Shown here in pieces: positions 1 to 64,000 of a stretch of 64,000 nucleotides of DNA. The stretch lies in NCBI GenBank assembly GCA_047973305.1, contig JBKEBT010000150.1, positions 1,548 through 65,547 on the forward strand. The letters run 5' to 3'. The stretch comes from Pyrinomonadaceae bacterium. Lineage in GTDB: Bacteria > Acidobacteriota > Blastocatellia > Pyrinomonadales > Pyrinomonadaceae. Numbering within the stretch: position 1 is the stretch's first letter; every line of letters begins with the position of its first letter. The notes under the pieces are model-generated. The model had not been told where the DNA came from and made no database searches. It was given only the letters and a program-made list of their open reading frames with translations. Made by a program: the position numbers and the translations under genes.

Positions 1-1002
1 GCCGATAAAACCAATCATTGCATATCCAGCGTGTGCAATTGAAGAATATGCCAGCATCCGCTTGATGTTGTTTTGCACAACCGCCGCTACGTTTCCGAAA
101 GTCATTGTCAAAATTGCCAAGATGCTTAGAACGGTAATCCATGATTCGTGCAAAACCGCCGAAACTTCAAGCCCGGCAATTAGGGGAAAGCCCAACACAA
201 AAATTCTAATAAATGAGGCGAACCCAGCGGTTTTTGGACCCGCAGCCATAAATGCCGTAACGGGTGTAGGCGCACCCTCGTAAACATCGGGTGTCCAAAC
301 ATGAAATGGAACAGTTGCAATTTTAAATCCGAAGCCAATCAACAACATCGCGCCGCCGATAACATAAAGAAGCGGATATTGCGCATTTGATATCCCGACC
401 GCAATTTTTGATATATTTGTTGTGCCACCCGCACCGTAAAGCAGTGCCATTCCGTAAAGCAAAAAGCCCGAGGCAAATGAACCCAAAATAAAATATTTCA
501 TTGCTGATTCATTTGAACGCAAATCGTTCTTTCGCATACCCGCCATTACATAAGTGGCAATCGAAAGCGTTTCCAGACCAAGAAATATGATCACGAGATC
601 GTTTCCCGATGCCATAAAAAGCATGCCTACGGTAGCAAAAATCAGCATCGTATGAAATTCACCCGGGTCTACTGATTCACGTTTCATCCAAATTCCCGAC
701 ATCAAAATTGTAAGTCCGCTTACAATCAGCATCACCAGCGAAAAGCTCAGCCGAATTCCATCGGTTACAATCATTCCGTTAAATCCGCCGCCAGCCAAAA
801 TCGGGTTAGCCCAACAATAAAATAGTGCACCCGCCGATGCCAATAAGCCGAGAATTGCAATTATCGAAGTTTCGCGCAGCTTGTTCGGACGAAAACTGTC
901 GTAAATCATCAAAATAATTCCGGTCAACGCCAAAATCATTTCGGGGGATACCGCCGAAATAACTACGTTGGGATCTGATAGTTCTGCCAAAAAAATATTC
1001 AT
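1..1002 (-). CDS. nuoN: NADH-quinone oxidoreductase subunit N, N-terminal part (gene runs off the left window edge)
   Basis: The minus-strand frame is open from the ATG at 1002..1000 to position 1, so it has no stop and is missing from the ORF track. My translation begins MNIFLAELSDPNVVISAVSPEMILALTGIILMIYDSF. It is a hydrophobic antiporter-like protein lying 8 nt downstream of the nuoM stop. Confidence 0.8.
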   Translation of the reverse strand, partial: MNIFLAELSDPNVVISAVSPEMILALTGIILMIYDSFRPNKLRETSIIAILGLLASAGALFYCWANPILAGGGFNGMIVTDGIRLSFSLVMLIVSGLTILMSGIWMKRESVDPGEFHTMLIFATVGMLFMASGNDLVIIFLGLETLSIATYVMAGMRKNDLRSNESAMKYFILGSFASGFLLYGMALLYGAGGTTNISKIAVGISNAQYPLLYVIGGAMLLIGFGFKIATVPFHVWTPDVYEGAPTPVTAFMAAGPKTAGFASFIRIFVLGFPLIAGLEVSAVLHESWITVLSILAILTMTFGNVAAVVQNNIKRMLAYSSIAHAGYAMIGFIG

Positions 1003-1010
1003 CGTAAATA

Positions 1011-2597
1011 TCAGTGCGAATCTTGTTTAATAACTTCCGTTACCGTTCCGCCTGTAACATCACCGGTGACAGATTGCTGAATTGAAACAATACTTTCTTT
1101 TGAGCGATCCAAAATTGGTTTGGGATAAACGCCCATAAATACCATCAAAAAAAGTAGCGGCAGCATAAGCCCGATTTCACGCGGGCTAAGATCTTTTAAA
1201 CTTTTATTCTTTTCATTTGTAACCTTGCCGAAGAAAACCCTTTGCGCAAGCCACAACAGGTAAACCGCCGCAAAAATAACGCCCGTACCCGCAAACATCG
1301 CCGCCACGTGGTTCATGGAACCGGGGAGTATTTTCGATGTCCACATACCCAGCATTATCAAAAATTCCCCCACAAAGCCGTTTAAAAACGGCAAGCCGAT
1401 TGATGCCATTGTGGTAAATATCCAAAACGTTGCGTAAACCGGCATAACGCTTGACAGCCCGCCGTATTCGGTTATCAGCCTTGTATGACGGCGTTCGTAA
1501 ATAAAACCGACCAGCAAAAACAGCGCGCCGGTTGTTACACCGTGTGCAAGCATTGTATAAAGCGCGCCCTGCATTCCTTGTTCGGTAAAAGAAAACATTC
1601 CGAGCACTACAAAGCCCATATGCGCAACCGAAGAATATGCAACCAAACGTTTGATATCGGGCTGCACCATCGCAACAAGTGCGCCGTAAATTATTCCGAT
1701 GATTGCCAGAATGATGAAAATCCACGCAAACTTTCGCGAAGCTTCGGGAAAAAGAACAAAATTAAAGCGCATCAAACCGTACGTTCCCATCTTCAGCAAA
1801 ACACCTGCAAGAATTACGGAACCCGCCGTTGGGGCTTCGGTGTGCGCATCAGGCAACCAAGTATGAAACGGAAAAATCGGCACTTTTATCGCGAACGCCA
1901 GGGCAAACGCAGCAAAAAGAAGCAAGCCAGTGTTACCCGCAAAGGTCAATTGACCCGAGCGAATTGCAGTTGAAAGCGTAACGTAATCAAATGAACCGGC
2001 GCCTCCCGTAGCATTTGCGTAAAGAAAATAAAGCGCAATAATTGCGACCAGCATCAGAAGACTGCCAACTGCGGTAAAAATAAAGAATTTTAGTGCTGCG
2101 TAAATTCGATTTGATCCGCCCCAAATGCCAATCAAGAAAAACATGGGAACCAATGACGCCTCGAAAAACAAATAGAACAGAAGTATATCCAGCGATACAA
2201 AAACTCCTATCATTGCGCTTTCAAGCAACAAAAGCATTACGTAAAACGCGGTCTTGTGTTTTTCCACCGCGTGCCATGTTGAAAGCACCGCGATTGGCAT
2301 TAAAAACGTTGTTAGAATTACAAGCCAAAGACTAAACCCATCAATTCCAACGTGATAGTTTGTGTTGATAGCTTCAAGCCAATTTACATAGCGAACAAAA
2401 CCGAATTCGCCTACAACACGTCCCCCACCGGTAAACAGAAATAAAGAAAGTAGAAAGTTTACCAGCGTAAAACCCAGGGTTATCAGCTTTAGTTTTGACG
2501 TATCTTTCCAGTAAATGCTGTGCCCGATTACCAAAATTGCTCCAAACAGGGGCAGCATAATCAGGATTGTAAGCAGATTTTCGAGTAAAAAATTCAT
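1011..2597 (-). CDS. nuoM: NADH-quinone oxidoreductase subunit M
   Basis: 528-aa polytopic Mrp-antiporter-like protein with motifs WLPDAHTEAPTAGSVILAGVLLKMG and LVAYSSVAHMGFV. It sits between nuoL and nuoN. Confidence 0.92.
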   Translation of the reverse strand: MNFLLENLLTILIMLPLFGAILVIGHSIYWKDTSKLKLITLGFTLVNFLLSLFLFTGGGRVVGEFGFVRYVNWLEAINTNYHVGIDGFSLWLVILTTFLMPIAVLSTWHAVEKHKTAFYVMLLLLESAMIGVFVSLDILLFYLFFEASLVPMFFLIGIWGGSNRIYAALKFFIFTAVGSLLMLVAIIALYFLYANATGGAGSFDYVTLSTAIRSGQLTFAGNTGLLLFAAFALAFAIKVPIFPFHTWLPDAHTEAPTAGSVILAGVLLKMGTYGLMRFNFVLFPEASRKFAWIFIILAIIGIIYGALVAMVQPDIKRLVAYSSVAHMGFVVLGMFSFTEQGMQGALYTMLAHGVTTGALFLLVGFIYERRHTRLITEYGGLSSVMPVYATFWIFTTMASIGLPFLNGFVGEFLIMLGMWTSKILPGSMNHVAAMFAGTGVIFAAVYLLWLAQRVFFGKVTNEKNKSLKDLSPREIGLMLPLLFLMVFMGVYPKPILDRSKESIVSIQQSVTGDVTGGTVTEVIKQDSH

Positions 2598-2605
2598 TTA
2601 AAATC

Positions 2606-4786
2606 CTACGATACGAGCTTTAATCCGTAATAAATAAAATATCCGATAACAAATACGGCGCCGAGCAAAATAATCGCGGCATATGAGCGCACATAGCCTA
2701 CTTGAATTCTTCTAAACACAGCAGCTAGTTCTACTACAAATGCGCCAATTCCGTTGACAGCACCATCGATTATTCCAACATCGAACCCCTTCCAAAGCCC
2801 TTTTCTGGAAAAAGCTGTGATTGGGTCAACAATTAATTTGTTGTAAATTTCATCCAAATACCACTTTTGCACAAGAATTTTTGGCATCTTCTTGAGCGGA
2901 TGTTTTCCGAAATAGAAATAAGCGCCGATTACGGAAATAACCGCGAGCGTTAGCGAAAGAAGTGCCAATAAACGTTCGAGCGAAATTTCCGCGGGGTCAT
3001 GCGCCGCGTGTGCGGCTTCAGATGCCGACGCAGTCGCTTCCGCAGAATGTCCAGCGTTTCCGTGTGAACCTTCGGGCGCAACTTCCGTCGCGTGCGCGCC
3101 CGTTGACGGAACTTCGGCAATTACCGGTTCCAAAGTTTGTTCAAAAACATTAATATCGCCCGCGCCAACGCGGCTTGAAAGTGCATACGGAATTCCGACC
3201 AATCCGCCGGTTGTTGCCAAAAATGCCAAAATTATCAGCGGCACGGTCATGGAAAGCGGCGATTCATGCGGCTTAAAATCTTTGGGAAGTGCGTGATGGT
3301 CATCATCATGGGCGTGATCTTCGCCTTCTAATTCATCATGAAACCGTTCTTTGCCCCAGAAGGTCATAACCATCATTCGGGTCATATAAACCGCCGTCAT
3401 TACCGCGGTGATTAGACCTATCAACCATAAAAACTTTGAGTAACCACCGAATGCCGTGTTTGCAAAAGTTTTGTATAAAATTTCATCCTTTGAGAAGAAG
3501 CCGGCAAACGGAAACCAGCCGGCGATTGCCAATGTGCCGATTGCCATCGTAATCCACGTGATTTTCATATACTTCTTCAAATTCCCCATCTTTCGCATAT
3601 CTTGTTCATGATGCATTCCATTGATCACGGAACCAGAACCAAGAAAGAGAAGTGCTTTGAAGAAGGCGTGAGTCATTACGTGAAAAATCGCGGCTCCGAA
3701 TGCGCCCACACCGCACGCCAAAAACATATATCCAAGCTGCGAAACAGTTGAATATGCCAGAACCTTTTTTATGTCGTTTTGTGCAATTGCTATTGATGCG
3801 GCAAAAATCGCGGTTGCCGTTCCGATAGTTGCGACAATTGCCATCGCCATCGGCGCGTTTTGAAAGATGATGTTCGAGCGAACTACAAGATAAACTCCGG
3901 CGGTTACCATTGTTGCCGCGTGAATCAAAGCCGATACGGGTGTTGGACCCGCCATTGCGTCAGGCAACCACGTTAGCAACGGAATTTGCGCAGATTTTCC
4001 CGTTGCGCCAATAAACAAAAACAGCGCAGCAGAGGTTAAACCGCCGGCGAAAATCATATTCCACGTAAAGGGTTCCGCCGCGTTAATGTTTTGCGCAACC
4101 CAACTAAACACGCTCGAAACTTGCGTGCCTCCAACGTTTTTATCGAAGAAATTTAGGGTGCCCGTAAACGAATATATTAGGAACATTCCCATCAGAACGC
4201 CCCAATCTCCAATACGGTTCATCACAAACGCCTTTTTTGCAGCGCGTCGCGCTTCATCTTTTTCGATGTAGTAACCAATTAGAAGATACGAACAGAGTCC
4301 TACACCTTCCCAACCGACAAACATCAAAAGATAATTATCGGCAAGAACAAGCGTAAGCATTGCAAACATAAACAGGTTAAGATAAGCAAAGAACCTGTAA
4401 AAGCCGCTATCGCCATGCATATAGCCGGTTGCAAAAATGTGGATTAAGAGCCCCACAAACGTTATAAAGCAAACGTAAATGCCCGAAAGGCGATCCATTC
4501 CGAGGGCGAAATCGACATGGAAGTTTCCCACCTGAATCCACGTCCAGATTTGATCGAGAATCGGTTTATCGGCAAACAATGCACCGGCATGTCCTACGCC
4601 AACACCAAAGGCAATCATAAACGAAACGAGGCACGAAATACCGACCGCCATACAAGCTACAATGCCGCTAAATTTTTCATTCTTAAGCCTGCCACCAATC
4701 AGCCAATTTACAGCTGCGCCAACTAGCGGGGCGAAAATTATTACGCTTAATAGATTATTCTCAATCATTACTGTTAAAGAAAACAA
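2606..4786 (-). CDS. nuoL: NADH-quinone oxidoreductase subunit L (extended, 726 aa)
   Basis: Motifs GWEGVGLCSYLLIGYY, LPDAMAGPTPVSALIHAATMVTAGVY and AYSTVSQLGYMF match NuoL/ND5. It carries His/Asp- and Ala/His-rich insertions before the C-terminal lateral-helix region. Confidence 0.92.
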   Translation of the reverse strand: MFSLTVMIENNLLSVIIFAPLVGAAVNWLIGGRLKNEKFSGIVACMAVGISCLVSFMIAFGVGVGHAGALFADKPILDQIWTWIQVGNFHVDFALGMDRLSGIYVCFITFVGLLIHIFATGYMHGDSGFYRFFAYLNLFMFAMLTLVLADNYLLMFVGWEGVGLCSYLLIGYYIEKDEARRAAKKAFVMNRIGDWGVLMGMFLIYSFTGTLNFFDKNVGGTQVSSVFSWVAQNINAAEPFTWNMIFAGGLTSAALFLFIGATGKSAQIPLLTWLPDAMAGPTPVSALIHAATMVTAGVYLVVRSNIIFQNAPMAMAIVATIGTATAIFAASIAIAQNDIKKVLAYSTVSQLGYMFLACGVGAFGAAIFHVMTHAFFKALLFLGSGSVINGMHHEQDMRKMGNLKKYMKITWITMAIGTLAIAGWFPFAGFFSKDEILYKTFANTAFGGYSKFLWLIGLITAVMTAVYMTRMMVMTFWGKERFHDELEGEDHAHDDDHHALPKDFKPHESPLSMTVPLIILAFLATTGGLVGIPYALSSRVGAGDINVFEQTLEPVIAEVPSTGAHATEVAPEGSHGNAGHSAEATASASEAAHAAHDPAEISLERLLALLSLTLAVISVIGAYFYFGKHPLKKMPKILVQKWYLDEIYNKLIVDPITAFSRKGLWKGFDVGIIDGAVNGIGAFVVELAAVFRRIQVGYVRSYAAIILLGAVFVIGYFIYYGLKLVS

Positions 4787-4882
4787 TTTGTTTTCAACTA
4801 CTTTTTTCTACTTTCTTCCCAATTCACATCGCGGTATGCAGTTTGATTCGCGTAAACACTGCCATCGCAATGGTTTAACCGA

Positions 4883-5830
4883 CTACTTTTCTGCCGTATT
4901 CGAAACTGCATCATAATAAACCTTGCCGTTTCGTTGATCGAAAACAACAATTCGGTTCACGCCCACGTACAGCTTGGTCAAACTCGGACCTTTTTCGCCG
5001 TTCGGTGTAGCTTCAACGCATTTTGGCGTTGCAAAAACTGCGATTCTAAGATATTCAGCGATTTTCTTCGCCTGTTCACGATCTACAAAGAACGTGAAAT
5101 CATAGGATTCAGCAGAATTTGCATTTGCAACACATTTTCCACCACCCGCGATAGCCGTTCCATTTGCCAACGAACCAATTGCAAGTTCGTAAAGCGTTGG
5201 ATATTTTGAAAAATCGCTGTATCTAACTACGTTGCTCTTTCCGTCAAGCATCAGCTTTGAAAGCGCCCATCCAACCGCAAAACTAAATTCTTGCGTTTCA
5301 GCAGTGTAATTATTCGCGTTCTGAATTTCCGGAAAGCTTGGTCCATTCCATTGTCGGTCAAAAACAAACGCCATATCCGAAACTTTTCGCGGGTCGCCTT
5401 TCAGCTTCAAATTTGAAAAGTCACGATTAACACGTGCTGCATGTTCTTCTGTGGTTTCAAATTCACTCTTCGAAAAATTAATCGTGTTTAGCGCATCTAT
5501 CACATCGCCAACCGGATAGCTTTTCAAGTTAGAATCAAATATCGAAACTTCTTTCTTTGGCTCACTCCAAAATTCCCAAGTCATATTTGGGTGAAGCACA
5601 ACCTTAACGCCATCGGGCGTTGAGGCGATTATCGATTTCGAACCGGTTGAACTTTCGGGGGCTGAAAGTGCATCAGTTTTAACCACCTTTGCCGTTTTCG
5701 TAGGCTTTGTTGTCGTTTCGTTAACGCGTTTTCCTCCGGTCTTTGACTTAGTTGAAGTGCTTTGCGCTAACCCGCCAACGGAAAGGCTAATGGTAATAAT
5801 TGTCAAAAAAGTAACAAATCTAAAGTTCAT
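4883..5830 (-). CDS. Secreted hypothetical protein inserted between nuoK and nuoL
   Basis: ORF 4883..5872. The ATG at 5830 follows a GGGGGA Shine-Dalgarno and yields MNFRFVTFLTIITISLSVGGLAQ, which looks like a signal peptide. I recognised no family. Confidence 0.6.
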   Translation of the reverse strand: MNFRFVTFLTIITISLSVGGLAQSTSTKSKTGGKRVNETTTKPTKTAKVVKTDALSAPESSTGSKSIIASTPDGVKVVLHPNMTWEFWSEPKKEVSIFDSNLKSYPVGDVIDALNTINFSKSEFETTEEHAARVNRDFSNLKLKGDPRKVSDMAFVFDRQWNGPSFPEIQNANNYTAETQEFSFAVGWALSKLMLDGKSNVVRYSDFSKYPTLYELAIGSLANGTAIAGGGKCVANANSAESYDFTFFVDREQAKKIAEYLRIAVFATPKCVEATPNGEKGPSLTKLYVGVNRIVVFDQRNGKVYYDAVSNTAEK

Positions 5831-5895
5831 GAATCCCCCTAAGTGCCGAACAAACTCCGTTCTAACTTTCAATAGAATTTCGGGAGTGCAAAAAG

Positions 5896-6201
5896 CTAGT
5901 CTTTCATTAAATCGGCTTCATCTACGTCAACCGAAAGTTTATTACGGAAAAACGTGATGATGATGCCGAGCCCAACTGCCGCTTCCACCGCCGCAACGCT
6001 CATTACAACAAACACAAATAGCTGACCGGTTGTATCGCCATAATGCCGCGCAAATGCGACAAATGTTAGATTTACCGCGTTCAGCATTAATTCGATACAC
6101 ATAAACATACCAATTGCGTTGCGCTTGTAAATTACGCCAACTGCGCCGATAGTAAACAGTATGCCCGAAAGGGCAAGGTAACTTTCCAAACCGGGTTCCA
6201 T
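5896..6201 (-). CDS. nuoK: NADH-quinone oxidoreductase subunit K
   Basis: 101-aa protein with three TM segments and the motif [14 protein letters not shown]. It overlaps the nuoJ stop by 1 nt. Confidence 0.92.
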
Positions 6202-6728
6202 TATTCCGCCCCTTTTCCTGTTAAGTTTTTATTTTCCTTAAATCTACGCGCCATTATCATCGCACCGACTATACCCATCAAAAGTAAAATCCCGACGATT
6301 TCAACCGGCAAAAGGTATTCCGAATACATCGCCTCACCGATGCTAAGCGAAGTTCCCGCGAGCGTATTCTTGGGGGATGTTTGTGCCGCCGCGCGAACTA
6401 CATAAAATACAAAAAACGTTTGAGCCAAAAGAATTGCACCAAGAACGCCACCAACCGCATATAGGTAACGGAGGCTGTTTAACTTAAGTTCTTCATCCAA
6501 ATTAAGAAGCAAAATTACAAAAATCACCAAAACCATAATCGCGCCCGCATACACAAGAATTTGCGCAATCGCTATAAAGGGTGCCATTAAAGTTAGATAA
6601 ATACTTGCAAGCGCGATAAATGTACCAATCAACGAAATAGCGCTATATAGCGCGTTCCTCTGATATACGCAAGAAATCGCGCAAGCGATTGCAAGTCCGG
6701 CGAGTAAGAAAAATATCGGTGTAACCAT
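6201..6728 (-). CDS. nuoJ: NADH-quinone oxidoreductase subunit J
   Basis: 175-aa hydrophobic protein positioned between nuoH and nuoK, with an ND6-like pattern ([19 protein letters not shown]). Confidence 0.88.
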
Positions 6729-6807
6729 CGTAAATTTATTCGCAAAAGAAAGTTATTAACATAAGTTTAACGCTTTAATTTTGCATTTAAAGCCGCGCAC
6801 CAAAAAT

Positions 6808-7941
6808 CTAACGATTAAGAAGGAAAACAATTGTAACCGTCAAAATCAAATTCCCAATCGCAACCGGCAAAAGAAACTTCCAGCCAAAGTTCATAAGCTG
6901 GTCAAATCTAAAACGCGGTAACGTTCCGCGAATCCAAATATACAAAAACAAAAACGCAAATATTTTAATCAAAAAGCTGCCAAAGCTTAAAATCGCATAT
7001 AGCCAGCCTCCGGGTTCAGCCAGGTATCCGATTCCGGGTGTGTACCATCCGCCGAGAAAAAGCGTTACACACATAACCGAAACCGTGAACATATTCACGT
7101 ATTCCGCCATAAAAAACAACGCGAATTTCAGCGCCGAATATTCTGTATGAAAACCCGCAACCAGTTCTGTTTCAGCTTCTGGTAAATCAAACGGCACGCG
7201 ATTGGTTTCTGCAAAAGCCGCAATCAAAAACACGACAAAGCCCAAAAACTGTGGCACTATGAACCACTTCATATACCACGGCGCGGTAACTTGCGCGTTT
7301 ACAATGTCTGCCAAATTCAACGACCCTGCAATCATCACCACACCGATTACCGATGCGCCCATTGCCAATTCATATGAAATCATTTGTGCCGTTGAACGAA
7401 GTCCGCCAAAAAGTGAATACTTGGAGTTTGAAGACCAGCCAGCAAGTGCGATTCCGTAAACGCCAACCGAAGTTATGGCAAGAACATAAAGCACGCCGAT
7501 ATCCAATTGCGCAATTGAAAGCGGCATGTTAATCATTCGCGGCGCAAGCCAAGCAGCACCCTCGCCCAACAACGGAATCCCTTGAATATAGGGCAAAATT
7601 GCGCCAAGCGGATCCTTTATGGTGGGTCCGAACGGATAAACAATCATTGGCATCAGCGCGCAGGTTAACGCAACTACCGGCGCGAGATAAAAAATCACCT
7701 TTGTTGATTTATCCGGTGCGATATCTTCCTTAACAATAAATTTCAAAAGATCGGCGAACGGTTGTAACAATCCCCATGGTCCTACACGGTTGGGACCTAC
7801 GCGCCCTTGCAGCCATCCCAGCACTTTTCGTTCCGCCAAAACGGTATATGCAACAATCATCAAAACTACGCCAAAAGCGAGTATTGCAGCAATCAAAATT
7901 GCGACGATTGGAAAAATTGTGTCAGCCAAAGAAGTTTGCAT
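6808..7941 (-). CDS. nuoH: NADH-quinone oxidoreductase subunit H
   Basis: Motifs AERKVLGWLQGRVGPNRVGPWGLLQPFAD and ETNRVPFDLPEAETELVAGFHTEYS are typical of NuoH/ND1. Confidence 0.95.
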   Translation of the reverse strand: MQTSLADTIFPIVAILIAAILAFGVVLMIVAYTVLAERKVLGWLQGRVGPNRVGPWGLLQPFADLLKFIVKEDIAPDKSTKVIFYLAPVVALTCALMPMIVYPFGPTIKDPLGAILPYIQGIPLLGEGAAWLAPRMINMPLSIAQLDIGVLYVLAITSVGVYGIALAGWSSNSKYSLFGGLRSTAQMISYELAMGASVIGVVMIAGSLNLADIVNAQVTAPWYMKWFIVPQFLGFVVFLIAAFAETNRVPFDLPEAETELVAGFHTEYSALKFALFFMAEYVNMFTVSVMCVTLFLGGWYTPGIGYLAEPGGWLYAILSFGSFLIKIFAFLFLYIWIRGTLPRFRFDQLMNFGWKFLLPVAIGNLILTVTIVFLLNR

Positions 7942-7943
7942 AA

Positions 7944-10184
7944 TTAATTTACCGTCGCCGCCTCCGTTTCAGCCGATTTCGGCGAACCATCCGGATTCAT
8001 TTGCGAAAGCGGGGAAACGAAAAGCGATTCCGGCTTTGGGTTTCCGTTTGCAAGCAAATGAAACTGCATGGTTTTCTCTGTCATTGTTGTCAGACGAAAC
8101 AGCTTGTGTCCGACTTTCGGCGTTACTTCGTTCTTTTTGCCGTTATCAACCAATGAAGCAATGCCACCCGAAAGCCGTTCGAGCGATGCCGAAATATCTG
8201 CGGTTTCGTTTATTGAATGTTTTATTTGAACCGGGTTTGATTCATCTCTCAAATCAGGATATCGCAACCCTTGGTAGATACTTACGGATTCCGCAATATC
8301 GCGAAAAACCGCCGATGCGGACATTTCGTATCCGAAATCTACACCCATTTTCTTTGCAATTGCCGCTGTAATCATCCAATCTGCCCTGGATTGGTAAACC
8401 GGTTCTATTGCCTTTCTAACGCGTTGCACATTTCCCGCATTGTTTGTGTAAGTGCCGTCAACCTCCGCAAAACTTGCAGCAGGCAAAACAATATCCGCGT
8501 ATTCGGTGGTTTCGTTTTCAAACATTTCCTGAACAACAACAAATTCCTTGCCCGCCAAACCGGAAATATCGTAAACGCCACCGCCGATTAAAAGCACATT
8601 TGAAGTTTCGATAACATCCTCAAAGGTTCGTTTGCCTTCCATCATATCGTTTGCGCCGATGGAATTATTATAAAGTGGAAGTGGATGAATTAGCACGCGC
8701 GAACTTTCGCCACCCAAATTCTTTGCCACACCCGCAAACACGGCTTGAGAATGTTTTGAAAGATTGCCGCCAATCATCACTATAATGTCACCCGCGGTTT
8801 CGGCAAGTGTGTTCTTGATTTGCGTAACCTCATCTTTTGAAACGCCCATTTTTGCACACGCTGTTTCGTCACCACTGAGCAGCGCAGGCGCAAATGCCTC
8901 AATCGAACCGGTATTTACGTGTAAAAACTGTGTTGCGGTTGCGGTTAAACGTATTGGTGTTTCATTAACTATTATCAACTTCGCGTTGTTTTTATCTGCC
9001 GCTTGGCGAATTTGCTTCGCCGTAAAGGTCTGTTCTTCTTCAGGTTCGCCGCCGATTAGAAGAATAGTTTTTGCATAACGAATTTCCTTGTGCGTGGAAA
9101 GCGGGGCGCTAAGATTTTCAAACAACGGCGCGAGATCGTACGCATCCGATATCGCAAAATTGTCGTTTGCAAGCACATCACGCGCGAACCGTTTTAAGGT
9201 AAAAATCGCCTCGTTTGTCAGCCTTGAGCTCGCAATAACGCCAATGTTAGAAGTGGTCGCCGCAAAGCGTTCTGCAATCATTCCAAGGGCATCATCCCAT
9301 GTTGCGGGAATAAGCTTTCCGCCTTTTTTATATCTAACCAAAGGCGTTCTAATACGATCCGGATGATTAATAAATTCGTGAGCGAACCGTGCTTTTACAT
9401 CCAAAAACTCACCGTTTAAGCCGTTTACGTATCTGTCACGCGCGACAATTCTGTGAACTTCACCGGCGCGTGAACCTATTGAAAGCTGCATTCCGTCAGA
9501 ACCGTAAGTATCGGTTGTGATTGTTTGGTCAAGCTCCCAAGGACGGGTGGAATGCTTATAAACTCCGTCGAGAAGCGTTCCGGTCGGACAAACTTCAACA
9601 CAGTTTCCGCACTGTGAACAATCAAGCCAGCCGCCGTATGTGCCGATTACGGAATTTGCACCGCGATTTGCCGCTTCTATTACGTCTTCGCCCATCCATT
9701 CATGGCAAACCCGCGTACAACGTTTACATAAAATGCACCGTTGCTGATCGTTTGCCACCATCGGAGAAAGATACTTTTCCGGATGTGCATTTTTATTTTC
9801 ATGAAAGCGACCTTCAATATCGCCCCAATCGAATATAACTTCCTGCAATTCGCATTCGCCGCCGCGATCACAAACAGGGCAATCCAGCGGGTGGTTTGCA
9901 AGAAGAAATTCGCCCATTGCACGTTGTGATTTTTCGATTTCTTCACTTTTTGTCGTGACGACCATACCTTCGCGCACGGGAATTGAGCAAGATGCCTGCA
10001 ACTTCGGCATTTTTTCAATTCGAACCAAGCACATGCGGCACGATGCCTGCACTTTCAAATCGCTGTAATAACAAAACGATGGAATTCCGCAACCGTTGTT
10101 ATTGCAAGCATCTATAAGCGGCGAACCTTCCGGAACTTCCACTTCTTGCCCATCAATCGTGATTTTTACTAGATTTTCTGACAT
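7944..10184 (-). CDS. nuoG: NADH-quinone oxidoreductase subunit G (75-kDa type)
   Basis: N-terminal 2Fe-2S and 4Fe-4S cysteine motifs (CRMCLV, HPLDCPVCDRGGECELQ, CILCKRCTRVC, CSQCGNCVEVCPTG) followed by a molybdopterin-oxidoreductase-like domain. I placed the start at the ATG at 10184; the track uses a TTG at 10193. Confidence 0.92.
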   Translation of the reverse strand: MSENLVKITIDGQEVEVPEGSPLIDACNNNGCGIPSFCYYSDLKVQASCRMCLVRIEKMPKLQASCSIPVREGMVVTTKSEEIEKSQRAMGEFLLANHPLDCPVCDRGGECELQEVIFDWGDIEGRFHENKNAHPEKYLSPMVANDQQRCILCKRCTRVCHEWMGEDVIEAANRGANSVIGTYGGWLDCSQCGNCVEVCPTGTLLDGVYKHSTRPWELDQTITTDTYGSDGMQLSIGSRAGEVHRIVARDRYVNGLNGEFLDVKARFAHEFINHPDRIRTPLVRYKKGGKLIPATWDDALGMIAERFAATTSNIGVIASSRLTNEAIFTLKRFARDVLANDNFAISDAYDLAPLFENLSAPLSTHKEIRYAKTILLIGGEPEEEQTFTAKQIRQAADKNNAKLIIVNETPIRLTATATQFLHVNTGSIEAFAPALLSGDETACAKMGVSKDEVTQIKNTLAETAGDIIVMIGGNLSKHSQAVFAGVAKNLGGESSRVLIHPLPLYNNSIGANDMMEGKRTFEDVIETSNVLLIGGGVYDISGLAGKEFVVVQEMFENETTEYADIVLPAASFAEVDGTYTNNAGNVQRVRKAIEPVYQSRADWMITAAIAKKMGVDFGYEMSASAVFRDIAESVSIYQGLRYPDLRDESNPVQIKHSINETADISASLERLSGGIASLVDNGKKNEVTPKVGHKLFRLTTMTEKTMQFHLLANGNPKPESLFVSPLSQMNPDGSPKSAETEAATVN

Positions 10185-10195
10185 ATTCGGCAAAT

Positions 10196-10318
10196 TTATT
10201 TGCTTTCAGCCTTGTTTTCAACGTTTGCTTTTCGTTGTTTTTTTGGTCGCGGACGAACATTTCCGTACGAACCCGCAAAAATCTTTCCTCGTCTTGTTTT
10301 CTTATCGCCTCTTCCCAT
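10196..10318 (-). CDS. 30S ribosomal protein bTHX (40 aa), absent from the ORF track
   Basis: Hand translation of the minus strand gives MGRGDKKTRRGKIFAGSYGNVRPRPKKQRKANVENKAESK. Upstream it reads TTAGGAGACACA-ATG, an AGGAGA Shine-Dalgarno. It closely matches Thermus Thx as I remember it ([27 protein letters not shown]). Confidence 0.8.
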   Translation of the reverse strand: MGRGDKKTRRGKIFAGSYGNVRPRPKKQRKANVENKAESK

Positions 10319-10371
10319 TGTGTCTCCTAAAAAGTAGTTTTCTTGTTATTGAATAATCTCGAAATACTTTT

Positions 10372-11646
10372 CTACGTCAAATATTTCTTAAAATCTTCCG
10401 GAAAGCGTTTTACGGCACCTTGAATTGACCACGTTGCCGCGTCGCCAAGCGGGCAAAACGATTTTCCTTCGATGTTGTCGCAAAGATCTAATATTAACTG
10501 TGCATCTTCAGGTCTGCCACCGCCATTTGCAATTCGGGTAAATATTTTTGTAAGCCAATCGGTTCCTTCACGGCACGGCGTGCACCATCCGCACGATTCG
10601 TGCTTGTAAAATTCAATCAAATTTTTTGTGGAATCTACAATATCGACGGTTTCATCCATTACGATAAACCCGCCTGAGCCCACCATCGAACCGCCCTCCA
10701 CCAAACCTTCGTAATCCATTCGTACGTTTTTGCCGATGATTTGATCGGCGCGCATCACGTAAACCGATGACCCGCCGGGAATGCAGGCTTTTAGCTTTTT
10801 ATCGTCACGAAGCATGCCGCCGCAGTCTTCAAAAATGAATTTTTCCAAATCCATATAACCCATTGGAAGTTCATAAACTCCGGGTTTCTTTACGTGTCCG
10901 GATACCGACCACAGCTTCGTTCCGCCTGATTTTTCCGTACCTAACTTTTGCCAAGCTTCACCACCCATTTTAATAATCTGCGGTATAGCCGTTAACGTTT
11001 CCACATTGTTTACGACCGTCGGCGATTCATAAAGCCCCTCAAGGGCAGGGAAAGGCGGCTTCATACGCGGGTGTCCGCGGTTACCTTCAAGCGATGAAAG
11101 AAGCGCGGTTTCTTCACCGCAAATGTATGCACCGGCGCCCGTTTGTGTATAAAGATTGCAAGAAAAATCGCTTCCCAAAATACTTGCGCCCAACACTCCG
11201 GCTTCTTTCGCTTCATCTATGGCTTTATCCATTATGTCGATCAAGTAACGATATTCGCCACGAAAATAGATGTAACAACTTTCCGCGCCAAGCGTGTAGG
11301 CGGCAATCAACATTCCCTCAATCAATGCGTGTGGATCCCGTTCAAGCAGATATCTATCTTTAAACGTACCGGGTTCAGATTCATCGGCGTTGCAAACGAT
11401 ATATTTCTGCTTTGGGGAATCACGCGGAACAAACGACCATTTCATTCCCGTTGGAAACCCCGCGCCGCCACGCCCGCGAAGCGACGATTTTTTTACCTCT
11501 TCAATTATTTCATCGGAAGACATGCCCAGCGCCTTCTTCAAAGATTCGTAGCCACCGTGTTCTTTATACACTTGTAACGTATGCCCATTTTCGATGTGCA
11601 TCATTTTAAGTTGTAGTGGCTCGCAACCAATCGCTTTGATTTCCAT
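10372..11646 (-). CDS. nuoF: NADH-quinone oxidoreductase subunit F
   Basis: Contains the FMN/NADH-site motifs GRGGAGFPTG and CNADESEPGTFKDR, and the N3 cluster motif ESCGWCTPCREG. Confidence 0.95.
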   Translation of the reverse strand: MEIKAIGCEPLQLKMMHIENGHTLQVYKEHGGYESLKKALGMSSDEIIEEVKKSSLRGRGGAGFPTGMKWSFVPRDSPKQKYIVCNADESEPGTFKDRYLLERDPHALIEGMLIAAYTLGAESCYIYFRGEYRYLIDIMDKAIDEAKEAGVLGASILGSDFSCNLYTQTGAGAYICGEETALLSSLEGNRGHPRMKPPFPALEGLYESPTVVNNVETLTAIPQIIKMGGEAWQKLGTEKSGGTKLWSVSGHVKKPGVYELPMGYMDLEKFIFEDCGGMLRDDKKLKACIPGGSSVYVMRADQIIGKNVRMDYEGLVEGGSMVGSGGFIVMDETVDIVDSTKNLIEFYKHESCGWCTPCREGTDWLTKIFTRIANGGGRPEDAQLILDLCDNIEGKSFCPLGDAATWSIQGAVKRFPEDFKKYLT

Positions 11647-11881
11647 AAACTTATTGTCTTAATTACTTTGGGTGTCTCTTATGATGTTTTCCCAAAATAT
11701 TGCTTCTTAACGGTAATTTTTTATCCAAACTAATAACGGCGCATTTCGGGCGAAAAATGCTCGAAACAGGTTAAGAAAAGTTTCGCCGGATTCGTTTGAA
11801 AGGGAGTCTGTCGCACTAGACCTTGCCCACAGCTACCAACACCTTGCTTTTTCGTCAGTTCGTCATTAATCGAACCCGATG

Positions 11882-12763
11882 CTATTTTGTCGCACCCTCC
11901 GAAACGTTGTAATCCATTCTCAAATAAATCGTAAACTGAACAACCGGCGCTATTCCGATTTCGCCAATTGATTTGTCGAAATCAGTTGATTCAAGCGGCA
12001 CGTAGTAAAACGTAAAACTCTTTCGTTCTAAAACCTGGTTTCCGGTATTGTAATTCGTTCGTGCGCCGCCGGTTTCAAATGCCTGATAACGTTGGTAGCG
12101 CGAAGCCGGATAATGTGTGCCGTAAACTTCCCTTGAAAGCCCGGCGGGAAAAAGTTTAACTCCAAATGAATTTCTATACGCGGTCTCCTTTTCCTTAATA
12201 ACCTTCACCGCTTCCGCAAAAAGTTTAGATTTGTAACTTTCTGCATTTGTCACAAGATAATCAACCTTTATGAGATCGAAAATCCCCAGTTTCGCTGCGG
12301 TTTCGATTACCTTTTCAAATAACTCTTCTTGCTTAAACTTAACGGCGACCGTCTTTTTGGTCTCAAATCCGTTTTGAAATTCGGTTGCAGTGTTTCCGAC
12401 GACCTTAAAATCATAAACACGGTTTTGTGTTATGAAATCTACGTAAATATCTGATTCCTTTATGCCGAATGGTTTTAAATCAGCCTTAAAAGCACTGATT
12501 TGTGCATTTAGCTTTTGGTTGTTCAGCGCAGGTGTTTTGTTTTCTTCCTGAATTCCGAACACCGCAATGAATTCATCCGCTTTGACGCTTGTTAAAACAC
12601 TTGCTTCAATCGAATATTCGTTCTTATCGTTAGAAGAATCAAGAACGCCCGTATTCGCCTGAGCCCGTTTTTCGGAACCGTCATAAACTTGATTCCCGCT
12701 CATTTGCGCAAGCGCAGGCAAACAAAAAAACGTCAAAAGAAAAAATACACTTAACTGTTTCAT
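11882..12763 (-). CDS. Secreted SIMPL/DUF541-like protein inserted between nuoE and nuoF
   Basis: Has a signal peptide (MKQLSVFFLLTFFCLPALAQ). The segment IEASVLTSVKADEFIAVFGIQEENKTPALNNQKLNAQISAFKADLKPFGIKESDI resembles the SIMPL fold pattern. Its ATG overlaps the nuoE TGA as ATGA. Confidence 0.5.
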   Translation of the reverse strand: MKQLSVFFLLTFFCLPALAQMSGNQVYDGSEKRAQANTGVLDSSNDKNEYSIEASVLTSVKADEFIAVFGIQEENKTPALNNQKLNAQISAFKADLKPFGIKESDIYVDFITQNRVYDFKVVGNTATEFQNGFETKKTVAVKFKQEELFEKVIETAAKLGIFDLIKVDYLVTNAESYKSKLFAEAVKVIKEKETAYRNSFGVKLFPAGLSREVYGTHYPASRYQRYQAFETGGARTNYNTGNQVLERKSFTFYYVPLESTDFDKSIGEIGIAPVVQFTIYLRMDYNVSEGATK

Positions 12764-13293
12764 ACTGCATCAAGCGAATCAATAAGCTCATCGAGCGATT
12801 CCTTTGTCAAATTTTCGTGATAATCAAACCCGATTTGCATCATCGGTGCCGTTCCACAACTGCCTAAACATTCAACCCGCGTAACCGTAAACTTACCATC
12901 TTCAGTGGTTTCGCCGGGGTTAATTCCCAACCTGCTGCAAATATGGTTTGTTAAATCCTCTTCGCCCATTATTCGACAGGACAGCGTTTTACACATCTGA
13001 ATATGGTATTTCCCAACCGGATGAACGTTAAACATCGAATAGAAAGTTGCTGTTTCCCAAACATCGGTAACTTCGACATTCAAGAAGTTTGCCAAGAAAT
13101 TTACCCCCGGATTATCTACATATCCACGCTCACGCTGCACCACAAAAAGAAGCGGAATAAGTGCCGAACGCTGCCGCCCCTCAGGATATTTCGAAAGATG
13201 CAATTTCATCTCCGCAACAACTTCTTCGGAAAACTCCGCGACCTCATTGGTGACGTTAACTTTGTTTGTATAATCAGTTGCAACTGATGCCAT
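12760..13293 (-). CDS. nuoE: NADH-quinone oxidoreductase subunit E
   Basis: Thioredoxin-like 2Fe-2S motifs (CKTLSCRIMG, CLGSCGTAPMMQI) and the expected operon position. Confidence 0.93.
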   Translation of the reverse strand: MASVATDYTNKVNVTNEVAEFSEEVVAEMKLHLSKYPEGRQRSALIPLLFVVQRERGYVDNPGVNFLANFLNVEVTDVWETATFYSMFNVHPVGKYHIQMCKTLSCRIMGEEDLTNHICSRLGINPGETTEDGKFTVTRVECLGSCGTAPMMQIGFDYHENLTKESLDELIDSLDAV

Positions 13294-13338
13294 ATTCTTA
13301 AATCCTACATTACCCCAAATCTTACTGAGACTATTTGT

Positions 13339-14547
13339 TTACCGATCTATTTCACCTAATACGATATCAAGCGAGCCAATGATTGCCACAACATCCGCGA
13401 TCAATTCGCCTTCGGTCATATCCGGCAAAGCGGACAGATTAACAAAACTTGGACCGCGAAAATGAACACGCTCCGGTTTTGGTCCGCCGTTTGATTTCAT
13501 ATAAACGCCAAGTTCGCCTTTTGAGGCTTCAATCGCATGATAAACCTCACCTTCCGGAACGTTAAACCCTTCAGCAACGATTAGAAAGTGATGAATTAAC
13601 GAATCCATCTGCGTTCGCATATCTTTTCGATCTGGCAGAACAACCTTCGGAGCGTCAGCCTTAATCGGACCTGGTTTTAAACGTTCAAGTGCTTGTCGGG
13701 CAATCTTTGCAGATTCACGGAATTCACGCATACGCACCATAAATCGCGCCCAGACATCACACCCGGTTTCTACCGGAATTTCAAAGTCGTACGTTTCGTA
13801 TCCGGAATACGGCTCATGACGCCGCAAGTCTAGCTCAACGCCACTTCCCCGAAGGCTTGGACCCGTCAGCCCCCAGTCAATCGCATCGTCTCGACTTATA
13901 TAACCAATTTCTTTTGTGCGACTCTGAAACAAAGGGTTTCCGGTCAGTAAATTATCAAACATTTCAAGCGCTGCGGGGAACTCATCCAAAAACTGACGAG
14001 CGCGATTATCAAAACCGGCGGGCAAATCCATCATCAAACCACCTATTCTGAAATAGCTCGGCGTCATTCGACCGCCTGAAGCGGATTCAATTAGGTTGAG
14101 AATTTTTTCACGTTGCCTGAAACAATAAAATAAGAGGCTCATTGCACCAATATCGAGTGCATGCGTGCCGAGCCAAACCAAATGCGAAGCGATGCGCTGC
14201 AATTCGCACATTAAAACGCGAATTACTTGGGCACGTTCAGGAATTTCAATTTGCAGGAGTTTTTCAGCCGCCATTACGTATGCAAGATTATTACCTAGGG
14301 GGTTCAAGTAATCCATTCGGTCAGTAATAACAATGCCTTGCTGGTATTTACGATATTCGAACAGCTTCTCCATTCCGGTATGGAGATAACCGATATCGGG
14401 AATTGTCCGAACCACAACCTCACCGTCAAGTACAAGTTCTAGCCGCAACACGCCGTGCGTAGAAGGATGCTGCGGACCCATCGAAATCGTCATTTGCGAT
14501 TCCAGCGGTTCATCGGTAATAAAATCTTTATCAACAATTGCACTCAT
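13339..14547 (-). CDS. nuoD: NADH-quinone oxidoreductase subunit D
   Basis: Motifs MGPQHPSTHGVLRL, GYLHTGMEK and C-terminal IIGSLDIVLGEIDR match the 49-kDa subunit. Confidence 0.95.
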   Translation of the reverse strand: MSAIVDKDFITDEPLESQMTISMGPQHPSTHGVLRLELVLDGEVVVRTIPDIGYLHTGMEKLFEYRKYQQGIVITDRMDYLNPLGNNLAYVMAAEKLLQIEIPERAQVIRVLMCELQRIASHLVWLGTHALDIGAMSLLFYCFRQREKILNLIESASGGRMTPSYFRIGGLMMDLPAGFDNRARQFLDEFPAALEMFDNLLTGNPLFQSRTKEIGYISRDDAIDWGLTGPSLRGSGVELDLRRHEPYSGYETYDFEIPVETGCDVWARFMVRMREFRESAKIARQALERLKPGPIKADAPKVVLPDRKDMRTQMDSLIHHFLIVAEGFNVPEGEVYHAIEASKGELGVYMKSNGGPKPERVHFRGPSFVNLSALPDMTEGELIADVVAIIGSLDIVLGEIDR

Positions 14548-14552
14548 AGAAA

Positions 14553-15038
14553 TTATGTCAAACTATAGGGTTCATAACCGCGCAACGGATAGTCTTTTCT
14601 AAGCGCGTGACCATCGAAATCAGACGGGAGCAAAATTCTTCGTAAATCAGGATGATTTTCAAAAACAATCCCAACCAAATCATAAGTTTCGCGTTCGTGC
14701 CAATTCGCCGTTTTCCAAACTCCGGTAACGCTTGGCAATTTTGCATCATCTTCTGATAATAATACTTTCAGACGTATTCGTTTGTGATGAATGGTCGAAA
14801 AGAGATGATAAATTACTTCGAATCGTGGATCTACTTCCGGACCGTGATCCGCCCCGCATAAATCGGAAAGCAGATTAAACTGGAATTCCGATTTCAGAAC
14901 TTCACAAAAGTCGGCAATCGTTTCTTTTTGAGTCAAAATTGTAAACTCACCCAATTGTTCGGTCACGTCCGCAACAAATGATTCGTGTCTTGATTTGATT
15001 TCAGCAACCAATTCTGTTGTTTCACTAAACTTATTCAT
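14553..15038 (-). CDS. nuoC: NADH-quinone oxidoreductase subunit C
   Basis: 30-kDa subunit pattern (FEVIYHLFS, ANWHERETYDLVGIVFENHPDLRRILL). Confidence 0.92.
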   Translation of the reverse strand: MNKFSETTELVAEIKSRHESFVADVTEQLGEFTILTQKETIADFCEVLKSEFQFNLLSDLCGADHGPEVDPRFEVIYHLFSTIHHKRIRLKVLLSEDDAKLPSVTGVWKTANWHERETYDLVGIVFENHPDLRRILLPSDFDGHALRKDYPLRGYEPYSLT

Positions 15039-15046
15039 ATTTAGGC

Positions 15047-15679
15047 TTATGACGATCGTCGTTTTTCGTGCTTTGCCGGAACCTTATAAGGTTTTTCACT
15101 TGCGGCTTCCGCAAGTTCTTCTAGCGCAGTGCCTTCCGTGACCGGAAGGGTGCCCGGTACGACCGATTCTCTTGATTCAACTTCGATTGTATCCGGTCGG
15201 TCTTTAACTGAATCTTTCAGGATCTTCTCTTGAAGCATTGTAATTGCGTGAACCAGCATTTCGGGGCGCGGAGGGCAACCCGGAATATAAATATCGACCG
15301 GAACAACCTTATCAACGCCTTGAACAATAGCGTAATTATCAAATACACCACCGGATGTGGCGCAAGCACCCATTGAGATAACCCATTTTGGTTCGGGCAT
15401 TTGATCATAAATTCTTCGAAGTACCGGCGCCATTTTTCTCGAAACCCTTCCGGAAACAATCATCACGTCCGCTTGCCTGGGCGATGCGCGAAACGTTTCA
15501 GCGCCAAATCTAGACAAATCATTACGAGAATTTACGCTGTTCATCATCTCAATTGCGCAACATGCCAAACCAAATGTAGCGGGCCATATTGACGATTTGC
15601 GTGCCCAGTTAATGACCGCATCAAGTTTTACCGTTACAACATCCGGAAGAGAGTTAAATACTGTATTTTCAATACCCAT
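15047..15679 (-). CDS. nuoB: NADH-quinone oxidoreductase subunit B (with about 50-aa C-terminal tail)
   Basis: PSST-type motifs [27 protein letters not shown] and GCPPRPE. An acidic/basic C-terminal extension follows the conserved core. Confidence 0.93.
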
Positions 15680-15699
15680 AATTTTTTTGGCTTACTCAT

Positions 15700-16191
15700 T
15701 TAAGCGGCTTTCTTAAGCTCTGACTCAATTTTAGTCTTCTTTGCCAATTTAAGCTTTTGTGCTTCGATTAATGCTTCTTCGCGCGATTCTTTGCTCCATT
15801 CAAATGCTCCTTTTTTCCATTCGTAAACTAAACCGATGATTACTGTTGTAAGGAAAAAGAGCATCGTAAAAAATGCAATGGTTCCGTAAAAAATTCCGGT
15901 TTGGTTTTCTAAGCCCAACAATTTCTTAAACGCAACGGCAAACGGAACCACAAAAAGAATTTCAATATCAAATAACAGAAACGCGACTGCAACCATATAA
16001 AATTTAATCGAAAATCTGTCGCGTGCAGAGCCGACGGGGTCCTTTCCACACTCATATGGCATAAGTTTTGTTGCCGTGCTCTTGCGCGGACCAATTATTT
16101 GCCCAACCAAAATTTGGCTGAGGGCAAAACCGGCGGCGACCAAAAACATAATTCCTATCGGCGCATAATCAAGAAGGCTAAATTCTTCCAT
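15700..16191 (-). CDS. nuoA: NADH-quinone oxidoreductase subunit A (with charged C-terminal tail)
   Basis: ND3-like motifs (YECGKDPVGSARDRFSIKFY, FLLFDIEILF). It is the first gene of the operon. Confidence 0.9.
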   Translation of the reverse strand: MEEFSLLDYAPIGIMFLVAAGFALSQILVGQIIGPRKSTATKLMPYECGKDPVGSARDRFSIKFYMVAVAFLLFDIEILFVVPFAVAFKKLLGLENQTGIFYGTIAFFTMLFFLTTVIIGLVYEWKKGAFEWSKESREEALIEAQKLKLAKKTKIESELKKAA

Positions 16192-16284
16192 TGTTCTTTA
16201 AAAATCCTCACAGAATTCGTAAAAAGACTCACTAGTTTTCCAGTATTTCAGCGATAATTACTTAACGGTTAATGATCAAAATAA

Positions 16285-16313
16285 ATCGTATGTTATGCGC
16301 AAAACACTGTCAA
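16285..16313 (-). promoter_or_regulatory. Candidate sigma70 promoter of the nuo operon
   Basis: The minus strand reads TTGACA (16313..16308), a 17-nt spacer, then TACGAT (16290..16285). It lies about 90 nt upstream of the nuoA ATG. Confidence 0.45.
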
Positions 16314-16514
16314 GGAAGCTTAAATTAACGGATTAAATTGCAAAAAAAAATACAACGAAAATTTGCTTCCGCAGTTGCACGAACGACACGTTGTTCGTCT
16401 GAGAATTCCTACTTGAATTCATTGACCGTTCGTAAAACCTTGTGATAGTTTCAAGTGTAATAGTTTTCTACATTCCAGTCGGAGGCATTCCAACATTTTC
16501 ATAGGTTTAATCAA

Positions 16515-17450
16515 GTGATAACCGGTTTCAATACTGACGTAAATTTCGAGGGCATAACGTATCATGTACAAACCGAAGACAAAGGTTTGGACACGCCATT
16601 GATTTTGTCCTTGGTTTACCAACACGGTACGATTTTGGCGAGCAAGCGTTCGAAATATGATGACCTTGTTGAAAAGGGTTTTGATGAAAAGGTGCTTGCT
16701 GAGCGGCTAAAACGGCAGCACGCATTAATGTGCGCCGCCGTAAAGAGCGGAAGAATTGAAGACCTTAAACGAATGACCCTTTCACGCGCCAAGCGGAAAG
16801 TTGATGTTAAGACAGATTCCAACTTGCCCTTTGTCGATTCCCTCGCTCGAACTGATTCAAACGTTGTTCACGGAAATATTGATACGGAAATAGAAAAGAC
16901 CGTAGATGAGTCGATTTCTAATTCGGAACCATTTTTGGAAGAGTCTCAACAACCACTGTTGGTAACCGAGATTATTGAAACTTCAATCGCCAATAACGAT
17001 AGCGAAAAGTTCGAAACGGTTTGGGACATTCCGTTGGTTGAAGACGTTACGATAATCGAATCCGACGAATTCTTCGAGGAAGGTTTTGTTCTTTCGCCTG
17101 ACGCCATCAGCATTGTTGAAGAAGCAAATTTCTCGGCGCATCCATTGCGCGACGAACTAAAAATCAAGTTTTTGGCTGATTACACATTTCGTGCCGGCGA
17201 TAAGAAAAACGTAAATTTGATTGTTTGCAGAGGCGAAGACGAAAGGGAAGTAGAAGGCGCACAGGTAATGGTTAAGGTATTGGGTTCGGATTTTCGTCCA
17301 TTGATTTTTCATGCCAAAACCGATTCACACGGCGTTGCGACCGTTTTCGTTAAGCTTCCGATGTTCCGTACCGGACGTGCGGCGTTGCTTGTTCGCGCAA
17401 GTGTTGGTGGCGAAGAAACCGAACAAAGACGCGTAATTTTTCATCAATGA
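16515..17450 (+). CDS. Hypothetical protein (GTG start) translationally coupled to the thiS-like gene
   Basis: 311-aa ORF with no recognised family. The N-terminus contains YHVQTEDKG; the C-terminal roughly 90 aa look like a beta-sandwich. Its stop overlaps the next ATG as ATGA. Confidence 0.55.
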   Translation: MITGFNTDVNFEGITYHVQTEDKGLDTPLILSLVYQHGTILASKRSKYDDLVEKGFDEKVLAERLKRQHALMCAAVKSGRIEDLKRMTLSRAKRKVDVKTDSNLPFVDSLARTDSNVVHGNIDTEIEKTVDESISNSEPFLEESQQPLLVTEIIETSIANNDSEKFETVWDIPLVEDVTIIESDEFFEEGFVLSPDAISIVEEANFSAHPLRDELKIKFLADYTFRAGDKKNVNLIVCRGEDEREVEGAQVMVKVLGSDFRPLIFHAKTDSHGVATVFVKLPMFRTGRAALLVRASVGGEETEQRRVIFHQ

Positions 17451-17650
17451 TTGAAATAGTATTAAACGGAGAAACAAAAACTTTTGATAATCCGCTTCCT
17501 GTCGCGGATGTTTTATCACTACTTGATCTATCTAGCAATTTTGTTGCAATCGAAATAAATAAAAATGTGCTTCGACGTTTAGACTGGAGCACAACCTACC
17601 TAAAAGACGGCGATAAGATTGAAGTAATTCACTTTGTTGGTGGCGGATAA
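17447..17650 (+). CDS. thiS: ThiS/MoaD-family sulfur-carrier protein
   Basis: 67-aa protein: MIEIVLNGETKTF...DGDKIEVIHFVGGG. It has the beta-grasp length and the C-terminal Gly-Gly typical of ThiS. Confidence 0.8.
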   Translation: MIEIVLNGETKTFDNPLPVADVLSLLDLSSNFVAIEINKNVLRRLDWSTTYLKDGDKIEVIHFVGGG

Positions 17651-17778
17651 ACCGCGAAATGTGGTATCTTTTGGCTCAATTCATTACAGTTTTGCTTCCA
17701 AGTGAATCGGTAAATCCATAGATTCGATTTATAAGGAATAGTTCACTAAATTTGTACCGTATTAAGAAAAGGTAGCGC

Positions 17779-18936
17779 ATGGGAATTTTGAAGTTTGCTG
17801 CAACACTGATCGCCATTGCACTTGTAACATTCACGTTAATTATTGCAAAACAATTACTTATACCGTTTGTGATCGCATTTTTCATTTGGTACATTACGGT
17901 AACGTTAAGCCATTGGATTGGTGAATTACCACCGATAAAAAAGTATTTCCCGGCATGGGCAAACACCGCAATTGCAGCTCTTGTAATTGGAATCATACTA
18001 GTTTTTATAGCGTTAATGATCGTCCAAAATGCAACTGCAATGATTGCTTCGATTCCAAAATATCAACAAAATTTGGATGGGTTGGTTTCAAGGGTAGAAA
18101 ACGCCGCAAACTTTCAATTTATTCAACAAATTAGGTCAAAGTTACCGTCCGATTCGGCATCAGCTGAATCAACCGGCGCGTTTGCAAAATTCAGTGCGAA
18201 TTTGAATATCGGAAGATTATTGTTGGGAATTGTGAGTTCAATCGGCGAAGTCGTAAGCAGCGGGATGATGATTCTAATTTACGTAATCTTCATCTTTTTT
18301 GAGCAAGCGGTATTTCCCAAGAAAATGAAGAGTCTCTTCTCAAAGGGGTCTGCCTATGATAGATATTTGCGTACGGCGGATCGCATAAATGAGGCGATGC
18401 GTGCATATTTTACCGTTAAAGTGGCGGTTAGTGCGTTAACTGCTACATGTAGCTATTTGGTTTTGCTTTTAATCGGGGTAGATTTCGCCTTCTTTTGGGC
18501 ATTTCTGATATTTATTTTGAACTTTATTCCAAATATCGGTTCTTTGATTGCCACGGTATTTCCCGCGACCATTGCTTTGGTTCAGTTCGATACGGTCTTG
18601 CCGTTCTTTGAGGTTGTTGTGGGAATCGGCGTAATTCAGCTTATAGTCGGAAACTTTCTTGAGCCACGTTTACTTGGCAGTTCATTAAATATTAGTAGCT
18701 TGGTTGTGCTTTTTGCGTTGATGGTTTGGGGAACGATTTGGGGAATTACCGGAATGGTTTTATGTGTTCCCATAACGGTCATGATTATGATTGTATTAGC
18801 GCAATTCCCTTCAACTCGGTCAGCGGCGTTGCTTCTTTCCGAAAACGGCGAACTTTTGGATGACCTCGAAAAAATACACGAAGCCAGCGAAGAAGATGAT
18901 ATTATTTCGCAAATAGTTGATGATGAAGAAGATTAA
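17779..18936 (+). CDS. AI-2E (PerM/YhhT) family transporter
   Basis: 385-aa polytopic protein. The segment NFIPNIGSLIATVFPATIAL...FLEPRLLG is typical of the AI-2E family. Confidence 0.8.
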   Translation: MGILKFAATLIAIALVTFTLIIAKQLLIPFVIAFFIWYITVTLSHWIGELPPIKKYFPAWANTAIAALVIGIILVFIALMIVQNATAMIASIPKYQQNLDGLVSRVENAANFQFIQQIRSKLPSDSASAESTGAFAKFSANLNIGRLLLGIVSSIGEVVSSGMMILIYVIFIFFEQAVFPKKMKSLFSKGSAYDRYLRTADRINEAMRAYFTVKVAVSALTATCSYLVLLLIGVDFAFFWAFLIFILNFIPNIGSLIATVFPATIALVQFDTVLPFFEVVVGIGVIQLIVGNFLEPRLLGSSLNISSLVVLFALMVWGTIWGITGMVLCVPITVMIMIVLAQFPSTRSAALLLSENGELLDDLEKIHEASEEDDIISQIVDDEED

Positions 18937-18941
18937 GTTTG

Positions 18942-21371
18942 TTATTCGGCAGTTTTTGATGCCTGTGATTTAACAACCGCTTCATCTTCAATTTCACCGC
19001 CTTTGCTGATGGGGATTTCCGCGGGATTCGAGTATTTCGAGCCTTGTTCTTCAATTAATTCCTTCGGAACAATGATACTTGAAACCGAGTTCGACGGCGG
19101 AACATAACCCGGATAATCAACCCGTGAATGATAAATCGAAACCAACGATTTAATCATCGATTCACGAATCTTAGTCAACTCGCGCAAGGTCAGGTCACAT
19201 TCATCCAACTGATCGTCCGCCAAAATTGCGTCAATAATCTTGGTTACAATAAAGCGTATGTTGTCCGGGGTTGGTTCACTTAGTGCGCGCGCAGCCGCTT
19301 CACAGCTATCGGCAATCATCATAATTGCAGCTTCCTTAAACTGTGGTTTCGGACCCGGGTACCGAAAATCGTTTTCATCAATCTCAACACCCTTTGCTGC
19401 TTCATCGCGTGCTTTTGTCAAAAAATAATGTAGCGTACGCGTGCCGTGATGTTGCGGAATAAAATCGCTAATTCTTTGCGGAAGTCCCATTTCTTTTGCC
19501 ATCTTTGACCCGTAAGTTACATGGCTGATGATTATTTTCGCGCTTTGTGCCGGTTTGAGACGATCATGGGGATTTCCACGCTGCTGATTTTCAACAAAAT
19601 GTTCGGGTGCGGCGGTTTTGCCAATGTCGTGATAAAGTGCGCCGATTCGGGCAAGCAACCCGTTTGCCCCAACCACCCGACACGCTTCTTCCGAAAGTTG
19701 TCCAACCGCGTGCGAATGTTGATTTGTGCCCGGTGCGCGCAACGCCAACTGACCCAGTATCGGAAGATCTGCGTTGGAAAGCTCCAACAGTTTTACATCC
19801 GTAAGTATTCCAAACAAAGATTCGCAGATTGGCAAAAATGCCGCCGTCGCCATTGCCGTAAATAGACCGCTTGCCAACCCGCAGCCAATATTTAACAGCA
19901 CCGAATTCAAAATAAACGGCTGTTGCGAATATGCAATTAGCGCGACAGCAACAATTGCGCTTGCCAACCCAACAAGTCCTCCGGCGATTGTTACCGATTG
20001 ACGACTTCTGTAACGACCAATTCCGTAAACAGCAACGGCTGATGCAATTGCCGCGTAGATTGTAAATTCAAGCCCTTTTGGCGCAAGCAAGCCGGCTAGC
20101 AAGCTCGTAAACATTCCGGTAAACAATGCCATTCTTCTATCGGAAAGCATCGTCATCAACAAACTTGAAAACGCAAACGGAATGGCAAGTGCCAAAATTG
20201 AAGGGTCGTTTAGCGGTGCGCGAACATTCTGTATTGCGGTAAACTCAGCCAACCGAAAGGCAAGAGCCATAAAAGTTGTTTGAACAAGCACAACAAAGCC
20301 GAACAAGGCGAAAAGTTTGTTTTCCGAAAGATCAAGCCGTGAAACGATTCCGCGATTTAATACAAACTTCCAAGCAATCCAATAAAACCCGGTGATTAGC
20401 GCAAGCAGACCGAAAAACCGATTCCATTGACGCGAATTTCGAGAATAATCACGAATCGCATTAATTTCCGAAAGCATTTGCGGTGTAATCGTATCCCCTT
20501 CACGAACAATTGTTTGCCCGCGTTTCAACGAGATTTTCACCGGTTGTACGCTAGCGACCAGTTCGCTGCGCTTCTTTGTTGTCGCAGCCGAATCATAAAT
20601 AACTGTCGGTTGAATTAACGGTGCAATTGCCTTATCAAAGGCATCTACTTCGGTTTCGGAGAATGAACCAATTTCTGTGAGCTTTGTACCTACACTTTTG
20701 CGCGCTGTTGAAAGGGAAACCCAACTTGTTTCAGGCATTGAAACCACGGAATCGGTATTCGGATTTTGTCTGTCAACCAGTGAAACTTCGGGCGCTAAAA
20801 ACTGCCTGTCTTTGTCGTCGTAAATCGCGCCTTTCTGGCTTTCTTCAATAACATCGCTTAGCTGTAAAAGTTCGTTTGAAGTAAATCTACGCGCGGTAAA
20901 AACTTCACCAAGTTCCTTTCCGCCTGCCCCAGACCATTCCGCACTTCCTTTGTTTTCTACAACCGAATTTCCGGCGGGCGTACCTGCACGCGCGTTTGAG
21001 CTTTGCAGCTTTTCCCAAGAGTTTTTGAATTCCTGCGAAGCGTTTGGCGGTGGCTGCAAAGTAAAAATCGGTTTTACGCTTGCGCCTATTGATTTCTGAA
21101 TCTCTTCGGTTTCGTTTTGATCGATGGTCGAAATATCAGCCGGTGAAACAATGCTCTCGCGTGCGATATCGCCTTCTTTGTATTCTGCGGATTGAGTACG
21201 CGAAAACGGATTGTTAATCAAAATCGTTGTTACAACGCATAAAAATACAAACCCCACCCAGAACTTTTGTCCTTCGGAAACCTTGCCAAACAATTTCGTA
21301 ACGCGGTTTTTTTGTTTTGACCATCGCCGCTTGAAGGCGGTTTTTCGCTGTGTTTCGATTCTTTTCTCCAT
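18942..21371 (-). CDS. 7TM-receptor HD/HDIG phosphohydrolase (PgpH/YqfF-like)
   Basis: 809-aa protein with an extracellular N-domain, about seven TM helices, then an HD domain with HSHAVGQLSEEA, LYHDIGK and a C-terminal HHG motif. Confidence 0.8.
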   Translation of the reverse strand: MEKRIETQRKTAFKRRWSKQKNRVTKLFGKVSEGQKFWVGFVFLCVVTTILINNPFSRTQSAEYKEGDIARESIVSPADISTIDQNETEEIQKSIGASVKPIFTLQPPPNASQEFKNSWEKLQSSNARAGTPAGNSVVENKGSAEWSGAGGKELGEVFTARRFTSNELLQLSDVIEESQKGAIYDDKDRQFLAPEVSLVDRQNPNTDSVVSMPETSWVSLSTARKSVGTKLTEIGSFSETEVDAFDKAIAPLIQPTVIYDSAATTKKRSELVASVQPVKISLKRGQTIVREGDTITPQMLSEINAIRDYSRNSRQWNRFFGLLALITGFYWIAWKFVLNRGIVSRLDLSENKLFALFGFVVLVQTTFMALAFRLAEFTAIQNVRAPLNDPSILALAIPFAFSSLLMTMLSDRRMALFTGMFTSLLAGLLAPKGLEFTIYAAIASAVAVYGIGRYRSRQSVTIAGGLVGLASAIVAVALIAYSQQPFILNSVLLNIGCGLASGLFTAMATAAFLPICESLFGILTDVKLLELSNADLPILGQLALRAPGTNQHSHAVGQLSEEACRVVGANGLLARIGALYHDIGKTAAPEHFVENQQRGNPHDRLKPAQSAKIIISHVTYGSKMAKEMGLPQRISDFIPQHHGTRTLHYFLTKARDEAAKGVEIDENDFRYPGPKPQFKEAAIMMIADSCEAAARALSEPTPDNIRFIVTKIIDAILADDQLDECDLTLRELTKIRESMIKSLVSIYHSRVDYPGYVPPSNSVSSIIVPKELIEEQGSKYSNPAEIPISKGGEIEDEAVVKSQASKTAE

Positions 21372-21383
21372 TTCTATTCGCGT

Positions 21384-23117
21384 TTAATGCACCGCATAGG
21401 CGGTAAGATCTCTTGAAATTTGCTCGCCGATGGCATTCAACAAGGGGCTTAAGGAATTTTTTTGAATAGCTGAAACTGCCACGCATTCACTGCCGCTGTC
21501 AAGTTTTACTTGTCGCTTAAGTGCTTCAGTGGCTTCCTTAGAAATCTTGTCACATTTATTCAAAGCAACAATAACCGGAATATTCACAATTTCCAGTTCG
21601 CGCAAAATCTTGTTTACTGAATCTATTTGATGAAGAGCTCGCGGATTTGATGAATCCACAACGTGAACCAAAAGATTGCTATCGCTTATCTCTTCAAGCG
21701 TTGCCCGAAAAGCCGCAACCAACGTTTCGGGTAAATCGCGTATAAAACCCACGGTGTCATTTATTACAACTTCCTGCTCATAGGGCAAGCGCAAACGTCG
21801 CGCGGTTGGGTCAAGAGTGGCAAACATTTTCTTTTCCGCCAAAACTTTGCTGTTTGTAAGCGTGTTCAGTAGCGTAGATTTTCCGGCGTTGGTATATCCT
21901 ACAAGCGAAATTAACGGCAACGCCTTTTGAACGCGTTCTTTCCTGCGTTCCCGACGCTGACGCCCCAAGTTCTTCGCCTGGTTTTCGAGATTATTGATTC
22001 GCGTTCGCACAAGTCTTCTATCGGTTTCGAGTTTGGTTTCGCCCGGTCCCCGTCCTCCTATTCCGCCGGCGAGTCTAGAAAATGCGGAATTTTGTCCCTT
22101 TACCAGGCGCGGAAGCAGGTATTTCAATTGAGCCAGTTCAACCTGTAGTTTTCCTTCGCGCGAATTTGCGCGTTGTGCGAAAATATCTAAAATCAGCTGC
22201 GGTCTGTCGATAACCTTCAATTCAGTTGCTTCGGAAAGCGAACGAATTTGCGCTGGAGTCAATTCGCGGTCAAACACCAAAATATCCGCCCCTAGTTGCA
22301 TCGCACGAATCAAAAGCTCATTAAGTTTGCCTGCGCCAAGCACAGTTTTCGGATGGATTTCACGCCGTCGTTGAATTATTTTATCTAAAACCACCACGTT
22401 TGCGGATAGTGCTAGTTCCTCAAGTTCTGCGATAGATTCTTCGGCAGCTTCTCGCGAAGAATTTGTGACACAAACCAAAATTACCCGGTCGCGGTTTGTT
22501 TGTTTTCTAGCGCGAACTTTTCGGTTGCGCGCCATTTCCGCTTCAAGAGATTCAATCAATCTTAAGAAATCGGTATCGAGATGAGCGGGAATTTGGGGGG
22601 TTAGAAAATTCCAAGGTTCTTTTTGTTGTTCATCGCCTGCGCTATCGGGCAAAAGGTGTGCGGAATAAACCAGGTTTGGCAATCCATCTGCTGCGTCAAC
22701 GCAAATCGCGCTCATCAAATCCAAGCGAAGCAACGCCAAATCAGTTAAATCGTCTTCATTTAGTTTTTCGCCAAGGAGGTGCGTATGGATACAGCGCAAC
22801 CCGCGAAATCGACCTTCGGCAGCGCGAATGCGCTTAAAATCAGGCATTTCAATCTGCTTGGAATTGCCAACCATTACATATTCAACCTTTCCCTTTCGGT
22901 TAATCAATACGCCGATTTGCCTTCCCGTTTCATGTGAAAGTTCGGACATTTGCCGCGCTAACTCAGGTGAAACAATTTGCTGTGGTGTTACCTTACGGTT
23001 ATAAAGCCTTTCGATTCTTTTAAGCTGATCGTGCTTTAGCCCCTTGGTAAAGCCTTGAATATTACTGATATATGAGCCCTCCGATTTATAAATTATATCA
23101 CAGCGCAACGTATCCAC
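21384..23117 (-). CDS. hflX: GTPase HflX (long N-terminal extension)
   Basis: G-domain motifs GYTNAGKSTLLN, DTVGFI and NKCD, preceded by the HflX N-domain pattern (ILDIFAQRANSREGKLQVELAQLKY, GPGETKLE). Confidence 0.9.
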   Translation of the reverse strand: MDTLRCDIIYKSEGSYISNIQGFTKGLKHDQLKRIERLYNRKVTPQQIVSPELARQMSELSHETGRQIGVLINRKGKVEYVMVGNSKQIEMPDFKRIRAAEGRFRGLRCIHTHLLGEKLNEDDLTDLALLRLDLMSAICVDAADGLPNLVYSAHLLPDSAGDEQQKEPWNFLTPQIPAHLDTDFLRLIESLEAEMARNRKVRARKQTNRDRVILVCVTNSSREAAEESIAELEELALSANVVVLDKIIQRRREIHPKTVLGAGKLNELLIRAMQLGADILVFDRELTPAQIRSLSEATELKVIDRPQLILDIFAQRANSREGKLQVELAQLKYLLPRLVKGQNSAFSRLAGGIGGRGPGETKLETDRRLVRTRINNLENQAKNLGRQRRERRKERVQKALPLISLVGYTNAGKSTLLNTLTNSKVLAEKKMFATLDPTARRLRLPYEQEVVINDTVGFIRDLPETLVAAFRATLEEISDSNLLVHVVDSSNPRALHQIDSVNKILRELEIVNIPVIVALNKCDKISKEATEALKRQVKLDSGSECVAVSAIQKNSLSPLLNAIGEQISRDLTAYAVH

Positions 23118-23151
23118 CCGTGAAACAATTGGAGTCCGCTTTTGATTTCAA

Positions 23152-24213
23152 ATGCAAACGCATCGTAAACTAAACGCAAGATTTAAAGAAATGAATTCAT
23201 TAGGAAAAATAATTGGTGTAAATCCTTCGCTTGCGATTCCGGGTGGAGAGATTGTAATTGAGTGCGATGGGCTTGAGCCGGAAAATTTCGCTGATTTTAA
23301 GCTTCTAATCGGCGACGAAAATGCGAAATTCGTAAGTGTTTCAAATTCGAAGATAATTGCGATAGTGCCGAAAGTTGAAGGTGAAGTTCTTATACGGTAC
23401 CGAGTTGGCGAAGAATTTTCAAACGAAATCGGACTTACTGTTGGAATACAGCTTGCAGATGGATTGCATATGGTTTCCAATCCGGCAGTTGACCCTAAAG
23501 ACAATTCCGTAGTTTTGACAAATTCCGGGCGTCGCGGTGAAGAATTGCCAAACACACTTTATCGTTTGGAAACTGATGGGGCACTTTTGGAAATGAGCGC
23601 AAGTGTTTTGAATCCAACCGGAGTTGCTTTTAATCCGCACGGCAAGCTTTTTGTATCAAATCGTGCAGACGGGGAAGTTTGTAAAATTGAAAACGACAGT
23701 GAGGTGATTCCGTTTTCGTCCGGCTTAGGCGTTGCAACGGGAATTGCTTTTGATAAGGACGGAACGCTTTATGTTGGGGACCGAACCGGTTTGATTTTTA
23801 AGGTAAACAACTTAGGCAACACGGAAACATGGACAATACTTGAACCTTCTGTTTCGGCATATCATTTAACATTTGGCGCAGATGCCCGTCTATACGCCAC
23901 GGCTCCCGGACTTTCCGGATTTGACTGCGTTTACCGAATAGATGAAGACGGAACCGATGAAATCTTTTATAAAGGCTTGGGACGTCCGCAGGGCTTAGCG
24001 CTCGACACGGAAGGTTTTGTTTATGTTGCCGCTTGTTTGAGGGGGCGACGCGGCGTAATTAAAATTTCGCCCGATGGCAAAGATGCACAAGTTTTGATTG
24101 CCGGGAAGGAAATCGTGGGGCTTTGTTTTACGCGAAATAATACGATTCTTATCGCAACGGCTGATGAGCTTTATTCGCTTCCCATAGATGCAAACGGGGT
24201 TTTGCTGGATTAA
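23152..24213 (+). CDS. IPT/TIG domain plus NHL/SMP-30-like beta-propeller protein
   Basis: N-terminal IIGVNPSLAIPGGEIVIECDG looks IPT-like. Repeats of the type GVAFNPHGKLFVSN, GIAFDKDGTLYVGD and GLALDTEGFVYVA follow. The start is ambiguous, 23152 or the ATG at 23191. Confidence 0.65.
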   Translation: MQTHRKLNARFKEMNSLGKIIGVNPSLAIPGGEIVIECDGLEPENFADFKLLIGDENAKFVSVSNSKIIAIVPKVEGEVLIRYRVGEEFSNEIGLTVGIQLADGLHMVSNPAVDPKDNSVVLTNSGRRGEELPNTLYRLETDGALLEMSASVLNPTGVAFNPHGKLFVSNRADGEVCKIENDSEVIPFSSGLGVATGIAFDKDGTLYVGDRTGLIFKVNNLGNTETWTILEPSVSAYHLTFGADARLYATAPGLSGFDCVYRIDEDGTDEIFYKGLGRPQGLALDTEGFVYVAACLRGRRGVIKISPDGKDAQVLIAGKEIVGLCFTRNNTILIATADELYSLPIDANGVLLD

Positions 24214-24234
24214 TTGATTGTGTTAAAAACAACA

Positions 24235-24263
24235 AAAGGGCTGCTTTTTTAAGGCAGCCCTTT
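24235..24263. terminator. Bidirectional rho-independent terminator between convergent genes
   Basis: Perfect 10-bp stem AAAGGGCTGC (24235..24244) / GCAGCCCTTT (24254..24263) with a 9-nt loop TTTTTTAAG. It is flanked by A and T runs. Confidence 0.8.
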
Positions 24264-24268
24264 AGATT

Positions 24269-25378
24269 TTAGTTGTCGTTATCGGTTGTAGTTGGTGCAT
24301 CCGTGCGCTTTTTAAGCCGTGGCGGACCACTGTCACTTGATGATGAAGGCGATGTTGAATCATCAGGGGTATCCGAAACATCGGGCGAAGGGTCTCTTCG
24401 TTTCAATGTCGGTCTACCTTGTTCCACGCTATCAACATCATCGGGGCTAACAACACCGGCGTTAGATATTCGAAGTAAATGCTCCTTAACACGCTGAAAC
24501 TCAGATGTGCTTATAATATATTCCTGCTTTTCGGGAAATTTTGCGGCAAGCGCCAAACTGAAGTCACGACGATCAACCGATTGGGGATGCGAAGTAAAAA
24601 GCTTTGAAATCGTACCCGGTTTCTTTTTGTTTTGCGATGCAAGTTTTTCAAACATACTTGCCATTGCCGTTGGGTCATAGCCAGAGGCATAAAGATATTG
24701 AACTCCGAGTGAATCCGCTTCTTTTTCCGAACCGCGACTAAACTTAAAGAACGCCATAGCTTGTGCCAACCCCGCTGTGTTTTGAATAATCGCACCGCCG
24801 ATTCCGCCTGTTAAAATCATTCCAGCCAACAATCCGTAACCTAGCAACTGATTCTTTCCTGCGTTCTCCATAGCATGGCGCGCCGCAACGTGGGCAATTT
24901 CGTGCGCCATTACGCCTGCGAGTTCTGCTTCATTGTCTGCGGCAATTATCAACCCCTTATTTACGAAGAAAAATCCGCCCGGCAATGCAAACGCATTAAC
25001 CTCATCGCTGTCAATTACTTTTATCGTAAACGGAATTTTTGCATCGGAATGAAGCACAAGATTTTGTCCGACACGATTGATGTATTCGGTAACCATTGGA
25101 TCATCCACCATCGGAGCTTGCTGCTCAACTTGCGCCGCAAGTTGTCTGCCAAGTGCGATTTCTTTGTCTCGCGAGCCACCAAGCCAGCCGGCGAACTTGT
25201 CAAAACCGCCGTTTATGTTACGTTTGCCAATCATGGCGGGGTCTTCATCTTTGCTTAGTTTTTGTCCGGTTTGTGCAAAACCGCCTTGCGGAAGGAGCAC
25301 AACCGTAGTCATCCAAACTGACAAAAGCAAAGCAAACGCTACCGTTCTCTTAATCATTTTATTCGCCTCCAAAATCAT
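24269..25378 (-). CDS. M48 family zinc metallopeptidase (BepA/Ste24-like), secreted
   Basis: HEIAH zinc motif (GVMAHEIAHVAARH) and a downstream GSEKEAD. The signal peptide reads MIKRTVAFALLLSVWMTTVV if the start is 25357. The C-terminal tail is Ser/Pro/Asp-rich. Confidence 0.85.
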   Translation of the reverse strand: MILEANKMIKRTVAFALLLSVWMTTVVLLPQGGFAQTGQKLSKDEDPAMIGKRNINGGFDKFAGWLGGSRDKEIALGRQLAAQVEQQAPMVDDPMVTEYINRVGQNLVLHSDAKIPFTIKVIDSDEVNAFALPGGFFFVNKGLIIAADNEAELAGVMAHEIAHVAARHAMENAGKNQLLGYGLLAGMILTGGIGGAIIQNTAGLAQAMAFFKFSRGSEKEADSLGVQYLYASGYDPTAMASMFEKLASQNKKKPGTISKLFTSHPQSVDRRDFSLALAAKFPEKQEYIISTSEFQRVKEHLLRISNAGVVSPDDVDSVEQGRPTLKRRDPSPDVSDTPDDSTSPSSSSDSGPPRLKKRTDAPTTTDNDN

Positions 25379-25632
25379 TTCGAATATGACAGACTTCTTA
25401 GATTTTAATCAATTATAGCTTATAAGGGCAACACCCTTTCTGATGCACAACTCAGTTTTATGGTTGTTACAAAATACAAAAATCTGATTCTTAAGAGAAA
25501 ATATAAAAAAAGCAACAGAAATAGTTTTAACCTTGATCAAAAATTGTTAAAATGGTTTTACGGCGTAAAGATGCCGGAAAAGTTACTCTGTCGCATAGTT
25601 TGTAAACACTCATAGAAAACGTTCGACATCAG

Positions 25633-28600
25633 ATGAGCCGAATCGAAGAAAAAGTAAAAGATTTAATCGAGGTGCGAAGGCACGAACAGCTTTTGGATTT
25701 TTTGGCTGAACCCGAAAAAACCGTAAGTTCCTATTATTACACGCCTGTAACAGCGGAATTAATGGTCTCCTGGCTTGATGCTGTTTCCGCAGTGGAAAAA
25801 GATCGGGGCGCGTGCAAAGCACTTGCCGGCTATCGCGGCGTAGGAAAAAGTCATTTTCTTGCAACTTTCGGAGCGATGTTGGCGCACCCGGAAATGCGTG
25901 CGAAAGTTGATGATTCGCACGTTTTTTCGAGCCTTCATCATTTAAAACGAAGACATTACCCCGTTGCCTATGTTCGCAGAGGCACAAAACCTACTTTTAC
26001 GGAAGAACTTGTAAACGCGGTTTGTTTATCGATGGGTATTCCTTTCGAAGAAGCGCCGAGCAATATCGAAGCATTGATAACGCTTGCGGCGTCTTCCGCA
26101 AAGGAAATGCCCTTTGTGATTATTGTCGATACCGACCTCGAAAGATCTTCGCGCGTTGCGCGCGATGATGGCGCACTTCTTGGCGAACTGGCACGAATTT
26201 CACGCGGAAAAAATATCTTTATCGGTGTTGCTCTGGATGACGATATTACCGATGCAGATGGAATAAACGCCGCGATTGCAGATTCGTTCACAATCGATTA
26301 TTTAGATCAAGAACATCTTTACCAGATTGTAAACACATACGTTTTTCCAAAGCATCGGCATTCCGCACACCTTATTCAAGGGCTATATCGAGAGTTTCGA
26401 AACACACTTCCAAATTTTCGTTGGAGCGAACAAAGGTTTAATTCGCTTTACCCGTTGCACCCCTCCATTTTAGAGGTCGCACCGTTCGTAAGATTTTACG
26501 CACCAACATTTGGGCTGCTGGGCTTTGCCGCAAAGGCAGGCGAACGTATTTTGGGCAGACCCGCAAATTCCTTAATCTCGCTTGATGAAGTTTTTGACAA
26601 TGTCGAAGCTACGCTCAGAAAATCGCCGGATCTTAAAGAAAGCTTCACGGCATACGATTCCGCTTCGGCAGAAGTAATCGCAAAATTGCCGGTAATGCAG
26701 CGTTTACAGGCAAAACTGATTCTTAAAGCCTTGTTTATTTTGTCGCTTGATGGCGATGGAACCACGGCGGGCGAAATCAGCGAAGCGATGCTGATTTTTG
26801 ATGAAAATGACCCACAGCACAGCATTAGCGCCACAACCGAATTACTAACAAGTTTTGCTTCAAATATCGAAGGTGTTTGGGAAAAGGCTGAAGAAGGTCG
26901 CGAGACGCGTTTCGGAATTAAGATCGCAAGCAAAGATGATTTGAATTCCGCGTTGGATCAGGCAATCGCATCGGTTACGGATGCCGAAGTTTCACGGACA
27001 CTTTTGCGCGTTGCGAAAGATAAATTCAGCGATTGGGTATTGGATCCAAATAACCTTGCCGCACGAGCAAGCGAATTTACCGCAGAGTTTGTTTGGCGCG
27101 GTTCAAAAAGAAAAGCGGATATTGTTTGGGAATGGGGTAATAACTTGCCGGCTGCAAACAAGCCACGAGAAAAGCAACAAAAAGTAGACTTACATATTTC
27201 GATTGTTGCACCTACATTTGCCGCCACGGAAGGAAATCCGGCAGATTCAGGCATAAAATGGATTTCCGGTACACTTACAAAAGATGAAATCGAAACACTA
27301 AAGCGCCTTTCCGTGCTTTTGAGCGATTCAACATTAAAGAAGAAATTCGGCGAACAGGTTCGCGCCGCCGGTCACACAAATATAGTTGCGGCGGAAAAAA
27401 TTTGGGAGCGCATCTTCTTCAAAGCCGCAAAACTTCAAATAAGCAGTGAGATTCATCCTATACCCGAGAACATACGAACTCACGGCTTGTTTGGCGAAGT
27501 GCTAGAAGACATGTTCGATGGATATTTTGAGAAGAATTATCCGTCACATCCGCAATTTAACGGCACGCTTGATATGGAAAAAGTCGGGCTGCTGGTAAAC
27601 GATTTGTTTAGCGGCGTTCGCGGCGTTACACCAAACGTTCAAGAAGTTGCGCAAAAATTTGCATTTCCGCTTGGTCTTGTGCATGTACAAGATGGAAATT
27701 TGACACTTGTAAATGAAAAACAGTTGGTGTCCACGCCATTTCTGAAGCCGTTTGTCGAAAAAGTCGAAAACTTGGGTGAAGGAGTTCTTTCACTTCAGCA
27801 AGTGGATTCCGATTTGGGTGCGTCTCCCTACGGACTTTCACCCGAAGCGCAGTATTTGGTGCTTTCCGCCCTCGTTGCGCTTCGCAACATCGAATTTGTT
27901 ACATCGCGGGGTGACCGCATCTCCCATCGTTCACTTGATTTAAAGATTCTTTGGGATGACATAATTGGAATTGCGCGTCCCGAAGACGTGACCGCTGATT
28001 ACGAGAAGTTAAACCAGTGGGCACGCGCGCTTTTGCGTAACAATGAGATTCCGGAATTTAAGGAGTCAGAAGGAAGAGTTGAAGTAGTTTCCGCGCTTTC
28101 AGAGTGGCGAAATCGCTGGCTTGAATCCGGGATTCTTGAACGGTTCGCGGAGGTACCGGATGAAGGACTAAACCGCCGAATTTGGAATCTTTCGGTTACA
28201 ATCGAAAAATCTTTCGGTGTTGTTGCGCGCATTTTAAATCATATTGGTGAGGATTCATCCGTGCTTGAGGATGTTCTTCAACGAATTGCGGAAACGTTTT
28301 CAAACTCGTTTTCTGAACTGGATGAGCGTTATAAAGACTTGATGCGGTTTAAACGCTTTATCGAAGGTTTTGGTAGGCGAAGGCAAGTTTGGTCTTATCT
28401 TGCAGTGTCTGAAATTACGCACGATGAAGAAATTGAGAAGTACAGACAGCGTTTGCTTGCTTTAATTGACCAAGGCAATAACTATTCGGCAAATTATTCA
28501 AGCGATGAATTTGAAAGCACTTGGAACGCATTTCACGAGAAATTTACCGAACATTTCACAATTCGGCATGACGCAATAATGAATTCGCAGCAAATGAAGC

Positions 28601-29175
28601 GGGAATTTGAAGCGATTTTAAAAAGCGATGAGTGGTGGGAATTTGAATATCTTTCAAAACTTGCGATATTTAAGCCTATTCATTGGCGACGCGCGCAAAA
28701 AATATTGAAACGCTATCGCGAACTTGAGTGTAGCTTCGATGCAAAAGCAAATCTGAACACGCATCCGTTTTGTGCCTGTTCATTTAGCCTTTCGCGAATT
28801 TCTGAACTTGCAACTCTGGCAAAATCGCTTGAAACCACAATTCGCGCTGCACGCAGAAGCTACCGCAACACGCTTCGAACGTTGAAAGAGTTTATTGAAC
28901 AAAGGATTCAACAGCTTGTTGCGGCAGAACCCAAAAACGGTATGCAACAAGCTGCCAAGGAGCTTTTGACACATTTGAACAGCCCGAATTTGGCTCCGTT
29001 TACCGGCGACCAACTCGTAGTTTTGTATAACGCAATGTTGAATGATTCGACATCCACAACGGTTTCAATCGCGTTTCCCGGACAGGGAAATCTTTATACA
29101 TCCGAAGAACTTCGCTCACGCGTAAATGCGTGGATTGATGATCTTCCGGACTACCCTATAATGTTAAAACTCTGA
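25633..29175 (+). CDS. Large (1180 aa) stand-alone P-loop NTPase with a BrxC/PglY-like Walker A context
   Basis: Walker A reads ALAGYRGVGKSHFLATFG; a candidate Walker B reads MPFVIIVDTDLE. A long helical C-terminal region contains the Cys cluster ELECSF...HPFCACSF. The gene has its own upstream gap and a downstream terminator. Confidence 0.6.
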   Translation: MSRIEEKVKDLIEVRRHEQLLDFLAEPEKTVSSYYYTPVTAELMVSWLDAVSAVEKDRGACKALAGYRGVGKSHFLATFGAMLAHPEMRAKVDDSHVFSSLHHLKRRHYPVAYVRRGTKPTFTEELVNAVCLSMGIPFEEAPSNIEALITLAASSAKEMPFVIIVDTDLERSSRVARDDGALLGELARISRGKNIFIGVALDDDITDADGINAAIADSFTIDYLDQEHLYQIVNTYVFPKHRHSAHLIQGLYREFRNTLPNFRWSEQRFNSLYPLHPSILEVAPFVRFYAPTFGLLGFAAKAGERILGRPANSLISLDEVFDNVEATLRKSPDLKESFTAYDSASAEVIAKLPVMQRLQAKLILKALFILSLDGDGTTAGEISEAMLIFDENDPQHSISATTELLTSFASNIEGVWEKAEEGRETRFGIKIASKDDLNSALDQAIASVTDAEVSRTLLRVAKDKFSDWVLDPNNLAARASEFTAEFVWRGSKRKADIVWEWGNNLPAANKPREKQQKVDLHISIVAPTFAATEGNPADSGIKWISGTLTKDEIETLKRLSVLLSDSTLKKKFGEQVRAAGHTNIVAAEKIWERIFFKAAKLQISSEIHPIPENIRTHGLFGEVLEDMFDGYFEKNYPSHPQFNGTLDMEKVGLLVNDLFSGVRGVTPNVQEVAQKFAFPLGLVHVQDGNLTLVNEKQLVSTPFLKPFVEKVENLGEGVLSLQQVDSDLGASPYGLSPEAQYLVLSALVALRNIEFVTSRGDRISHRSLDLKILWDDIIGIARPEDVTADYEKLNQWARALLRNNEIPEFKESEGRVEVVSALSEWRNRWLESGILERFAEVPDEGLNRRIWNLSVTIEKSFGVVARILNHIGEDSSVLEDVLQRIAETFSNSFSELDERYKDLMRFKRFIEGFGRRRQVWSYLAVSEITHDEEIEKYRQRLLALIDQGNNYSANYSSDEFESTWNAFHEKFTEHFTIRHDAIMNSQQMKREFEAILKSDEWWEFEYLSKLAIFKPIHWRRAQKILKRYRELECSFDAKANLNTHPFCACSFSLSRISELATLAKSLETTIRAARRSYRNTLRTLKEFIEQRIQQLVAAEPKNGMQQAAKELLTHLNSPNLAPFTGDQLVVLYNAMLNDSTSTTVSIAFPGQGNLYTSEELRSRVNAWIDDLPDYPIMLKL

Positions 29176-29200
29176 TTTTCAGGCTAACTCGCGTTTCGTT

Positions 29201-29233
29201 GGCAAAGCTTTTTACGGAGCTTTGCCCTTTTTT
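29201..29233 (+). terminator. Rho-independent terminator after the 1180-aa gene
   Basis: 9-bp stem GGCAAAGCT (29201..29209) / AGCTTTGCC (29218..29226) followed by CTTTTTT. Confidence 0.8.
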
Positions 29234-29256
29234 AATTTGCAATTAATATCGTAAAT

Positions 29257-30120
29257 ATGAAATCGGTTGCGATAATCGGCATTGGCAGAATGGGAGGAAG
29301 TTTGGCTTATGCTTTGGATAAAAACGGCTTTACCGTAAGGCAATTTATTGCACATCACACCGAAGTTGCGCTTGAAGTGGCGCGGAATTTGAAGAACAAG
29401 CCGCAAGTTCTCGAGAGCGAACAACTTGATGAGGTTGATGCGGATGTAGTTTTAATAGCGACAGGCGACGATAAAATTGCGGAAATTGCGAAAAGTCTTC
29501 CCAAAACACAACATCAAACCGTGCTTTTGCATTTAAGCGGATCGCGATCTTCTTCCGTGCTTTCGCCCGCAAAAAGCTCCGGATATTTGATTGGTTCGGT
29601 ACATCCGCTAGTTTCTTTAAGCGATGCGGTCTCCGGCGCCGAACGTTTTGCGGGTGCATACTTTTGCCTTGAGGGCGAACCGGAAGCGGTCAAATTTGGT
29701 ACAGAATTTGTTGAAGCGCTCGGCGGAAAATCTTTTACGATTTCTTCTGATGCAAAACCGCTTTATCATGCGGCTGCCGTAACTTCAAGCGGTAACTTGG
29801 TCGCCTTGATTGATTTCGCTTATGAGATGCTTCGTGAATGTGGGTTAGATGTGGAAACAGCCAAACAAATTCTGTTACCATTGGTTTTCAGCACGATAGA
29901 AAATCTAAAAACACGCTCGACGGCGGCAGCGCTAACCGGACCTTTTGCTCGCGGCGATGTGGAAACCGTTGAAGCCCATATCAATGCGATTGGTGAAAAA
30001 TGCGCGCCGGATGTGAAGGAAATTTATCTAAAACTTGCTATTCGTTCAGTTAAACTGGCGATGGAAAGTGGGCTTTCGCGCGACCGCGCGAAGATGATTT
30101 TAGAATTATTAAACCGTTGA
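29257..30120 (+). CDS. Rossmann-fold NAD(P)-binding protein (DUF2520/ProC-like)
   Basis: N-terminal dinucleotide-binding motif VAIIGIGRMGGSLAYAL. The 287-aa length and C-terminal helical domain fit DUF2520-type proteins. Confidence 0.6.
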   Translation: MKSVAIIGIGRMGGSLAYALDKNGFTVRQFIAHHTEVALEVARNLKNKPQVLESEQLDEVDADVVLIATGDDKIAEIAKSLPKTQHQTVLLHLSGSRSSSVLSPAKSSGYLIGSVHPLVSLSDAVSGAERFAGAYFCLEGEPEAVKFGTEFVEALGGKSFTISSDAKPLYHAAAVTSSGNLVALIDFAYEMLRECGLDVETAKQILLPLVFSTIENLKTRSTAAALTGPFARGDVETVEAHINAIGEKCAPDVKEIYLKLAIRSVKLAMESGLSRDRAKMILELLNR

Positions 30121-30218
30121 ACGCACACACCTATTTGCGAACTTTTTTACGAATATCAAAAGACTTCGTACTGACTAAACCTACAACAAACTTACTTTTT
30201 GCTGCATCGAATGCTAGA

Positions 30219-30755
30219 ATGAATCTTGAAATTATGGCGTCAAAGAATAATAAATTTCAACGCGAACGCGAGCTGTTTTATGAGCATATTCAAGATGCGG
30301 GGTTACGCAGAACCTCTCAGCGAGATTTGATTTTGGATGTATTTTTGGCTACCGATGATCACGTTTCAAGCGAAGATTTATACATGCTTGTACACAGCAA
30401 GGATGAAAGTGTAGGGCACACGACCGTGTATCGAACTTTGAAACTTTTGACAGAAGCGGGGCTTGCCAGGCAGGTGCGTTTGGGCGACGGAAGAACTTAT
30501 TACGAGCTAGATCATGATCACGAACATCACGATCATATGATTTGTACGGAATGCGGAGCCGTAATCGAATTTTTTTCTGCGGAAATTGAAGCGTTGCAAG
30601 ATGCGATGGCGAATAAGTTTAGGTTCAAGCCCACGTATCACTCGCTTCGAATTTTGGGAATTTGCGAAGCTTGCGATCTTGGCACAAAAAACATTGGTGA
30701 AAAGAAAGAAGTAGGTACACAGAAGCGAGTTCGTGTAAAAAGTGTTGTTGGTTGA
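30219..30755 (+). CDS. Fur-family metalloregulator
   Basis: Motifs RRTSQRDLILDVF, GHTTVYRTLKLL, HHDHMICTECG and CEAC. The track starts at a TTG at 30117; the ATG at 30219 or 30234 is more plausible for a protein of about 175 aa. Confidence 0.85.
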   Translation: MNLEIMASKNNKFQRERELFYEHIQDAGLRRTSQRDLILDVFLATDDHVSSEDLYMLVHSKDESVGHTTVYRTLKLLTEAGLARQVRLGDGRTYYELDHDHEHHDHMICTECGAVIEFFSAEIEALQDAMANKFRFKPTYHSLRILGICEACDLGTKNIGEKKEVGTQKRVRVKSVVG

Positions 30756-30757
30756 AA

Positions 30758-31537
30758 ATGGGCGAAGTTTATATTGATTTTGGTAGTGAGGGGCACGCTG
30801 CAACGGTAGCTACGGGAACGTATTTGCTGGATGCGGCTAGACGGGTTGGGATAAAGGTTGCGTGCGATGATGACAACATAGTTGACGAAGCATACAAAGA
30901 CAAAAAGCATTTCTGCGTTGTAATTGTAAGCGAGGGCGTCGAACTTTTATCTGAGCCTACGAAACTTGAAAAAGAACAATTGGGCGACACCGGCTTGAAA
31001 AAGGGAAATCGCTTGGCATGTCAAGCAAGGGTTGAAAAAAGCGGGGAAATAAGCGTTATGTTTGAAAAGAAAAAAACGCAGGGTGATAAGACGAAAAAAG
31101 AAGAAAAATTGGGGGAAGAATATCGAGCCGATTTTGAAGAAATGCCGCTTAGCGAAAAATACTCGTCGCTTTTGGATCTTGAATTGATTGCATTGCGTGA
31201 CACAATTGAATTTGTCGTAAATTCGCCTTACGAAGTCGCCGGAAAGGTTGTGGAGGTTCTTGCAGGTTTTGGAATGAAAATAGATAAGAAAGAACGAGAG
31301 GCTAAAGTGCCGGCAGAACACGCCGCAGGCAAAGGTAAGGCGGGTGGAGAACAAGCGAAAGTGGAAAACGCGCCCGAAGTATCGAAAGTTACTCGTGCAA
31401 AAAGTAAAAAGAAAGAAACTTCCGAAAGCAATAAAACCAAAAAGACAGGGGAAAAATTCGGAACAAAAAAGACTTCGTCAAAATCATCTTCAGAAAAAAC
31501 TGAGACAACGGATAAAGAACAAAAAAGCAAGGAGTAA
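30758..31537 (+). CDS. Ferredoxin-fold (2Fe-2S-like) domain protein with a long Lys/Glu-rich tail
   Basis: The N-terminal roughly 100 aa have the beta-grasp ferredoxin pattern ending in RLACQARV, but contain only 3 Cys. The C-terminal roughly 150 aa are low-complexity K/E/S/T-rich. The ATG lies 2 nt after the Fur-family stop. Confidence 0.55.
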   Translation: MGEVYIDFGSEGHAATVATGTYLLDAARRVGIKVACDDDNIVDEAYKDKKHFCVVIVSEGVELLSEPTKLEKEQLGDTGLKKGNRLACQARVEKSGEISVMFEKKKTQGDKTKKEEKLGEEYRADFEEMPLSEKYSSLLDLELIALRDTIEFVVNSPYEVAGKVVEVLAGFGMKIDKKEREAKVPAEHAAGKGKAGGEQAKVENAPEVSKVTRAKSKKKETSESNKTKKTGEKFGTKKTSSKSSSEKTETTDKEQKSKE

Positions 31538-31564
31538 TTTAAGCGTAAGTCCGCTTTTGCCAAC

Positions 31565-32401
31565 GTGTCTGAAAAATTACAACCAACAAATAAAACCGTT
31601 AGAAAAGAACGCGTTCAATACGGAGCAACTTTTGCACTTATTGCGATGATGCTTTATGTTGTGGGATTTCCGTTGATGGTAATTTTCTTCTTCGGCATAT
31701 TTGCATACTTTATTTGGCTAACATTTTCATCACCGAATTACGACAACTCAGCGAATATTTTCGATTTTTATATCTCGGCAAACTCGATATTGCGTGATGG
31801 AAATAGGAAGTTTTTTGGGTTTGAAGTTGTTGAAGCAATTGAACACGGCGAGCGGATTATATTTGAAATGCACGGTGCACCGCCGCTAGTTTATTTTGCA
31901 CTAGGTGCGTTAAACGAACGTGCGCAAAGATATGATCAAGCCGCGCGTATGCTTTCATACGTAGTTGAAGATGAGCATTCGGATGAATCTGCGTATTTGC
32001 ACCCTTCATCAGAACTTAGAACCTATGTCAGCATTCTCAGAAAAATCGAACAAAATCCCGAAGATGCACCGCTTACATCTGCAGCAATTCGTTCGCTGGA
32101 ACGGATGCGAAAACGGGAAGCGGCAGAACTTTTGCGAACAAGCCGCGCGCGTCTTGAGGCAAACGCAAATTATATGCAAGAACCGGCACTTCCGGAAAAT
32201 AATTCCGTTATTGAACGCGTAAGTTTGCAGGAAAACTCGGTGTTTGAATCGGAGGCTACGCTTTTTGGGAAACAAAAGCGAACCGAATCAGACAGGCGGG
32301 AAATTCACGATAAAAAGGATTTGGAATTTGACGAAAGACACGAGCATCGTAAGCCGATTTCAGAAGTTTTAAGAGATATTTACGATAAAAATATTCAATA
32401 A
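31565..32401 (+). CDS. Hypothetical membrane protein
   Basis: GTG-start ORF of 278 aa with two N-terminal TM helices and a helical cytoplasmic part. I recognised no family. Confidence 0.5.
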   Translation: MSEKLQPTNKTVRKERVQYGATFALIAMMLYVVGFPLMVIFFFGIFAYFIWLTFSSPNYDNSANIFDFYISANSILRDGNRKFFGFEVVEAIEHGERIIFEMHGAPPLVYFALGALNERAQRYDQAARMLSYVVEDEHSDESAYLHPSSELRTYVSILRKIEQNPEDAPLTSAAIRSLERMRKREAAELLRTSRARLEANANYMQEPALPENNSVIERVSLQENSVFESEATLFGKQKRTESDRREIHDKKDLEFDERHEHRKPISEVLRDIYDKNIQ

Positions 32402-32403
32402 AG

Positions 32404-33654
32404 ATGCCTACGGCTGAGATAATCGCAATTGGTTCGGAGTTGCTTACTCCCACAAAGACAGACACAAATAGTCTTTGGCTAACGGAACGCCTGAACGAAA
32501 TCGGCGTGGAAGTTCGGCTAAAAACCGTGGTTGGCGATGATGAAGCGCGTCTAGAGGAAGCGATTCGCGATGCCGTAAAACGCAGCGATGTTGTAATCAC
32601 CACCGGCGGGCTGGGACCGACAGAAGACGACATCACAAGAAAAATAGTGGCGCGCGCGCTTGACCGAAATCTTGTGTTGTCTAATAAAATTCTTGAAGAT
32701 CTGGAGAATAAGTTCAAAACATTTGGTTATGAAATGCCTTCACGAAACCGTTCGCAAGCCTATTTGATTGAAGATGCGGAAGTTTTGCCAAACCCGAACG
32801 GGACAGCAATCGGTATGTTTATTAAAACCGCGGGTTTCACTTTAATTGTGCTTCCGGGTCCGCCGCGTGAAAATCAGCCGATGTTTTCTGATTTTGCACT
32901 TCCTCATCTGACGGAAAAAGCCGGCGAAATAAGTGTTAGGCGTAAAATTCTTCGCGTTGTTGGTTTGGGCGAATCTCTTTTAGACGAAAAAGTTGCGCCG
33001 CTTTACACCAAATACCAAAATCCACAAACTTCGATTTTGTTTAATAAAACCGAAGTCGAAATTCAATTGACGGCTTCAGCTAAAAACGCTGAAAAAGCTG
33101 ATGAATTAAACGAAAAGCTTGCAAACGAAATTTTAGAAGTTATCGGCGAGAATGTCTTTTCAACCGATGGAAGGCAGATGGAAGAAGTTGTTGCTGATTT
33201 GTTGGTTCGCGGTAAATTGACGCTTTCAACAGCGGAAAGCTGCACCGGTGGCTTGATTGCTATGCGTTTGACCGATGTACCCGGTTCTTCTGCATATTTT
33301 GTTGAAGGCGAAGTTTCCTACGCGAACGCGGCAAAAACTCGTTCGCTGGGTGTTGCAAAGAATTTAATCGAAACCCATGGCGCGGTTAGTTCAGAAGTAG
33401 CGGAAGCAATGGCAACGGGTATTCGAAATTGCGCCGAAACCGATTTTGCTGTTTCAACAACAGGTATTGCTGGACCTACCGGCGGAACCGTTGAAAAGCC
33501 GGTTGGAACGGTTTATATCGCGATTGCTACGGCAAGCGGTGTATATTCAAAGAAATTTGTCTTTCCCGGCGATAGATATTTAATTCGATGGCGTGCAAGT
33601 CAAGCCGCGCTTGAGCTTTTAAGAAGAGAAGTTCTGAAAAATGGAAGAAAATAA
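32404..33654 (+). CDS. cinA: CinA family protein (MoCF-binding domain plus nicotinamide-nucleotide amidohydrolase PncC domain)
   Basis: N-terminal AEIIAIGSELLTPTKTDTNSLWL and VITTGGLGPTEDDIT; C-terminal LSTAESCTGGLIA and TGIAGPTGG. Confidence 0.9.
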   Translation: MPTAEIIAIGSELLTPTKTDTNSLWLTERLNEIGVEVRLKTVVGDDEARLEEAIRDAVKRSDVVITTGGLGPTEDDITRKIVARALDRNLVLSNKILEDLENKFKTFGYEMPSRNRSQAYLIEDAEVLPNPNGTAIGMFIKTAGFTLIVLPGPPRENQPMFSDFALPHLTEKAGEISVRRKILRVVGLGESLLDEKVAPLYTKYQNPQTSILFNKTEVEIQLTASAKNAEKADELNEKLANEILEVIGENVFSTDGRQMEEVVADLLVRGKLTLSTAESCTGGLIAMRLTDVPGSSAYFVEGEVSYANAAKTRSLGVAKNLIETHGAVSSEVAEAMATGIRNCAETDFAVSTTGIAGPTGGTVEKPVGTVYIAIATASGVYSKKFVFPGDRYLIRWRASQAALELLRREVLKNGRK

Positions 33655-34039
33655 AAAACCAAACATCAATGCTCCGGCAACTGCCTTGCTTACGGCGGGA
33701 ATTCTGAATTGTGTGCTTGGTGTATTTGCTATAATTTCCGGCTTACTGCGCATATTTGTTTACGGAATTATGTTGCCGCAGGATAAAGCGCAAAGGAGTG
33801 TCTTTTTGGTGGTAACCGCGCTGTTTTATTTCTTGGGACTTTTCGGCGTAATTGTCGCACCATTTGTAATCAAGGGTGCTATGAATATGAAGAAGCATGT
33901 GCATTTAAAGCGGGCACGGCTTGCGGCAGTGTTGGTAATTGTTCCGCTAAGTTGTTTATTTATAATCACTTCACCGATTGGCATTTGGGCGTTTCTGACA
34001 CTTAACCGAAAAGATGTAAAGAATTTGTTTGTGTCTTAG
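33641..34039 (+). CDS. Small membrane protein
   Basis: 132-aa ORF with four predicted hydrophobic helices. It overlaps the cinA 3' end by 14 nt. Confidence 0.5.
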   Translation: MEENKKPNINAPATALLTAGILNCVLGVFAIISGLLRIFVYGIMLPQDKAQRSVFLVVTALFYFLGLFGVIVAPFVIKGAMNMKKHVHLKRARLAAVLVIVPLSCLFIITSPIGIWAFLTLNRKDVKNLFVS

Positions 34040-34097
34040 GCTTTTTGCAAATTGAAATGCCTCTTGCGTCCAACCAGTGACATCCGGTCAATTGAAG

Positions 34098-35465
34098 ATG
34101 AAAAATCTGTATGTAACAACGCATAAGCTACTCTGCATAACAATTGTTTCGATTGTTTATTCATTTGCCATAAATGCGCAAGCTAAACTTGATATTACAA
34201 ATACCCCTGATTCGCGCGTGCTTCAAGTGAGCCGCAAGGAGTTTATAAAGAGCGACAATATAGAAATTGATATAAATTATCCGAAGATTGCCTCAAACAA
34301 TTCCGCCTTTAACCAAACGGTTTCAAACTTAGTTGATGAACGCCTAAAGACATTTCTTGAATACAAATACAAAATGGATGATGTCGCGCGAAAGCAAAGT
34401 GCAACGCAAAAGTGGTTTATTTCAGTTGATTATGACATTTCGTATATTGATAACGATGTGATCAGCGTAGGTTTTTCCGAACGCAGCTATGCCGGTGGCA
34501 CACACCCAAATACCAACACTTTCTCTGTAAATTTTGCGTTTGGCATAAATCATGAGCTTCAATTAAATGATTTATTTAAGGCGAATTCTGATTTTGTTTC
34601 GATAATTTCAAAAGAGAGCATCAACCAAATAAAAACGGCGTTGGGAAAAGATGCCGATGATGATTGGATTGAGCGCGGCGCGGGTCCGAATATCAAAAAT
34701 TTTTCATCGTGGACGTTTTCAAAAGATGGCTTACGTTTTGTTTTTGATAATTATCGCGTAGCACCGTATGCAATGGGACATTTTGAAAGTGAAGTTCCAT
34801 ATGGTGAATTTTCGTCCGAAATTCGCTCAGACAAATTTAAGTTCGAAGAATTGGGGTTTGATAACACGGGAAATCCATATTTTTGGTGTCGAGGGGGTCA
34901 TTTTCCCGGTTATACGGAAAATTTTCTCTCCGCGAAAGCAGCTGCTGCGCGAGCTCACTTTTTCAGTGATTCTGATTTTAATCCCTATAAAAACAATGCT
35001 CCGATGAAGAATTTCATTGTGAAAGGTGATGAAGTATTGATTGGTAAAACGTTGGGGAATTATTCATGCGTTTTGTTTCCGTCATCAACCAAAAGAAATT
35101 ACACAGGGTGGGTGGAAACGAATGAATTAGAAATCAATCGAAACGAAAAACTGCCCGCATCCTCAGATTGGTTAGGAAAATGGGTGTATTCCGACAAAGA
35201 CCTAAATATAAGCGCAACCGGTAAAGCGGATAAATTCACCGTCAACGGAAATGCAATTTGGATTCGTTCAGCCGAACTCGGTGCCGTTAATACGGGCTTG
35301 CTTGAAAATGAACAGGCGGTTCGCAAAGGAAACAAACTTGTCATTGAAACCGAAGATGATTGCAAAATAGAGATGTTTCGAGTTGGAAAATATTTGATTG
35401 CGCGTGACAATTTAAATTGCGGTGGAATGAACGTAACGTTTACCGGCGTTTACACAAAAAAATAA
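34098..35465 (+). CDS. DUF4163/DUF3298 (RsiV/PdaC-like) domain protein with a C-terminal extension
   Basis: The segments YPKIASNNSAFNQTVSNLV...ISVDYDISYIDNDVISVGFSERSYAGGTHPNTNTFSVNF and VAPYAMGHFESEVPY are typical of the family. I chose the ATG at 34098; the track starts at a GTG at 34077. Confidence 0.65.
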   Translation: MKNLYVTTHKLLCITIVSIVYSFAINAQAKLDITNTPDSRVLQVSRKEFIKSDNIEIDINYPKIASNNSAFNQTVSNLVDERLKTFLEYKYKMDDVARKQSATQKWFISVDYDISYIDNDVISVGFSERSYAGGTHPNTNTFSVNFAFGINHELQLNDLFKANSDFVSIISKESINQIKTALGKDADDDWIERGAGPNIKNFSSWTFSKDGLRFVFDNYRVAPYAMGHFESEVPYGEFSSEIRSDKFKFEELGFDNTGNPYFWCRGGHFPGYTENFLSAKAAAARAHFFSDSDFNPYKNNAPMKNFIVKGDEVLIGKTLGNYSCVLFPSSTKRNYTGWVETNELEINRNEKLPASSDWLGKWVYSDKDLNISATGKADKFTVNGNAIWIRSAELGAVNTGLLENEQAVRKGNKLVIETEDDCKIEMFRVGKYLIARDNLNCGGMNVTFTGVYTKK

Positions 35466-35541
35466 CGGCACTTCATCTTAGCAGTTTAGTGCGAACGCTG
35501 ATTATGATTGGGTTGAGCATGGAAGAAATATGGTGCCAAAA

Positions 35542-35561
35542 TAAGCGCAATAAGCGCTTTT
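35542..35561 (+). terminator. Possible terminator downstream of the DUF3298-like gene
   Basis: Stem AAGCGC / GCGCTT with loop AATAA, followed by TTTGTTTG. Confidence 0.45.
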
Positions 35562-35745
35562 TGTTTGTGCAAATCTCAAATACGATTTCGTTCAAACGAG
35601 CTTGGTTTTACAACGAGTTGAATGCAGATGTAAATCGAAAGCATTGTAAACGTGGAAGTAGTTCAACGGGAAATTCTTCTATTAATAACCGCCGTTTTGC
35701 AGCATGCGGAAATTGTTGCGTGAGTTAATTTGTTCGCGAATTAGC

Positions 35746-36510
35746 CTATTTGGATAGATCTTTTGAGATTTTGTCAGCAGTTTTCACAACTAGATCAGTC
35801 ATTTCAGAAAACGTTTCTTTGGTAATTTGTTTTTTGTATCCAGCAACACTGATCGCGGCTACAACTCTGCCGGTTTGATCTGTTATTGGCGCACCAATAC
35901 AACGCGAGCCAATTGTTTCTTCTTCGTCGTCGAGCGCATAACCTTGAGTGCGCACAAGACGCAATTCGTCTTTTAGCTTTTTAGCTGAAACTATTGTGTT
36001 TTCATTATAGCGGGGAAGTCCGTATGTTAATATTCTATCAACAACTTCTTCTTCCCAATCACTCATAACCGCTTTGCCCACTGCAGTGCAGTGAATTCCC
36101 ATACGCATTCCAACCCAAGTTTTAACTTTTGGTGTGTATGGCGATTCAAGTTTTTCGATTATCACAACTTCGTTGCGTTCTTGCATCGCTAAATGAACGG
36201 TTAGATTGCACATTCGCAACAGAACCTTTAGGTGGGGCGACGCTATTTTGCGGATATTTAATCCACTCATTGCGCGATTTGCAAGCGTAAATATTTTCAT
36301 CCCGAACATATATCGTCCGGTTGCTTCGTTTCTATGCAAATAGCCAAGCCGTTCAAGGGTTAACAGTAATCCGAATGTTGAACTTTTTGGAAGCGAAAGG
36401 TTTCGGGTTAATTCTGAAAGGCTCAATCCGCTTTGCGATTTTGCAAGCTCTTCCATAATCAACATCGCTTTTTCGATTGCGGGAACCGATTTGGTTTTTG
36501 AATCTGACAT
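35746..36510 (-). CDS. IclR-family transcriptional regulator
   Basis: N-terminal winged HTH (AIEKAMLIMEELAKSQSGLSLSELTRNLSLPKSSTFGLLLTLERLGYL) and a C-terminal IclR effector domain. It is divergent from the rfaH-like gene. I chose the ATG at 36510; the track starts at a TTG at 36525. Confidence 0.85.
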   Translation of the reverse strand: MSDSKTKSVPAIEKAMLIMEELAKSQSGLSLSELTRNLSLPKSSTFGLLLTLERLGYLHRNEATGRYMFGMKIFTLANRAMSGLNIRKIASPHLKVLLRMCNLTVHLAMQERNEVVIIEKLESPYTPKVKTWVGMRMGIHCTAVGKAVMSDWEEEVVDRILTYGLPRYNENTIVSAKKLKDELRLVRTQGYALDDEEETIGSRCIGAPITDQTGRVVAAISVAGYKKQITKETFSEMTDLVVKTADKISKDLSK

Positions 36511-36618
36511 AATTAATCTAAACAACAGATTATTCTTGCTTTTGTTTAACAGTTTAAACTATTACCTGTCAATAGTCGCCAAAAATCTACCTAAGTACAA
36601 GACTAAACCAAATACGCA

Positions 36619-36652
36619 GTTCAGCCGGCTGAACAATAAAGAGCAATTGCTC
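36619..36652. promoter_or_regulatory. Two perfect palindromes in the IclR/rfaH-like divergent region (candidate operators)
   Basis: GTTCAGCCGGCTGAAC (36619..36634) is a 16-bp perfect palindrome and GAGCAATTGCTC (36641..36652) is a 12-bp perfect palindrome. A related GTTCAACGGGCTGAAC occurs at 43193..43208. Confidence 0.5.
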
Positions 36653-36724
36653 AAAAAAACGGTTTCATTGAACTCCTGTGCAAATTATACTTACGCAACT
36701 AGAAAATCGTTAAAAACATAATTT

Positions 36725-37234
36725 ATGGAAATTAATGCGGACTTGAATTGGTATGCTATTCGAACCAAATCGAATCAAGAACGAATAGCTGAGCTAAATT
36801 TGAATCGGATGGGCTTGGAAGTTTTTAACCCAGAGCTTAAATCAGAAAAAGAAGTTTTCGGCGTTACAAAAACCGTATTGAGTCCCTTATTCCCAAACTA
36901 CTTATTTGCAAAGTTCAACCCTTCAAAGTATCTACACTTAATTCAATATGCACGCGGAGTTCGGCAGGTATTGCGAACAGGAATAGCATTGTTGCCGGTT
37001 GAAGAACAGATTATAAAGGAAATTAGGCGTCGGCTTGTTTCCGGCGAATATGTTCAAGCTGAAAAACTATCAAGTGGCAGCTCTGTCGCAATAAAACAGG
37101 GCGCATTTAACGGGTTAAACGCAATCTTTGATCGCGAAACTAGCGATCGCAAACGGGTTGTGCTGCTGTTGGATATCATGGGTGTAAATGCAGAAGTAAT
37201 TCTGGATAAACGCGCGGTAAAAACCGCGGTCTAA
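36725..37234 (+). CDS. rfaH: RfaH-type specialised NusG paralog (NGN plus KOW)
   Basis: The 169-aa protein aligns by eye along its full length with E. coli RfaH as I recall it. Matching segments are NWYAIRTKSNQERIAELNLNR, SPLFPNYLFAKFNP (the RfaH signature, where NusG has FFPGYVLV), ARGVRQVLRTG, and the KOW segment VAIKQGAFNGLNAIFDRETSDRKRVVLLLDIMG. Confidence 0.75.
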   Translation: MEINADLNWYAIRTKSNQERIAELNLNRMGLEVFNPELKSEKEVFGVTKTVLSPLFPNYLFAKFNPSKYLHLIQYARGVRQVLRTGIALLPVEEQIIKEIRRRLVSGEYVQAEKLSSGSSVAIKQGAFNGLNAIFDRETSDRKRVVLLLDIMGVNAEVILDKRAVKTAV

Positions 37235-37268
37235 AAGTTCTCGCACAAAAATCAAAAGAGTTTTAATC

Positions 37269-37313
37269 GGAAAAGTTCGCCGAAATGGCGGTAGTCTGTC
37301 ATTCAATCGAATC
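37269..37313 (+). promoter_or_regulatory. ops-like element (GGCGGTAGTCTG, 37287..37298) inside a 45-nt conserved leader block, copy A
   Basis: The + strand reads GGAAAA-N6-CGAAATGGCGGTAGtctGTcATTcaatCGAATC. The core matches the ops consensus GGCGGTAGnnTG. The same block, with identical spacing, is at 43397..43441. Confidence 0.65.
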
Positions 37314-37413
37314 CAAAATTATTACGAACAAGTTTGTGCTTTCAGCTTGGTTTTAGTTCGTGCGTAAAATAAAATGAATTATCAAACTTCCATAAAATAT
37401 TCTACAAAAATAG

Positions 37414-38178
37414 ATGAAATTAAAAGATAAAGTTGCCATTGTTACCGGCGGCGGAACCGGAATCGGAAAAGGAATAAGCCGATGTTTGGCAAGTGCCGGC
37501 GCGAAAATTGTAATTGCACAGCCAACGCTCGAAAAAGCAAACGCAGCTGCCGAAGAATTTCGTAAAGAAGGGTTTGAAGTTTTGCCGATGAGCGTAGATA
37601 TAAGTTCGCGAAAAACGGTAAAAGCAATGGTTGCGGAAACGCTGGACAAATTCGGAAGAATCGACATTTTGGTAAACAACGGCGCCCTGACCGGATCAAA
37701 AGCAACCGCACCTTTTCTTGAAATTACTGACGAACTTTTGGATAGAACGGTTGATGTGAATCTCAAGGGAACGGTGATTGTTTCGCAAGAAGTAGCCCGC
37801 AACATGATTGAACACGGTGGTTCTATTATCAATATTTCATCAGTCGGCGCTTTCGCTGCTCAAGAAGGAGCATCAATTTACTGCGCAACAAAATCGGCAC
37901 TCTTGGGTTTAACGAAAACTATGGCATTGGAACTTGCACCGCAAAATATACGTGTAAATGCAATTGCGCCGGGAGACATATTAACTGAAACCAGCGAACG
38001 CATTGTTGAAGAGAAAATGGAAGATGGATATTCAAATAAGTATCTGCGCAAGATTCCGCTAGACCGACGCGGCAAACCTTCCGAAATCGGTAAAACCGCC
38101 GTGTTTTTAGCGTCTGACGATGCCTCTTACATCACGGGTGAAACAATTGTGGTTGATGGCGGTTTCTTGATTTATTGA
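37414..38178 (+). CDS. Short-chain dehydrogenase/reductase (SDR)
   Basis: Motifs TGGGTGIGKG, NNGA and the catalytic YCATKSA (YxxxK). Confidence 0.9.
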   Translation: MKLKDKVAIVTGGGTGIGKGISRCLASAGAKIVIAQPTLEKANAAAEEFRKEGFEVLPMSVDISSRKTVKAMVAETLDKFGRIDILVNNGALTGSKATAPFLEITDELLDRTVDVNLKGTVIVSQEVARNMIEHGGSIINISSVGAFAAQEGASIYCATKSALLGLTKTMALELAPQNIRVNAIAPGDILTETSERIVEEKMEDGYSNKYLRKIPLDRRGKPSEIGKTAVFLASDDASYITGETIVVDGGFLIY

Positions 38179-38400
38179 TTTTGAGCTGGGCGATGTTTTT
38201 CGCAACGCAAATGATTTCAACCATTAGTATTGAAACCGTGGATTAAAGATTTGAATGGGTTGGAAGACAATTGAGAGCCAAGCCGAACGATTAGTAACGA
38301 GAAACGCACGACGATATTTTCCCGAGGCGTTTTGAAAGTTTTGAACCAAATCATAAAAGTGGATGGAGGATAAACTGCAATAAAAGCAGCCTACAAAGTT

Positions 38401-39309
38401 ATGAAGTTGAAAGGAATGGTTCCGCCAATCGGAACACCGATAAATGAAGACGAAACTGTTGATGAAAATGGCTTACGCAAGCTTGTAAACTACTTAATAG
38501 ACGGCGGCGTCGATGGAGTTTTTGTCAATGGTTCAATGGGTTGTTCCGCGCTTTTGACTGATGCAGAACAGTTTCGCGCCATTGAAATTGTTGCGGATGA
38601 AGTAAACGGACGTGTTCCAGTAGTGGCAGGAATTTCAGATAGCAGCACGAAAAGGGTAATCGAAAAAACCAAAATTGTGGAACGCTTCAGGGTTGATTTC
38701 TTAACCGCGGTTGTGCCGTACTTTTTCAAATTAACACAACAGCAAGGAAAGCGATTTTTTCAGGAAGTTGCAGCCGCTGCGCAAAAGCCTGTCTTGATCT
38801 ACAACAACCCGTATTTAACTCCAATGGATTTTGAAGTTTCCACGTTACTAGAACTTTCTGAAGAACCTAATATAGTGGGCGTTAAAGATTCAAATCAAGA
38901 TTTCAACCGCTTAACAGGGTTGCTGGAAGCATTTCGTGGCAAAGATGAATTTACAATTATGCTCGGAACTGAACTCTTGATTCCGCAGGGCTTGATGATG
39001 GGTGCTGATGGTGCAATAGGCGGTGCGCACAACATTGCGCCGGCATTCGCTGCCGAGCTTTATAAGGCACATCTGGCTGGCGATTACGAAACGGCGTATG
39101 CGCGCAGCAACGACCTAGCGCAAATTTGCAAAATATTTCAGTATGGTTCAATTTGGGGAGGGTTTGAAGCGGCTTTGCAATTGCTGGGAATTTGCGAAAA
39201 GGTGGTTTTTGAGCCATACGCTTCTGCAAATGCCGACGAAAAACTGAAGGTTGAAGAGATTTTAAACGGTTGCGGTTTGCTGCAACAGCCTGTAGGTTCG
39301 CCAATTTAG
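38401..39309 (+). CDS. DapA/NanA-family class I aldolase (dihydrodipicolinate synthase family)
   Basis: Has the family pattern: GVFVNGSMGCSALL where GxxGE is expected, YNNP for the Tyr motif, and VGVKDS for the Schiff-base Lys. Confidence 0.8.
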   Translation: MKLKGMVPPIGTPINEDETVDENGLRKLVNYLIDGGVDGVFVNGSMGCSALLTDAEQFRAIEIVADEVNGRVPVVAGISDSSTKRVIEKTKIVERFRVDFLTAVVPYFFKLTQQQGKRFFQEVAAAAQKPVLIYNNPYLTPMDFEVSTLLELSEEPNIVGVKDSNQDFNRLTGLLEAFRGKDEFTIMLGTELLIPQGLMMGADGAIGGAHNIAPAFAAELYKAHLAGDYETAYARSNDLAQICKIFQYGSIWGGFEAALQLLGICEKVVFEPYASANADEKLKVEEILNGCGLLQQPVGSPI

Positions 39310-39313
39310 CTAA

Positions 39314-40066
39314 ATGAAAATCACTGATGAAATTTATTTGGTTGGAAGTTTGCAGCTTGGAATTTCGGGGCAATGGGATAGCCATGTTTACTTGATAAAG
39401 GGAACTGAGGGCTTGATATTGATTGATTCGGGCGGCGGAACTGATTGCGAAATGATATTCGATAATATTCGGCGTGAAGGGTTTGATCCGAATGAGATAA
39501 AATCAATTTTATTGACCCATTTCCATTTTGATCATTCATGTGGAGCCGCTGAAATCAGGGATAAAACCGGATGCGAAGTTTATATTTCTACCAAGTCAAG
39601 AGATTTGCTTGAAACCGGAACGGCAAAAGAAGCGGGACTTGAGCAGGCGATTGAACAAGGGGTTTACCCGGAGGGGTTTAAGTTTCGGAATTGCGTTGTA
39701 GATAAAGCATTGAATGACGGTGATGTGTTTGAAACAGCCGGGTTGAAATTTGAAACAATCGGCGTTGAAGGACATAGCGCGGATTCGATTTGTTATTTGG
39801 TTGAGCTAAATGGCAAGAAAAATTTATTTTCAGGCGACGTTCTTTTTTACGGCGGAATAATCGGCTTAATAAATGCACCGGGTTCCACTATGGATGGCTA
39901 TAGAAGGGATCTTAAAAAGCTTGCCAATTTGCATATTGAGGGACTTTTTCCGGGACATTTTTTGTTTACGATAAATGGCGGGCAGAAACATATAGATGCC
40001 GCGATTGAAATGTGTGAAAAAGGAGTGATTCCGCAAACCGTTGGGCAATACGGTGTAGTGTTTTAG
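39314..40066 (+). CDS. MBL-fold metallo-hydrolase
   Basis: HFHFDH metal-binding motif, followed downstream by GHSADS and a further His. Confidence 0.8.
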   Translation: MKITDEIYLVGSLQLGISGQWDSHVYLIKGTEGLILIDSGGGTDCEMIFDNIRREGFDPNEIKSILLTHFHFDHSCGAAEIRDKTGCEVYISTKSRDLLETGTAKEAGLEQAIEQGVYPEGFKFRNCVVDKALNDGDVFETAGLKFETIGVEGHSADSICYLVELNGKKNLFSGDVLFYGGIIGLINAPGSTMDGYRRDLKKLANLHIEGLFPGHFLFTINGGQKHIDAAIEMCEKGVIPQTVGQYGVVF

Positions 40067-40068
40067 AA

Positions 40069-41064
40069 ATGACTGTTTCAATTAAGGTTGACGAGTTCAG
40101 TTTTGAGCGAGTATCGGAAATCGGCAAACACCGATTGTTCTTGGAAATTGCTTCTGCCGGCGTTGGTGAACAAATCGGACTTCCCTTGTTGATTGCAAAT
40201 GGTGCTAGAACCGGTAAAACTCTCGTAGTTTTTGCGGGGGTTCACGGCGATGAACTGGAAGGCATTCAAGCGGTTCATGAGGTTTTTAATAGCCTTGACC
40301 CTGAAAGTTTGTGCGGAAGATTTATCGCCGTTCCGACCGCGAATCTTCCTGCAGTTCGGGCGATGCAGCGAAACAGTCCCATAGATTTATTGAATTTGGC
40401 GCGCGTATTTCCGGGCAACAAACACGGCAGTGTAACCGAGCGCATTGCCTTTTATCTTTCCACAATAATACTTCCGCAAGCCGATTTTTTTATCGATCTG
40501 CATAGTTCAGGGATAACTTCGTTGATGCCCCTAATGGTGGGTTACGATGCCGGTGAAACAATTGCGGGAACCGAATCAAAATCTGCGGCTTTGAAATTTG
40601 GAACGCCTGTAATGTGGGGACACGCTGAAATCGGACAAGGACGTTCGATAACTTCAGCCGGCGAACAGGGAATTCCGTGGCTTTATGTTGAATCACCAAG
40701 CGGGGGAAAAGTTTCTTCTGATTATTTGCCGTTTTACAGCAATGGTTTGTTCAACTTGCTAAAGCATCTGCATATTATTTCGGGTGAAATAGCCGAAAGC
40801 ACGCCTAAATACAGCCTGCTTGGCTCAGGTGATACGGATAGTGCACAAGTTGTAAACACTTACGGATTTTTTGTGTCGAAAGTAAAATTGCTTGATTTTG
40901 TTAAACGCGGAACGCTTATAGCTGAGGTTCGAAACGTTTACGGCGAAACGATTGAACAAGTTGTTGCCAAGAATGCGGGTTGCGTTTCAATGTTGCGAGC
41001 TGCGACGGTTGTTGAACCGGGCACGTTGGTCTGTTTGGTAGTTGAAGCAGAATTTGTAAATTAA
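40069..41064 (+). CDS. Succinylglutamate desuccinylase/aspartoacylase (AstE/AspA, M14-like) family deacylase
   Basis: GVHGDELEG zinc-binding motif, then DLHS later in the sequence. The 331-aa length is typical. Confidence 0.75.
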   Translation: MTVSIKVDEFSFERVSEIGKHRLFLEIASAGVGEQIGLPLLIANGARTGKTLVVFAGVHGDELEGIQAVHEVFNSLDPESLCGRFIAVPTANLPAVRAMQRNSPIDLLNLARVFPGNKHGSVTERIAFYLSTIILPQADFFIDLHSSGITSLMPLMVGYDAGETIAGTESKSAALKFGTPVMWGHAEIGQGRSITSAGEQGIPWLYVESPSGGKVSSDYLPFYSNGLFNLLKHLHIISGEIAESTPKYSLLGSGDTDSAQVVNTYGFFVSKVKLLDFVKRGTLIAEVRNVYGETIEQVVAKNAGCVSMLRAATVVEPGTLVCLVVEAEFVN

Positions 41065-41124
41065 CAAAGTTCATTCCAAATAAATCAAATAAAATTTAAG
41101 GTATTTAGTCTACCGGAGTAAAAA

Positions 41125-42594
41125 ATGGGTTTTTCAACTTTTGATTGGGTAGTAGTAGGAATCTATCTGTTGGCAAGCGTTTTGATTGGCGCATCATTTT
41201 TTAAGAAGCACGAAAACGCAAAAGATTATTTGCTGGCAGGTCGAAACATGCATTGGTTTCCGATAGCAATTTCGATTATTGCCACGGATTTAAGTGCGCT
41301 TTCTTATATCGGCGTTCCGGCATTGGTTTATAAAACCGACCTAAAATATATGATCACTGCAATCATGATGCCGTTGCAAATGCTTTTGGTTGTGGTTGTA
41401 TTTGTTCCACTTCTTTATCGGCTGAATATTTACACGGTTTATGGATATTTGGAACGCAGATTTAATAAGACTACAAGATTATATGCAGCTTTGTTGTTTA
41501 TGGGGGGGCGCGGCGCATGGCTTGCAACCATGATTTTTGCAACATCGGTTGTATTAACCGAAATTACGGGAATCGATACAGTTACAGCCATTATTATCTG
41601 CGGCTTGGCAACAACTGCCTACACATTCTTAGGAGGAATGGAAGCGGTTGTTTGGACTGATTTTATGCAGTTCTTTGTGTTGGTTGGCGGTGCAATAGCC
41701 ATATTGCTTTTTATACTTTACGGGTTTGGATGGGATTTTGGTCAAATTTGGACAATTGCATCGAACACCGGTCACACAAAATTTGTTGATTTTTCGTTTG
41801 ATTTTACCAAGGCGTTCACGTTTTGGGGGTTATTGTTTGGCTCTTTGATTTATCAGATTTCGACTTATGGAACCGATCAGCTCAATGTTCAGCGATATTT
41901 CGCGACCAAAGATTTGAAAAGCACTATCTGGGCAACGCTGGGTTCGGCAGTAATCTTGTTTCCGATTTTGATTTTGCTTTATGTTATCGGTCTTGGTTTG
42001 GTGGCATATTATCATTCGCATCCGGAGTTGCAAGCTACTTTGGGAAATCCGGACAGGGTAATGCCGCATTTTACATCCAATGTACTTCCAATGGGGCTTC
42101 GCGGTTTGGTTATTGCCGGAATCTTTGCGGCAACCATGTCCAGCATGTCTGCGGGAATAAACTCGTTGTCTACAAGCACAATGAAAGATTTGCTTGAACA
42201 AATCAGTCCAAAATTGATTAAGAACGAGTTGTTTTGGGCGCGCTCGTTGTGTTTGGGATGGGGAGTGCTTGTAACAATTATTGCGCTTGTGATGATCAGC
42301 GGACAACTTACGATTATTGAAAGATTTAATTCAATATACCAGCTTTTTGCGGGACCATTGGCGGGCATCTTCCTGTTGGGAATTCTTTCAAAAAGAACTT
42401 CGGCAGTTCCGGTGTTGCTCGGCTCGGTTGTTGGATTTGCAACGGCGATATATGTTCAGCAAACAACAAACATCCATTGGCTTTGGTTTGCTCCAATCGG
42501 TTTTGCGGTAACATATTTTATTGGGTACGTTGGAAGTTTCATAATTTCGAGTTCAAACTCTGCAGAACCTGAAGCCACTCAAAACGCTAGTTAG
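41125..42594 (+). CDS. Sodium:solute symporter (SSS) family transporter
   Basis: 489-aa protein with about 13 TM helices. The segments YLLAGRNMHWFPIAISIIATDLSALSYIG and GGMEAVVWTDFMQ are typical of SSS transporters. Confidence 0.85.
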   Translation: MGFSTFDWVVVGIYLLASVLIGASFFKKHENAKDYLLAGRNMHWFPIAISIIATDLSALSYIGVPALVYKTDLKYMITAIMMPLQMLLVVVVFVPLLYRLNIYTVYGYLERRFNKTTRLYAALLFMGGRGAWLATMIFATSVVLTEITGIDTVTAIIICGLATTAYTFLGGMEAVVWTDFMQFFVLVGGAIAILLFILYGFGWDFGQIWTIASNTGHTKFVDFSFDFTKAFTFWGLLFGSLIYQISTYGTDQLNVQRYFATKDLKSTIWATLGSAVILFPILILLYVIGLGLVAYYHSHPELQATLGNPDRVMPHFTSNVLPMGLRGLVIAGIFAATMSSMSAGINSLSTSTMKDLLEQISPKLIKNELFWARSLCLGWGVLVTIIALVMISGQLTIIERFNSIYQLFAGPLAGIFLLGILSKRTSAVPVLLGSVVGFATAIYVQQTTNIHWLWFAPIGFAVTYFIGYVGSFIISSSNSAEPEATQNAS

Positions 42595-42738
42595 GTAGGT
42601 GTTTTGCGGTTTTTTGTTCGAACAACAGCAAGAAGAGTGTTTTATTTGGTGGTAGTTGGATTTGTAAGTAAAAAACAGAACAGACAATTCCTTGGGCAAA
42701 AATACCGAATAGATTTCGGATTCTATTATTTGATTAAT

Positions 42739-43110
42739 ATGATTGAACATACAGTAGTTGGTGAACTGAAGCTTCCTTTTTCGCATGCGGTTCGCGTTGA
42801 TAATTTTGTATTCATTTCCGGACAGGCTTCGGTTGATTTATCAAGCGGTGAAATTATTTCAGGCACACTTGCTGAAGAAGTTGGGCAATCCATGCAAAAC
42901 TTACGAACGATTCTTGAGAACGCCGGTGCGCAGTGGGAAGATATTGTTAAAGTTGGATGTTTCGTACGCCGAAATGAAGATTTGGCTGAATTCAATGTGC
43001 TTTACCGTCAGTATTTCTGCGAGCCATTTCCGGCGCGTACAACCGTTACCAATTGTTTGCCACCCAGCTTGCTTTTTGAAATCGATTGCGTTGCGGTAAT
43101 TAAGAAATAA
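42739..43110 (+). CDS. RidA/YjgF/Endoribonuclease L-PSP family protein
   Basis: Motifs FVFISGQ, NLRTILENAGAQWEDIVKV and ARTTV..LP....EIDCVA. I placed the start at the ATG at 42739; the upstream part of ORF 42604 looks non-coding. Confidence 0.85.
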   Translation: MIEHTVVGELKLPFSHAVRVDNFVFISGQASVDLSSGEIISGTLAEEVGQSMQNLRTILENAGAQWEDIVKVGCFVRRNEDLAEFNVLYRQYFCEPFPARTTVTNCLPPSLLFEIDCVAVIKK

Positions 43111-43192
43111 GCGTGTCGATTTCGGCAATCCAACCGTTTGTCAGTCAACAAAAGCCTTTCTTCAGTTAAAGAACACAGTTTTTTACAGTTTG

Positions 43193-43208
43193 GTTCAACG
43201 GGCTGAAC
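43193..43208. promoter_or_regulatory. GTTCA-N6-TGAAC inverted repeat, second copy
   Basis: GTTCAACGGGCTGAAC followed by CAAAG. Compare GTTCAGCCGGCTGAAC followed by CAATAAAG at 36619. Confidence 0.45.
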
Positions 43209-43333
43209 AAAGTGCCGGAAAAGTACAAATTGGGTATTTTAATTGTTTAATAATTAACCTATTGTTACCGAGATAAAATCAAAAAGAAGTCGGAAGACTT
43301 AGAAATAGCAAATAAGATGATTCGAAGTTGTTT

Positions 43334-43412
43334 ATTTTCGAATCGAAAATCCTCCTTTAGAAAATGGGTTACCTTAATTCCAACCTATTCGATTTTGGAA
43401 AATAAAATCGAA
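43334..43412. promoter_or_regulatory. Two AT-rich TCGA-centred palindromes in the TonB-receptor leader
   Basis: ATTTTCGA-A-TCGAAAAT at 43334..43350 has 8-bp arms. TTCGATTTT-N7-AAAATCGAA at 43388..43412 has 9-bp arms and abuts the ops-like block. Confidence 0.4.
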
Positions 43413-43441
43413 ATGGCGGTAGCCCGTAATTATTCCGAATC
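43397..43441 (+). promoter_or_regulatory. ops-like element (GGCGGTAGCCCG, 43415..43426) inside the 45-nt conserved leader block, copy B
   Basis: GGAAAA-N6-CGAAATGGCGGTAGcccGTaATTattcCGAATC. It is identical to copy A at 32 of 45 positions, including a 14-nt perfect run. The ops core ends 112 nt before the receptor ATG; in copy A the distance is 116 nt. Confidence 0.6.
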
Positions 43442-43537
43442 ACCTACCTCAAATTGTAGATTGACTAAGCGCTTTTAAGAAATTTGCGCGAGTTGATTTT
43501 ATGTCGAGTTGTCAAAATAAAATAGGAGCGTTCAAAC

Positions 43538-46500
43538 ATGAAAAATGTATTTAGGCTGATCTTTTTTTCACTTTGTCTTATTGGCGTGCATACAGCATTT
43601 GGGCAAACTACCAATCAAGGAACGATTGTTGGAACAGTTAAAGACCAAATGGGCGATGCAATCCCTGCAGTGGTTGTATCAATCACAAACAATGAAACCG
43701 GTGCAGGCAGAACTGCCACAACAGATGAGCACGGAAACTATCGGGTTGATTTTTTGACACCCGGGGTATATCGAATATTGGCGGAGCTTTCAGGATTTAA
43801 GAAAGCCGAATTATCACAGATAACTGTGAATGTAAGCGATATTACCAGAGCCGATATTAAAATGGAGATTGGGCAAATTTCCGAACAAGTAACGGTTGAT
43901 AACGATACTGCGGGAATGGTAAATACAGAAAACGCCACATTTGGTGAAGTAATAAACGAGAACATCATTCAAAATATGCCGTTAAATGGAAGGGAATTTG
44001 TTGAGCTTTCAGGATTGGTTCCCGGGGTTTCCGATGGAAGCGGTAAAACGGGTTCAATTTCCAGCAAAGGCGTAGCGACCGCGGTAGGCGGTTCCCGTTC
44101 ATCATACAACTCATTTTATGTTGATGGGGCAGATTCAACCGATAACTATTTCGGGCAGTTGGTTTCATCACCGGCATTGGATGCAGTTAAGGAATTTCGC
44201 GTTGAAACTAGTTTGTATTCCGCACGCTTCGGACGCGCCGGCGGTGGCGTAATAAATGTAGTCACAAAGTCCGGCACAAATGATTTTCATGGTTCACTCT
44301 ACGAATTTCATCGAAGCGAAGATTTTGATGCAATGCCGTATTTCTATACCGGTCCAAAAGAAGATAGACCCACGTACCTGCAAAATCAATATGGCGGCAC
44401 TATAGGCGGTCCGGTTTACCTTCCAACTTTGGGTTTTGGCGGAAAGAAATATTACAGTGGCAAAAACAGAACATTTTTCTTTTTTAGCACGGAGTTTTAT
44501 CGTCAAAAGAAGCCCGGACAGTTCATTGAAGGTATTGCGCCTACGGCGTTGGAACGCGTAGGAAATTTCACGGAAACTATCAATCCGTACACGAATGCGC
44601 CCGTTACACTCGTTTATCCAAATGTTTACAAAGTTACATCAACGTGTCCCGATCCAACGCAACCACCGGTAACTTCGGGCACTCCTTCAGCCGGACAGCA
44701 CTGTCAGCAGATGCCGATTACCAACAAAATTTTACCGGCAAACTTAATCAATCCTTTGGGTCAGAAGTTGATGGATTTAATTCCGGAACCGAATTATGAT
44801 GATCCGATATTCAACCTACGAGTCTTTAAGAGCGGCAGACATACAGCTGACAAATATCTCATAAAACTCGACCACAATTTCAAAGACGGCAGCAATCTAA
44901 ACGGAAGCTACAATTACGGAATTTACGACAATACGAACCCGGGGATAACTGATTTTGCCGCAACCAATTCATACGATTACGGAAAAACTTTGGCAATTGG
45001 CTTTACCAAGCCGATAAATCGAAATTTGGTTTCGGACACAAAGTTTAATTATACGTGGAGCGACAGCGGACTAAGACAATTGGCTTCGGACAAAAACTAC
45101 GCTGAAGAATATGGTTTTTGGGTTGGAGGACAAAAGCCCGATATAAACGGATTTCCAAGAGTACAACTCTACACCGTTGGAAACAGGTATATGACATTGG
45201 GCTCATCAGGTCCTAACATGCGAAGCAACAAAACAATGTATGTACGCGAAGACCTGATCTATATCAAAGGCAACCACACAATTTCATTGGGTGCCGATTT
45301 TAAGGCGCAGGATTATGGCTGGATTTACGATGTTGCAATGTTTGGCGCGTATTACATTGGAATTCTTGAAAATGGAGTTACATCCGGAAACCTTTACTAC
45401 AGAGTTACGGGGCATACATTTGGAAACTTGCTAACAGGAATTTCTTCTTATTCATCTTATAGTTACGGCGATTCCAGATATGCTAGATCGCAGCGCAACA
45501 GCATTGGTACATACTTGCAGGATGATTGGAAAGTTTCAGACCGTTTAACGATGAACTTGGGGCTCAGATACGATTTTGAACCGCCTTTCAGTAGCAAAGA
45601 TGGCAAGTTTATGACGCTTAATTGGGAAAATGGCATGCCGCTTTATTCCAAACAAACCAATTCTTCATTGCTGCAAGATTTAAAATTTAATTATCAAACG
45701 GGTGGTCCAAAAACTCCGTTTGATGCAAACAAACTAAATTTTGCTCCACGAGTTGGCTTCGCACTCAACATTTTTAATGACAATTCAACTGTGCTTCGCG
45801 GCGGATTCGGGCTGGTTTACAATAGCGAAAGCTTTTACACCACGGGTTACGGATCGTTCGTTGCGCCGTTCGGCGGTACTTTTATTTGGAGAACGCGTGC
45901 AGCGTTGCAGCCCGATTTGGTAAATCACTTGATTCCGATGGATCAAGAACCGTATCAGCTGCCGCTTACTGAGCCAACTTCTCCGGGCAGCACTTGGGTA
46001 AACCCCAGATACTATCCGACAGGATATGTTCAGAATTGGAATCTCGGCATATCGCGAGAAATAGGCTGGGGAGTTGTTGCTGAAACATCTTATGTTGGTT
46101 CGAAGGGAACCAACCTAAACGGACTTGGTTCATTGAGAAGTTACGATCCTGCACTATTGGCAAAAGCCAAAGAAAATAACCCCGAATGGGTTACAACCGG
46201 CGGAAGTAACGTAGTAAGCCTTAGATTAAAGGGTTTTAATTCTAGTTATCATTCTTTACAGGCAAAGCTCAGGAAACGGTTCCGAAATGGAATAAGCTTT
46301 TTAGGTGCGTATACATGGTCACATACAATGGCTGAAGCATCTAACGATCTTGTAGATGAAAATCTTGATTCGTTGGATACAGAAACGCAAACCTATGTGT
46401 ATAAACGAATAGATACAAATGCCGATTTCGATATCCGCCACCGCTTTACCTTTTCCGGCACATACGATTTACCGTTTGGTAAGGGGCAGCATTTTGGATC

Positions 46501-46957
46501 TGATTGGAATTCATTTGTAAATACATTGTTTGGAAACTGGCGTCTAAATATGATTACCAAAATGCAATCGGGTCAGCCGTTCAGCGTTCGTGGTACAAAT
46601 GGTCGCCCGCCGAACAGACTCTGTGACGGAAACCTTCCGGCAAGCGAAAGAACCGTTGAAAGATGGTTTGATACAAGTTGTTTTGTTGATTCGGCTTCAA
46701 GCACCATAAACGGTAATGCATCGCCAAACATCATTTGGGGACCAAATTTGATTGCATTCGATTTTGGTCTTCATAAAGAACTAAAGTTTGGTGATAATGT
46801 TAAATTGCAGCTTCGCGGTGAAGCCTTTAACGCTTTTAACAGAGTTAACCTAATAGGACCAAGTCTTAATTACTTTGTTAATGCGGATTCAGGCGCAACG
46901 CTTACTCGGCAGCGTGACAACAGAAGTCTTCAATTTGGTTTAAGACTTATTTTTTAA
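43538..46957 (+). CDS. TonB-dependent receptor with N-terminal carboxypeptidase-regulatory-like domain
   Basis: Signal peptide, then GTIVGTVKDQMGDAIPAVVVSITNNETG (CarboxypepD_reg-like), a plug region, a 1139-aa beta-barrel and a C-terminal aromatic residue (LRLIF). An AGGAG Shine-Dalgarno lies 8 nt upstream. Confidence 0.88.
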   Translation: MKNVFRLIFFSLCLIGVHTAFGQTTNQGTIVGTVKDQMGDAIPAVVVSITNNETGAGRTATTDEHGNYRVDFLTPGVYRILAELSGFKKAELSQITVNVSDITRADIKMEIGQISEQVTVDNDTAGMVNTENATFGEVINENIIQNMPLNGREFVELSGLVPGVSDGSGKTGSISSKGVATAVGGSRSSYNSFYVDGADSTDNYFGQLVSSPALDAVKEFRVETSLYSARFGRAGGGVINVVTKSGTNDFHGSLYEFHRSEDFDAMPYFYTGPKEDRPTYLQNQYGGTIGGPVYLPTLGFGGKKYYSGKNRTFFFFSTEFYRQKKPGQFIEGIAPTALERVGNFTETINPYTNAPVTLVYPNVYKVTSTCPDPTQPPVTSGTPSAGQHCQQMPITNKILPANLINPLGQKLMDLIPEPNYDDPIFNLRVFKSGRHTADKYLIKLDHNFKDGSNLNGSYNYGIYDNTNPGITDFAATNSYDYGKTLAIGFTKPINRNLVSDTKFNYTWSDSGLRQLASDKNYAEEYGFWVGGQKPDINGFPRVQLYTVGNRYMTLGSSGPNMRSNKTMYVREDLIYIKGNHTISLGADFKAQDYGWIYDVAMFGAYYIGILENGVTSGNLYYRVTGHTFGNLLTGISSYSSYSYGDSRYARSQRNSIGTYLQDDWKVSDRLTMNLGLRYDFEPPFSSKDGKFMTLNWENGMPLYSKQTNSSLLQDLKFNYQTGGPKTPFDANKLNFAPRVGFALNIFNDNSTVLRGGFGLVYNSESFYTTGYGSFVAPFGGTFIWRTRAALQPDLVNHLIPMDQEPYQLPLTEPTSPGSTWVNPRYYPTGYVQNWNLGISREIGWGVVAETSYVGSKGTNLNGLGSLRSYDPALLAKAKENNPEWVTTGGSNVVSLRLKGFNSSYHSLQAKLRKRFRNGISFLGAYTWSHTMAEASNDLVDENLDSLDTETQTYVYKRIDTNADFDIRHRFTFSGTYDLPFGKGQHFGSDWNSFVNTLFGNWRLNMITKMQSGQPFSVRGTNGRPPNRLCDGNLPASERTVERWFDTSCFVDSASSTINGNASPNIIWGPNLIAFDFGLHKELKFGDNVKLQLRGEAFNAFNRVNLIGPSLNYFVNADSGATLTRQRDNRSLQFGLRLIF

Positions 46958-46972
46958 ACTCAATTGAATAAC

Positions 46973-46993
46973 AAGCGAAGCTTTTTCGCTTTT
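46973..46993 (+). terminator. Hairpin with T-tract directly after the TonB receptor gene
   Basis: Stem AAGCGAA / TTCGCTT, 5-nt loop, then TT. A second, longer hairpin lies at 47023..47061: AAAGGATTTC / GAAATCCTTT followed by TT. Confidence 0.55.
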
Positions 46994-47129
46994 CAAACTG
47001 TAGCCGACGCCGCCACTTCGAGAAAGGATTTCAAACGGAAAGAAAGCCGGAAATCCTTTTTCGCAAGGCGGTTTCAGTTGCTTAAACTTGATTTCGAAAA
47101 CATATCCAAATTAGTAAGCAAGTTTCAAA

Positions 47130-48665
47130 ATGAAAAAATTCATCGCCGGACTTTTCTTTTTCATCTGCTTTGTTCTTCCAAGTTTTGGACAGTCTGCTGT
47201 CAAAATCGGTTCCGAACTTCAGTTATTTACAGACAAGTACTTAATAGAAGATATGAGTGGCGAAATTGATTTGCGTCTGCATCATCCAACCCCACGGGAA
47301 GTAGTGTTGGTTCATGATGCGCCTTGGGAAGGCAACGGTTCTGGCTATCACAGCATTTTTAAGGATGGAGATAAATACAAGCTTTACTATAAAGCATGGC
47401 GAGTTTCTCAACCAAAAGGCGCAAAGAAGGAGAATACTTCATATTTAGCTTATGCCGAAAGCAAGGACGGCATCAATTGGATTAAGCCAAATCTAGGAAT
47501 TTACGAAATTAACGGCACAAGAAACAACAACGTTGTGTTGATTAGTGAAAAAGTAGGCAATTTTAATGTAACCGCCGGTTTGCCCGGTGTTTTTAAAGAT
47601 GAAAACCCGAACGCGCCCGCTGATGAACGCTACAAAGCGCTAATTGTTTCTTCTGCGCATGGAACGGATTATCACGGTTTGTTGGCATATAAATCCGCAG
47701 ACGGCATACATTGGGAAATGATGTCGAACAAACTCATTATTACGGATGATGCATTTGATAATCAAAACGTAGCCTTTTGGGATCCCCGCACAAAACAGTA
47801 TCGCGCATATTGGCGTTCTTGGTCAGAAAGTGACAAAAAATCACTTTACAAGGGAATTCGCGGCATTAAAACAGCTACAAGCAAAGATTTTATTACTTGG
47901 GAAAACAAACAATTACTTAGCTACGAAAATTCGCCCGAAGAACATCTTTATACAAATCCGATTGAACCTTATTATCGCGCGCCACAGCTATATATTGGCT
48001 TTCCTGCAAGATATATCGAACGTGCGTGGGGAACTTCTTTGCGGGCATTGCCGGAAGGTGATGAGCGCAAGGCGCGTTCTGAGCGTGTGATGCGGTATGG
48101 AACCGCAATTACTGATTCGCTCTTTATGACAAGTAGGGATGGAGTCAGGTTTTATCGTTGGAATGAAGCTTTTCTTACCCCCGGAATTGAACGCGACGGA
48201 AGTTGGACGTACGGTGACAATTATCTGGCTTGGGGTATGGTTGAAACAAAATCGGAATATGCGGGCGCACCCAATGAACTGTCGCTTTACGCAACCGAAG
48301 GTTATTGGAAGAACAATGGAAGCAAACTTCGTAGGTTCACTATAAGAATCGATGGATTTGTTTCGGTAAAGGGATCGGCAAACGGCGGCGAACTGTTGAT
48401 AAAAAATTTAGTCTTTAGCGGCAATTCATTGAACTTGAACTTTTCATCATCTGCGGCTGGCGAATTGCGGGTTGAAATACTTGATTCTGATGGCAAAACA
48501 ATTCCAAACTTTTCGCTCGATGACTGTGATGTTATTTTTGGTGATTCTTTAAACCGAAAAGTTAGTTGGAACGGAAATTCTGATGTGTCGTCATTGGAAG
48601 GCAAAACCATTAAACTGAGATTTAAGTTAAAGGATGCCGATTTGTATTCATTTCAGTTCCGTTGA
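47130..48665 (+). CDS. Secreted beta-propeller protein with Asp-box-like repeats (glycoside-hydrolase-like)
   Basis: Signal peptide MKKFIAGLFFFICFVLPSFGQ. Repeats ESKDGINW, KSADGIHW, TSKDFITW and TSRDGVRFYRW. The C-terminal beta-sandwich looks like a carbohydrate-binding module. Confidence 0.5.
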   Translation: MKKFIAGLFFFICFVLPSFGQSAVKIGSELQLFTDKYLIEDMSGEIDLRLHHPTPREVVLVHDAPWEGNGSGYHSIFKDGDKYKLYYKAWRVSQPKGAKKENTSYLAYAESKDGINWIKPNLGIYEINGTRNNNVVLISEKVGNFNVTAGLPGVFKDENPNAPADERYKALIVSSAHGTDYHGLLAYKSADGIHWEMMSNKLIITDDAFDNQNVAFWDPRTKQYRAYWRSWSESDKKSLYKGIRGIKTATSKDFITWENKQLLSYENSPEEHLYTNPIEPYYRAPQLYIGFPARYIERAWGTSLRALPEGDERKARSERVMRYGTAITDSLFMTSRDGVRFYRWNEAFLTPGIERDGSWTYGDNYLAWGMVETKSEYAGAPNELSLYATEGYWKNNGSKLRRFTIRIDGFVSVKGSANGGELLIKNLVFSGNSLNLNFSSSAAGELRVEILDSDGKTIPNFSLDDCDVIFGDSLNRKVSWNGNSDVSSLEGKTIKLRFKLKDADLYSFQFR

Positions 48666-48740
48666 TTGCGATATAAACTGCGATTCACGATTTTTAAGAA
48701 GGTTCAACAGAATTTAAGCTATTTATAGGAGCAAATTAGA

Positions 48741-50615
48741 GTGCATTTTTTCGTTCGTTGGTTCAAAACACATTCCTTTAAATCGTTACCCTTCTTTGTT
48801 TTATTCATTTCGTTTACAGTCAGCGCTTCGGCACAAAATTATCTGTATGAATCAGACAGATGGGAAAAATCCGGCGAAGCAATAATAATTTCCGATATGT
48901 CGCAGGTTGAACCAAGAAATGCTCTAACGTTTGATCTTAGGCGAAAAAGACATTGGAAGGTTTTGGATTATGAAACCAAAGACGGTTTAAAAGGCAACAG
49001 CATTGCGAGCTTGCCGGATACGGGCGCGCCGGCGGTTACGCTCAAACTGAACAAAACCGGTTGGTTTGCGGTTTATGTAGGTCTTGGCGGCGCCGGCAGA
49101 TTTGGATACGGACAAACCAGCGAAGCGCGCAAAAAATTGACAAACGATGTTGCATATCAACATCGCAGATACAGCGGCGCAAGCGATGATATTGATGAGG
49201 TTTTCTTTAAAAATGCCGATCTAACAGGACAAGATTTGGAGTTTGCACAGATGAGAATGAAGGCGAGAATGAACGTCGATATTCCCGCCGTAAACCCGCG
49301 TCATACCGTAATAATGTACGTTAAACTTGTTCCTTTAACTCCAAAAGAAGTTGCATTCATAAAAACCGAAAGCGAACGTACAGATACAAAAAATTTGATT
49401 GGTACAATGGATGGGTTTAGTTGGCTTAATAAAAACTATCCAACCACCAAAGAAGAGTTTTTAGAAAATTTTGAGCATTTTAGGGATTCAGATTTCGGAA
49501 CTCTTTCGTGGCAGATTATTGGCGGCGATTTGGTCAATTACGATTCTAAATTGGGAACAATAATTGGCGATTTATCAGATGATCCACCGCGTTCCGGAGA
49601 TATTGACGTTACAAGGGCGGTTAAGAAGTTTATAGAAGATGGAGCAGATGAAACAAAGCTGGCAGTTGAAGCGGCTCATTCAATGAACAAGAAAATCAGC
49701 ATTGGCTTTAGAACTCAAGCGTGGCAGGCACCGCCGGCTTTTGAAGATTATTTCAGCTCCAGATTTTATCGCGAAAATCCGCAATTTAGAACCTATGACC
49801 GCGATGGAACGCCTGTTATGAGAATGAGCTATGCGGTTCCGGAAGTTAGAGAGCATATTTACGGAATCTTTAAGGAAATTCTGAATTACCAGCCCGATGG
49901 ACTTGAAATAATATATTTTCGGGGTTTGCCATTAATGCTTTGGGAAGATGCCTTTAGCAACCGATTCAAAGAGAAATACGGAGCCGATGCAAAACAAATT
50001 CCCGAAGACGACCCGCGACTTTCTGAACTCCGCTGCGAAATCATGACCGATTTTATGCGTAAAACACGCAAATTGCTCGATGATGTGCAAAAGGCACAAG
50101 GAAGAGAAAAGCGTTACGAGCTTTCCGTTTCCGTTGTACACACCGAAGAAGACAATAAGAAATATGGGTTGGATGTTGAGCAATGGGTGAAAGAAGGCTT
50201 AATCGATAAAATCTCAATTTTTCCGGCGGCTTTTCATACCAACACCAGAAAACCCGTGGATTTCAAGTGGTTTGCGAAAATAACAAAGGGAACAAAAATC
50301 GGGTTTTACCCTATAATGATTGGTGCGGGCATGGCTAGTTATGAAGACCTGATTAAGAATGCGCAAAAGAATTACGCTGCGGGTGCGGCAGGAATGATGT
50401 TTTGGGATCCGGACCCGATAAATCAATATAAAAAGCCCGATTCGCACTATTTTAATCGTCCCGTAAATACTTATTGGTCATTGGTTTCGCGAATCGGGCA
50501 CAAAGACGATTTGAGTATTTTTGAAGCAGAAAACAGACCCAGTGCGAAATATATTCCGTTAAAGAAATGGGGAAATCATTATTTTGGGCGTTGGATTCCG
50601 GATGTTGGATTTTAG
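48741..50615 (+). CDS. Secreted hypothetical protein (possible TIM-barrel glycosidase-like)
   Basis: GTG start with an AGGAG 9 nt upstream, and a signal peptide ending SASAQ. The protein is 624 aa and I did not firmly recognise a family. Confidence 0.45.
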   Translation: MHFFVRWFKTHSFKSLPFFVLFISFTVSASAQNYLYESDRWEKSGEAIIISDMSQVEPRNALTFDLRRKRHWKVLDYETKDGLKGNSIASLPDTGAPAVTLKLNKTGWFAVYVGLGGAGRFGYGQTSEARKKLTNDVAYQHRRYSGASDDIDEVFFKNADLTGQDLEFAQMRMKARMNVDIPAVNPRHTVIMYVKLVPLTPKEVAFIKTESERTDTKNLIGTMDGFSWLNKNYPTTKEEFLENFEHFRDSDFGTLSWQIIGGDLVNYDSKLGTIIGDLSDDPPRSGDIDVTRAVKKFIEDGADETKLAVEAAHSMNKKISIGFRTQAWQAPPAFEDYFSSRFYRENPQFRTYDRDGTPVMRMSYAVPEVREHIYGIFKEILNYQPDGLEIIYFRGLPLMLWEDAFSNRFKEKYGADAKQIPEDDPRLSELRCEIMTDFMRKTRKLLDDVQKAQGREKRYELSVSVVHTEEDNKKYGLDVEQWVKEGLIDKISIFPAAFHTNTRKPVDFKWFAKITKGTKIGFYPIMIGAGMASYEDLIKNAQKNYAAGAAGMMFWDPDPINQYKKPDSHYFNRPVNTYWSLVSRIGHKDDLSIFEAENRPSAKYIPLKKWGNHYFGRWIPDVGF

Positions 50616-50650
50616 CCGTTGCAAACTTTTTCGAAGTTTATAGTTTTTAG

Positions 50651-53455
50651 ATGATTGTTCGAATTTGGTTAGGCATTTCTATTTTGCTTGTGATCTTTTC
50701 AAACTCTGCCATTGTTGCCGGACAAGATTGGATTGACAAAAGCTTTGATGATTTTTCAGCCGGAAGTTTTGAGGCTTCCGGACAGAATCTTTTTGCAGAT
50801 AAAAAGGGCGGCATCAGAGCAATTCGCCGCTTTGATTTGAATCAAGATGGTTTCATTGACCTGCTTTTCAACAATACCCACGATGATGATGTGTTTGTTC
50901 CCGCAACTTTGACATCAATTGACAACAGTGGCGCCTTCAACAATCGTTTTTTAGAAATAGACGGAAGCATTGAAACAGAAATCGCCGATTTGAATAAGGA
51001 CGGATTTGAAGACATCATCTTTTGTCCGAATCAATCGGGAATTCAAAACAATCGGCGTTTAATCACAATTGTTTGGGGTGGCAAGGATGGCTGGTCAACT
51101 GCAAGAAGCAACGGGGTTTTGCCGGTTAATAACGTTAAATCTCTAACCGCGGCTGACCTAAATGGCGATGGATGGCTTGATATTGCTACGCTAAATTCAA
51201 ACGCGTGGCAGCCAAACCAGCCGCCGGGCAATATCATACGAATCTATTTTGGTGGCGAAAACGGGTTTTTACTAAACCGGTTTAGCGATATCGGCGTTGA
51301 AAATGCCATTAAGATTGTTTCCGGCGATTTTTACGACAACGGAATAAATGCCGCAGCTGTTCTTGCCGAAGATAATTCGCTTACTATTTTGCGAAGCGAT
51401 CACAACCCAGCGGAAACGAATTCGAAGCCTGAGATTGTAGTTTCAAAGATAGATTTGAAGCTAAAAAAAGGGAAAGTTGTAACGCTGGCGAAAGGCGATA
51501 TAGATAACGATGGGAAGCTTGATATTGCAATTGGAACCGATCAGAACTCGATAATCTTGTTAAAAAATACAGGTGGCGGAAGTTTTTCAGAAGCAAGAGT
51601 TTTAGAAGGCGTAAACGCTTCATCAATAACAATCGCGGATGTAGATGCAGATAATTCCGCAGATTTGGTAACTTCAAAATTTTCTATGCGCAAAGCAGCC
51701 GGCGGCGAAATGCTTGGCGGTGGCGAAATTGAAAACGACAACGTTACGGTAATATGGGGACAAAACGGCGATTTTAACAAACAGAATTTGACCGTTTTGG
51801 ACGCCGCATACACCGCCGCAACCGCTGTAACCGATTTGGATGGAGATGGAATTCAGGATATTGTTTGCGCCACGCATCAGGGCGAAAAAGTATATAAAAC
51901 CGAATCAGCCGTGTTTTTTGGTTTAGGAAACCGCCGATTTAAAAAATCAACCAAGGGCATTCCAACCGAAGGGGCAACGGATGTAAGCGTAATTCCCAAA
52001 ACCGCATTCAACAATACGACCGTGGTGGTTTCAAACAGCAGAACCGGAACGCTAAATGAAGCCGTGCCGCTTTCGTTATATTACGGTGGCAAGGCAGGCT
52101 TTAATAACTTGGTTGAAATTCCGTTTACCAGCGGCTATCAAAGTTCGGCGGCTGATTTAAATGGCGATGGGTTTGTTGATTTGGTTTCGGTAAATTCCGC
52201 CCATTCACAACTAAAAAACGATAAAACGGCGGGAATAAACATCTTTTGGGGAAGCAAAAAAGGATTCGATTTCAAGAACAATCGAACAGTTCTATCTGAG
52301 AATTTAGCGTCAACATCAAATATCGCCGATCTAAATAAAGATGGATACTTGGATATCATAGTCGGTTTTTTTAATCCGCCGGATGGAACTCCAACTGATT
52401 TGGCAATCTATTACGGATCGGAAGCCGGATACGATAGAAAAAACCGCGTTGCAATTCCTTCTTTGGGGCGTTCGGGTAGTCCGAATGTTGCGGATTATAA
52501 TCAGGATGGCTGGCTGGATATTGCGGTTGTTTCGTATGTAACAAATTGGGTAAGAATCTTTTATGGCAGTGAAAACGGGTTTTCTGAAGAAAACCAACTA
52601 AAGGTAAGTGTTCCGGCACCAATTGATTTAGAAACAGCAGATCTTAACAATGATGGCTTTGCAGATCTGATTGTTCCAATTTATAAAGACTTTGTAAACA
52701 ACTATCACGATGCCGGTGTTTTGATTTTATGGGGCAGCAACCGGGACTTCAAATACTGGAATTCCCAACGGTTGCCTTCGTTGACCGTCTTAGGACCAAC
52801 AGTTGCCGATTTTGATTCTGATGGTTATTTGGATCTTTTTTTACCTGCATATTTAGGTGACAACACGCGCCAATCTGTTCCCATGTATTTGTATTGGGGA
52901 AGCAAAAACGGGTTCAGCGTAAACGATACAACAGAATTTATAGCCGATTCAGGAGCAGATGCCGTTGCCGCAGATTTTGACAAAGACGGCAAAATTGATT
53001 TGGCAATTGCGGAACACGCCCGAAATTCAGGACACAGAAAAGCAAAATCGCAAGTGTTTTATAACGACGGAAATCGCTTTCGAAATGCAAACAAACGTGT
53101 TGAATCATTGACGGCAATGGGTACGCATTGGATGTGGAATTACGACATCGGACACATCCTCACAAGAAAATACGAACAATCTTTTACTTCGCGAGTGTTT
53201 GAACTAAATGCCGGTTCCGTAAATGGGCAAATTTCATATGAAGCCGCATTTATTTCCGGCGGCAGAGTAACGGTTCAGGTGAAATCATCGGAAAACCGCG
53301 AAAGTTTGATGAACGAAAGTTGGCGTGAGGTAAAGAATTCAAAATTTTCTATAAATCGCAACGAACGAGTTTTGCAATATAGGTTAACTTTAAGATCCGA
53401 TAACGGCGACAATTTCCCAACGGTAAAAAGTGTTGCTTTAAGAGTTGCGAAGTAA
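50651..53455 (+). CDS. FG-GAP/VCBS repeat protein (CRTAC1/ASPIC-UnbV-like)
   Basis: At least 12 Ca-binding repeat cores, including DLNQDGFIDLL, DLNKDGFEDII, DLNGDGWLDIA, DIDNDGKLDIA, DLDGDGIQDIV, DYNQDGWLDIA, DFDSDGYLDLF and DFDKDGKIDLA. Confidence 0.85.
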   Translation: MIVRIWLGISILLVIFSNSAIVAGQDWIDKSFDDFSAGSFEASGQNLFADKKGGIRAIRRFDLNQDGFIDLLFNNTHDDDVFVPATLTSIDNSGAFNNRFLEIDGSIETEIADLNKDGFEDIIFCPNQSGIQNNRRLITIVWGGKDGWSTARSNGVLPVNNVKSLTAADLNGDGWLDIATLNSNAWQPNQPPGNIIRIYFGGENGFLLNRFSDIGVENAIKIVSGDFYDNGINAAAVLAEDNSLTILRSDHNPAETNSKPEIVVSKIDLKLKKGKVVTLAKGDIDNDGKLDIAIGTDQNSIILLKNTGGGSFSEARVLEGVNASSITIADVDADNSADLVTSKFSMRKAAGGEMLGGGEIENDNVTVIWGQNGDFNKQNLTVLDAAYTAATAVTDLDGDGIQDIVCATHQGEKVYKTESAVFFGLGNRRFKKSTKGIPTEGATDVSVIPKTAFNNTTVVVSNSRTGTLNEAVPLSLYYGGKAGFNNLVEIPFTSGYQSSAADLNGDGFVDLVSVNSAHSQLKNDKTAGINIFWGSKKGFDFKNNRTVLSENLASTSNIADLNKDGYLDIIVGFFNPPDGTPTDLAIYYGSEAGYDRKNRVAIPSLGRSGSPNVADYNQDGWLDIAVVSYVTNWVRIFYGSENGFSEENQLKVSVPAPIDLETADLNNDGFADLIVPIYKDFVNNYHDAGVLILWGSNRDFKYWNSQRLPSLTVLGPTVADFDSDGYLDLFLPAYLGDNTRQSVPMYLYWGSKNGFSVNDTTEFIADSGADAVAADFDKDGKIDLAIAEHARNSGHRKAKSQVFYNDGNRFRNANKRVESLTAMGTHWMWNYDIGHILTRKYEQSFTSRVFELNAGSVNGQISYEAAFISGGRVTVQVKSSENRESLMNESWREVKNSKFSINRNERVLQYRLTLRSDNGDNFPTVKSVALRVAK

Positions 53456-53513
53456 TGTTATAAGCGTCGTTTTGGCGATAGGTTTGATGCAGAAGCGAAA
53501 ATCGAATTTTATT

Positions 53514-54617
53514 ATGAAAAAGTTAGTGTTTATCGCATTTATTTTGTTTGGTTCGTATGTATGTTTAGCCCAAGAAAAGGTTGAGCTAACTTGGTACAAC
53601 GCCGTGGATTTGGGAATTGACGGTCGCGGTTGGGAAGACCCAAAGGCGCCGTTTGATAGGTTGCCGGATAAGGCAAAGGGAAAAGTTTCCAAGGATGTTT
53701 GGTCAAGAGCCCTAAATTCTGCGGGGCTCAATGTTTCGTTCGCAACCGATTCAGAAATGATTGTTGTACGTTGGAAGCTTCGTCACCCCAGTATTTATGG
53801 CGCAACTCTCTCTCCACTAAGCGTTGGCGGTCTAGATCTTTACCTTCGTGAAAACAATAAATGGTATTGGGCGGCTGCAAAATCACCGAAGCCGCCAAGT
53901 GTTCAACCTGAATCGATTGAAACATTCTTGCGCGGACTTCCAAAAGAACTTCTCGAATTTCGAATGTATCTTCCAAGTTATAACGGACTCGAAAAGCTTG
54001 AAATCGGCGTAATTAAGGATTCTAAGTTCGGAAAGGCTGTTGAAAACACCACGGAGAAACCGTTAGTTTTCTATGGCGGATCTTTAATTCAAGGCAGTGC
54101 CTCGTCAAGACCGGGGATGACCTTGGTCTCCCAATTAAACCGCCGTTTGAATCGTGAAACTATCAACTTGGGATTTTCCGGAACGTGCAAAATGGAATCT
54201 GAATTCGGAGATTTATTGGCTGAACTTGATCCGGCAATGTATGTAATTGATTGCCTCCCAAGCATGACCGCGGCGGAAATCAAGGAAAGAACCGAGAAGT
54301 TTGTAAAGAAAATTCGTAAGGCAAACCCTGAAACGCCAATAGTTTTTCTTGGAACGCCAAATTATTCGCAATCGCTTTGGAACCCTTCCGTTCAGAAATC
54401 AATTGCTTCAAAAAATCGAATTATTGCAGCGCAGTTTGCCCAGCTTCAAAAAGATGGATATAAGCGCATCTATTACCTCAAAGGAGAAAATCTGTTTCCG
54501 AGCGATGGCGAATCGACCGTTGATGGTGTGCTGCCAACGGATTACGGCTTCAAGGTATTCGCGGATGCGTTAGAACCGCTTTTGCGACGCATTTTGCAAG
54601 AATCTGAGAATAAGTAA
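53514..54617 (+). CDS. SGNH/GDSL-fold esterase-like protein (sialate O-acetylesterase-like architecture)
   Basis: Signal peptide MKKLVFIAFILFGSYVCLAQ, an N-terminal beta-sandwich, block I VFYGGSLIQGSAS, then INLGFSG. Block V reads DGVLPTDYG, with Leu where the catalytic His is expected. Confidence 0.65.
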   Translation: MKKLVFIAFILFGSYVCLAQEKVELTWYNAVDLGIDGRGWEDPKAPFDRLPDKAKGKVSKDVWSRALNSAGLNVSFATDSEMIVVRWKLRHPSIYGATLSPLSVGGLDLYLRENNKWYWAAAKSPKPPSVQPESIETFLRGLPKELLEFRMYLPSYNGLEKLEIGVIKDSKFGKAVENTTEKPLVFYGGSLIQGSASSRPGMTLVSQLNRRLNRETINLGFSGTCKMESEFGDLLAELDPAMYVIDCLPSMTAAEIKERTEKFVKKIRKANPETPIVFLGTPNYSQSLWNPSVQKSIASKNRIIAAQFAQLQKDGYKRIYYLKGENLFPSDGESTVDGVLPTDYGFKVFADALEPLLRRILQESENK

Positions 54618-54806
54618 TGTGAATTTTTATCCTGTGATTTTGTTGTTAAGGCTTCCTGTAATACGTTAAGAAATTATACGTGCAGCCTAAGATTTTGCAT
54701 GAAACCCGTTGTGTTTCTTAATTTACTTTAAGCCGCTTGATGAGCCTTAAGTATTCACAAATAGAGATTCTATTTTCAGAAAGCGAATTAAAGAAGAAGT
54801 ATATTG

Positions 54807-55940
54807 ATGAGAAGTTTGTTGCAAATCATTTTATTTTCGGTTTTGCTTGCTACGTTTTCGGTAAAGGCTCAAGAGGCATTGCTTTTTGAAAACGGTACGG
54901 TTGCTGCACCCGCCTACAAAGGCGAGCAGCATTGCTATCCGGTTTTAGCACGAACTTCAACGGGAAACCTTTTTGTAGCGTGGGCACATTTTCAGAAAAA
55001 CAAAGACAGTAAAATTCTGGGAGCGGTTTCGACAGACAACGGAAGAACTTGGGGCAAGCCGTTTAAGGTTTTGGAATCGAAAGGAATGTCTGAATCGGAT
55101 CCTGCAATAATCATTGATGGCGATAGGATTTTGGTTTACAGCTCATCGGTAAAACGTCCGAACAAAATCACCAATACTGATACGCTTTTGGCGGAAAGCC
55201 GCGATGAAGGCAAAACATGGTCGAAACCTCTAAAATTGGCTATTCCGTTTAATTATTTGGTAGGCAAGCGGCACCTTGGGTTAAAGTTGCAAGATGGAAC
55301 GTTGGTTTTGCCCGCTTCATACGATATTTGGGCACAGAAAGGCGGTATTCCGGCTAAAAGCGAAGGCGAAATGGATTTGAAATCGGGTGTTTTGCTGTCT
55401 AAAGACGGAATCAATTGGACACCGTATCTTGATATTCATCTGTTGGCTCAAAAGGTTTCGCCTTTCGGAACCAACGGCGTTGTCGAACCTGCTGCGGTAG
55501 AACTTGAAAATCGCGAAATTCTATTGCTTTTGCGAACCGGCACTTCAAATCTTTATGAATCGCGAAGTGCCGACGGCGGAAAAACTTGGACGCAACCTTC
55601 AAAAAGCGCATTAACAAGCCATAATACACCAGCTTCGTTGTGGCGTTTGGATAAAGGCTCAAACGAAATTATTGTAATTTGGAACAATCATCCGCTTGAG
55701 CGCGATAACTTGAGCGTTGCAATTTCAGCCGATGGCGGGCGAAATTGGTCGAAGCCTAAAACCGTGGCGAGCAAAGACGGCAGACCCAAAAACTATCACG
55801 ATTTACAAGTTTCATACCCCGGAATTACACAGGATAGGGAAGGGAACTTTGTTGCGGTGTGGCAAAAGCAACTTCCAAATGGCGACGGACGTGAAATCCG
55901 TTGGGCACGTTTTAACCGCGCTTGGGTTTTAGCGCAGTAA
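54807..55940 (+). CDS. BNR/Asp-box six-bladed propeller protein (sialidase/GH33-like)
   Basis: Signal peptide plus five Asp boxes: STDNGRTW, SRDEGKTW, SKDGINW, SADGGKTW and SADGGRNW. I saw no canonical (F/Y)RIP motif. Confidence 0.7.
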   Translation: MRSLLQIILFSVLLATFSVKAQEALLFENGTVAAPAYKGEQHCYPVLARTSTGNLFVAWAHFQKNKDSKILGAVSTDNGRTWGKPFKVLESKGMSESDPAIIIDGDRILVYSSSVKRPNKITNTDTLLAESRDEGKTWSKPLKLAIPFNYLVGKRHLGLKLQDGTLVLPASYDIWAQKGGIPAKSEGEMDLKSGVLLSKDGINWTPYLDIHLLAQKVSPFGTNGVVEPAAVELENREILLLLRTGTSNLYESRSADGGKTWTQPSKSALTSHNTPASLWRLDKGSNEIIVIWNNHPLERDNLSVAISADGGRNWSKPKTVASKDGRPKNYHDLQVSYPGITQDREGNFVAVWQKQLPNGDGREIRWARFNRAWVLAQ

Positions 55941-55945
55941 AAAAA

Positions 55946-57019
55946 ATGCACACACTTTTACAAAAATACAAGGATTTTTTGCCCGCAGCAGAAATCGAGC
56001 AATTCATAAGTTTGGGTGAAGGCGCAACACCATTGGTGAAAAGCGAAAATCTAAGCAACAAAGGCGAACTCTATTTCAAAATGGAGCAGTTGAATCCAAC
56101 AGGTTCATTTAAAGATCGTTTTGCTGCGCTTGAAACCGCGTTGATAAAACAAGCCGGAATAGAAACTTTTATCGCTACATCCTCCGGTAATACAGGATCT
56201 GCCCTTGCCGCTTATTCGGCAAAACACGGGTTAAGATGTTTGCTTTTTGTGAACGAAATCGCGCCGGTTCCAAAGCTGAAACAGATGCTTGCGTATGGTG
56301 CGGAAGTGTATAGGGTAAAGGATTTTGGCGTAACCAATGAGCTTTCGGCGCCTATTTTCAAACGATTGCAGGATTTGGCGGCAGAAAGCGGCACGCGTTT
56401 AGTAATCTCCGCATACAAATATTCGCCTGATGGAATGGAGGGCGTTAAAACAATCGGATATGAATTGGTTGAACAACTTGGCGAAGTGCCGGAAAACATA
56501 TTTGTTCCGGTAGGCGGCGGTGGATTGCTTTCGGGAATTCGACGTGCTTTTGAGGATTTGAAAGAACGAAAATTGATCGAAAATCTGCCGAAAATAAATG
56601 GGGTTCAACCCGAATTGAATGACACAATTGTTACATCATGGTTGCAGAATGCAGATAAAGCCCAACAAATAGAAACCACAACTTCGATTAGCGGCTTGGC
56701 TGTGCAGGTAGATATTGACGCAACGCTGGCGTTAAATGCCGTAAAAGCAACGGGCGGCTGTGCAATCTCAGTTACAGATGAAGAAATCTATTCGGCGCAA
56801 CGTATGTTGGCAACCAAAGAGGGCGTTTATGCTGAGCCCGCCGGTGCCGCTTCTGTTGCCGGATATTTAAAAGCACTTGTAAACGGTACAGTTGGTGAAA
56901 CCGGCAAGAACGTTTGTATCCTGACCGGACACGGTCTGAAAGATACAAGTGTTTCAACGCATCAAGAAATTAGAGATATTGATGCAAGTTTCTTAACGCA
57001 CGAATTAATCGCAAACTGA
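55946..57019 (+). CDS. PLP-dependent enzyme, tryptophan-synthase-beta superfamily (threonine-synthase/cysteine-synthase-like)
   Basis: NPTGSFKDR contains the Schiff-base Lys, SSGNTG is present, and the glycine-rich VPVGGGGLLSG loop follows. Confidence 0.75.
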   Translation: MHTLLQKYKDFLPAAEIEQFISLGEGATPLVKSENLSNKGELYFKMEQLNPTGSFKDRFAALETALIKQAGIETFIATSSGNTGSALAAYSAKHGLRCLLFVNEIAPVPKLKQMLAYGAEVYRVKDFGVTNELSAPIFKRLQDLAAESGTRLVISAYKYSPDGMEGVKTIGYELVEQLGEVPENIFVPVGGGGLLSGIRRAFEDLKERKLIENLPKINGVQPELNDTIVTSWLQNADKAQQIETTTSISGLAVQVDIDATLALNAVKATGGCAISVTDEEIYSAQRMLATKEGVYAEPAGAASVAGYLKALVNGTVGETGKNVCILTGHGLKDTSVSTHQEIRDIDASFLTHELIAN

Positions 57020-57020
57020 T

Positions 57021-58478
57021 ATGCATATTCTTGGTGGCGGCATTTATCACGAATCACCTTCATTTTCGAGCGAACCAACCGATTTGGAATCCTTCAGGAA
57101 AGTTCTATTGTTGGAAGGGAATGAATCGGTTGAAAAGTTGCGCGAAACCGAAAGTGAAATGTCCGGATTTATAAAGGGTGCTGAAAAATTCGGCTTTGAA
57201 ATTATTCCAACACTTTGGGCTTGGGGTGTTTCAACCGCGCCCGTTCAGGCTGAAACGTTGGATTATTTAATTGGAATTGTTCAACAAGCATTTGAAAATT
57301 CGCAACATATTGATGGAATTCTCTTTGCTTTACACGGCGCGCTTGTTGCGGAAAATGCCCTTGATGGCGATGGCTATATTCTTTCAAAATTCAGAGAATT
57401 TGCCGGAGATGAAATTCCAATCGCAATTACACTTGATTTTCATGCAAACATCTCTGAATTGATGGTTGAAAAGGCGACTGCAATTGTAGGTTACGATACA
57501 TATCCGCATATTGATCAAGAAGCACGGGGGTTAGAAGCTGCGGAGATTTTGGTTAGAACTATTCGTGGCGAGATAAATCCGGTAACGGCATTGGAAAAAC
57601 CGCCGATGATTACGGTTCCGAATGTTCAGTTTACAGATGTAATGCCAATGAAAGCTCTGATGGAAGCCGCGCATAAAACTGAACAGGAAAGCGATGTTGT
57701 TTCTGTAACCGTTGCAGGCGGTTTTGCTTATTCTGACGTGCCCGAAATCGGACCCAGCGTGCTGGTTGTAACAAACAACAAACCCGAACGCGGGCAACAA
57801 TACGCACGCGCAATTGCTGAAAAGTTTTGGGAAATGCGTGAAGATTTCTTGCCAAAACTGCCAAGTGTTTCAGATGCCGTGGCGGAAGCAGCCGGCAGCG
57901 ATGCGTTTCCGGTGATTTTGGCGGATGTGGGCGACAACATTGGTGCAGGAACTACGGGCGACAGCACTTTTATATTGGAAGAATTGCTGCGTCAAGAAGT
58001 TCAAAGTGCTGTTGTAATAATCGCAGACAAAGAATCCGTCGAAAAAGCATTCGATGTTGGAATTGGAAAAAACGTAGAACTTTTGGTTGGCGGCAAATGT
58101 GATGACTTTCACGGCAAACCGGTTTTTGTAAATGTCACGGTAAGATTGATTTCAGATGGCACATTTCTAAATCGGGGACCTATGCGCGACGGTATTGTTG
58201 AAAATATGGGAAAAACAGCAGTTGTGGAAGTTAAAGGTATCAAAATAGTTTTAACAGAATTCAAAATGCCGCCCTGGAATCTACAACAGCTAAAATCTAT
58301 CGGCATTTCGCCGGAAAACGAAGAAATAATTGTTCTAAAATCGGCTGTCGCATTTAGGGCGGCGTATCAACCCATAGCGTCAAAAATTATTGAAGTAAAT
58401 TCACCGGGGCTTTCTTCGGTCGCTCTGGAATCGTTTGAATACAAGAATATTAGAGAAAAACTCTACCCGCTTAATTAG
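57021..58478 (+). CDS. M81 family metallopeptidase (MlrC-like)
   Basis: N-terminal GGGIYHESPSF matches the family GGxxHETNTF pattern. Also present are LHGA and DFHAN. The length is about 485 aa. Confidence 0.65.
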   Translation: MHILGGGIYHESPSFSSEPTDLESFRKVLLLEGNESVEKLRETESEMSGFIKGAEKFGFEIIPTLWAWGVSTAPVQAETLDYLIGIVQQAFENSQHIDGILFALHGALVAENALDGDGYILSKFREFAGDEIPIAITLDFHANISELMVEKATAIVGYDTYPHIDQEARGLEAAEILVRTIRGEINPVTALEKPPMITVPNVQFTDVMPMKALMEAAHKTEQESDVVSVTVAGGFAYSDVPEIGPSVLVVTNNKPERGQQYARAIAEKFWEMREDFLPKLPSVSDAVAEAAGSDAFPVILADVGDNIGAGTTGDSTFILEELLRQEVQSAVVIIADKESVEKAFDVGIGKNVELLVGGKCDDFHGKPVFVNVTVRLISDGTFLNRGPMRDGIVENMGKTAVVEVKGIKIVLTEFKMPPWNLQQLKSIGISPENEEIIVLKSAVAFRAAYQPIASKIIEVNSPGLSSVALESFEYKNIREKLYPLN

Positions 58479-58591
58479 TTAGTTCGGCAAAATAAGTTGT
58501 TTTATTTAATGAAGTTGAGAAACCGGTGCGGAATCGGTGCGCTTTTAAATCGAAGTCAATTATAAACCAAAATCATAAGGAGTAAATTAAA

Positions 58592-59938
58592 ATGCGAAGT
58601 TACGAGAAATCACGCGAATTGTATGAACGTGCCTGCAAATCAATGGCTGGCGGTGTCAGCAGTCATTTCAGAATGGCAGGTTCGCCGCATCCACTCTTTT
58701 TTAAAAAAGGAAAAGGCGCGAGGATTTTTGACGTGGATGACAATGAATATCTTGATTTTACATTAAGTCAGGGTCCGTTGATTTTGGGACATTCTCATCC
58801 GAACGTGATTCAACGCGTACAAGAAGAAATGAATCTCGGACAACTTTTTGCCGGACAGCATTTAATGGAGCTTGAGCTCGCAGAAAAATTGCAAAGCCTA
58901 ATTCCTTGTGCTGAATTAATTCGGTTTAGCAATAGCGGGTCAGAATCTGTGCAAGCAGCCTTGCGTTTGGCACGTGGCGCAACCGGACGCAATAAATATG
59001 TAAAATTTGAAGGGCAATATCACGGTTGGTTTGACAATGTTTTAATAAGCCAGCACCCATCAAAAGAAGCGGCAGGCGAATTTGATTTGCCCACGAAAAT
59101 TTTGGAAACAACAGGACAAGCGCCGGGCGTTTTGGAAGAATTGATAGTGCTGCCTTGGAATGATTTAGACGCGGTTGAACGCGCATTTGAAACTTGGGGC
59201 GATGATATTGCAGGGCTTATCACAGAGCCGATTATGTGCAATAACGGTTGTATTGAACCACAACCCGGATACCTACAAGGGTTGCGCGACATTTGTGATA
59301 AATATGGAACGGTTTTGATTTTTGACGAGATTATTACGGGCTTTAGGCTGGGGCTTGGAGGCGCGCAAACCTATTACGACGTTATTCCTGATTTGGGAAC
59401 GTTCGGAAAGGCAATGGCTTCGGGATTTCCGGTCAGCTTTTTAGCAGGAAAACGCAAGTTTATGGATTTGGTGGCAAATGGCACTGTAATGCATGCCGGA
59501 ACCTATAATTCAAATAATCCTTCGATTGCGGCTTCTGCGGCTACTGTTGAAGTGCTGGAAAACGATAAAGACCTTTACAACAGAATTCAAAATCTGGGGT
59601 TAAGGTTGCAGGAAGGCTTAAGAAAAGCCGCCGAAGAAAACGGTCAAACTGTTTTGGTAAGCGGTCCGGGGCAAATAACACACCTTGGTTTTACAAACCG
59701 TACCGAACTGGTTAATTACAGAGATTGTTTGGAATTCGACGGAGCCAAATATGCGGAATTTACCGCGCTGATGCTTGGTCGTGGAGTTAGGGTAATTGGA
59801 CGCGGAATTTGGTATATCTCTGCAGTTCATACAGAAGCTGATATTGAGGAAGCTATCGAAACCGCCGCTGCGGTATTTGCCGAAATGAACAAAGAATCAG
59901 AAGCCTTTGAAACAGTTGGCAATTTATCCGCCGCCTAG
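58592..59938 (+). CDS. Class III (omega) aminotransferase, glutamate-1-semialdehyde aminomutase-like
   Basis: Motifs GGVSSHFR, FSNSGSESVQAALRLAR, FDEIITGFRL and TFGKAMASGFP, the last carrying the PLP Lys. Confidence 0.85.
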   Translation: MRSYEKSRELYERACKSMAGGVSSHFRMAGSPHPLFFKKGKGARIFDVDDNEYLDFTLSQGPLILGHSHPNVIQRVQEEMNLGQLFAGQHLMELELAEKLQSLIPCAELIRFSNSGSESVQAALRLARGATGRNKYVKFEGQYHGWFDNVLISQHPSKEAAGEFDLPTKILETTGQAPGVLEELIVLPWNDLDAVERAFETWGDDIAGLITEPIMCNNGCIEPQPGYLQGLRDICDKYGTVLIFDEIITGFRLGLGGAQTYYDVIPDLGTFGKAMASGFPVSFLAGKRKFMDLVANGTVMHAGTYNSNNPSIAASAATVEVLENDKDLYNRIQNLGLRLQEGLRKAAEENGQTVLVSGPGQITHLGFTNRTELVNYRDCLEFDGAKYAEFTALMLGRGVRVIGRGIWYISAVHTEADIEEAIETAAAVFAEMNKESEAFETVGNLSAA

Positions 59939-59973
59939 TTTGCTGATTCGGCAAGCTATACCTATTTAATGAT

Positions 59974-60876
59974 ATGCGTTTAACGACATTTAGAAACAAT
60001 GCCGCAAGCGAAGCGGGATTATATCGCGTTGGTGCGCTTTGGAATGACGATTCGGCGATTTTGGATTTCTTTAAGGCGTTCGCACTTGAAGAAGTGGATT
60101 CATATTCGTTACTTCCATGGTTTAATTTAGACGGAAATTTGCTTCCGCGTGCATTGGAATTTTATGCAAGGTGTTTGGAGAATCCTGCCGAAGCAGAAAA
60201 ATTCTTAATCGCACAAAAAGAAATAGAACTTTCAGCACCCGTTCCGCGCCCCGGCAAGTTGATTTGTATCGGCTTGAATTATCGGGATCACGCAATTGAA
60301 AGCAACATGGAAATTCCGAAAATACCCATTGTGTTTTCTAAATATCCAACTTCTGTTGTTGGCGACAATCAGCCCGTGATTCTTCCTAATGGTAGTAAAC
60401 AGGCTGATTATGAAGCCGAATTGGCGGTAATAATCGGCAGGTATGCGAAAAACATATCGCCTGAAAATGCGCTTGATTATGTGCTTGGATATGCAAATTT
60501 GAACGATGTGAGCGAACGCGGGTTTCAGTTTGCAGATGGTCAATGGCAGCGCGGAAAATCATGCGATACATTTGCACCGATTGGAAAATTTATTGCCACA
60601 AAGGATGAAATTGTGGATCCACATAATCTGAATATTGCTTTTCGGCTGAACAATGAAACGCTGCAGCAATCAAATACAAACCAATTGATATTTGATATAC
60701 CTGCAATAGTTTCATTCTTGAGCGAAACCGTAACACTTGAACCCGGCGACGTTATTGCGACCGGTACACCACCGGGGGTAGGTTTTGCCAGAAAGCCTCC
60801 GGTTTACTTAAAAAGCGGAGACATTATGGAAGTTGAAATTGAAGGGCTTGGTATTTTGCGGAATCCCGTTGGCTAA
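59974..60876 (+). CDS. Fumarylacetoacetate hydrolase (FAH) family protein
   Basis: Motifs KLICIGLNYRDHA, DYEAELAVIIG, GKSCDTFAPIGP-like and GDVIATGTPPGVG. Confidence 0.88.
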   Translation: MRLTTFRNNAASEAGLYRVGALWNDDSAILDFFKAFALEEVDSYSLLPWFNLDGNLLPRALEFYARCLENPAEAEKFLIAQKEIELSAPVPRPGKLICIGLNYRDHAIESNMEIPKIPIVFSKYPTSVVGDNQPVILPNGSKQADYEAELAVIIGRYAKNISPENALDYVLGYANLNDVSERGFQFADGQWQRGKSCDTFAPIGKFIATKDEIVDPHNLNIAFRLNNETLQQSNTNQLIFDIPAIVSFLSETVTLEPGDVIATGTPPGVGFARKPPVYLKSGDIMEVEIEGLGILRNPVG

Positions 60877-60904
60877 AAAGAAACTTCCAATATGATTAAA
60901 AAAG

Positions 60905-60928
60905 CGGCGTCTATCGCCGTTTTTTTTT
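60905..60928. terminator. Short GC hairpin with T9 tract, bidirectional between convergent genes
   Basis: AAAAAAG-CGGCG-TCTAT-CGCCG-TTTTTTTTT. Confidence 0.6.
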
Positions 60929-61012
60929 GTTCAGGAGGAAATTTCGGCTGACCCAATATCTTATTGTTCCGCGGAAAAGTTTCTTGAAAGCAGATATGTT
61001 GATGCACCAAAA

Positions 61013-62467
61013 CTAAAAATCTAGCTGATATTGCTTGAATTGTGCACCTTTCCTTTTGGAAAGTTCCAAATAATCTGCAACGAATTTTTCATTTTCTGCC
61101 GAATACGATTTTAGATTGTATCCTGCTTTTGACAGTTGCGCCGCGATAAACGAGCCCGCGGTTTGGATTGCCTCATTTCCAGCCGGATGTCTTAACAAAT
61201 CAATGTCTTCCGGGCTTGCTTCTTTATTTGCCAACACGCGATTAATTGCGAGAAACGCTTGGCTAACCACTTCGGCATTTGTTGTAAATGCGCCGTTGGA
61301 TTTCTCGTAAGCCGCTCTTCCGTAATCAAACAGCATTTGTGAAATCACTTCTCGAGGCGACTTTTTTGCGTCGTCAACCGGCGCAGAAGCCTTCCATTTT
61401 TCACTTGTAACCATCTCAAATAATTTTGAAGCAAATGGAACGCGCGGGGCACCTTCACGGTTTGCGGCAACCGCAATCACAATTCCAACTTTCGGAAAAA
61501 CAAATAAATGCGTGGCTGTTTCGGGCTGCCCGCCACTGTGGCTTATTGTGAAATGTCCGTTTATTGGCGTTGTGTTCCAACCCGCGCTGTATGCAACAAA
61601 TTTGCCGTCTTTTGTTGTCGCGGGGTTGTACATTAGATTGATGCTGTTTGGTGAAAGTAGTTTTCTATTTGCTATTGCATCGCCGAATTTGAGCATATCT
61701 AACACGTTTGAACGAATTCCGCCGGCAGCAAATCTGCTGCTTATATCCACATAATCAGAATTTTTTATTTCACCTTCCAACAGCTGGTAACCGCGTGTGC
61801 GAAAGGGAATAATCTCAACCGCGTCATCCATTCGCGTTGCATTCATTCCCAAAGGCAGCCAAACATTTTCTGTCATAAATTTTGAATACGGTTCGCCCGA
61901 AGCACCTTCAATTACGGCACCTAGAAGATTATAGCCATAGCTGGAATAAGATGCCCGCGTGCCGGGTTCTGCAACAAGATCGAATTCTTCAAAAATTGCG
62001 ATTGCTTCACGCGTTGTTTTCTTTTCTTTTATCCTTCCTTCAACTTCGTAATTCTTGTAATGACTTATTCCACCTGTGTGCGAAAGCAGTTGCCGAATTG
62101 TTACGGGAAAGTTTTTCTTCGGAAAATAGGGAACGTATTTTTGAACTTCATCATCAAGGTTAAGCTTGCCGCGATCTGCCAATAGCAATATCGCAGCCGC
62201 CGTCATCGGCTTGTTTACCGAAGCCATCCGATACATTGTTTGTGCCAGAGCGGGCGAACGATTTTCAATATCGGCAAATCCGTAACCTTTCACCCAAGTT
62301 TTTCCTTTGTAAGAATATCCGATACTTAAACCGGGAATCTTATCTTTTTCCATTTGTTCTTGAACAAATTTGTCAAAAGCTGCGGAATCAAATGAATCTT
62401 GCGCAGCAATTTGAACAACAAATGCCACAATTAATATCGGAAGCAGAAAAAGCTTAAATGGTTTCAT
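61013..62467 (-). CDS. Beta-lactamase-fold serine hydrolase (class C/PBP4*-like) with C-terminal extension
   Basis: Signal peptide, the SxxK motif (MASVNKPMT) and a YSSYGYNLLG (YxN-like) motif. The protein is 484 aa. Confidence 0.8.
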   Translation of the reverse strand: MKPFKLFLLPILIVAFVVQIAAQDSFDSAAFDKFVQEQMEKDKIPGLSIGYSYKGKTWVKGYGFADIENRSPALAQTMYRMASVNKPMTAAAILLLADRGKLNLDDEVQKYVPYFPKKNFPVTIRQLLSHTGGISHYKNYEVEGRIKEKKTTREAIAIFEEFDLVAEPGTRASYSSYGYNLLGAVIEGASGEPYSKFMTENVWLPLGMNATRMDDAVEIIPFRTRGYQLLEGEIKNSDYVDISSRFAAGGIRSNVLDMLKFGDAIANRKLLSPNSINLMYNPATTKDGKFVAYSAGWNTTPINGHFTISHSGGQPETATHLFVFPKVGIVIAVAANREGAPRVPFASKLFEMVTSEKWKASAPVDDAKKSPREVISQMLFDYGRAAYEKSNGAFTTNAEVVSQAFLAINRVLANKEASPEDIDLLRHPAGNEAIQTAGSFIAAQLSKAGYNLKSYSAENEKFVADYLELSKRKGAQFKQYQLDF

Positions 62468-62563
62468 TCGGTAATGATAGCATCTGAGCTAAATTTTCCT
62501 ATTGTGGTTGGTCTTATTTTCAGACTTGTAGGTTAAAAAAATCAATCCGTTGGTATGACCTGG

Positions 62564-63283
62564 TTACCCAAAACAAGAGACGAAACTCTCGTTCCTCCTA
62601 TTGTTTTTAGATTCTTTCAGATTCCTTTCAAACTCCAACGGGCTCAGATATCTGAGGCTTGAATGCCTTCTGATTCGGTTATAGTAGCCTTCGATATAGC
62701 TGAAAACTTCCGTCCGGGCTTGCTCTACGCTTTCGAATTTGCCACCTTCCAGCAGTTCTGCTTTGATTCTCGAGAAGAAACTCTCTGCCTGGGCGTTTTC
62801 GTAGCAATCGCCTTTCGCCGACATCGATTGTCTCAATCCTTTCAACAACTTACGGTAATCTTTTGCGCCATACTGACTCCCACGATCCGTATGAATAATC
62901 GCGTTTATGCCGATTAATCCTCGTCGTTTTGCCATCAAAAGTGCGCCGATTACAAGCTCAGCTCTCATATTATCCGCCACCTGCCAGCCAACGATCCGTT
63001 TCGTAAACTTATCTTGAAACATCGCCAAATAGCAAAACTTTCCGCCCGAAAGCGGCAAGTATGTGATGTCGCCCACGATTACCTCACCCCGAGTGATCTT
63101 GTCGATTTCTACCTCTTTCAAAAGATTCGGACTGTAGCCCAAATCATGTTTCGAATCAGTCGTTTTCGGCACAAATCGAATTTCAAAGGACTCTTCTGGT
63201 TGCGAAAGAATTTCGGGAAAAGCGTGTGATCTAAATAAAATTACGTGACGCGAATGGAATTTGATTTTACTTTGAGGCTCGGT
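62564..63283 (-). pseudogene. IS3-family transposase (OrfB) remnant that lacks OrfA and the N-terminal HTH region
   Basis: DDE core motifs are intact: VGDITYLPL, IIHTDRGSQYGA and YENAQAESFFSRIKAE. The frame stays open upstream of the annotated GTG (63172) back to a stop at 63284..63286 with no ATG and no OrfA-like sequence. I found no inverted repeats. Confidence 0.7.
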
Positions 63284-63333
63284 TCAGCGAGCAAAAGAGG
63301 TTGCAGATTGAAACAAGAATGCTGATTTAGCTC

Positions 63334-63612
63334 TTACTTTTGAGAGTCATCATTTGGCGGATCGTATTTATTGAACAAAAACCGGGCGGTAAAAAAGAAA
63401 ACGATGCAGCCAATAATTGTAAACGTGCTTACAAAAACAACTTCCTCTTTCGGTCTGGCGAAAAAACCGATTAGAGCTAAAAGGATGAAAAGCCCCGCGA
63501 ATGCGAGAAAAATCAATGCACAGATGGCTTTAATCAGTTCCATAACCGTATTCACTTTACCATGAATGGGAAAAAGCGGATTAACAATTTCAGTGAAGGT
63601 TGATGACGGCAA
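63334..63612 (-). CDS. Small membrane protein
   Basis: 92-aa ORF with two hydrophobic helices. I recognised no family. Confidence 0.4.
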   Translation of the reverse strand: MPSSTFTEIVNPLFPIHGKVNTVMELIKAICALIFLAFAGLFILLALIGFFARPKEEVVFVSTFTIIGCIVFFFTARFLFNKYDPPNDDSQK

Positions 63613-63685
63613 AAGAACTGTTGAGCAATTTGCGCCTTAATCAGTATATCCTTAAGAATCCAGATTCAATAAAAATACGCTTCGT

Positions 63686-64000
63686 TTATTTAATGAGAGC
63701 CGCAAAAACAGCCGCGTCAACATTTCCGCCGCTTACAATTACACAAGTCTTCTTGTTATTGAATTTTTCTGCTTCGGTTAAGATTGCACCCAGCGAAACA
63801 GCGCCGGTAGGTTCAACTTTCAGATTTGCCAGCACGAAGTAGCTTTGAAGTGCTGATTTTATTGCATCATCCGGAACTTGGATTATTTCAGAAAGTTCAT
63901 CTTTAATAATCGCCCAGTTTCTTTTTCCGAGTGAAAGCGTGCGTGCGCCATCTGCAATGGTTTGAGGTTCACTTTCGTTTTTTACCAATTCACCGGCTTT
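63686..64000 (-). CDS. Threonine/serine dehydratase-like PLP enzyme, C-terminal part (gene starts beyond the right edge)
   Basis: The C-terminal pattern TIADGARTLSLGKRNWAII...EPTGAVSLGAIL...CVIVSGGNVD is typical of threonine ammonia-lyase and serine racemase. The frame stays open to position 64000. Confidence 0.7.
   Translation of the reverse strand, partial: KAGELVKNESEPQTIADGARTLSLGKRNWAIIKDELSEIIQVPDDAIKSALQSYFVLANLKVEPTGAVSLGAILTEAEKFNNKKTCVIVSGGNVDAAVFAALIK

What the first reader, a model, noticed from the sequence alone, without database searches (positions are those of the whole stretch)
10196..10318. Unannotated ribosomal protein bTHX gene embedded between nuoF and nuoG
Seen in the sequence: the 178-nt gap between nuoF and nuoG contains a minus-strand ORF preceded by an AGGAGA Shine-Dalgarno. 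It encodes MGRGDKKTRRGKIFAGSYGNVRPRPKKQRKANVENKAESK.

Established knowledge: Thermus Thx, as I recall it ([27 protein letters not shown]), shares the GxGDxxTRRGKIxxGxYGxxRPR core.

The ORF is below the 60-aa cutoff of the track, which instead lists a spurious plus-strand ORF at 10096..10356. Its stop is only 11 nt from the nuoG ATG.

Inference: the short distance to nuoG implies co-transcription, and possibly translational coupling, of a ribosomal protein with respiratory complex I genes. That is an unusual linkage, and genes this small are routinely missed in annotation.
Basis: partly seen in the sequence, partly recalled or inferred. Interest (0 to 1): 0.6.

Follow-up and report, generated by a model that had tools for sequence, protein, structure and literature searches.

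The report
bTHX gene inside complex I operon
A real 40-codon gene for the tiny ribosomal protein bTHX lies between two respiratory complex I genes in a soil acidobacterium, and a whole clade of relatives inherited this placement from one ancestor; the gene family itself is ordinary and already recognised.

Summary
Window 10196..10318 (-) encodes exactly the 40-aa peptide quoted. An AGGAGA Shine-Dalgarno lies 4 nt upstream, 53 nt separate it from the nuoF stop and 11 nt from the nuoG ATG.

It is a bona fide bTHX. It scores 56.4 bits on TIGR04560 (cut-off 26) and 39.9 bits on Pfam Thx (cut-off 29.7). It is the only copy above cut-off in the genome and is under purifying selection (dN/dS about 0.15-0.23).

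The organism is a Pyrinomonadaceae-like acidobacterium. The order nuoF-thx-nuoG was seen at 81 loci. On a NuoF tree all 66 such rows form one clade with 100% support. Family members with thx elsewhere, or with no thx, fall outside it.

No thx locus outside this clade is nuo-linked: 0 of 53 loci from other phyla, 0 of 20 from a sister family, 0 of 12 from other acidobacterial families.

NCBI already names orthologues "30S ribosomal protein THX". Co-transcription with nuoG is likely from spacing but was not shown. Translational coupling has no specific support.

The scan had not noted this linkage before. Interest is modest.

The parts
10196..10318 (-). thx: gene for 30S ribosomal protein bTHX, 40 aa plus stop (4.5 kDa, pI 11.45)
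   Evidence: Searches give the ORF and translation. TIGR04560 scores 56.4 bits (cut-off 26) and PF17070 39.9 bits (cut-off 29.7). The best solved relative is Thermus Thx, E 3e-7. dN/dS is about 0.15-0.23 over 78 distinct sequences.
10323..10328 (-). Shine-Dalgarno AGGAGA, 4 nt before the thx ATG
   Evidence: Read. An SD-like GGAG/GAGG/AGGA precedes thx in 74 of 77 distinct nuo-linked loci.
10319..10371 (-). 53-nt nuoF-thx spacer
   Evidence: It holds no terminator-like site. One chance-level promoter-like match (10380..10353, 9 of 12) reaches into the nuoF 3' end. No Rfam match and no unusual RNA fold.
10185..10195 (-). 11-nt thx-nuoG spacer, with no SD for nuoG
   Evidence: The spacer is at most 60 nt in 57 of 77 distinct loci, and nuoG has an SD-like motif in 3 of 77.
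10372..11646 (-). nuoF (NADH-binding 51-kDa subunit)
   Evidence: Pfam Complex1_51K E 1.1e-48 and NADH_4Fe-4S E 1.4e-30.
7944..10184 (-). nuoG (75-kDa Fe-S subunit), start taken as the ATG at 10184
   Evidence: Pfam Fer2_4, NADH-G_4Fe-4S_3, Fer4_Nqo3 and Molybdopterin. Homologue alignments start at this ATG.
1..16191 (-). The surrounding nuo cluster. Order: nuoA B C D E, SIMPL, nuoF, thx, nuoG H J K, a 329-aa unknown, nuoL M N. nuoN runs off the window.
   Evidence: Pfam scans and gene spacings. The best promoter-like site on this strand is TTGACA-17-TACGAT at 16313..16285, upstream of nuoA. Hits over the cluster as a whole are at chance level.

Best explanation
The ORF is the genome's single gene for ribosomal protein bTHX (Thx), a very basic peptide that in Thermus sits in the head of the 30S subunit. 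In the ancestor of one large clade of Pyrinomonadaceae-like Acidobacteriota the gene came to lie between nuoF and nuoG, and it has stayed there through genus-level diversification.

In this genome it is most likely transcribed on the same RNA as nuoG, probably as part of the long nuo transcript. This is inferred from the 11-nt spacer, the lack of a terminator and the lack of a conserved promoter.

It probably reaches ribosomal-protein output through its own strong, conserved Shine-Dalgarno, in a genome and an operon where such sites are rare. That too is inferred.

The placement looks like tolerated hitch-hiking in an operon that accepts foreign inserts, not a functional tie to complex I.
For: Identity:
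- Curated HMM cut-offs are exceeded.
- The best solved relatives are Thermus Thx and plant bTHXc/bTHXm.
- The AlphaFold model has mean pLDDT 81.7. Its only four Foldseek rows are Thx, bTHXc and bTHXm chains, with rmsd 1.1-1.3 A to Thermus Thx, but E is only 0.13-1.6.
- It is the sole copy over cut-off in a genome that is 95.9% complete.

Selection:
- pN/pS is 0.23 over 3003 pairs. JC-corrected dN/dS is 0.15 over the 1303 pairs with pS below 0.7.
- Third codon positions vary 0.40, against 0.12 for the first two.

Synteny:
- In the same genus, 21 of 21 genomes have thx. nuoG lies directly downstream at 20 of 22 loci; the other two are cut by contig ends.
- Of 80 loci from named genomes, 27 are labelled acidobacterial and all 27 are nuo-linked. 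None of the other 53 is.
- Of 40 sampled family loci, 32 are linked.

Single origin:
- All 66 linked NuoF rows form one clade, SH-aLRT 100. The 5 rows with thx elsewhere and the 4 thx-less rows of the same family fall outside it.
- A linked genus that branches early within the linked clade carries a thx core 96% identical (positions 2-26) to that of an unlinked genus of the same family. This suggests the resident gene moved rather than a foreign copy arriving.

Co-transcription:
- The spacer to nuoG is at most 60 nt in 57 of 77 distinct loci.
- The gap has no terminator-like site.
- Sigma-70-like promoter matches are not enriched upstream of thx: 10 of 77 against 13 of 77 in control windows.

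Strong SD:
- 74 of 77 loci have one before thx.
- In the whole genome, 383 of 2187 long ORFs have an SD 4-mer at the first start. An AGGAG/GGAGG core lies near a start in 190 of 2209, against 24 in internal controls. These are rough figures.
- In the window's cluster 6 of 15 genes show an SD-like 4-mer. Only thx carries the full AGGAGA, read by eye from that listing.

Hitch-hiking:
- Relatives carry unrelated genes in the nuoF-thx or thx-nuoG spacers: LCAT-like lipase, secretory-lipase-like hydrolase, SUKH, aspartyl protease, DUF1579, Uma2 and DUF2283.
- Outside the clade thx sits just downstream of other unrelated genes on the same strand: a GH29 fucosidase, an M20 peptidase or QueG.
Against: - There is no transcript, proteomic or ribosome evidence for this organism.
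- A promoter-like site (TTGACG-16-GATTAT, 10380..10353) lies just upstream of thx, and another (10221..10193) lies inside its 3' end. Both are at chance level and the first is not conserved. Promoters of other kinds were not tested.
- In 13 of 80 loci thx and nuoG are more than 300 nt apart, often with another gene between. Tight adjacency is therefore not obligatory.
- thx is missing from whole genera of the family (g22 0 of 26, g20 0 of 3, g24 0 of 2, g25 0 of 3) and from one genome inside the linked clade's genus g19. The protein is dispensable there.
- The SD-usage figures rest on crude start calls.
- The NuoF tree is a quick single-gene tree.
- The 16S rRNA 3' end was not found in the assembly, so the anti-SD is assumed canonical.
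Confidence: 0.8

Rival explanations
1. thx heads its own transcription unit. A promoter in the nuoF 3' end or the 53-nt spacer drives thx, with nuoG-nuoH read through behind it. In that case thx expression is independent of nuoA-F and the position is a neutral accident.
For: A promoter-like TTGACG-16-GATTAT lies at 10380..10353, about 34 nt before the ATG. In 18 of 72 loci an unrelated gene separates nuoF from thx, so thx cannot always depend on nuoF read-through alone. A ribosomal protein needs far more copies than complex I does.
Against: The promoter-like match is at chance level (2 found against 1.5 +/- 1.1 in shuffles) and is not conserved (10 of 77 against 13 of 77 in controls). The largest ORF found in each of those spacers lies on the same strand, so read-through stays possible.
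Confidence: 0.2
2. The linkage is functional. Either thx translation primes nuoG translation (coupling or re-initiation across the 11-nt spacer), or the cell co-regulates ribosome make-up with respiratory complex I.
For: The spacers are very short: at most 34 nt in 54 of 77 distinct loci (counted by eye from the listing). nuoG almost never has its own SD (3 of 77). The arrangement has been kept across a clade spanning at least 13 genera.
Against: nuoG lacks an SD just as often when it is far from thx (1 of 20 have one) as when close (2 of 57), and most genes of this genome lack one. Relatives without thx have nuoF joined directly to nuoG. In 13 of 80 loci thx is more than 300 nt from nuoG, and other genes were found in those spacers where they were examined. 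The operon also tolerates SIMPL and a 329-aa unknown gene.
Confidence: 0.1
3. In this clade the peptide has been recruited as an accessory subunit or assembly factor of complex I and is no longer, or not only, a ribosomal protein.
For: Only the position between two peripheral-arm subunit genes.
Against: The rRNA-binding core is conserved as in Thermus and in unlinked relatives. It is the only thx copy in the genome. Thx-less relatives keep nuoF and nuoG. No binding test was run.
Confidence: 0.03
4. It is a chance ORF in an intergenic spacer and not a gene.
For: It is short, at 40 codons.
Against: HMM scores are well above the curated cut-offs. Orthologues were seen at 81 loci with dN/dS about 0.15-0.23. 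The SD is conserved.
Confidence: 0.01

Closest known systems
Thermus thermophilus 30S ribosomal protein Thx (bTHX; PF17070, TIGR04560; e.g. PDB 1FJG chain V)
   Same: The whole 26-27-residue core aligns without gaps (E 3e-7). It has the same GxGDxxTRRGKIxxGxYGxxRPR motif and the same very basic character. The model superposes at 1.1-1.3 A over 21-23 columns.
   Different: The window protein has a 13-residue Lys/Glu/Asn-rich C-terminal extension. The host is a Pyrinomonadaceae-like acidobacterium; an earlier unchecked note calls it a soil acidobacterium, and its growth temperature was not examined. In T. thermophilus the gene lies downstream of the S20 gene (passages of PMC3353972), whereas here it lies between nuoF and nuoG.
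Plant organellar bTHXc (PSRP4 / chloroplast S31) and bTHXm (mitochondrial S31)
   Same: The same core domain, with phmmer E 6e-6 to 3e-4 and a below-cut-off Pfam RPS31 hit (26.3 bits against 32.5). They too carry C-terminal extensions (bioRxiv 10.64898/2026.07.03.736309, passages read).
   Different: They are nuclear-encoded with targeting peptides and are longer (94-136 aa chains). They have no operon context.
bTHX of Bacteroidota and other phyla (databases; Yutin et al. 2012, PMC3353972)
   Same: The N-terminal core is 53-87% identical by tblastn, over the first 23-40 residues depending on the locus. Some copies have long Lys/Ala/Pro/Glu tails, as some nuo-linked copies do.
   Different: 0 of 53 non-acidobacterial loci are next to nuo genes. 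By eye, the 20 nt upstream of the Bacteroidota genes listed mostly lack an SD, unlike the acidobacterial ones; this was not counted.
Ribosomal-protein genes in mixed operons, e.g. rpsU-dnaG-rpoD of E. coli (recalled, not checked here)
   Same: A small, non-universal ribosomal-protein gene is co-located with genes of another cellular system.
   Different: That operon is a documented transcription unit that links macromolecular synthesis. Here the partner is respiratory complex I, and co-transcription is only inferred.

Membership tests
bTHX / Thx (PF17070, TIGR04560) | Whole-protein score above the curated HMM cut-offs | tested here: met
   TIGR04560 (equivalog) scores 56.4 bits against a cut-off of 26. 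PF17070 scores 39.9 against 29.7, covering profile positions 1-26/26 and 1-27/27. NF011339, the Thermus-type model, scores 39.5 against 58 and is not reached.
bTHX / Thx (PF17070, TIGR04560) | Conserved N-terminal core motif (M-G-x-G-D-x-x-[TS]-x-[RK]-G-K-I ... G ... G ... R) | tested here: met
   M1, G4, D5, G11, K12, I13, G19 and R22 are invariant across 24 relatives. The core aligns residue for residue with Thermus Thx.
bTHX / Thx (PF17070, TIGR04560) | Very small, highly basic peptide | tested here: met
   40 aa, 4.5 kDa, pI 11.45, with 14 K+R against 3 D+E.
bTHX / Thx (PF17070, TIGR04560) | Fold like Thx in solved ribosomes (extended N-terminus plus a short helix) | tested here: inconclusive
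   The AlphaFold model has mean pLDDT 81.7 and a helix at 9-15. All 4 Foldseek rows are Thx, bTHXc or bTHXm chains, but E is 0.13-1.6 because the peptide is so short. The predictor may also have learned these structures.
bTHX / Thx (PF17070, TIGR04560) | Physically part of the 30S subunit head | not testable with these tools
   This needs proteomics or cryo-EM of ribosomes from a member of the clade.
bTHX / Thx (PF17070, TIGR04560) | Kept as a protein-coding gene in relatives (purifying selection, normally one copy) | tested here: met
   dN/dS is about 0.15-0.23 over 78 distinct sequences. There is one copy over cut-off in the own genome and one match in 20 of 21 same-genus genomes. G007, 77% complete, has two.
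nuo (complex I) operon as a transcription unit | Same strand, short spacers, no terminator between thx and its nuo neighbours | tested here: met
   The spacers are 53 nt and 11 nt, with no terminator-like site in 9800..10800. The spacer to nuoG is at most 60 nt in 57 of 77 distinct loci.
nuo (complex I) operon as a transcription unit | A transcript that spans nuoF-thx-nuoG | not testable with these tools

The most novel reading that the evidence does not exclude
The thx gene is kept between nuoF and nuoG because the linkage does work. Its strongly initiated, Lys-codon-rich (A-rich) reading frame would deliver ribosomes, or an unstructured A-rich leader, to the SD-less nuoG start 11 nt downstream. 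Synthesis of the complex I peripheral arm and of a non-essential 30S head protein would then be tied to each other. This would be a way of matching ribosome make-up to respiratory capacity in an SD-poor bacterium.
Probability: 0.08. Interest if true: 0.5.

Novelty: new member of a known kind. Interest (0 to 1): 0.25.

Why it matters
The gene itself adds nothing new in kind. bTHX is a described family, and annotation pipelines already name these orthologues.

Three points are worth recording:
- bTHX is present in Acidobacteriota but patchy (32 of 201 sampled genomes). A recent preprint calls it ubiquitous only in Thermales and Bacteroidetes and suggests a link to heat tolerance. The passages read from Yutin et al. 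2012 list Thermales, Bacteroidetes, some Gammaproteobacteria, one spirochaete and one planctomycete.
- One clade of Pyrinomonadaceae-like bacteria has carried the gene inside the complex I gene cluster since a single ancestral event. This gives a clean synteny marker for that clade. It is also a natural case of a ribosomal-protein gene whose output must be set by translation rather than transcription.
- Relatives that lost the gene offer natural knock-outs for asking what bTHX does in bacteria other than thermophiles.

None of this overturns current understanding.

Tried and rejected
- RNA evidence: a look-up of public sequencing runs for window 9600-10900 listed none, so no reads could be laid. 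This says nothing either way.
- RNA element in the spacers: no Rfam match at E up to 1 in 9800..10800. The 211-nt nuoF-thx-nuoG junction folds no better than shuffles (z 0.11).
- Dedicated sigma-70-like promoter: not enriched upstream of thx (10 of 77 against 13 of 77 and 0 of 76 in two control windows).
- Coupling test through SD presence: nuoG lacks an SD whatever its distance from thx, so the test does not discriminate.
- Pseudogene remnant in thx-less relatives: only chance-level tblastn hits (E at least 0.05) in 5 loci. ORF listings of two of them show other small ORFs or none.
- Bacteroidia-style idea that the SD marks an autoregulated ribosomal gene: dropped once the organism proved to be an acidobacterium. 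The genome is nevertheless SD-poor.
- 16S rRNA 3' end: not found in the assembly with short conserved motifs.
- Literature: 'ribosomal protein Thx' + Acidobacteria gave 0 papers. Thx + nuoG + ribosomal gave 0 papers. The F. johnsoniae ribosome paper PMC7797042 does not contain 'THX'. Supplements of Yutin et al. 2012, including File S2 that lists genomes with Thx, were not opened.
- Foldseek against the PDB gave no match at E 0.001 or better.
- No complex prediction was run, because no binding claim is made.
- Earlier scan notes: no look-alike by sequence and none on the nuo linkage.

Full report
**Observation**

The minus-strand ORF at 10196..10318 is present. It translates exactly to the quoted 40-residue peptide.

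Reading the minus strand, AGGAGA lies at 10328..10323, four bases (CACA) before the ATG at 10318. The nuoF stop is 53 nt upstream. The thx stop TAA (10198..10196) lies 11 nt before the nuoG ATG at 10184.

With the ATG favoured by homologue alignments the gap is 187 nt.

The flanking genes are nuoF and nuoG by Pfam. The antisense 86-aa ORF 10096..10356 matches no family.

**Identity**

- The peptide scores 56.4 bits on the NCBIfam equivalog TIGR04560 (cut-off 26) and 39.9 bits on Pfam Thx (cut-off 29.7), over the full length of both profiles.
- The narrower Thermus-type model NF011339 is not reached (39.5 against 58).
- Among solved structures the best relatives are Thermus Thx (E 3e-7) and then plant mitochondrial and chloroplast bTHX.
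- The peptide is 4.5 kDa with pI 11.45.
- An AlphaFold model (mean pLDDT 81.7) retrieves only Thx-type chains from the PDB, at rmsd 1.1-1.3 A. The E-values are non-significant, as expected for so short a chain.
- A six-frame scan of the whole genome (95.9% complete) finds no second copy: 55.4 bits here, 15.1 bits for the next best.

**Organism**

Named public contigs with the most similar thx loci are labelled Pyrinomonadaceae, Blastocatellia or Acidobacteriota. The window has 43% G+C.

**Conservation of gene and arrangement**

- In the same genus, 21 of 21 genomes have thx. nuoG lies directly downstream at 20 of 22 loci, and the other two are cut by contig ends.
- Of 80 loci from named genomes, 27 carry nuoF and/or nuoG beside thx. 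These are exactly the 27 with acidobacterial labels.
- The other 53 loci are Bacteroidota, Gammaproteobacteria, Betaproteobacteria, Ignavibacteria/Chlorobiota, Gemmatimonadales, Fibrobacteria and Anaerolineae. None of them is nuo-linked.
- Across 301 genomes of the class, thx occurs in 137. That is 78 of 119 in the window's family f1, 57 of 87 in f3, 1 of 14 in f4 and 0 of 80 in the other seven families.
- I fetched 40 of the 78 f1 loci, chosen to cover every thx-bearing genus, and 20 of the 57 f3 loci.
- In f1, 32 of 40 are nuo-linked. The 8 that are not belong to two genera. There thx follows an M20 peptidase gene (g18; one of the six loci scanned by Pfam) or a QueG gene (g21; one of two scanned).
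- In f3, 0 of 20 are linked. thx follows a roughly 445-500-aa ORF on the same strand at most of the nine f3 loci inspected, and the three of these scanned by Pfam are GH29 fucosidases.
- Across the phylum, thx is in 32 of 201 sampled genomes. Of 12 loci fetched from other acidobacterial families, none is nuo-linked.
- One genome in these counts (G010, locus L005) is unpublished. No claim depends on it.

**One origin**

I built a quick maximum-likelihood NuoF tree (80 rows, LG+G4, SH-aLRT only). Loci without a NuoF hit of at least 270 aa and identical duplicates were left out.

All 66 nuo-linked rows fall in one clade with 100% support. The 5 family members with thx elsewhere and the 4 without thx branch outside it, below the outgroup-rooted node.

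Thx-less genera have nuoF joined to nuoG by roughly 40-90 nt (g22, g24; estimated from the alignment ends). In g25 other small ORFs lie between them, and in g20 a gap of about 660 nt was not examined.

One genome of a linked genus has an LCAT-like lipase gene, then 157 nt, then nuoG, with no thx.

An early-branching linked genus (g23) has a thx core 96% identical to that of the unlinked genus g21. This fits relocation of the resident gene, but 25 residues are weak evidence.

**Selection**

These figures cover the first 26 codons of 78 distinct sequences.

- Mean pS is 0.73 and mean pN 0.16, a ratio of 0.23.
- For the 1303 of 3003 pairs with pS below 0.7, dN/dS is 0.15.
- Third positions vary 0.40, against 0.12 at positions 1 and 2.

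The C-terminal tails are not conserved. Lengths run from 37 to 196 aa (median 44), and 11 of 81 are 100 aa or longer.

**How it is probably expressed**

This section is inferred, not shown.

- The thx-nuoG spacer is at most 60 nt in 57 of 77 distinct loci (61 of 80 before removing duplicates). That is too short for a terminator plus a promoter.
- No terminator-like site lies in the window's gap. Terminator-like hits over the cluster as a whole are at chance level (27 against 24.9 +/- 5.0 in shuffles).
- Sigma-70-like promoter matches upstream of thx are no more frequent than in control windows (10 of 77 against 13 of 77).
- The window's own match at 10380..10353 is at chance level.
- The best promoter-like site on this strand lies upstream of nuoA.
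- An SD-like motif precedes thx in 74 of 77 loci but precedes nuoG in only 3 of 77.
- The genome is SD-poor by a rough count. 383 of 2187 long ORFs have an SD 4-mer at the first start. An AGGAG/GGAGG core lies near a start in 190 of 2209, against 24 in internal controls.

A strong SD is therefore the likeliest way this gene out-produces its neighbours from a shared RNA.

**Against a functional tie to complex I**

- nuoG lacks an SD whether thx is near (2 of 57 have one) or far (1 of 20).
- In 13 of 80 loci more than 300 nt separate thx from nuoG, and in 18 of 72 more than 700 nt separate nuoF from thx. These spacers contain ORFs, and 13 of them were scanned by Pfam.
- The families found were LCAT-like lipase, secretory-lipase-like hydrolase, DUF5648 with a crystallin domain, SUKH, aspartyl protease, DUF1579, Uma2 and DUF2283. 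Three of the scanned ORFs matched no family.
- The window's own cluster also holds a SIMPL gene and an unknown 329-aa ORF, and it lacks nuoI, which is on another contig.
- The cluster is thus permissive to inserts, and thx behaves elsewhere as a small rider behind unrelated genes.

**Comparison with what is known**

- The passages read from Yutin et al. 2012 (PMC3353972) report Thx in Thermales, nearly all Bacteroidetes, some Gammaproteobacteria, one spirochaete and one planctomycete. They say its location is usually away from ribosomal genes. Those passages do not list Acidobacteria.
- A 2026 preprint (passages) still describes bTHX as ubiquitous only in Thermales and Bacteroidetes.
- Two full-text searches found no paper that links Thx with Acidobacteria or with nuoG.
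- Public annotation already recognises the gene. The exact protein is in the predicted-protein collection with PF17070 attached.
- Of 7 nuo-linked orthologues looked up, 3 clusters carry the NCBI name '30S ribosomal protein THX/Thx', and the other 4 carry no name. One relative is labelled 'hypothetical protein'.

**Verdict**

The gene is an ordinary member of a known family.

The conserved, single-origin nuoF-thx-nuoG placement in a Pyrinomonadaceae clade is a real and apparently undescribed piece of synteny. Nothing found here suggests more than tolerated hitch-hiking. Interest is modest.

Noticed in passing
window 11882..12763 (-): A SIMPL/DUF541 gene (Pfam E 1.1e-13) lies between nuoE and nuoF. 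It overlaps the nuoE stop by 4 nt, and a 235-nt gap follows before nuoF. It is another non-nuo gene inside the cluster.
   Followed up: no
window 6729..6807; L178 (G000 contig C15): No nuoI lies between nuoH and nuoJ; the gap is only 79 nt. The single NuoI match of the genome (TIGR01971, 140 bits) is on another contig.
   Followed up: partly
window 4883..5872 (-): A 329-aa ORF with no Pfam match lies between nuoK and nuoL on the same strand.
   Followed up: no
L038, L059, L067, L040, L045, L094, L124, L039, L143, L009 (spacers beside thx): In relatives the nuoF-thx and thx-nuoG spacers are insertion hot spots. The inserts include an LCAT-like lipase of about 450 aa (recurrent), a secretory-lipase-like hydrolase, DUF5648 with a crystallin domain, a SUKH immunity protein, an aspartyl protease, DUF1579, a Uma2 nuclease and DUF2283.
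   Followed up: partly
L021, L023-L025, L014, L132-L134, L094, L151 and Bacteroidota loci such as L041, L076, L110: Some bTHX genes carry long Lys/Ala/Glu/Pro-rich C-terminal tails. Among nuo-linked loci they reach 196 aa, and 11 of 81 are 100 aa or longer. In Bacteroidota they reach 233 aa. Earlier scan notes describe the same in Bacteroidia.
   Followed up: partly
whole genome G000: The genome appears SD-poor. An SD-like 4-mer lies at the first start of 383 of 2187 ORFs of 200 aa or more. An AGGAG/GGAGG core lies near a start in 190 of 2209, against 24 in internal controls. These are rough counts made without a gene finder, and no 16S 3' end is in the assembly.
   Followed up: partly
L153-L172 (family f3); L113-L118 (g18); L119-L120 (g21): Outside the nuo-linked clade, thx at most of the 15 loci inspected lies 25-170 nt downstream of an unrelated same-strand gene. 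Pfam scans (5 loci) name these as a GH29 alpha-L-fucosidase in f3, an M20 peptidase in g18 and QueG in g21.
   Followed up: partly
family f1 genera g22, g20, g24, g25; genome G044: thx was not found in whole genera of the same family (0 of 26, 0 of 3, 0 of 2 and 0 of 3 genomes; those listed are 96-100% complete). It is also missing from one genome of a linked genus. The protein seems dispensable there.
   Followed up: partly
L012 and L032 (genome G007): One same-genus MAG (77% complete, 2% contamination) has two different thx loci on two contigs. This may reflect strain mixture in the bin.
   Followed up: no

Follow-up and report, generated by a model that had tools for sequence, protein, structure and literature searches.

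The DNA analysed here, a stretch of 64,000 nucleotides referred to as the window, originates from a metagenome-assembled genome (MAG) of a soil acidobacterium (Pyrinomonadaceae, Acidobacteriota) and is not enterobacterial. It contains a gene for a 169-aa NusG paralog, two long operons and two short elements resembling the ops site of E. coli (Table 1). The gene of an IclR-family regulator is divergent from the paralog gene, and the same layout is found in the orthologous loci L001, L002, L003, L005, L006, and L007. For the six genes following the paralog, the annotation given in an earlier, sequence-only reading of this DNA agrees with Pfam, which specifies the deacylase as AstE/AspA-type. Gene sets akin to operon 1 stand after the paralog in two orthologous loci (L001 and L007). 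Both target units are long (6.4 and 17.3 kb), and the genes of each run in one direction. The gene calls and the source of the DNA also bear out the earlier proposal that an RfaH/ops pair heads transport and catabolism genes in a nonenterobacterial host; that proposal had included neither the palindromes common to both units nor the IclR gene, and it had overlooked ops site 2. The GC content across the locus (41-43%) equals that of the rest of the window, and the composition profile shows no island signature.

Table 1. Features of the locus, with positions in the window
Feature	Position	Strand	Remarks
IclR-family transcriptional regulator	35746..36525	-	divergent from paralog gene; Pfam HTH_IclR and IclR_C, E 3.5e-45
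Palindrome GTTCAGCCGGCTGAACAA, candidate operator 1	36619..36636	.	between IclR gene and paralog gene
RfaH-like specialised NusG paralog	36725..37234	+	169 aa; ATG start; TAA stop 37232..37234
ops-like site 1, GGCGGTAGTCTG	37287..37298	+	inside 33-nt element 37281..37313
Operon 1	37414..43110	+	Pfam and NCBIfam
SDR	37414..38178	+	operon 1
DHDPS-family lyase	38401..39309	+	operon 1
MBL hydrolase	39314..40066	+	operon 1
AstE/AspA-type deacylase	40069..41064	+	operon 1
SSS symporter	41125..42594	+	operon 1
RidA	42604..43110	+	operon 1; true start likely ATG 42739
Palindrome GTTCAACGGGCTGAACAA, candidate operator 2	43193..43210	.	ops site 2 lies about 220 nt downstream
ops-like site 2, GGCGGTAGCCCG	43415..43426	+	inside 33-nt element 43409..43441; 112 nt before TonB-receptor start codon
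Operon 2	43538..60876	+	every gene on + strand; Pfam, gene order, gaps
Operon 2, content (i)			TonB-dependent receptor, 511-aa protein of unknown function, GHL10-like, FG-GAP repeat protein
Operon 2, content (ii)			SGNH esterase, BNR sialidase-like, PLP enzyme
Operon 2, content (iii)			MlrC/M81 peptidase, class-III aminotransferase, FAA-hydrolase family
Convergent gene after operon 2	61013..62467		

Pfam detects a NusG NGN domain in the 169-aa ORF (E 1.5e-14). With profile HMMs the protein scores 115.1 bits for RfaH, 76.6 for UpxY, 46.3 for LoaP and 37.8 for NusG, and the alignment with the RfaH model covers model positions 1-156 of 159. None of the respective cut-offs is reached. For RfaH the equivalog cut-offs are 144.5 bits (TIGR01955) and 124 (NF006534, score 94.3), for UpxY 100 bits, for LoaP 125 bits and for housekeeping NusG (TIGR00922) 135.7 bits. 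The gene following the paralog encodes an SDR and is not upxZ, and a secE–nusG–rplK neighbourhood is missing, the neighbours being the IclR and SDR genes and not secE or rplK. In a phmmer search against PDB sequences the top match was E. coli RfaH (E 3e-14, residues 8-153 on 3-147), and the sole NusG match came from Aquifex entries (E 0.002). The RfaH model also gave the best E-value for all 95 homologs scanned, both close and distant (best value 3.4e-36); in some MAGs a single contig bears two homologs, e.g. L018 and L036. Judged by these HMM scores for RfaH, UpxY, LoaP, and NusG, the 169-aa protein is by sequence an RfaH-like specialised NusG paralog in the broad sense and not an RfaH equivalog by the NCBI cut-off. 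The sequence-only reading had called the ORF RfaH-type rather than housekeeping NusG on alignments made by eye; HMMER aligns the same segments, and the HMM scores (115 vs 38 bits) and the PDB search agree. In the HMM comparison with NusG, RfaH, LoaP, and UpxY which it had proposed as a check, the ORF groups with the RfaH-type specialised paralogs.

In E. coli RfaH the side chains of K10, H20, R23, and R73 contact G5/T6 of ops. Conservation of the K10, R23, and R73 equivalents had been suspected before, and in the HMMER alignment these residues are K15, R28, and R77 of the paralog. Of the five residues that line the T6 pocket or make contact, two are changed, H20 to N (N25) and Q24 to M (M29). 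RfaH of E. coli is further characterized by an autoinhibited alpha-helical C-terminal domain that refolds, with E48, I93, and F130 as residues involved and a salt bridge between E48 and R138. In the paralog the equivalents of I93, F130, and R138 are kept (I97, F135, and R144), and the autoinhibition residue E48 is replaced by S (S53). AF2 predicted the N-terminal domain with a pLDDT of 86-96. For the C-terminal domain the two runs disagree: a mixed domain of low confidence (pLDDT 37-61) was predicted with the deep alignment, and two helices, 129-136 and 142-151 (pLDDT 41-53), with the shallow alignment. Foldseek placed E. coli RfaH structures at the top for the paralog model. Autoinhibited RfaH was the first fold match of the shallow-alignment model, but with a TM of only about 0.5.

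Between the paralog gene and the first target gene downstream the distance is 180 nt. Site 1 begins 53 nt past the last base of the paralog stop codon, at the position and on the coding strand where the sequence-only reading had placed it, and fits 10 out of 10 specified positions of the E. coli ops element GGCGGTAGnnTG. Site 2, 6.1 kb from site 1, lies in a 427-nt intergenic region, in the leader of the 17-kb TonB-receptor operon, and retains GGCGGTAG as well as a pyrimidine followed by G at positions 11-12. The 33-nt repeat around both sites has 79% identity, and the exact 14-mer CGAAATGGCGGTAG is common to both copies. The bare 8-mer is not rare in the 64-kb window (two observed vs 0.67 expected). 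Both copies are, however, situated on the coding strand in 5' leaders, and as leader positions make up 3.5% of the position-strand pairs, the chance of finding both copies there is about 0.0013. Both target operons have a cognate ops-like site on the coding strand of their leaders, and the sites are presumably transcribed.

The regions 36400..43700 and 43100..61100 were scanned for sigma-70-type promoters and for intrinsic terminators. In both scans the counts did not exceed the shuffle expectation; no promoter was convincingly placed upstream of either ops, and no terminator was convincingly placed. Folding of the leader RNA after ops, in the window and in five orthologs, revealed neither a leader terminator nor a conserved RNA structure (window z-scores -1.4 and -1.5), and an Rfam scan at E <= 10 returned no JUMPstart and nothing else relevant. 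The leader of the orthologous locus L001 contains a very strong hairpin (z -8.2) which is not conserved. The absence of a Shine-Dalgarno sequence as a mark of RfaH targets was also considered and dropped as uninformative, since SD-like motifs are rare before nearly all genes of the window, inside as well as outside both operons.

The palindrome GTTCAN6TGAAC occurs three times in the window (0.10 expected). The two candidate operators listed in Table 1 form an 18-nt repeat with 89% identity. The same palindrome is found upstream of the paralog gene in eight orthologous loci (L001-L005 and L007-L009), and in seven metagenomic orthologous TonB-receptor loci GGTTCAGTATACTGAACC is situated 182-186 nt upstream of ops. 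The IclR-family protein is presumed to be the initiation-level regulator of both units. By eye, a candidate TTTACA-17-TAnnGT can be seen between palindrome and ops in the metagenomic orthologs.

The IclR gene, the palindrome, the paralog gene and ops are all kept in the orthologous loci. The sequence CCGAAATGGCGGTAGTCTG is retained in L001 and L005 at +74/+75 nt past the stop codon, and the ops element persists in orthologs with 64-66% protein identity, whereas the surrounding intergenic DNA has diverged. The second site is conserved as well. Ops stands before orthologous TonB-receptor genes in seven metagenome contigs, and in L094, L118, L147, L158, L169, and L180 its distance to these genes (58-62% identity) is 112-139 nt. 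For this metagenome pattern scan only low-GC intergenic matches with homologous neighbours were used, as the many high-GC coding matches are due to chance. In 82 non-redundant homolog loci from several phyla, exact GGCGGTAG was found 18 times near the paralog gene, in a span reaching from 250 nt upstream to 350 nt downstream of it, on the strand of the gene and never on the other. Its density there is 0.374 per kb vs about 0.015 per kb elsewhere in the same loci, an approximately 25-fold enrichment. The strand and leader bias of the element, which the sequence-only reading had wanted checked, is strong beside homologous genes in other genomes. Each prediction of that reading which could be checked at the level of sequence turned out as it had expected.

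A set of 47 ops sites was compared position by position. The central bases G4-G8 are invariant through the selection rule. Among the positions not selected on, position 9 is C in 43 of the 47 sites, position 11 is always a pyrimidine and position 12 always a purine (G in 34). The pyrimidine-purine step at positions 11-12 agrees with the TG reported as the pause-inducing dinucleotide of ops (PMC5995543). The T6 pocket of RfaH consists of H20, R23, Q24, and R73 (PMC5995543), and in the aligned sequences the residues at these positions vary together with the base that ops has at position 6. The equivalents of R23 and R73 are both kept at 13 of 18 T6 sites and at none of 18 C6 sites (Fisher p 7e-6, uncorrected for phylogeny). 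On the tree, several separate T-to-C switches at position 6 are seen.

Taken as a whole, we consider it quite probable that the paralog is an RfaH-like, ops-recruited processivity factor which was co-opted into an IclR-gated regulon for catabolism and uptake and for which the GGCGGTAG(Y)C(Y)G elements are the loading sites. The sequences themselves show the class of the protein, the two sites with their places in the leaders, the conservation of these sites and the co-variation between protein and DNA; from these we infer pausing, loading, antitermination and the role of the IclR protein as follows. Initiation at two promoters would be gated by the IclR-family regulator binding to the shared palindromes. 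The first transcript would comprise the paralog, then ops site 1 and then the 6-kb catabolic and transport operon, and the second promoter would give rise to the leader with ops site 2 and the 17-kb TonB-receptor, hydrolase and catabolic operon. RNA polymerase would pause at ops, at the position-11 pyrimidine that precedes the G of position 12, and the N-terminal domain of the paralog would read the exposed non-template strand. A pocket of R28 and R77 would take in the position-6 base, and K15 would contact the loop. The bound factor would displace housekeeping NusG and reduce pausing and Rho-type premature termination, so that the promoter-distal genes are expressed. The second site 6.1 kb away suggests that the factor acts in trans in addition.

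We considered several alternatives for the function of the element. It could act as RNA, the paralog or another factor binding a small leader hairpin as has been described for LoaP. The conserved flank at -8..-5 can indeed pair with ops positions 3..6 in 80% of the cells, the pair -8:6 takes AU, UA, and GC types with a covariation score matched in 0 of 500 shuffles, and the two window sites are unlike at -8 and -7 with the pairing potential kept. However, this only variable pair is broken in 18 of the 47 sequences and the variation follows clades; the covariation of the stem is ambiguous and the stem was not adopted. Folds of minimum free energy lack significance (z about -1.4 to -1.5), the LoaP model gives only 46 bits, the element agrees in each base, the pause dinucleotide included, with the E. 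coli ops that is read as DNA, and position 6 varies together with those residues that align with the DNA base pocket of RfaH. We regard a role of the element as RNA as unlikely. To the same degree unlikely is a paralog acting exclusively in cis, which would load without sequence reading onto the polymerase fresh from its gene, GGCGGTAG..YG being a conserved pause site. This would fit with the paralog gene lying directly upstream of ops site 1, with the lack of E48 conservation and with cis-encoded RfaH homologs by long operons having been reported as monomorphic or mixed by AF2 (PMC13015549). But a second copy of the element is present 6.1 kb off in a 427-nt intergenic region with its own palindrome, and it is kept before TonB-receptor genes on contigs which have no paralog gene within 6.5-7 kb upstream. 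Moreover, the position-6 base tracks the pocket residues, which a pure pause signal would not need.

It is even less probable, to an extent that we give it little weight, that the element has no relation to the paralog and is either bound by some DNA-binding regulator or belongs to a promoter. TGGCGG...TG loosely resembles the sigma-54-type -24/-12 sequence TGGCAC-N5-TTGC, and A/T-rich -10-like hexamers are found 11-19 nt upstream of ops site 1 and its orthologs. The sigma-54-like reading was rejected for its wrong spacing: by eye, GG-N10-GC fails, with TC in place of the required GC. Against any promoter or regulator site stand the occurrence of the element beside RfaH-like genes in several phyla with absolute strand bias and its co-variation with paralog residues, and the palindromes are the better operator candidates. 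That an ops match beside an unrelated NusG-family gene is a mere coincidence could be argued from the frequency of the bare 8-mer, found twice per 64 kb with 0.67 expected. Within the reach of sequence evidence, the comparative data refute this explanation by way of the leader and strand placement, the 33-nt repeat, the conservation in orthologs and the 25-fold enrichment by homologs.

The proposed ops-recruited factor resembles E. coli RfaH in being a two-domain NusG-family protein with RfaH as best model and in keeping the equivalents of K10, R23, R73, I93, F130, and R138. The ops of E. coli, which is part of JUMPStart, is the same 12-nt element at the specified positions (site 1), has the pyrimidine-G at positions 11-12 and likewise lies in the 5' leaders of long operons, on their coding strand. 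Differences are the host, which belongs to the Acidobacteriota and not to the Proteobacteria, the score below the equivalog cut-off, the exchanges H20 to N, Q24 to M, and E48 to S, a conserved upstream flank of another kind (CCGRAAT), and the lack of an Rfam JUMPstart match. The E. coli gene for RfaH is a monocistronic one, unlinked to its targets, on which RfaH acts in trans, whereas the paralog is the first cistron of one target unit. LPS, capsule, haemolysin and conjugation genes are the targets in E. coli, in the window they are nutrient uptake and catabolism genes under an IclR-type regulator.

UpxY of Bacteroides is also a locus-specific NusG paralog encoded by the first gene of the operon it promotes, and its model scores second best. 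Unlike UpxY, the paralog remains below the cut-off of 100 and is not followed by a UpxZ-like gene; UpxY targets capsule biosynthesis operons, and the recruiting element in the window is an RfaH-type ops. LoaP of Firmicutes and Actinobacteria is similarly a specialised paralog beside the gene cluster it promotes. It binds to a hairpin in the leader RNA and acts at intrinsic terminators, whereas in the window no conserved hairpin or terminator follows ops and the paralog reaches 46 bits with a cut-off of 125. Cis-encoded RfaH homologs of a monomorphic or mixed alpha/beta type (Tabilo-Agurto et al. 2026 preprint, PMC13015549) share with the paralog the location in or beside a long operon, and the median C-terminal pLDDT of their mixed class (about 45-49) matches the low-confidence mixed C-terminal domain predicted for it with the deep alignment. 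In contrast to the window, their neighbours are mostly LPS and secretion/virulence genes in a proteobacterial 'Genomic Cluster'. The window in turn has a conserved ops and a second, unlinked ops, which argues for a sequence-specific and partly trans action. PrfaH of IncX plasmids (PMC11880322) is likewise RfaH-like, and downstream of the promoter of its own gene there is an ops-like site. Its structure 9ik0 is among the fold matches of the paralog, with only about 16% identity in the structural alignment; unlike the paralog, PrfaH serves plasmid conjugation genes in Enterobacteriaceae.

Full-text literature searches turned up no publication that connects RfaH with Acidobacteria, TonB operons or catabolic operons, in line with the earlier statement that no described RfaH/ops regulon for nutrient catabolism is known. 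The mechanism is known; for the phylum and for a role in nutrient uptake and breakdown no report was found. For RfaH and further NusG paralogs of the specialised type, the targets on record are adhesins, capsules, LPS, toxins, antibiotics and the machinery of conjugation. The locus would represent an elongation-level switch tied to nutrient uptake and catabolism and layered on an ordinary IclR-type initiation switch, in a phylum which is abundant in soil and poorly studied. Long TonB-receptor/hydrolase operons are central to carbon turnover by Acidobacteriota, and a dedicated processivity factor would, if true, add a new regulatory layer to them.

The chances are about even for a more general reading, by which ops recruitment of RfaH-like factors would be old and phylum-spanning and not a proteobacterial speciality. 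It would follow a simple, evolvable code in which the flipped-out position-6 base is matched to the RfaH positions 20, 23, 24, and 73 (T with R23 and R73; C with Q23 or a changed 73; A with N23 and Q24). In Blastocatellia-type Acidobacteriota it would have moved from cell-envelope biosynthesis operons to IclR-gated TonB-receptor/catabolic regulons, with the factor as first cistron. The natural ops variants are paired with natural pocket variants in several phyla, which makes the choice of operons by NusG paralogs testable by swaps. Members of such regulons may be found in metagenomes by a simple rule, the presence of GGCGGNAG-Y-N-Y-R on the coding strand of a leader, and ops sites can be listed genome-wide with the pattern GGCGGNAGYNYR.

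The 169-aa NusG-family protein (the paralog), whose ORF was confirmed where it had first been read, contains a NusG NGN domain (Pfam). Among the NCBIfam models the RfaH models TIGR01955 (115.1 bits, cut-off 144.5) and NF006534 (94.3 bits, cut-off 124) scored best, followed by UpxY (76.6 bits, cut-off 100), LoaP (46.3 bits, cut-off 125) and NusG (37.8 bits, cut-off 135.7); RfaH equivalog status is thus not reached at the NCBI thresholds. The top matches among PDB sequences were E. coli RfaH chains (E 3e-14, residues 8-153 on 3-147), and the sole NusG match had an E-value of 0.002. The sequence-only reading had preferred RfaH to housekeeping NusG on blocks aligned by eye. These blocks were reproduced by HMMER with K15, R28 and R77 opposite the conserved RfaH residues K10, R23 and R73, and the model scores and PDB matches bear out the preference. 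Housekeeping NusG is clearly ruled out; judged by its sequence, the paralog is RfaH-like. Each of the 95 homologs scanned matched the RfaH model, with a better E-value than for the other four of the five families. JGI already attaches the label 'transcriptional antiterminator RfaH' to many homologs. The clade at ≥50% identity is small: in a search of 1.84 billion representatives only 2 reached E <= 1e-30, and 903 reached 1e-10.

The equivalents of RfaH I93, F130 and R138 are retained in the paralog, and E48 is replaced by S53. For the C-terminal domain two AF2 runs conflict, both at low confidence; the shallow-alignment model had autoinhibited RfaH as its top match, but a weak one. This picture resembles the 'mixed' class of Tabilo-Agurto et al. 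(2026 preprint, PMC13015549).

The 12-mer proposed as ops, the short non-template-strand DNA signal that recruits E. coli RfaH, was found at its reported place, 53 nt past the TAA stop of the paralog gene (site 1). The core GGCGGTAG occurs just twice in the window. The other copy (site 2), which the sequence-only reading had missed together with the palindromes and the IclR gene described below, is placed in the 427 nt that separate the RidA gene from the gene for a 1139-aa TonB-dependent receptor. Both sites share the exact 14-mer CGAAATGGCGGTAG and are surrounded by a 33-nt repeat of 79% identity; the broader pattern GGCGGNAGYNYR matches these two sites only. Of the position-strand pairs in the window, 3.5% are leader positions (intergenic, <=300 nt upstream of a gene and on its strand), and both copies fall into leaders (chance ~0.0013). 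Consensus scans placed no promoter upstream of the sites. No terminator was found between the paralog gene and site 1, which, if none intervenes, would at least be transcribed by read-through from that gene.

Features of the RfaH-like locus and of its surroundings in the window
Feature	Position	Remarks
DUF6079 protein gene	25633..29175	1180 aa, weak AAA_16 match
IclR-family gene	35746..36525	divergent, abuts first palindrome
Palindrome GTTCAnCnGGCTGAACAA	36619	upstream of unit 1
Paralog ORF	36725..37234 (+)	169 aa
Unit 1	36725..43110	paralog, SDR, DHDPS-family lyase, MBL hydrolase, AstE/AspA-type deacylase, SSS symporter, RidA
GC-rich hairpin CGCGG-UAAAAA-CCGCG	37207..37236	overlaps last codons and stop of paralog gene
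Conserved upstream flank	37278..37286; 43406..43414	positions -9..-1 of sites 1 and 2
33-nt repeat	37281..37313; 43409..43441	around sites 1 and 2
ops site 1, GGCGGTAGTCTG	37287..37298
Palindrome copy GTTCACGGCGATGAAC	40240..40255	within AstE-type deacylase gene
RidA ORF as listed	42604..43110	TTG start 45 codons upstream of Pfam match
Palindrome GTTCAnCnGGCTGAACAA	43193	upstream of unit 2
ops site 2, GGCGGTAGCCCG	43415..43426 (+)
Unit 2	43538..60876	17.3 kb, all genes co-directional

The gene content downstream of the paralog agreed with the first reading (Pfam, NCBIfam). Unit 2 begins with the TonB receptor, a protein of unknown function, a GHL10-like protein, an FG-GAP protein and an SGNH esterase, and continues with a BNR sialidase-like protein, a PLP enzyme, an MlrC/M81 peptidase, a class-III aminotransferase and a FAA-hydrolase family protein. 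We read the two units as serving uptake and breakdown of a putative acylated amino-sugar-acid or peptide-containing substrate. GTTCAN6TGAAC was observed three times in the window against 0.10 expected; the copy inside the deacylase gene may be due to chance or be an internal operator. The GC content, even along the locus, gives no hint of a recent island.

The element was then followed across 82 non-redundant homolog loci from Acidobacteriota, Nitrospirota, Verrucomicrobiota, Thermodesulfobacteriota and others. From <=250 nt upstream to <=350 nt downstream of the homolog gene, exact GGCGGTAG occurred 18 times on the same strand (0.374/kb) and never on the opposite one; the rest of the loci held 16 (0.014/kb) and 18 copies (0.016/kb), respectively. 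In a profile of 47 unique sites selected on positions 1-8 only, positions 9-12 were nonetheless constrained: C at position 9 in 43/47, a pyrimidine at position 10 in 41/47, a pyrimidine at position 11 in all 47 (T in 40) and a purine at position 12 in all 47 (G in 34). Positions 11-12 match the pause-inducing TG of E. coli ops (Zuber et al., PMC5995543). The flank directly upstream is conserved as well (consensus C-A-C-C-G-G-A-A-T). Its positions -8..-5 are able to pair with ops 3..6, a possible RNA stem; the covariation is ambiguous, the variable pair being broken in 18/47 sites. No conserved structure was found after ops, and no Rfam family matched.

That the element is read as DNA by an RfaH-like protein is suggested by position 6. 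In E. coli, side chains K10, H20, R23 and R73 of RfaH contact the DNA, and ops T6 flips into a pocket of H20, R23, Q24 and R73 (PMC5995543). Homologs with T at position 6 kept both R23 and R73 in 13/18 cases. Both were kept in 0/18 homologs with C6, where four or more separate clades have Q in place of R23 and the others Q, N, H, T or A in place of R73, and in 0/9 with A6 (N23 in 7/9, Q24 in 8/9). The differences (Fisher p 7e-6 for T vs C, 6e-4 for T vs A) are uncorrected for phylogeny; a neighbour-joining tree contains several independent switches. One T-to-C switch lies within the window's own clade, where L008 and L009 have C6 with H at 20 and Q at 23, whereas the window, L001, L005, L006 and L007 have T6 with N at 20 and R at 23. 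The window paralog has a T-type pocket (N25, R28, M29, R77), and both window sites have T6. Position 6 and residues 20, 23, 24 and 73 look like a recognition code, and their co-variation is the strongest sequence-level argument that the homologs would read ops as E. coli RfaH does.

The orthologs L001, L002 and L005 (64-66% identity) retain the divergent IclR gene, the paralog and the palindrome 126-180 nt upstream, with CACCGAAATGGCGGTAGTCTG 74-75 nt past the paralog stop; the remaining intergenic DNA has diverged. A scan of metagenomes yielded seven low-GC contigs with CGAAATGGCGGTAGYCYG, in which 112-139 nt separate the element from orthologous TonB-receptor genes downstream (58-62% identity), and the perfect palindrome GGTTCAGTATACTGAACC stands 182-186 nt upstream of the element. 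Each of the two sites in the window thus has a phylogenetic footprint. The two contigs reaching far enough (L094, L158) held no paralog gene in the upstream 6.5-7 kb. In more distant Acidobacteriota IclR, paralog and ops stand ahead of a TonB receptor in L006, an SDR in L007 and enolase-superfamily enzymes in L011 and L013. In Nitrospirota, ABC-2 exporter or asparagine-synthase type polysaccharide genes come after the element.

We consider it probable that the paralog and the two sites constitute an RfaH/ops-like system, the functional steps of which we infer. The type of mechanism is already known. RfaH-model matches occur in 23/117 phyla, about 95% in Proteobacteria, mostly with cell-envelope genes as neighbours, and the recruitment mode was stated to be known for E. 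coli RfaH only (Wang et al. 2020). Cis-encoded homologs have been linked to long virulence-type operons (PMC13015549). Full-text searches found no paper joining RfaH with a TonB or catabolic operon, in line with the first reading, and none on RfaH in Acidobacteria in the present sense. In the literature searched, neither the phylum nor the class of targets nor the presumed coupling to IclR appears to have been described for such a system; the same holds for an operon headed by the factor itself with another ops at a distance, and for the position-6 code across phyla.

Some further observations were made. The hairpin at the end of the paralog gene has no T-tract after it and is not kept in L001 or L005. 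L001 has a very stable perfect hairpin (9276..9320, fold z-score -8.2) after ops and ahead of the next gene; this hairpin, which the window lacks, may serve as a leader terminator or belong to a repeat element. The true RidA start is likely ATG 42739 (123 aa). Shine-Dalgarno-like motifs precede the start codons of 4-5/26 window genes, so the genome appears SD-poor. The DUF6079 protein is unrelated to the paralog and ops. In some Nitrospirota and other lineages (L018, L020, L022, L028, L035, L063) and in the metagenome contigs L091, L116, L136 and L153 an ops-like element precedes the paralog gene itself, whose transcript the factor would then promote; in L020 the gene has one such site on either side. 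At least two RfaH-like paralogs per genome were found in two cases, L018 with L036 (contig SWDM01000013.1) and L064 with L084 (one MAG), each with its own ops-like site nearby, which suggests several parallel regulons.

Follow-up and report, generated by a model that had tools for sequence, protein, structure and literature searches.

A conserved two-operon locus in a soil acidobacterium, predicted from its gene content to harvest and break down a sialic-acid-like nine-carbon sugar acid

The locus extends from 37.4 to 60.9 kb of the window, the 64 kb stretch of Pyrinomonadaceae DNA that was analysed, and consists of two operons, each led by an exact ops core (Table 1). These are the only two exact copies in the window, and both lie in forward-strand leaders. 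Operon 1 comprises six co-directional genes following the first core, as an earlier note on this DNA had described, and the ORF coordinates agree. The genes are real, and they form only one half of the unit; the other half is a second operon with genes for a TonB receptor, secreted proteins that would trim glycans, a BNR protein of GH33-like type, a ThrC-like PLP enzyme, an M81 amidase, a HemL-like aminotransferase and a FAH-family hydrolase. Within operon 1 the SDR and aldolase genes are separated by 222 nt and RidA is preceded by 145 nt, the other gaps being 2-60 nt. No terminator-like sites were found in these gaps, and the six genes are presumed to be co-transcribed. The RidA ORF opens at 42604 (42604-43110) and its first 57 residues lack the domain; the ATG at 42739 is the likely start, giving a product of 123 aa.

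Table 1. Features of the two operons and their flank, with their occurrence in related loci
Feature	Position	Strand	Basis	Related loci
IclR-family regulator, divergent from locus	35746..36525	-	Pfam HTH_IclR, IclR_C	Flanks locus in L001, L002, L005, L007, L008, L009 (54-69% identity); also called in L081
RfaH-like NusG paralogue	36725..37234	+	Pfam NusG	Adjoins IclR gene; kept in L001-L003, L005, L007
ops core A, operon 1 leader	37287..37294	+	Exact GGCGGTAG, between RfaH-like gene and SDR	
SDR; proposed 1-dehydrogenase for a predicted N-acyl-aminosugar	37414..38178	+	adh_short_C2, E 7e-66	Directly upstream of aldolase in L006, L008, L011, L081, L082
DHDPS/NAL-family class I aldolase, Glu-less clade; proposed nonulosonate lyase	38401..39309	+	PF00701, 197 bits	
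MBL-fold hydrolase, cytoplasmic; proposed lactonase or second amidase	39314..40066	+	Lactamase_B, E 3.7e-27	Adjacent to AstE in L001-L008, L081, L087
AstE/AspA-family zinc deacylase, DoeB-like	40069..41064	+	PF24827, 95.6 bits	
SSS (SLC5) symporter, SMVT/SMCT/SiaT group	41125..42594	+	PF00474	
RidA-type imine/enamine deaminase	42739..43110	+	Ribonuc_L-PSP, residues 58-166 of 168-aa ORF	
ops core B, operon 2 leader	43415..43422	+	Exact, ahead of TonB receptor	G001: exact core ~170 nt upstream of TonB receptor gene
TonB-dependent receptor (TBDR)	43538..46957	+	CarboxypepD_reg, OMP_b-brl_4	L010, L017, L018, L022, L081, L082
Secreted glycosidase-like protein (unk511), uncharacterised family	47130..48665	+	Automatic cluster names GH32-N-like	TBDR-unk511-aldolase-SSS blocks in L018, L019; next to TBDR and SSS in L022
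Secreted GHL10-like protein	48741..50615	+	Weak PF02638 match, E 6e-6	L001-L005 (64-68% identity)
Secreted FG-GAP repeat protein	50651..53455	+		L006, L012, L087, G001
Secreted SGNH esterase, possible O-deacylase	53445..54617	+	GxDLY, Lipase_GDSL_3	Two copies in G001
Secreted GH33-like BNR propeller; proposed exo-nonulosonidase	54804..55940	+	BNR_2, E 6.6e-37	
ThrC-like fold-type II PLP enzyme (PALP); proposed beta-eliminating ammonia-lyase	55922..57019	+	PALP, E 2.3e-74	
M81/MlrC-type metallo-amidase; proposed second N-deacylase	57021..58478	+	DUF1485, MlrC_C	L004, L007, L010, L012, L016, L017, P0077 contig, G001
HemL/GSAM-like class III aminotransferase paralogue (AT3)	58592..59938	+	386.7 bits (HemL cut-off 527.3)	With M81 in L004, L007, L010, L012, P0077 contig, L095, G001
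FAH-family hydrolase	59974..60876	+	NF053535, 246.5 bits (cut-off 500)	Near locus only in the window and G001; AT3-FAH adjacency kept in G001

Profile HMMs were run on each enzyme, a check suggested in the earlier note. Every Pfam family of operon 1 was assigned well over cut-off. Most equivalog scores fell below theirs, and the assignments are made at family level. For the IclR regulator the top NCBIfam matches are BhcR and KdgR, both under cut-off, and the NusG paralogue scores 115 bits against the RfaH model TIGR01955 (cut-off 144.5). Together with the ops cores, these proteins may place both operons under RfaH/ops and IclR control as a single regulon.

The aldolase translation contains IYNNP (Tyr134) and VGVKDS (Lys162) intact, and reads NGSMGCSALL, with Cys48 at the family Glu position, where the family motif is GXXGE; all this had been noticed earlier. 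GXXGE, a motif that binds carboxylate, is described as strongly conserved among NALs and DHDPSs (PMC5380162). The idea that Cys is a conserved replacement for Glu does not hold, as the position varies across the clade (G-[ST]-M-G-[C/G/A/I/S]); the clade hallmark is thus the loss of Glu together with a fixed Met. Almost all members of this clade are from Acidobacteriota (tree support 99/96). The aldolase scores far under the NanA cut-offs. Its top sequence match is CgNal of C. glutamicum (PDB 5c54; E 1e-39, ~31% identity), a characterised NAL which cleaves Neu5Ac (PMC5380162). Structural comparison, likewise proposed in the note, identified the same enzyme as top fold match of the AF2 model (pLDDT 93.5; TM 0.92-0.93), whilst the glycerol-tail residues Glu192 and Ser208 of E. 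coli NanA are replaced by Leu and Gly. CgNal and the Glu-less clade both lack the E. coli Asp191/Glu192/Ser208 sugar-binding set, and CgNal is an active NAL nonetheless (PMC5380162); CgNal, however, keeps GSSGE. The intact Lys162 and Tyr134 and the match to CgNal in both fold and sequence point to a nonulosonate lyase. The other DHDPS-family genes of this genome are DapA or a hydroxyproline-cluster paralogue, the aldolase being the sole exception, and no other candidate lyase was found in the genome. The enzyme may nevertheless come in further down the pathway, or serve two steps, since L082 and L088 carry extra DHDPS-family genes beside BNR/NanM, and G094 has two paralogues of the clade, one in either context, of which one lies within an AstE/PALP/AT3/M81 block at a distance from BNR and NanM.

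Among the other operon 1 proteins, the SDR passes the cut-off of the NCBIfam 'glucose 1-dehydrogenase' subfamily PRK07231 (257.7 bits against 215), and no close characterised structure was found for it. The MBL protein carries HFHFDH at 69-74 and yielded no signal peptide, and its PDB relatives are all distant and of B3 type (E 1e-15); its role as lactonase or amidase is a guess. The sole NCBIfam match of the deacylase is DoeB (131 bits, cut-off 402.7), which is also its PDB match (6twl/6twm, E 2e-29). The symporter matches SMVT (1.8e-61) and SiaT (5nv9, 6.4e-60), with nothing solved clearly closer than SiaT, and falls in a group of carboxylate carriers to which SiaT belongs. It keeps the carboxylate-binding Ser60 and Thr63 of SiaT as Ser57 and Ser60, while neither Arg135 nor Gln82 of SiaT is kept in the alignment. 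RidA scores 93.5 against TIGR00004 (cut-off 106.25) and contains the Arg-bearing PARTTV segment.

Operon 2 supplies what operon 1 lacks. Its PLP enzyme would justify the presence of RidA, and it adds a second amidase, an aminotransferase and the FAH hydrolase. The PLP enzyme matches ThrC models best, under cut-off, and threonine synthases in the PDB (E 4e-51), with EutB-like secondary matches; as a true ThrC (289.6 bits) is encoded elsewhere in the genome, it is a dedicated paralogue. The AT3 protein appears to be one too, since in four relatives a lower-scoring AT3-like paralogue accompanies a true HemL (594-640 bits). The FAH protein is nearest to 2,4-didehydro-3-deoxy-L-rhamnonate hydrolase (PDB 8gsr, E 2e-61). 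The BNR protein has a signal peptide and PDB matches that are all sialidases or sialidase-type Asp-box/BNR-repeat proteins (best E 3e-9). Glu228, Arg244, Arg300 and Tyr338 are conserved; the RIP-motif Arg, first of the sialidase triad, is missing in its clade. For the unk511 protein no Pfam family was found; its Atlas clusters are unnamed or GH32-N-like, and one look-alike structural cluster (~857-aa proteins) has BNR_2.

This company is kept by the Glu-less aldolase elsewhere. At least one of MBL, AstE, PALP, M81 and AT3 occurs in 14 of the 21 loci with such an aldolase, and BNR in nine, whereas none of the 59 loci with a Glu-bearing aldolase has any of these or RidA. By Pfam annotation, further contexts include NanM-like mutarotases (four related loci), multiple BNR_2 genes, TBDRs and pyruvate phosphate dikinase. 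In the closest relative, G001, the entire two-part order is syntenic, BNR-PALP-M81-AT3-FAH included.

Judged by gene content, the locus is most likely a conserved system for the harvest and breakdown of a sialic-acid-like nine-carbon sugar acid. The earlier proposal of a nonulosonic-acid-like substrate fits the evidence: among solved structures the aldolase comes closest to a demonstrated N-acetylneuraminate lyase, the symporter lies near SiaT, GH33-like BNR proteins occur in the regulon and its relatives, and four loci have NanM-like genes. The note also expected a route other than NanA-NanK-NanE, and neither NanE nor an AGE epimerase was found in this 96%-complete genome. Its order of events, deacylation before cleavage, needs revision. 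AstE/AspA/DoeB-type enzymes act on N-acyl groups adjoining a carboxylate, and such an arrangement arises only once the aldehyde fragment has been oxidised, so that cleavage, oxidation and then deacylation is more likely.

The preferred pathway, given about an even chance of being right, is catabolism of a nonulosonic acid in which lyase cleavage would be followed by oxidation at C1, N-deacylation and PLP-dependent deamination with RidA. The regulon would take an N-acylated nonulosonic sugar acid from glycans and degrade it without NanK or NanE steps. The TonB receptor and secreted proteins would take up and trim the glycan, the BNR protein releasing the nonulosonate in the periplasm for import by the symporter. 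The aldolase would yield pyruvate and an N-acyl-aminosugar, whose C1 the SDR would oxidise, the MBL hydrolase opening the lactone to give an N-acyl-alpha-amino acid. After removal of the N2-acyl group by the deacylase, the PLP enzyme would eliminate the 3-OH and RidA hydrolyse the enamine/imine, leaving a 2-keto-3-deoxy acid and ammonia. In the window, a second amino group (4-N-acyl) may next be taken off by M81 and the aminotransferase, and FAH may cut the resulting 2,4-diketo acid to pyruvate and lactate.

Given the M81, AT3 and FAH module, a legionaminic/pseudaminic-type substrate (5,7-diacylamido-9-deoxy) would be more likely than Neu5Ac. DoeB acts on an N-alpha-acetyl-2,4-diamino acid, and the oxidised legionaminic fragment is predicted to be of the same chemotype. 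A second amino group is suggested by the DoeB-like deacylase, a FAH of the 6-deoxy-sugar diketo-acid type and the recurrent AT3-M81 pairing.

A number of parallels can be drawn with known systems. Like the canonical NanA-NanK-NanE-NagA-NagB pathway, the locus combines a secreted GH33-like enzyme, a SiaT-group SSS importer and a class I aldolase of the NAL superfamily, and NanM, part of canonical catabolism, has counterparts in related loci. By contrast, the aldolase is remote from NanA and lacks the GXXGE Glu, neither epimerase was found in the genome, and a dehydrogenase, hydrolase, deacylase and PLP lyase replace the kinase and epimerase downstream. The same chemical idea underlies the ong oxidative chitin pathway for GlcNAc1A in Pseudoalteromonas, in which an N-acetyl-aminoaldonic acid is handled as an N-acetyl amino acid, being deacetylated and then deaminated to a 2-keto-3-deoxy acid (PMC9537276, PMC12017989). 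The folds differ, however: OngB has that of a D-aminoacylase, where the locus encodes a zinc deacylase of the AstE/AspA family together with a fold-type II enzyme resembling ThrC. The ong route resembles D-amino-acid degradation, from which the locus differs in stereochemistry; and an LPMO produces the ong acid outside the cell, rather than a cytoplasmic SDR after the lyase step, as proposed here. The non-phosphorylative L-rhamnose/L-fucose pathways (LRA1-LRA6) pass, as proposed for the locus, through a 2-keto-3-deoxy acid, and they too use an SDR sugar 1-dehydrogenase, a lactonase and a FAH-family 2,4-diketo-3-deoxy acid hydrolase yielding pyruvate and lactate, the LRA6 type being the best family match of the locus FAH. 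Unlike them, the locus has no sugar-acid dehydratase; its 2-keto group would come from deamination and its 4-keto group from transamination instead of a 4-dehydrogenase. Finally, ectoine DoeB/DoeD likewise pairs an N-alpha-acetyl-2,4-diamino acid deacetylase with an aminotransferase of class III that acts on the gamma-amino group, but the locus deacylase falls well short of the DoeB cut-off, its aminotransferase is HemL-like rather than DoeD-like, and DoeA and DoeC are absent.

The same route acting on ordinary sialic acid (Neu5Ac/Neu5Gc) is judged unlikely. ManNAc from the lyase step would be oxidised to N-acetylmannosaminate, deacetylated and converted by the PLP enzyme and RidA to 2-keto-3-deoxygluconate, with M81, the aminotransferase and FAH accessory or serving other N-acyl variants. 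At C2, ManNAc is configured like an L-amino acid, as would suit AstE/AspA-type and fold-type II PLP enzymes. L087 has the core set together with NanM and without AT3 or M81, CgNal cleaves Neu5Ac, and the NanM-like, glycerate 2-kinase, HIBADH-like and GDSL esterase genes of the closest relative suit a glycerol-tailed substrate; the first three weaken the legionaminic-type reading, fitting a 9-hydroxylated substrate better. Yet tblastn found no homologue in this genome of the NanM-like, glycerate-kinase, HIBADH-like and AP_endonuc_2 genes of L001, the NanA glycerol-tail residues are not kept, and M81, AT3 and FAH all share one operon in the window. AT3 also pairs with M81 in seven loci (L081 has an Amidohydro_2 gene pair where they would stand); Neu5Ac has no second amino group.

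A similarly low probability attaches to a substrate that is no nonulosonate at all, namely another N-acylated amino-sugar acid or a glycopeptide-like polymer. The BNR proteins would then not be sialidases, and the aldolase would act late, cleaving or dehydrating a six-carbon 2-keto-3-deoxy acid like KDG aldolase, KdgD or LhpC. The broken GXXGE, the BNR clade without the first triad Arg and the symporter without Arg135/Gln82 all weaken the nonulosonate reading. The DHDPS family includes dehydratases and deaminases, one member lying in this genome's hydroxyproline cluster; the G094 paralogue stands apart from BNR and NanM; and the specificity of unk511, GHL10 and FG-GAP proteins is not fixed by their families. 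Against this stand three independent ulosonic acid markers (NAL-like aldolase, sialidase-type BNR matches, NanM-like genes in four loci), the lack of another candidate lyase, and minimal TBDR, unk511, aldolase and SSS blocks resembling uptake and first cleavage.

It is very improbable that operon 1 is an amino-acid-derivative pathway (ectoine/hydroxyectoine-like, N-acetyl-diamino acids or hydroxyproline) merely beside a glycan locus: the DoeB-like deacylase, EutB-like PALP matches, RidA and an aminotransferase of class III, as DoeD is, would agree with it, but DoeA, DoeC, EutA and EutC are absent, the hydroxyproline cluster, with its own DHDPS member, sits elsewhere, on C48, amino-acid-type genes are mixed in among BNR, TBDR and NanM genes in several acidobacterial lineages, and ops cores are common to both operons.

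No published description of a route such as the proposed nonulosonate pathway was found in the literature. If the proposal is correct, the locus would represent an undescribed catabolic route in which the amino-sugar fragment is handled like an N-acetyl amino acid.

The earlier note described operon 1 as six co-directional genes, and both the ORF map and the Pfam scores agree with that layout (see table). In the Rid-family ORF the Rid domain begins at residue 58, which makes the ATG at 42739 the likely true start of RidA. Two copies of the ops core, GGCGGTAG, lie in the 64-kb window. Following copy B, operon 2 encodes, in order, the TonB-dependent receptor (TBDR), an unnamed glycosidase-like secreted protein, a GHL10-like protein, an FG-GAP protein, an SGNH esterase, a secreted BNR_2 protein, a ThrC-like PLP enzyme (PALP), an M81/MlrC-type amidase (M81), a HemL-like class III aminotransferase (AT3) and an FAH-family protein. 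Signal peptides are absent from all five operon 1 enzymes and present in the first five operon 2 proteins after the receptor. A 1180-aa protein, also encoded in the window, is unrelated to the locus; its C-terminal part matches DUF6079 and it matches AAA_16 weakly.

Positions of the features discussed, in window coordinates
Feature	Position	Strand	Basis or location
DUF6079 protein	25633-29175		
ops core, copy A	37287		between RfaH-like gene and SDR
SDR	37414-38178	+	ORF map; Pfam family well above gathering score
DHDPS-family aldolase	38401-39309	+	ORF map; PF00701 197 bits
MBL-fold gene	39314-40066	+	ORF map; Pfam family well above gathering score
AstE/AspA-family gene	40069-41064	+	ORF map; Pfam family well above gathering score
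SSS symporter	41125-42594	+	ORF map; Pfam family well above gathering score
Rid-family ORF	42604-43110	+	ORF map; Pfam family well above gathering score
ops core, copy B	43415		ahead of TonB receptor
unk511 (secreted, 511 aa)	47130-48665		no Pfam match
BNR protein	54804-55940		
AT3	58592-59938		
PF00144 gene	61013-62467	-	converges on operon 2 end

By its PF00701 score, its modelled (beta/alpha)8 fold, its Schiff-base Lys and its catalytic Tyr, the aldolase belongs to the DHDPS/NAL superfamily of class I aldolases. Its translation contains NGSMGCSALL, IYNNP and VGVKDS, so that the motifs noted earlier (the Tyr of YNNP, the Lys of VGVKDS and GSMGCSALL with Cys for Glu) can all be read in it. 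In an alignment with E. coli NanA from the K-12 record, Ser47, Thr48, Glu50, Tyr137, Lys165, Thr167, Asp191, Glu192 and Ser208 of NanA correspond to Ser45, Met46, Cys48, Tyr134, Lys162, Ser164, Glu191, Leu192 and a Gly. The GXXGE motif is thus absent and reads G44-S-M-G-C48. A database search returned homologues in a graded series down to approximately 44% identity, followed by a drop. Every member of this series has G-[ST]-M-G-x, with Met always at the Thr48 equivalent and one of C, G, A, I and S as x; homologues further off have GTTGE, GSMGE and the like. The atypical loop of the earlier note consequently stands as far as the loss of Glu is concerned, which is a trait of the clade. Cys is not the conserved replacement, and a role for Cys48 as a functional stand-in is rejected because the position varies within the clade. 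A paper on the C. glutamicum lyase (CgNal) assigns the binding of the alpha-keto-acid carboxylate to GXXGE and calls the motif highly conserved among NALs and DHDPSs (PMC5380162), and for this reason the loss of its Glu from an entire clade is unusual.

This Glu-less clade is well supported in a maximum-likelihood tree (99/96) and separate from E. coli NanA, DapA and YagE, from both the DapA and the LhpC-like paralogue of the window's genome, and from a Bacteroidota clade of aldolases encoded with SSS transporters (NanA-SSS). The aldolase scores below the NCBIfam cut-offs for NanA (TIGR00683, 128.8 vs 382; NF003164, 157.4 vs 281), DapA (TIGR00674, 171.6 vs 206.15), HpaI-like and KDG aldolases, and therefore does not fall squarely inside a characterised subfamily, the outcome that the earlier note gave as grounds for refutation. 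The AF2 model is confident (pLDDT 93.5) and its best PDB match is CgNal (TM 0.92-0.93, 31% identity), with YagE, DapA and NanA close behind. The modelled fold confirms the family; since NAL, DHDPS and YagE-type KDG-aldolase structures all match with TM 0.87-0.93, fold alone is not decisive for function. Asp191, Glu192 and Ser208, which recognise Neu5Ac in the E. coli enzyme, are not kept. As active CgNal likewise lacks all three (PMC5380162), their absence is not decisive against an N-acetylneuraminate lyase.

Operon 1 is half of a larger conserved unit. Eighty loci with aldolase relatives were fetched, with flanks of up to 10 kb, and scanned with the proteins of the window. At least one of MBL, AstE, PALP, M81 and AT3 is encoded in 14 of the 21 loci with a Glu-less aldolase, and a BNR homologue in 9/21, several of the remaining loci being short contigs. 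None of MBL, AstE, PALP, M81, AT3, RidA and BNR was found within the 10-kb flanks of the Glu-bearing aldolases (0/59 loci). The association of the Glu-less aldolase with this gene set is strong, and is to be read as an association rather than a statistic because the genomes are interrelated and the flanks limited to 10 kb. Pfam-annotated contigs of a protein collection contain the same set together with NanM-like mutarotases, up to three BNR_2 genes and pyruvate phosphate dikinase, and, where M81 is lacking, a pair of Amidohydro_2 genes. In the closest relative, G001, the aldolase is 74% identical, an ops core precedes the receptor and the whole order is syntenic, including BNR-PALP-M81-AT3-FAH. 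The clade is rare, occurring in 11 of 401 sampled Acidobacteriota genomes and in none of 27 genomes from the window's own family.

Further genes were observed around such loci. A gene of the serine beta-lactamase family (PF00144) is convergent with operon 2 at its end, and a homologue 34-39% identical sits between aldolase and MBL inside the operon in five other loci (L001-L005); its product may add another amidase or esterase to the pathway. One of these loci, L004, comes from a genome (G006) flagged as unpublished, on which no conclusion depends. A more distant aldolase group with the motif LGSMGC/S (33-34% identity; L092/L093 at G095:C1:1570000-1576000, and similar complete genomes) adjoins an M81 amidase in several acidobacterial genomes that consist of a single contig, together with a second DHDPS-family gene whose product has the Glu, and may represent a related but different system.

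The other operon 1 proteins can be placed with varying precision. The SDR passes the cut-off of the NCBIfam 'glucose 1-dehydrogenase' subfamily (257.7 vs 215), and a PDB search returned generic relatives only, with no close characterised structure. The MBL protein has an intact HFHFDH motif and only distant, B3-type relatives in the PDB; that it is a lactonase is a guess. The AstE/AspA deacylase (PF24827, 95.6 vs 25) contains HGDELEG and DLHS segments in its sequence. DoeB, the N-alpha-acetyl-L-2,4-diaminobutyrate deacetylase, is its only NCBIfam match (131.2 vs 402.7) and is represented among its few PDB matches. RidA falls short of TIGR00004 (93.5 vs 106.25) and has a PARTTV segment with its Arg. 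The SSS symporter matches the multivitamin transporter SMVT and SiaT equally (E about 1e-60). The Neu5Ac-binding residues of SiaT are Ser60, Thr63, Gln82 and Arg135 (PMC5931594); the carboxylate-binding pair is kept as Ser57 and Ser60, Gln82 and Arg135 are replaced by Ala79 and Trp132, with an Arg129 one helical turn earlier, and the set is thus incomplete.

In operon 2, the PDB matches of the BNR protein are confined to sialidases and Asp-box/BNR-repeat proteins of that kind (best E 3e-9). Its clade conserves the Asp boxes, Glu228, Arg244, Arg300 and Tyr338 in the order expected of a GH33 enzyme, residues which, going by GH33 motifs, may correspond to members of the Arg triad and to the Tyr/Glu nucleophile pair of exo-sialidases. 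The Arg of the RIP motif is consistently replaced, [YI]P being preceded by C, A or T, and a 'sialidase' with two arginines may signal an altered environment for the substrate carboxylate. The best family for FAH is 2,4-didehydro-3-deoxy-L-rhamnonate hydrolase (246.5 bits vs 500), and it matches the solved L-2,4-diketo-3-deoxyrhamnonate hydrolase with E 2e-61. A pair of adjacent SDR and FAH genes on another contig of the genome (G000:C18:53637-55104), its FAH 67% identical to that of the locus, resembles the LRA5/LRA6 pair of non-phosphorylative 6-deoxy-sugar pathways. The secreted protein unk511 belongs to an unnamed family whose automatic cluster names are GH32-N-like. It occurs in TBDR-unk511-aldolase-SSS blocks of L018 and L019, both from Solibacteraceae, and in the Bryobacteraceae locus L022 it adjoins TBDR and SSS, with the aldolase nearby; one cluster of structural look-alikes, proteins of ~857 aa, carries BNR_2. 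We regard unk511 as a candidate new glycosidase acting on the same substrate.

We class the locus as one for sialic-acid-type utilisation in which the putative downstream route and the aldolase clade are both new. Several markers point to an ulosonic acid as substrate: an aldolase resembling NAL, neighbours that are GH33-like and NanM-like, and a carboxylate symporter. All substrates and steps that follow are what we infer from such assignments. The aldolase would act first and expose an aldehyde, the remaining enzymes making chemical sense only after that. The N-acyl-aminosugar would then be oxidised at C1; the N-acyl-alpha-amino acid so formed is of the kind on which AstE/AspA/DoeB enzymes act, and deacylation would yield a 2-amino-3-hydroxy acid. 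This could be dehydrated and deaminated by the fold-type II PLP enzyme, with RidA clearing the enamine or imine. The window's extra amidase, gamma-type aminotransferase and diketo-acid hydrolase would suit a fragment that is 6-deoxy at its end and bears another N-acylated amino group, at C4. Such a fragment is the hexose half of acids of the legionaminic or pseudaminic type, and its breakdown would yield pyruvate and lactate. As intermediate, the model predicts a substituted N-alpha-acetyl-2,4-diamino acid, matching the resemblance to DoeB.

A bolder reading, rather unlikely on present evidence, is that bacterial nonulosonic acids of the 5,7-diamino-9-deoxy kind (legionaminic/pseudaminic type) here have their first catabolic pathway. 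It would comprise a GH33-like 'legionaminidase' whose triad lacks its first Arg, a new NAL clade devoid of the Glu of GXXGE, and an oxidative, amino-acid-like module (SDR, MBL, DoeB-like deacylase, ThrC-like lyase with RidA, M81, HemL-like aminotransferase and FAH). Each molecule would give pyruvate (three-carbon units), lactate, acyl groups and ammonia, and soil Acidobacteria would thereby feed on the surface glycans of other bacteria.

Several observations run counter to the model or favour alternatives. Extra DHDPS-family genes lie beside BNR and NanM in two loci (L082, L088). In another genome (G094:C6, L094/L095) two Glu-less paralogues lie ~28 kb apart, one with NanM, BNR, a GDSL esterase and an SDR, the other with MBL, M81, SDR, PALP, AstE and AT3, an arrangement suggestive of two separate steps for aldolases. 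In view of these cases, the aldolase may act late in the route or at two points of it. G001 also encodes NanM-like, glycerate 2-kinase, HIBADH-like and hydroxypyruvate-isomerase-like proteins, which would go with a substrate whose tail is hydroxylated, as in Neu5Ac; a tblastn search of the window's own genome with these four proteins found no homologue. Near the locus, FAH is seen only in the window and in G001.

It could also be supposed that the two PLP enzymes are housekeeping proteins that merely adjoin the locus. AT3 is the best HemL match in the genome (~386.6 bits, cut-off 527.3), as its counterpart is in G001. In four further relatives a true HemL (594-640 bits) is accompanied by lower-scoring paralogues in the range of the locus gene (370-405 bits), which counters the idea, yet no other HemL was found in the window's genome or in G001. 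As the only HemL-type gene detectable there, AT3 may reflect an unassembled hemL, a lineage without the C5 haem route or a paralogue on double duty. For PALP the idea is rejected, since a true ThrC is encoded on another contig, C9 (289.6 bits vs 156.9 for the locus gene). On their sequences, both enzymes look like dedicated paralogues.

KDG catabolism is not supported, the IclR regulator matching KdgR below cut-off only and no kinase or Eda being seen in the locus. The genome (3.55 Mb, 95.9% complete) has three DHDPS-family genes, namely DapA, a paralogue in a hydroxyproline cluster and the locus aldolase. The cluster, on contig C48 (L086, G000:C48:1375-7390), looks complete, with a proline-racemase-family epimerase, a DAO-type dehydrogenase, the paralogue and an aldehyde dehydrogenase. 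Hydroxyproline breakdown is therefore rejected for the locus, where no genes for 4-hydroxyproline epimerase, D-hydroxyproline dehydrogenase or KGSA dehydrogenase occur. DapA proper is rejected in turn, the score being below cut-off and the stronger gene on contig C140 (PF00701, 284.6 bits) grouping with E. coli DapA. No match to NanE (PF04131) or AGE-type epimerases (PF07221) was found in this genome, in which the controls rang; the earlier proposal of a route departing from the classical Nan pathway fits this result.

A described parallel is the ong pathway for oxidised chitin (GlcNAc1A), which shares with the nonulosonate model the logic of deacylating and deaminating an N-acetyl amino-acid-like aldonate. 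The stereochemistry is D-type in the former and L-type in the latter, and the folds differ; the ong pathway is defined by the OngB deacetylase, of D-aminoacylase fold, and the GlcN1A deaminase OngC (PMC9537276, PMC12017989). An ong cluster is rejected here, no OngB-type amidohydrolase of that fold being encoded in the locus. In the full-text literature, of incomplete coverage and thus allowing only 'not found', no description was found of legionaminic or pseudaminic acid catabolism, a confirmed pseudaminidase or an oxidative route for ManNAc or N-acetylmannosaminate. Nor was a paper found on a dedicated glycosidase for these bacterial nonulosonic acids, and according to a 2026 paper pseudaminidase-like activity is still to be confirmed (PMC13317340).

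If the proposed model is correct, a conserved locus of free-living Acidobacteriota swaps the kinase and epimerase steps for a module that oxidises, deacylates and deaminates. To our knowledge, the NanA-NanK-NanE route of host-associated bacteria is almost the only form in which sialic acid catabolism is known, and the locus would represent a new branch of amino-sugar metabolism. Glycobiology and biocatalysis would gain candidate lyases, glycosidases and deacylases, and GXXGE, a motif called 'highly conserved' in the NAL/DHDPS superfamily, would prove dispensable across a whole clade. Finally, it would explain how soil bacteria recycle envelopes and extracellular polymers bearing nonulosonates.
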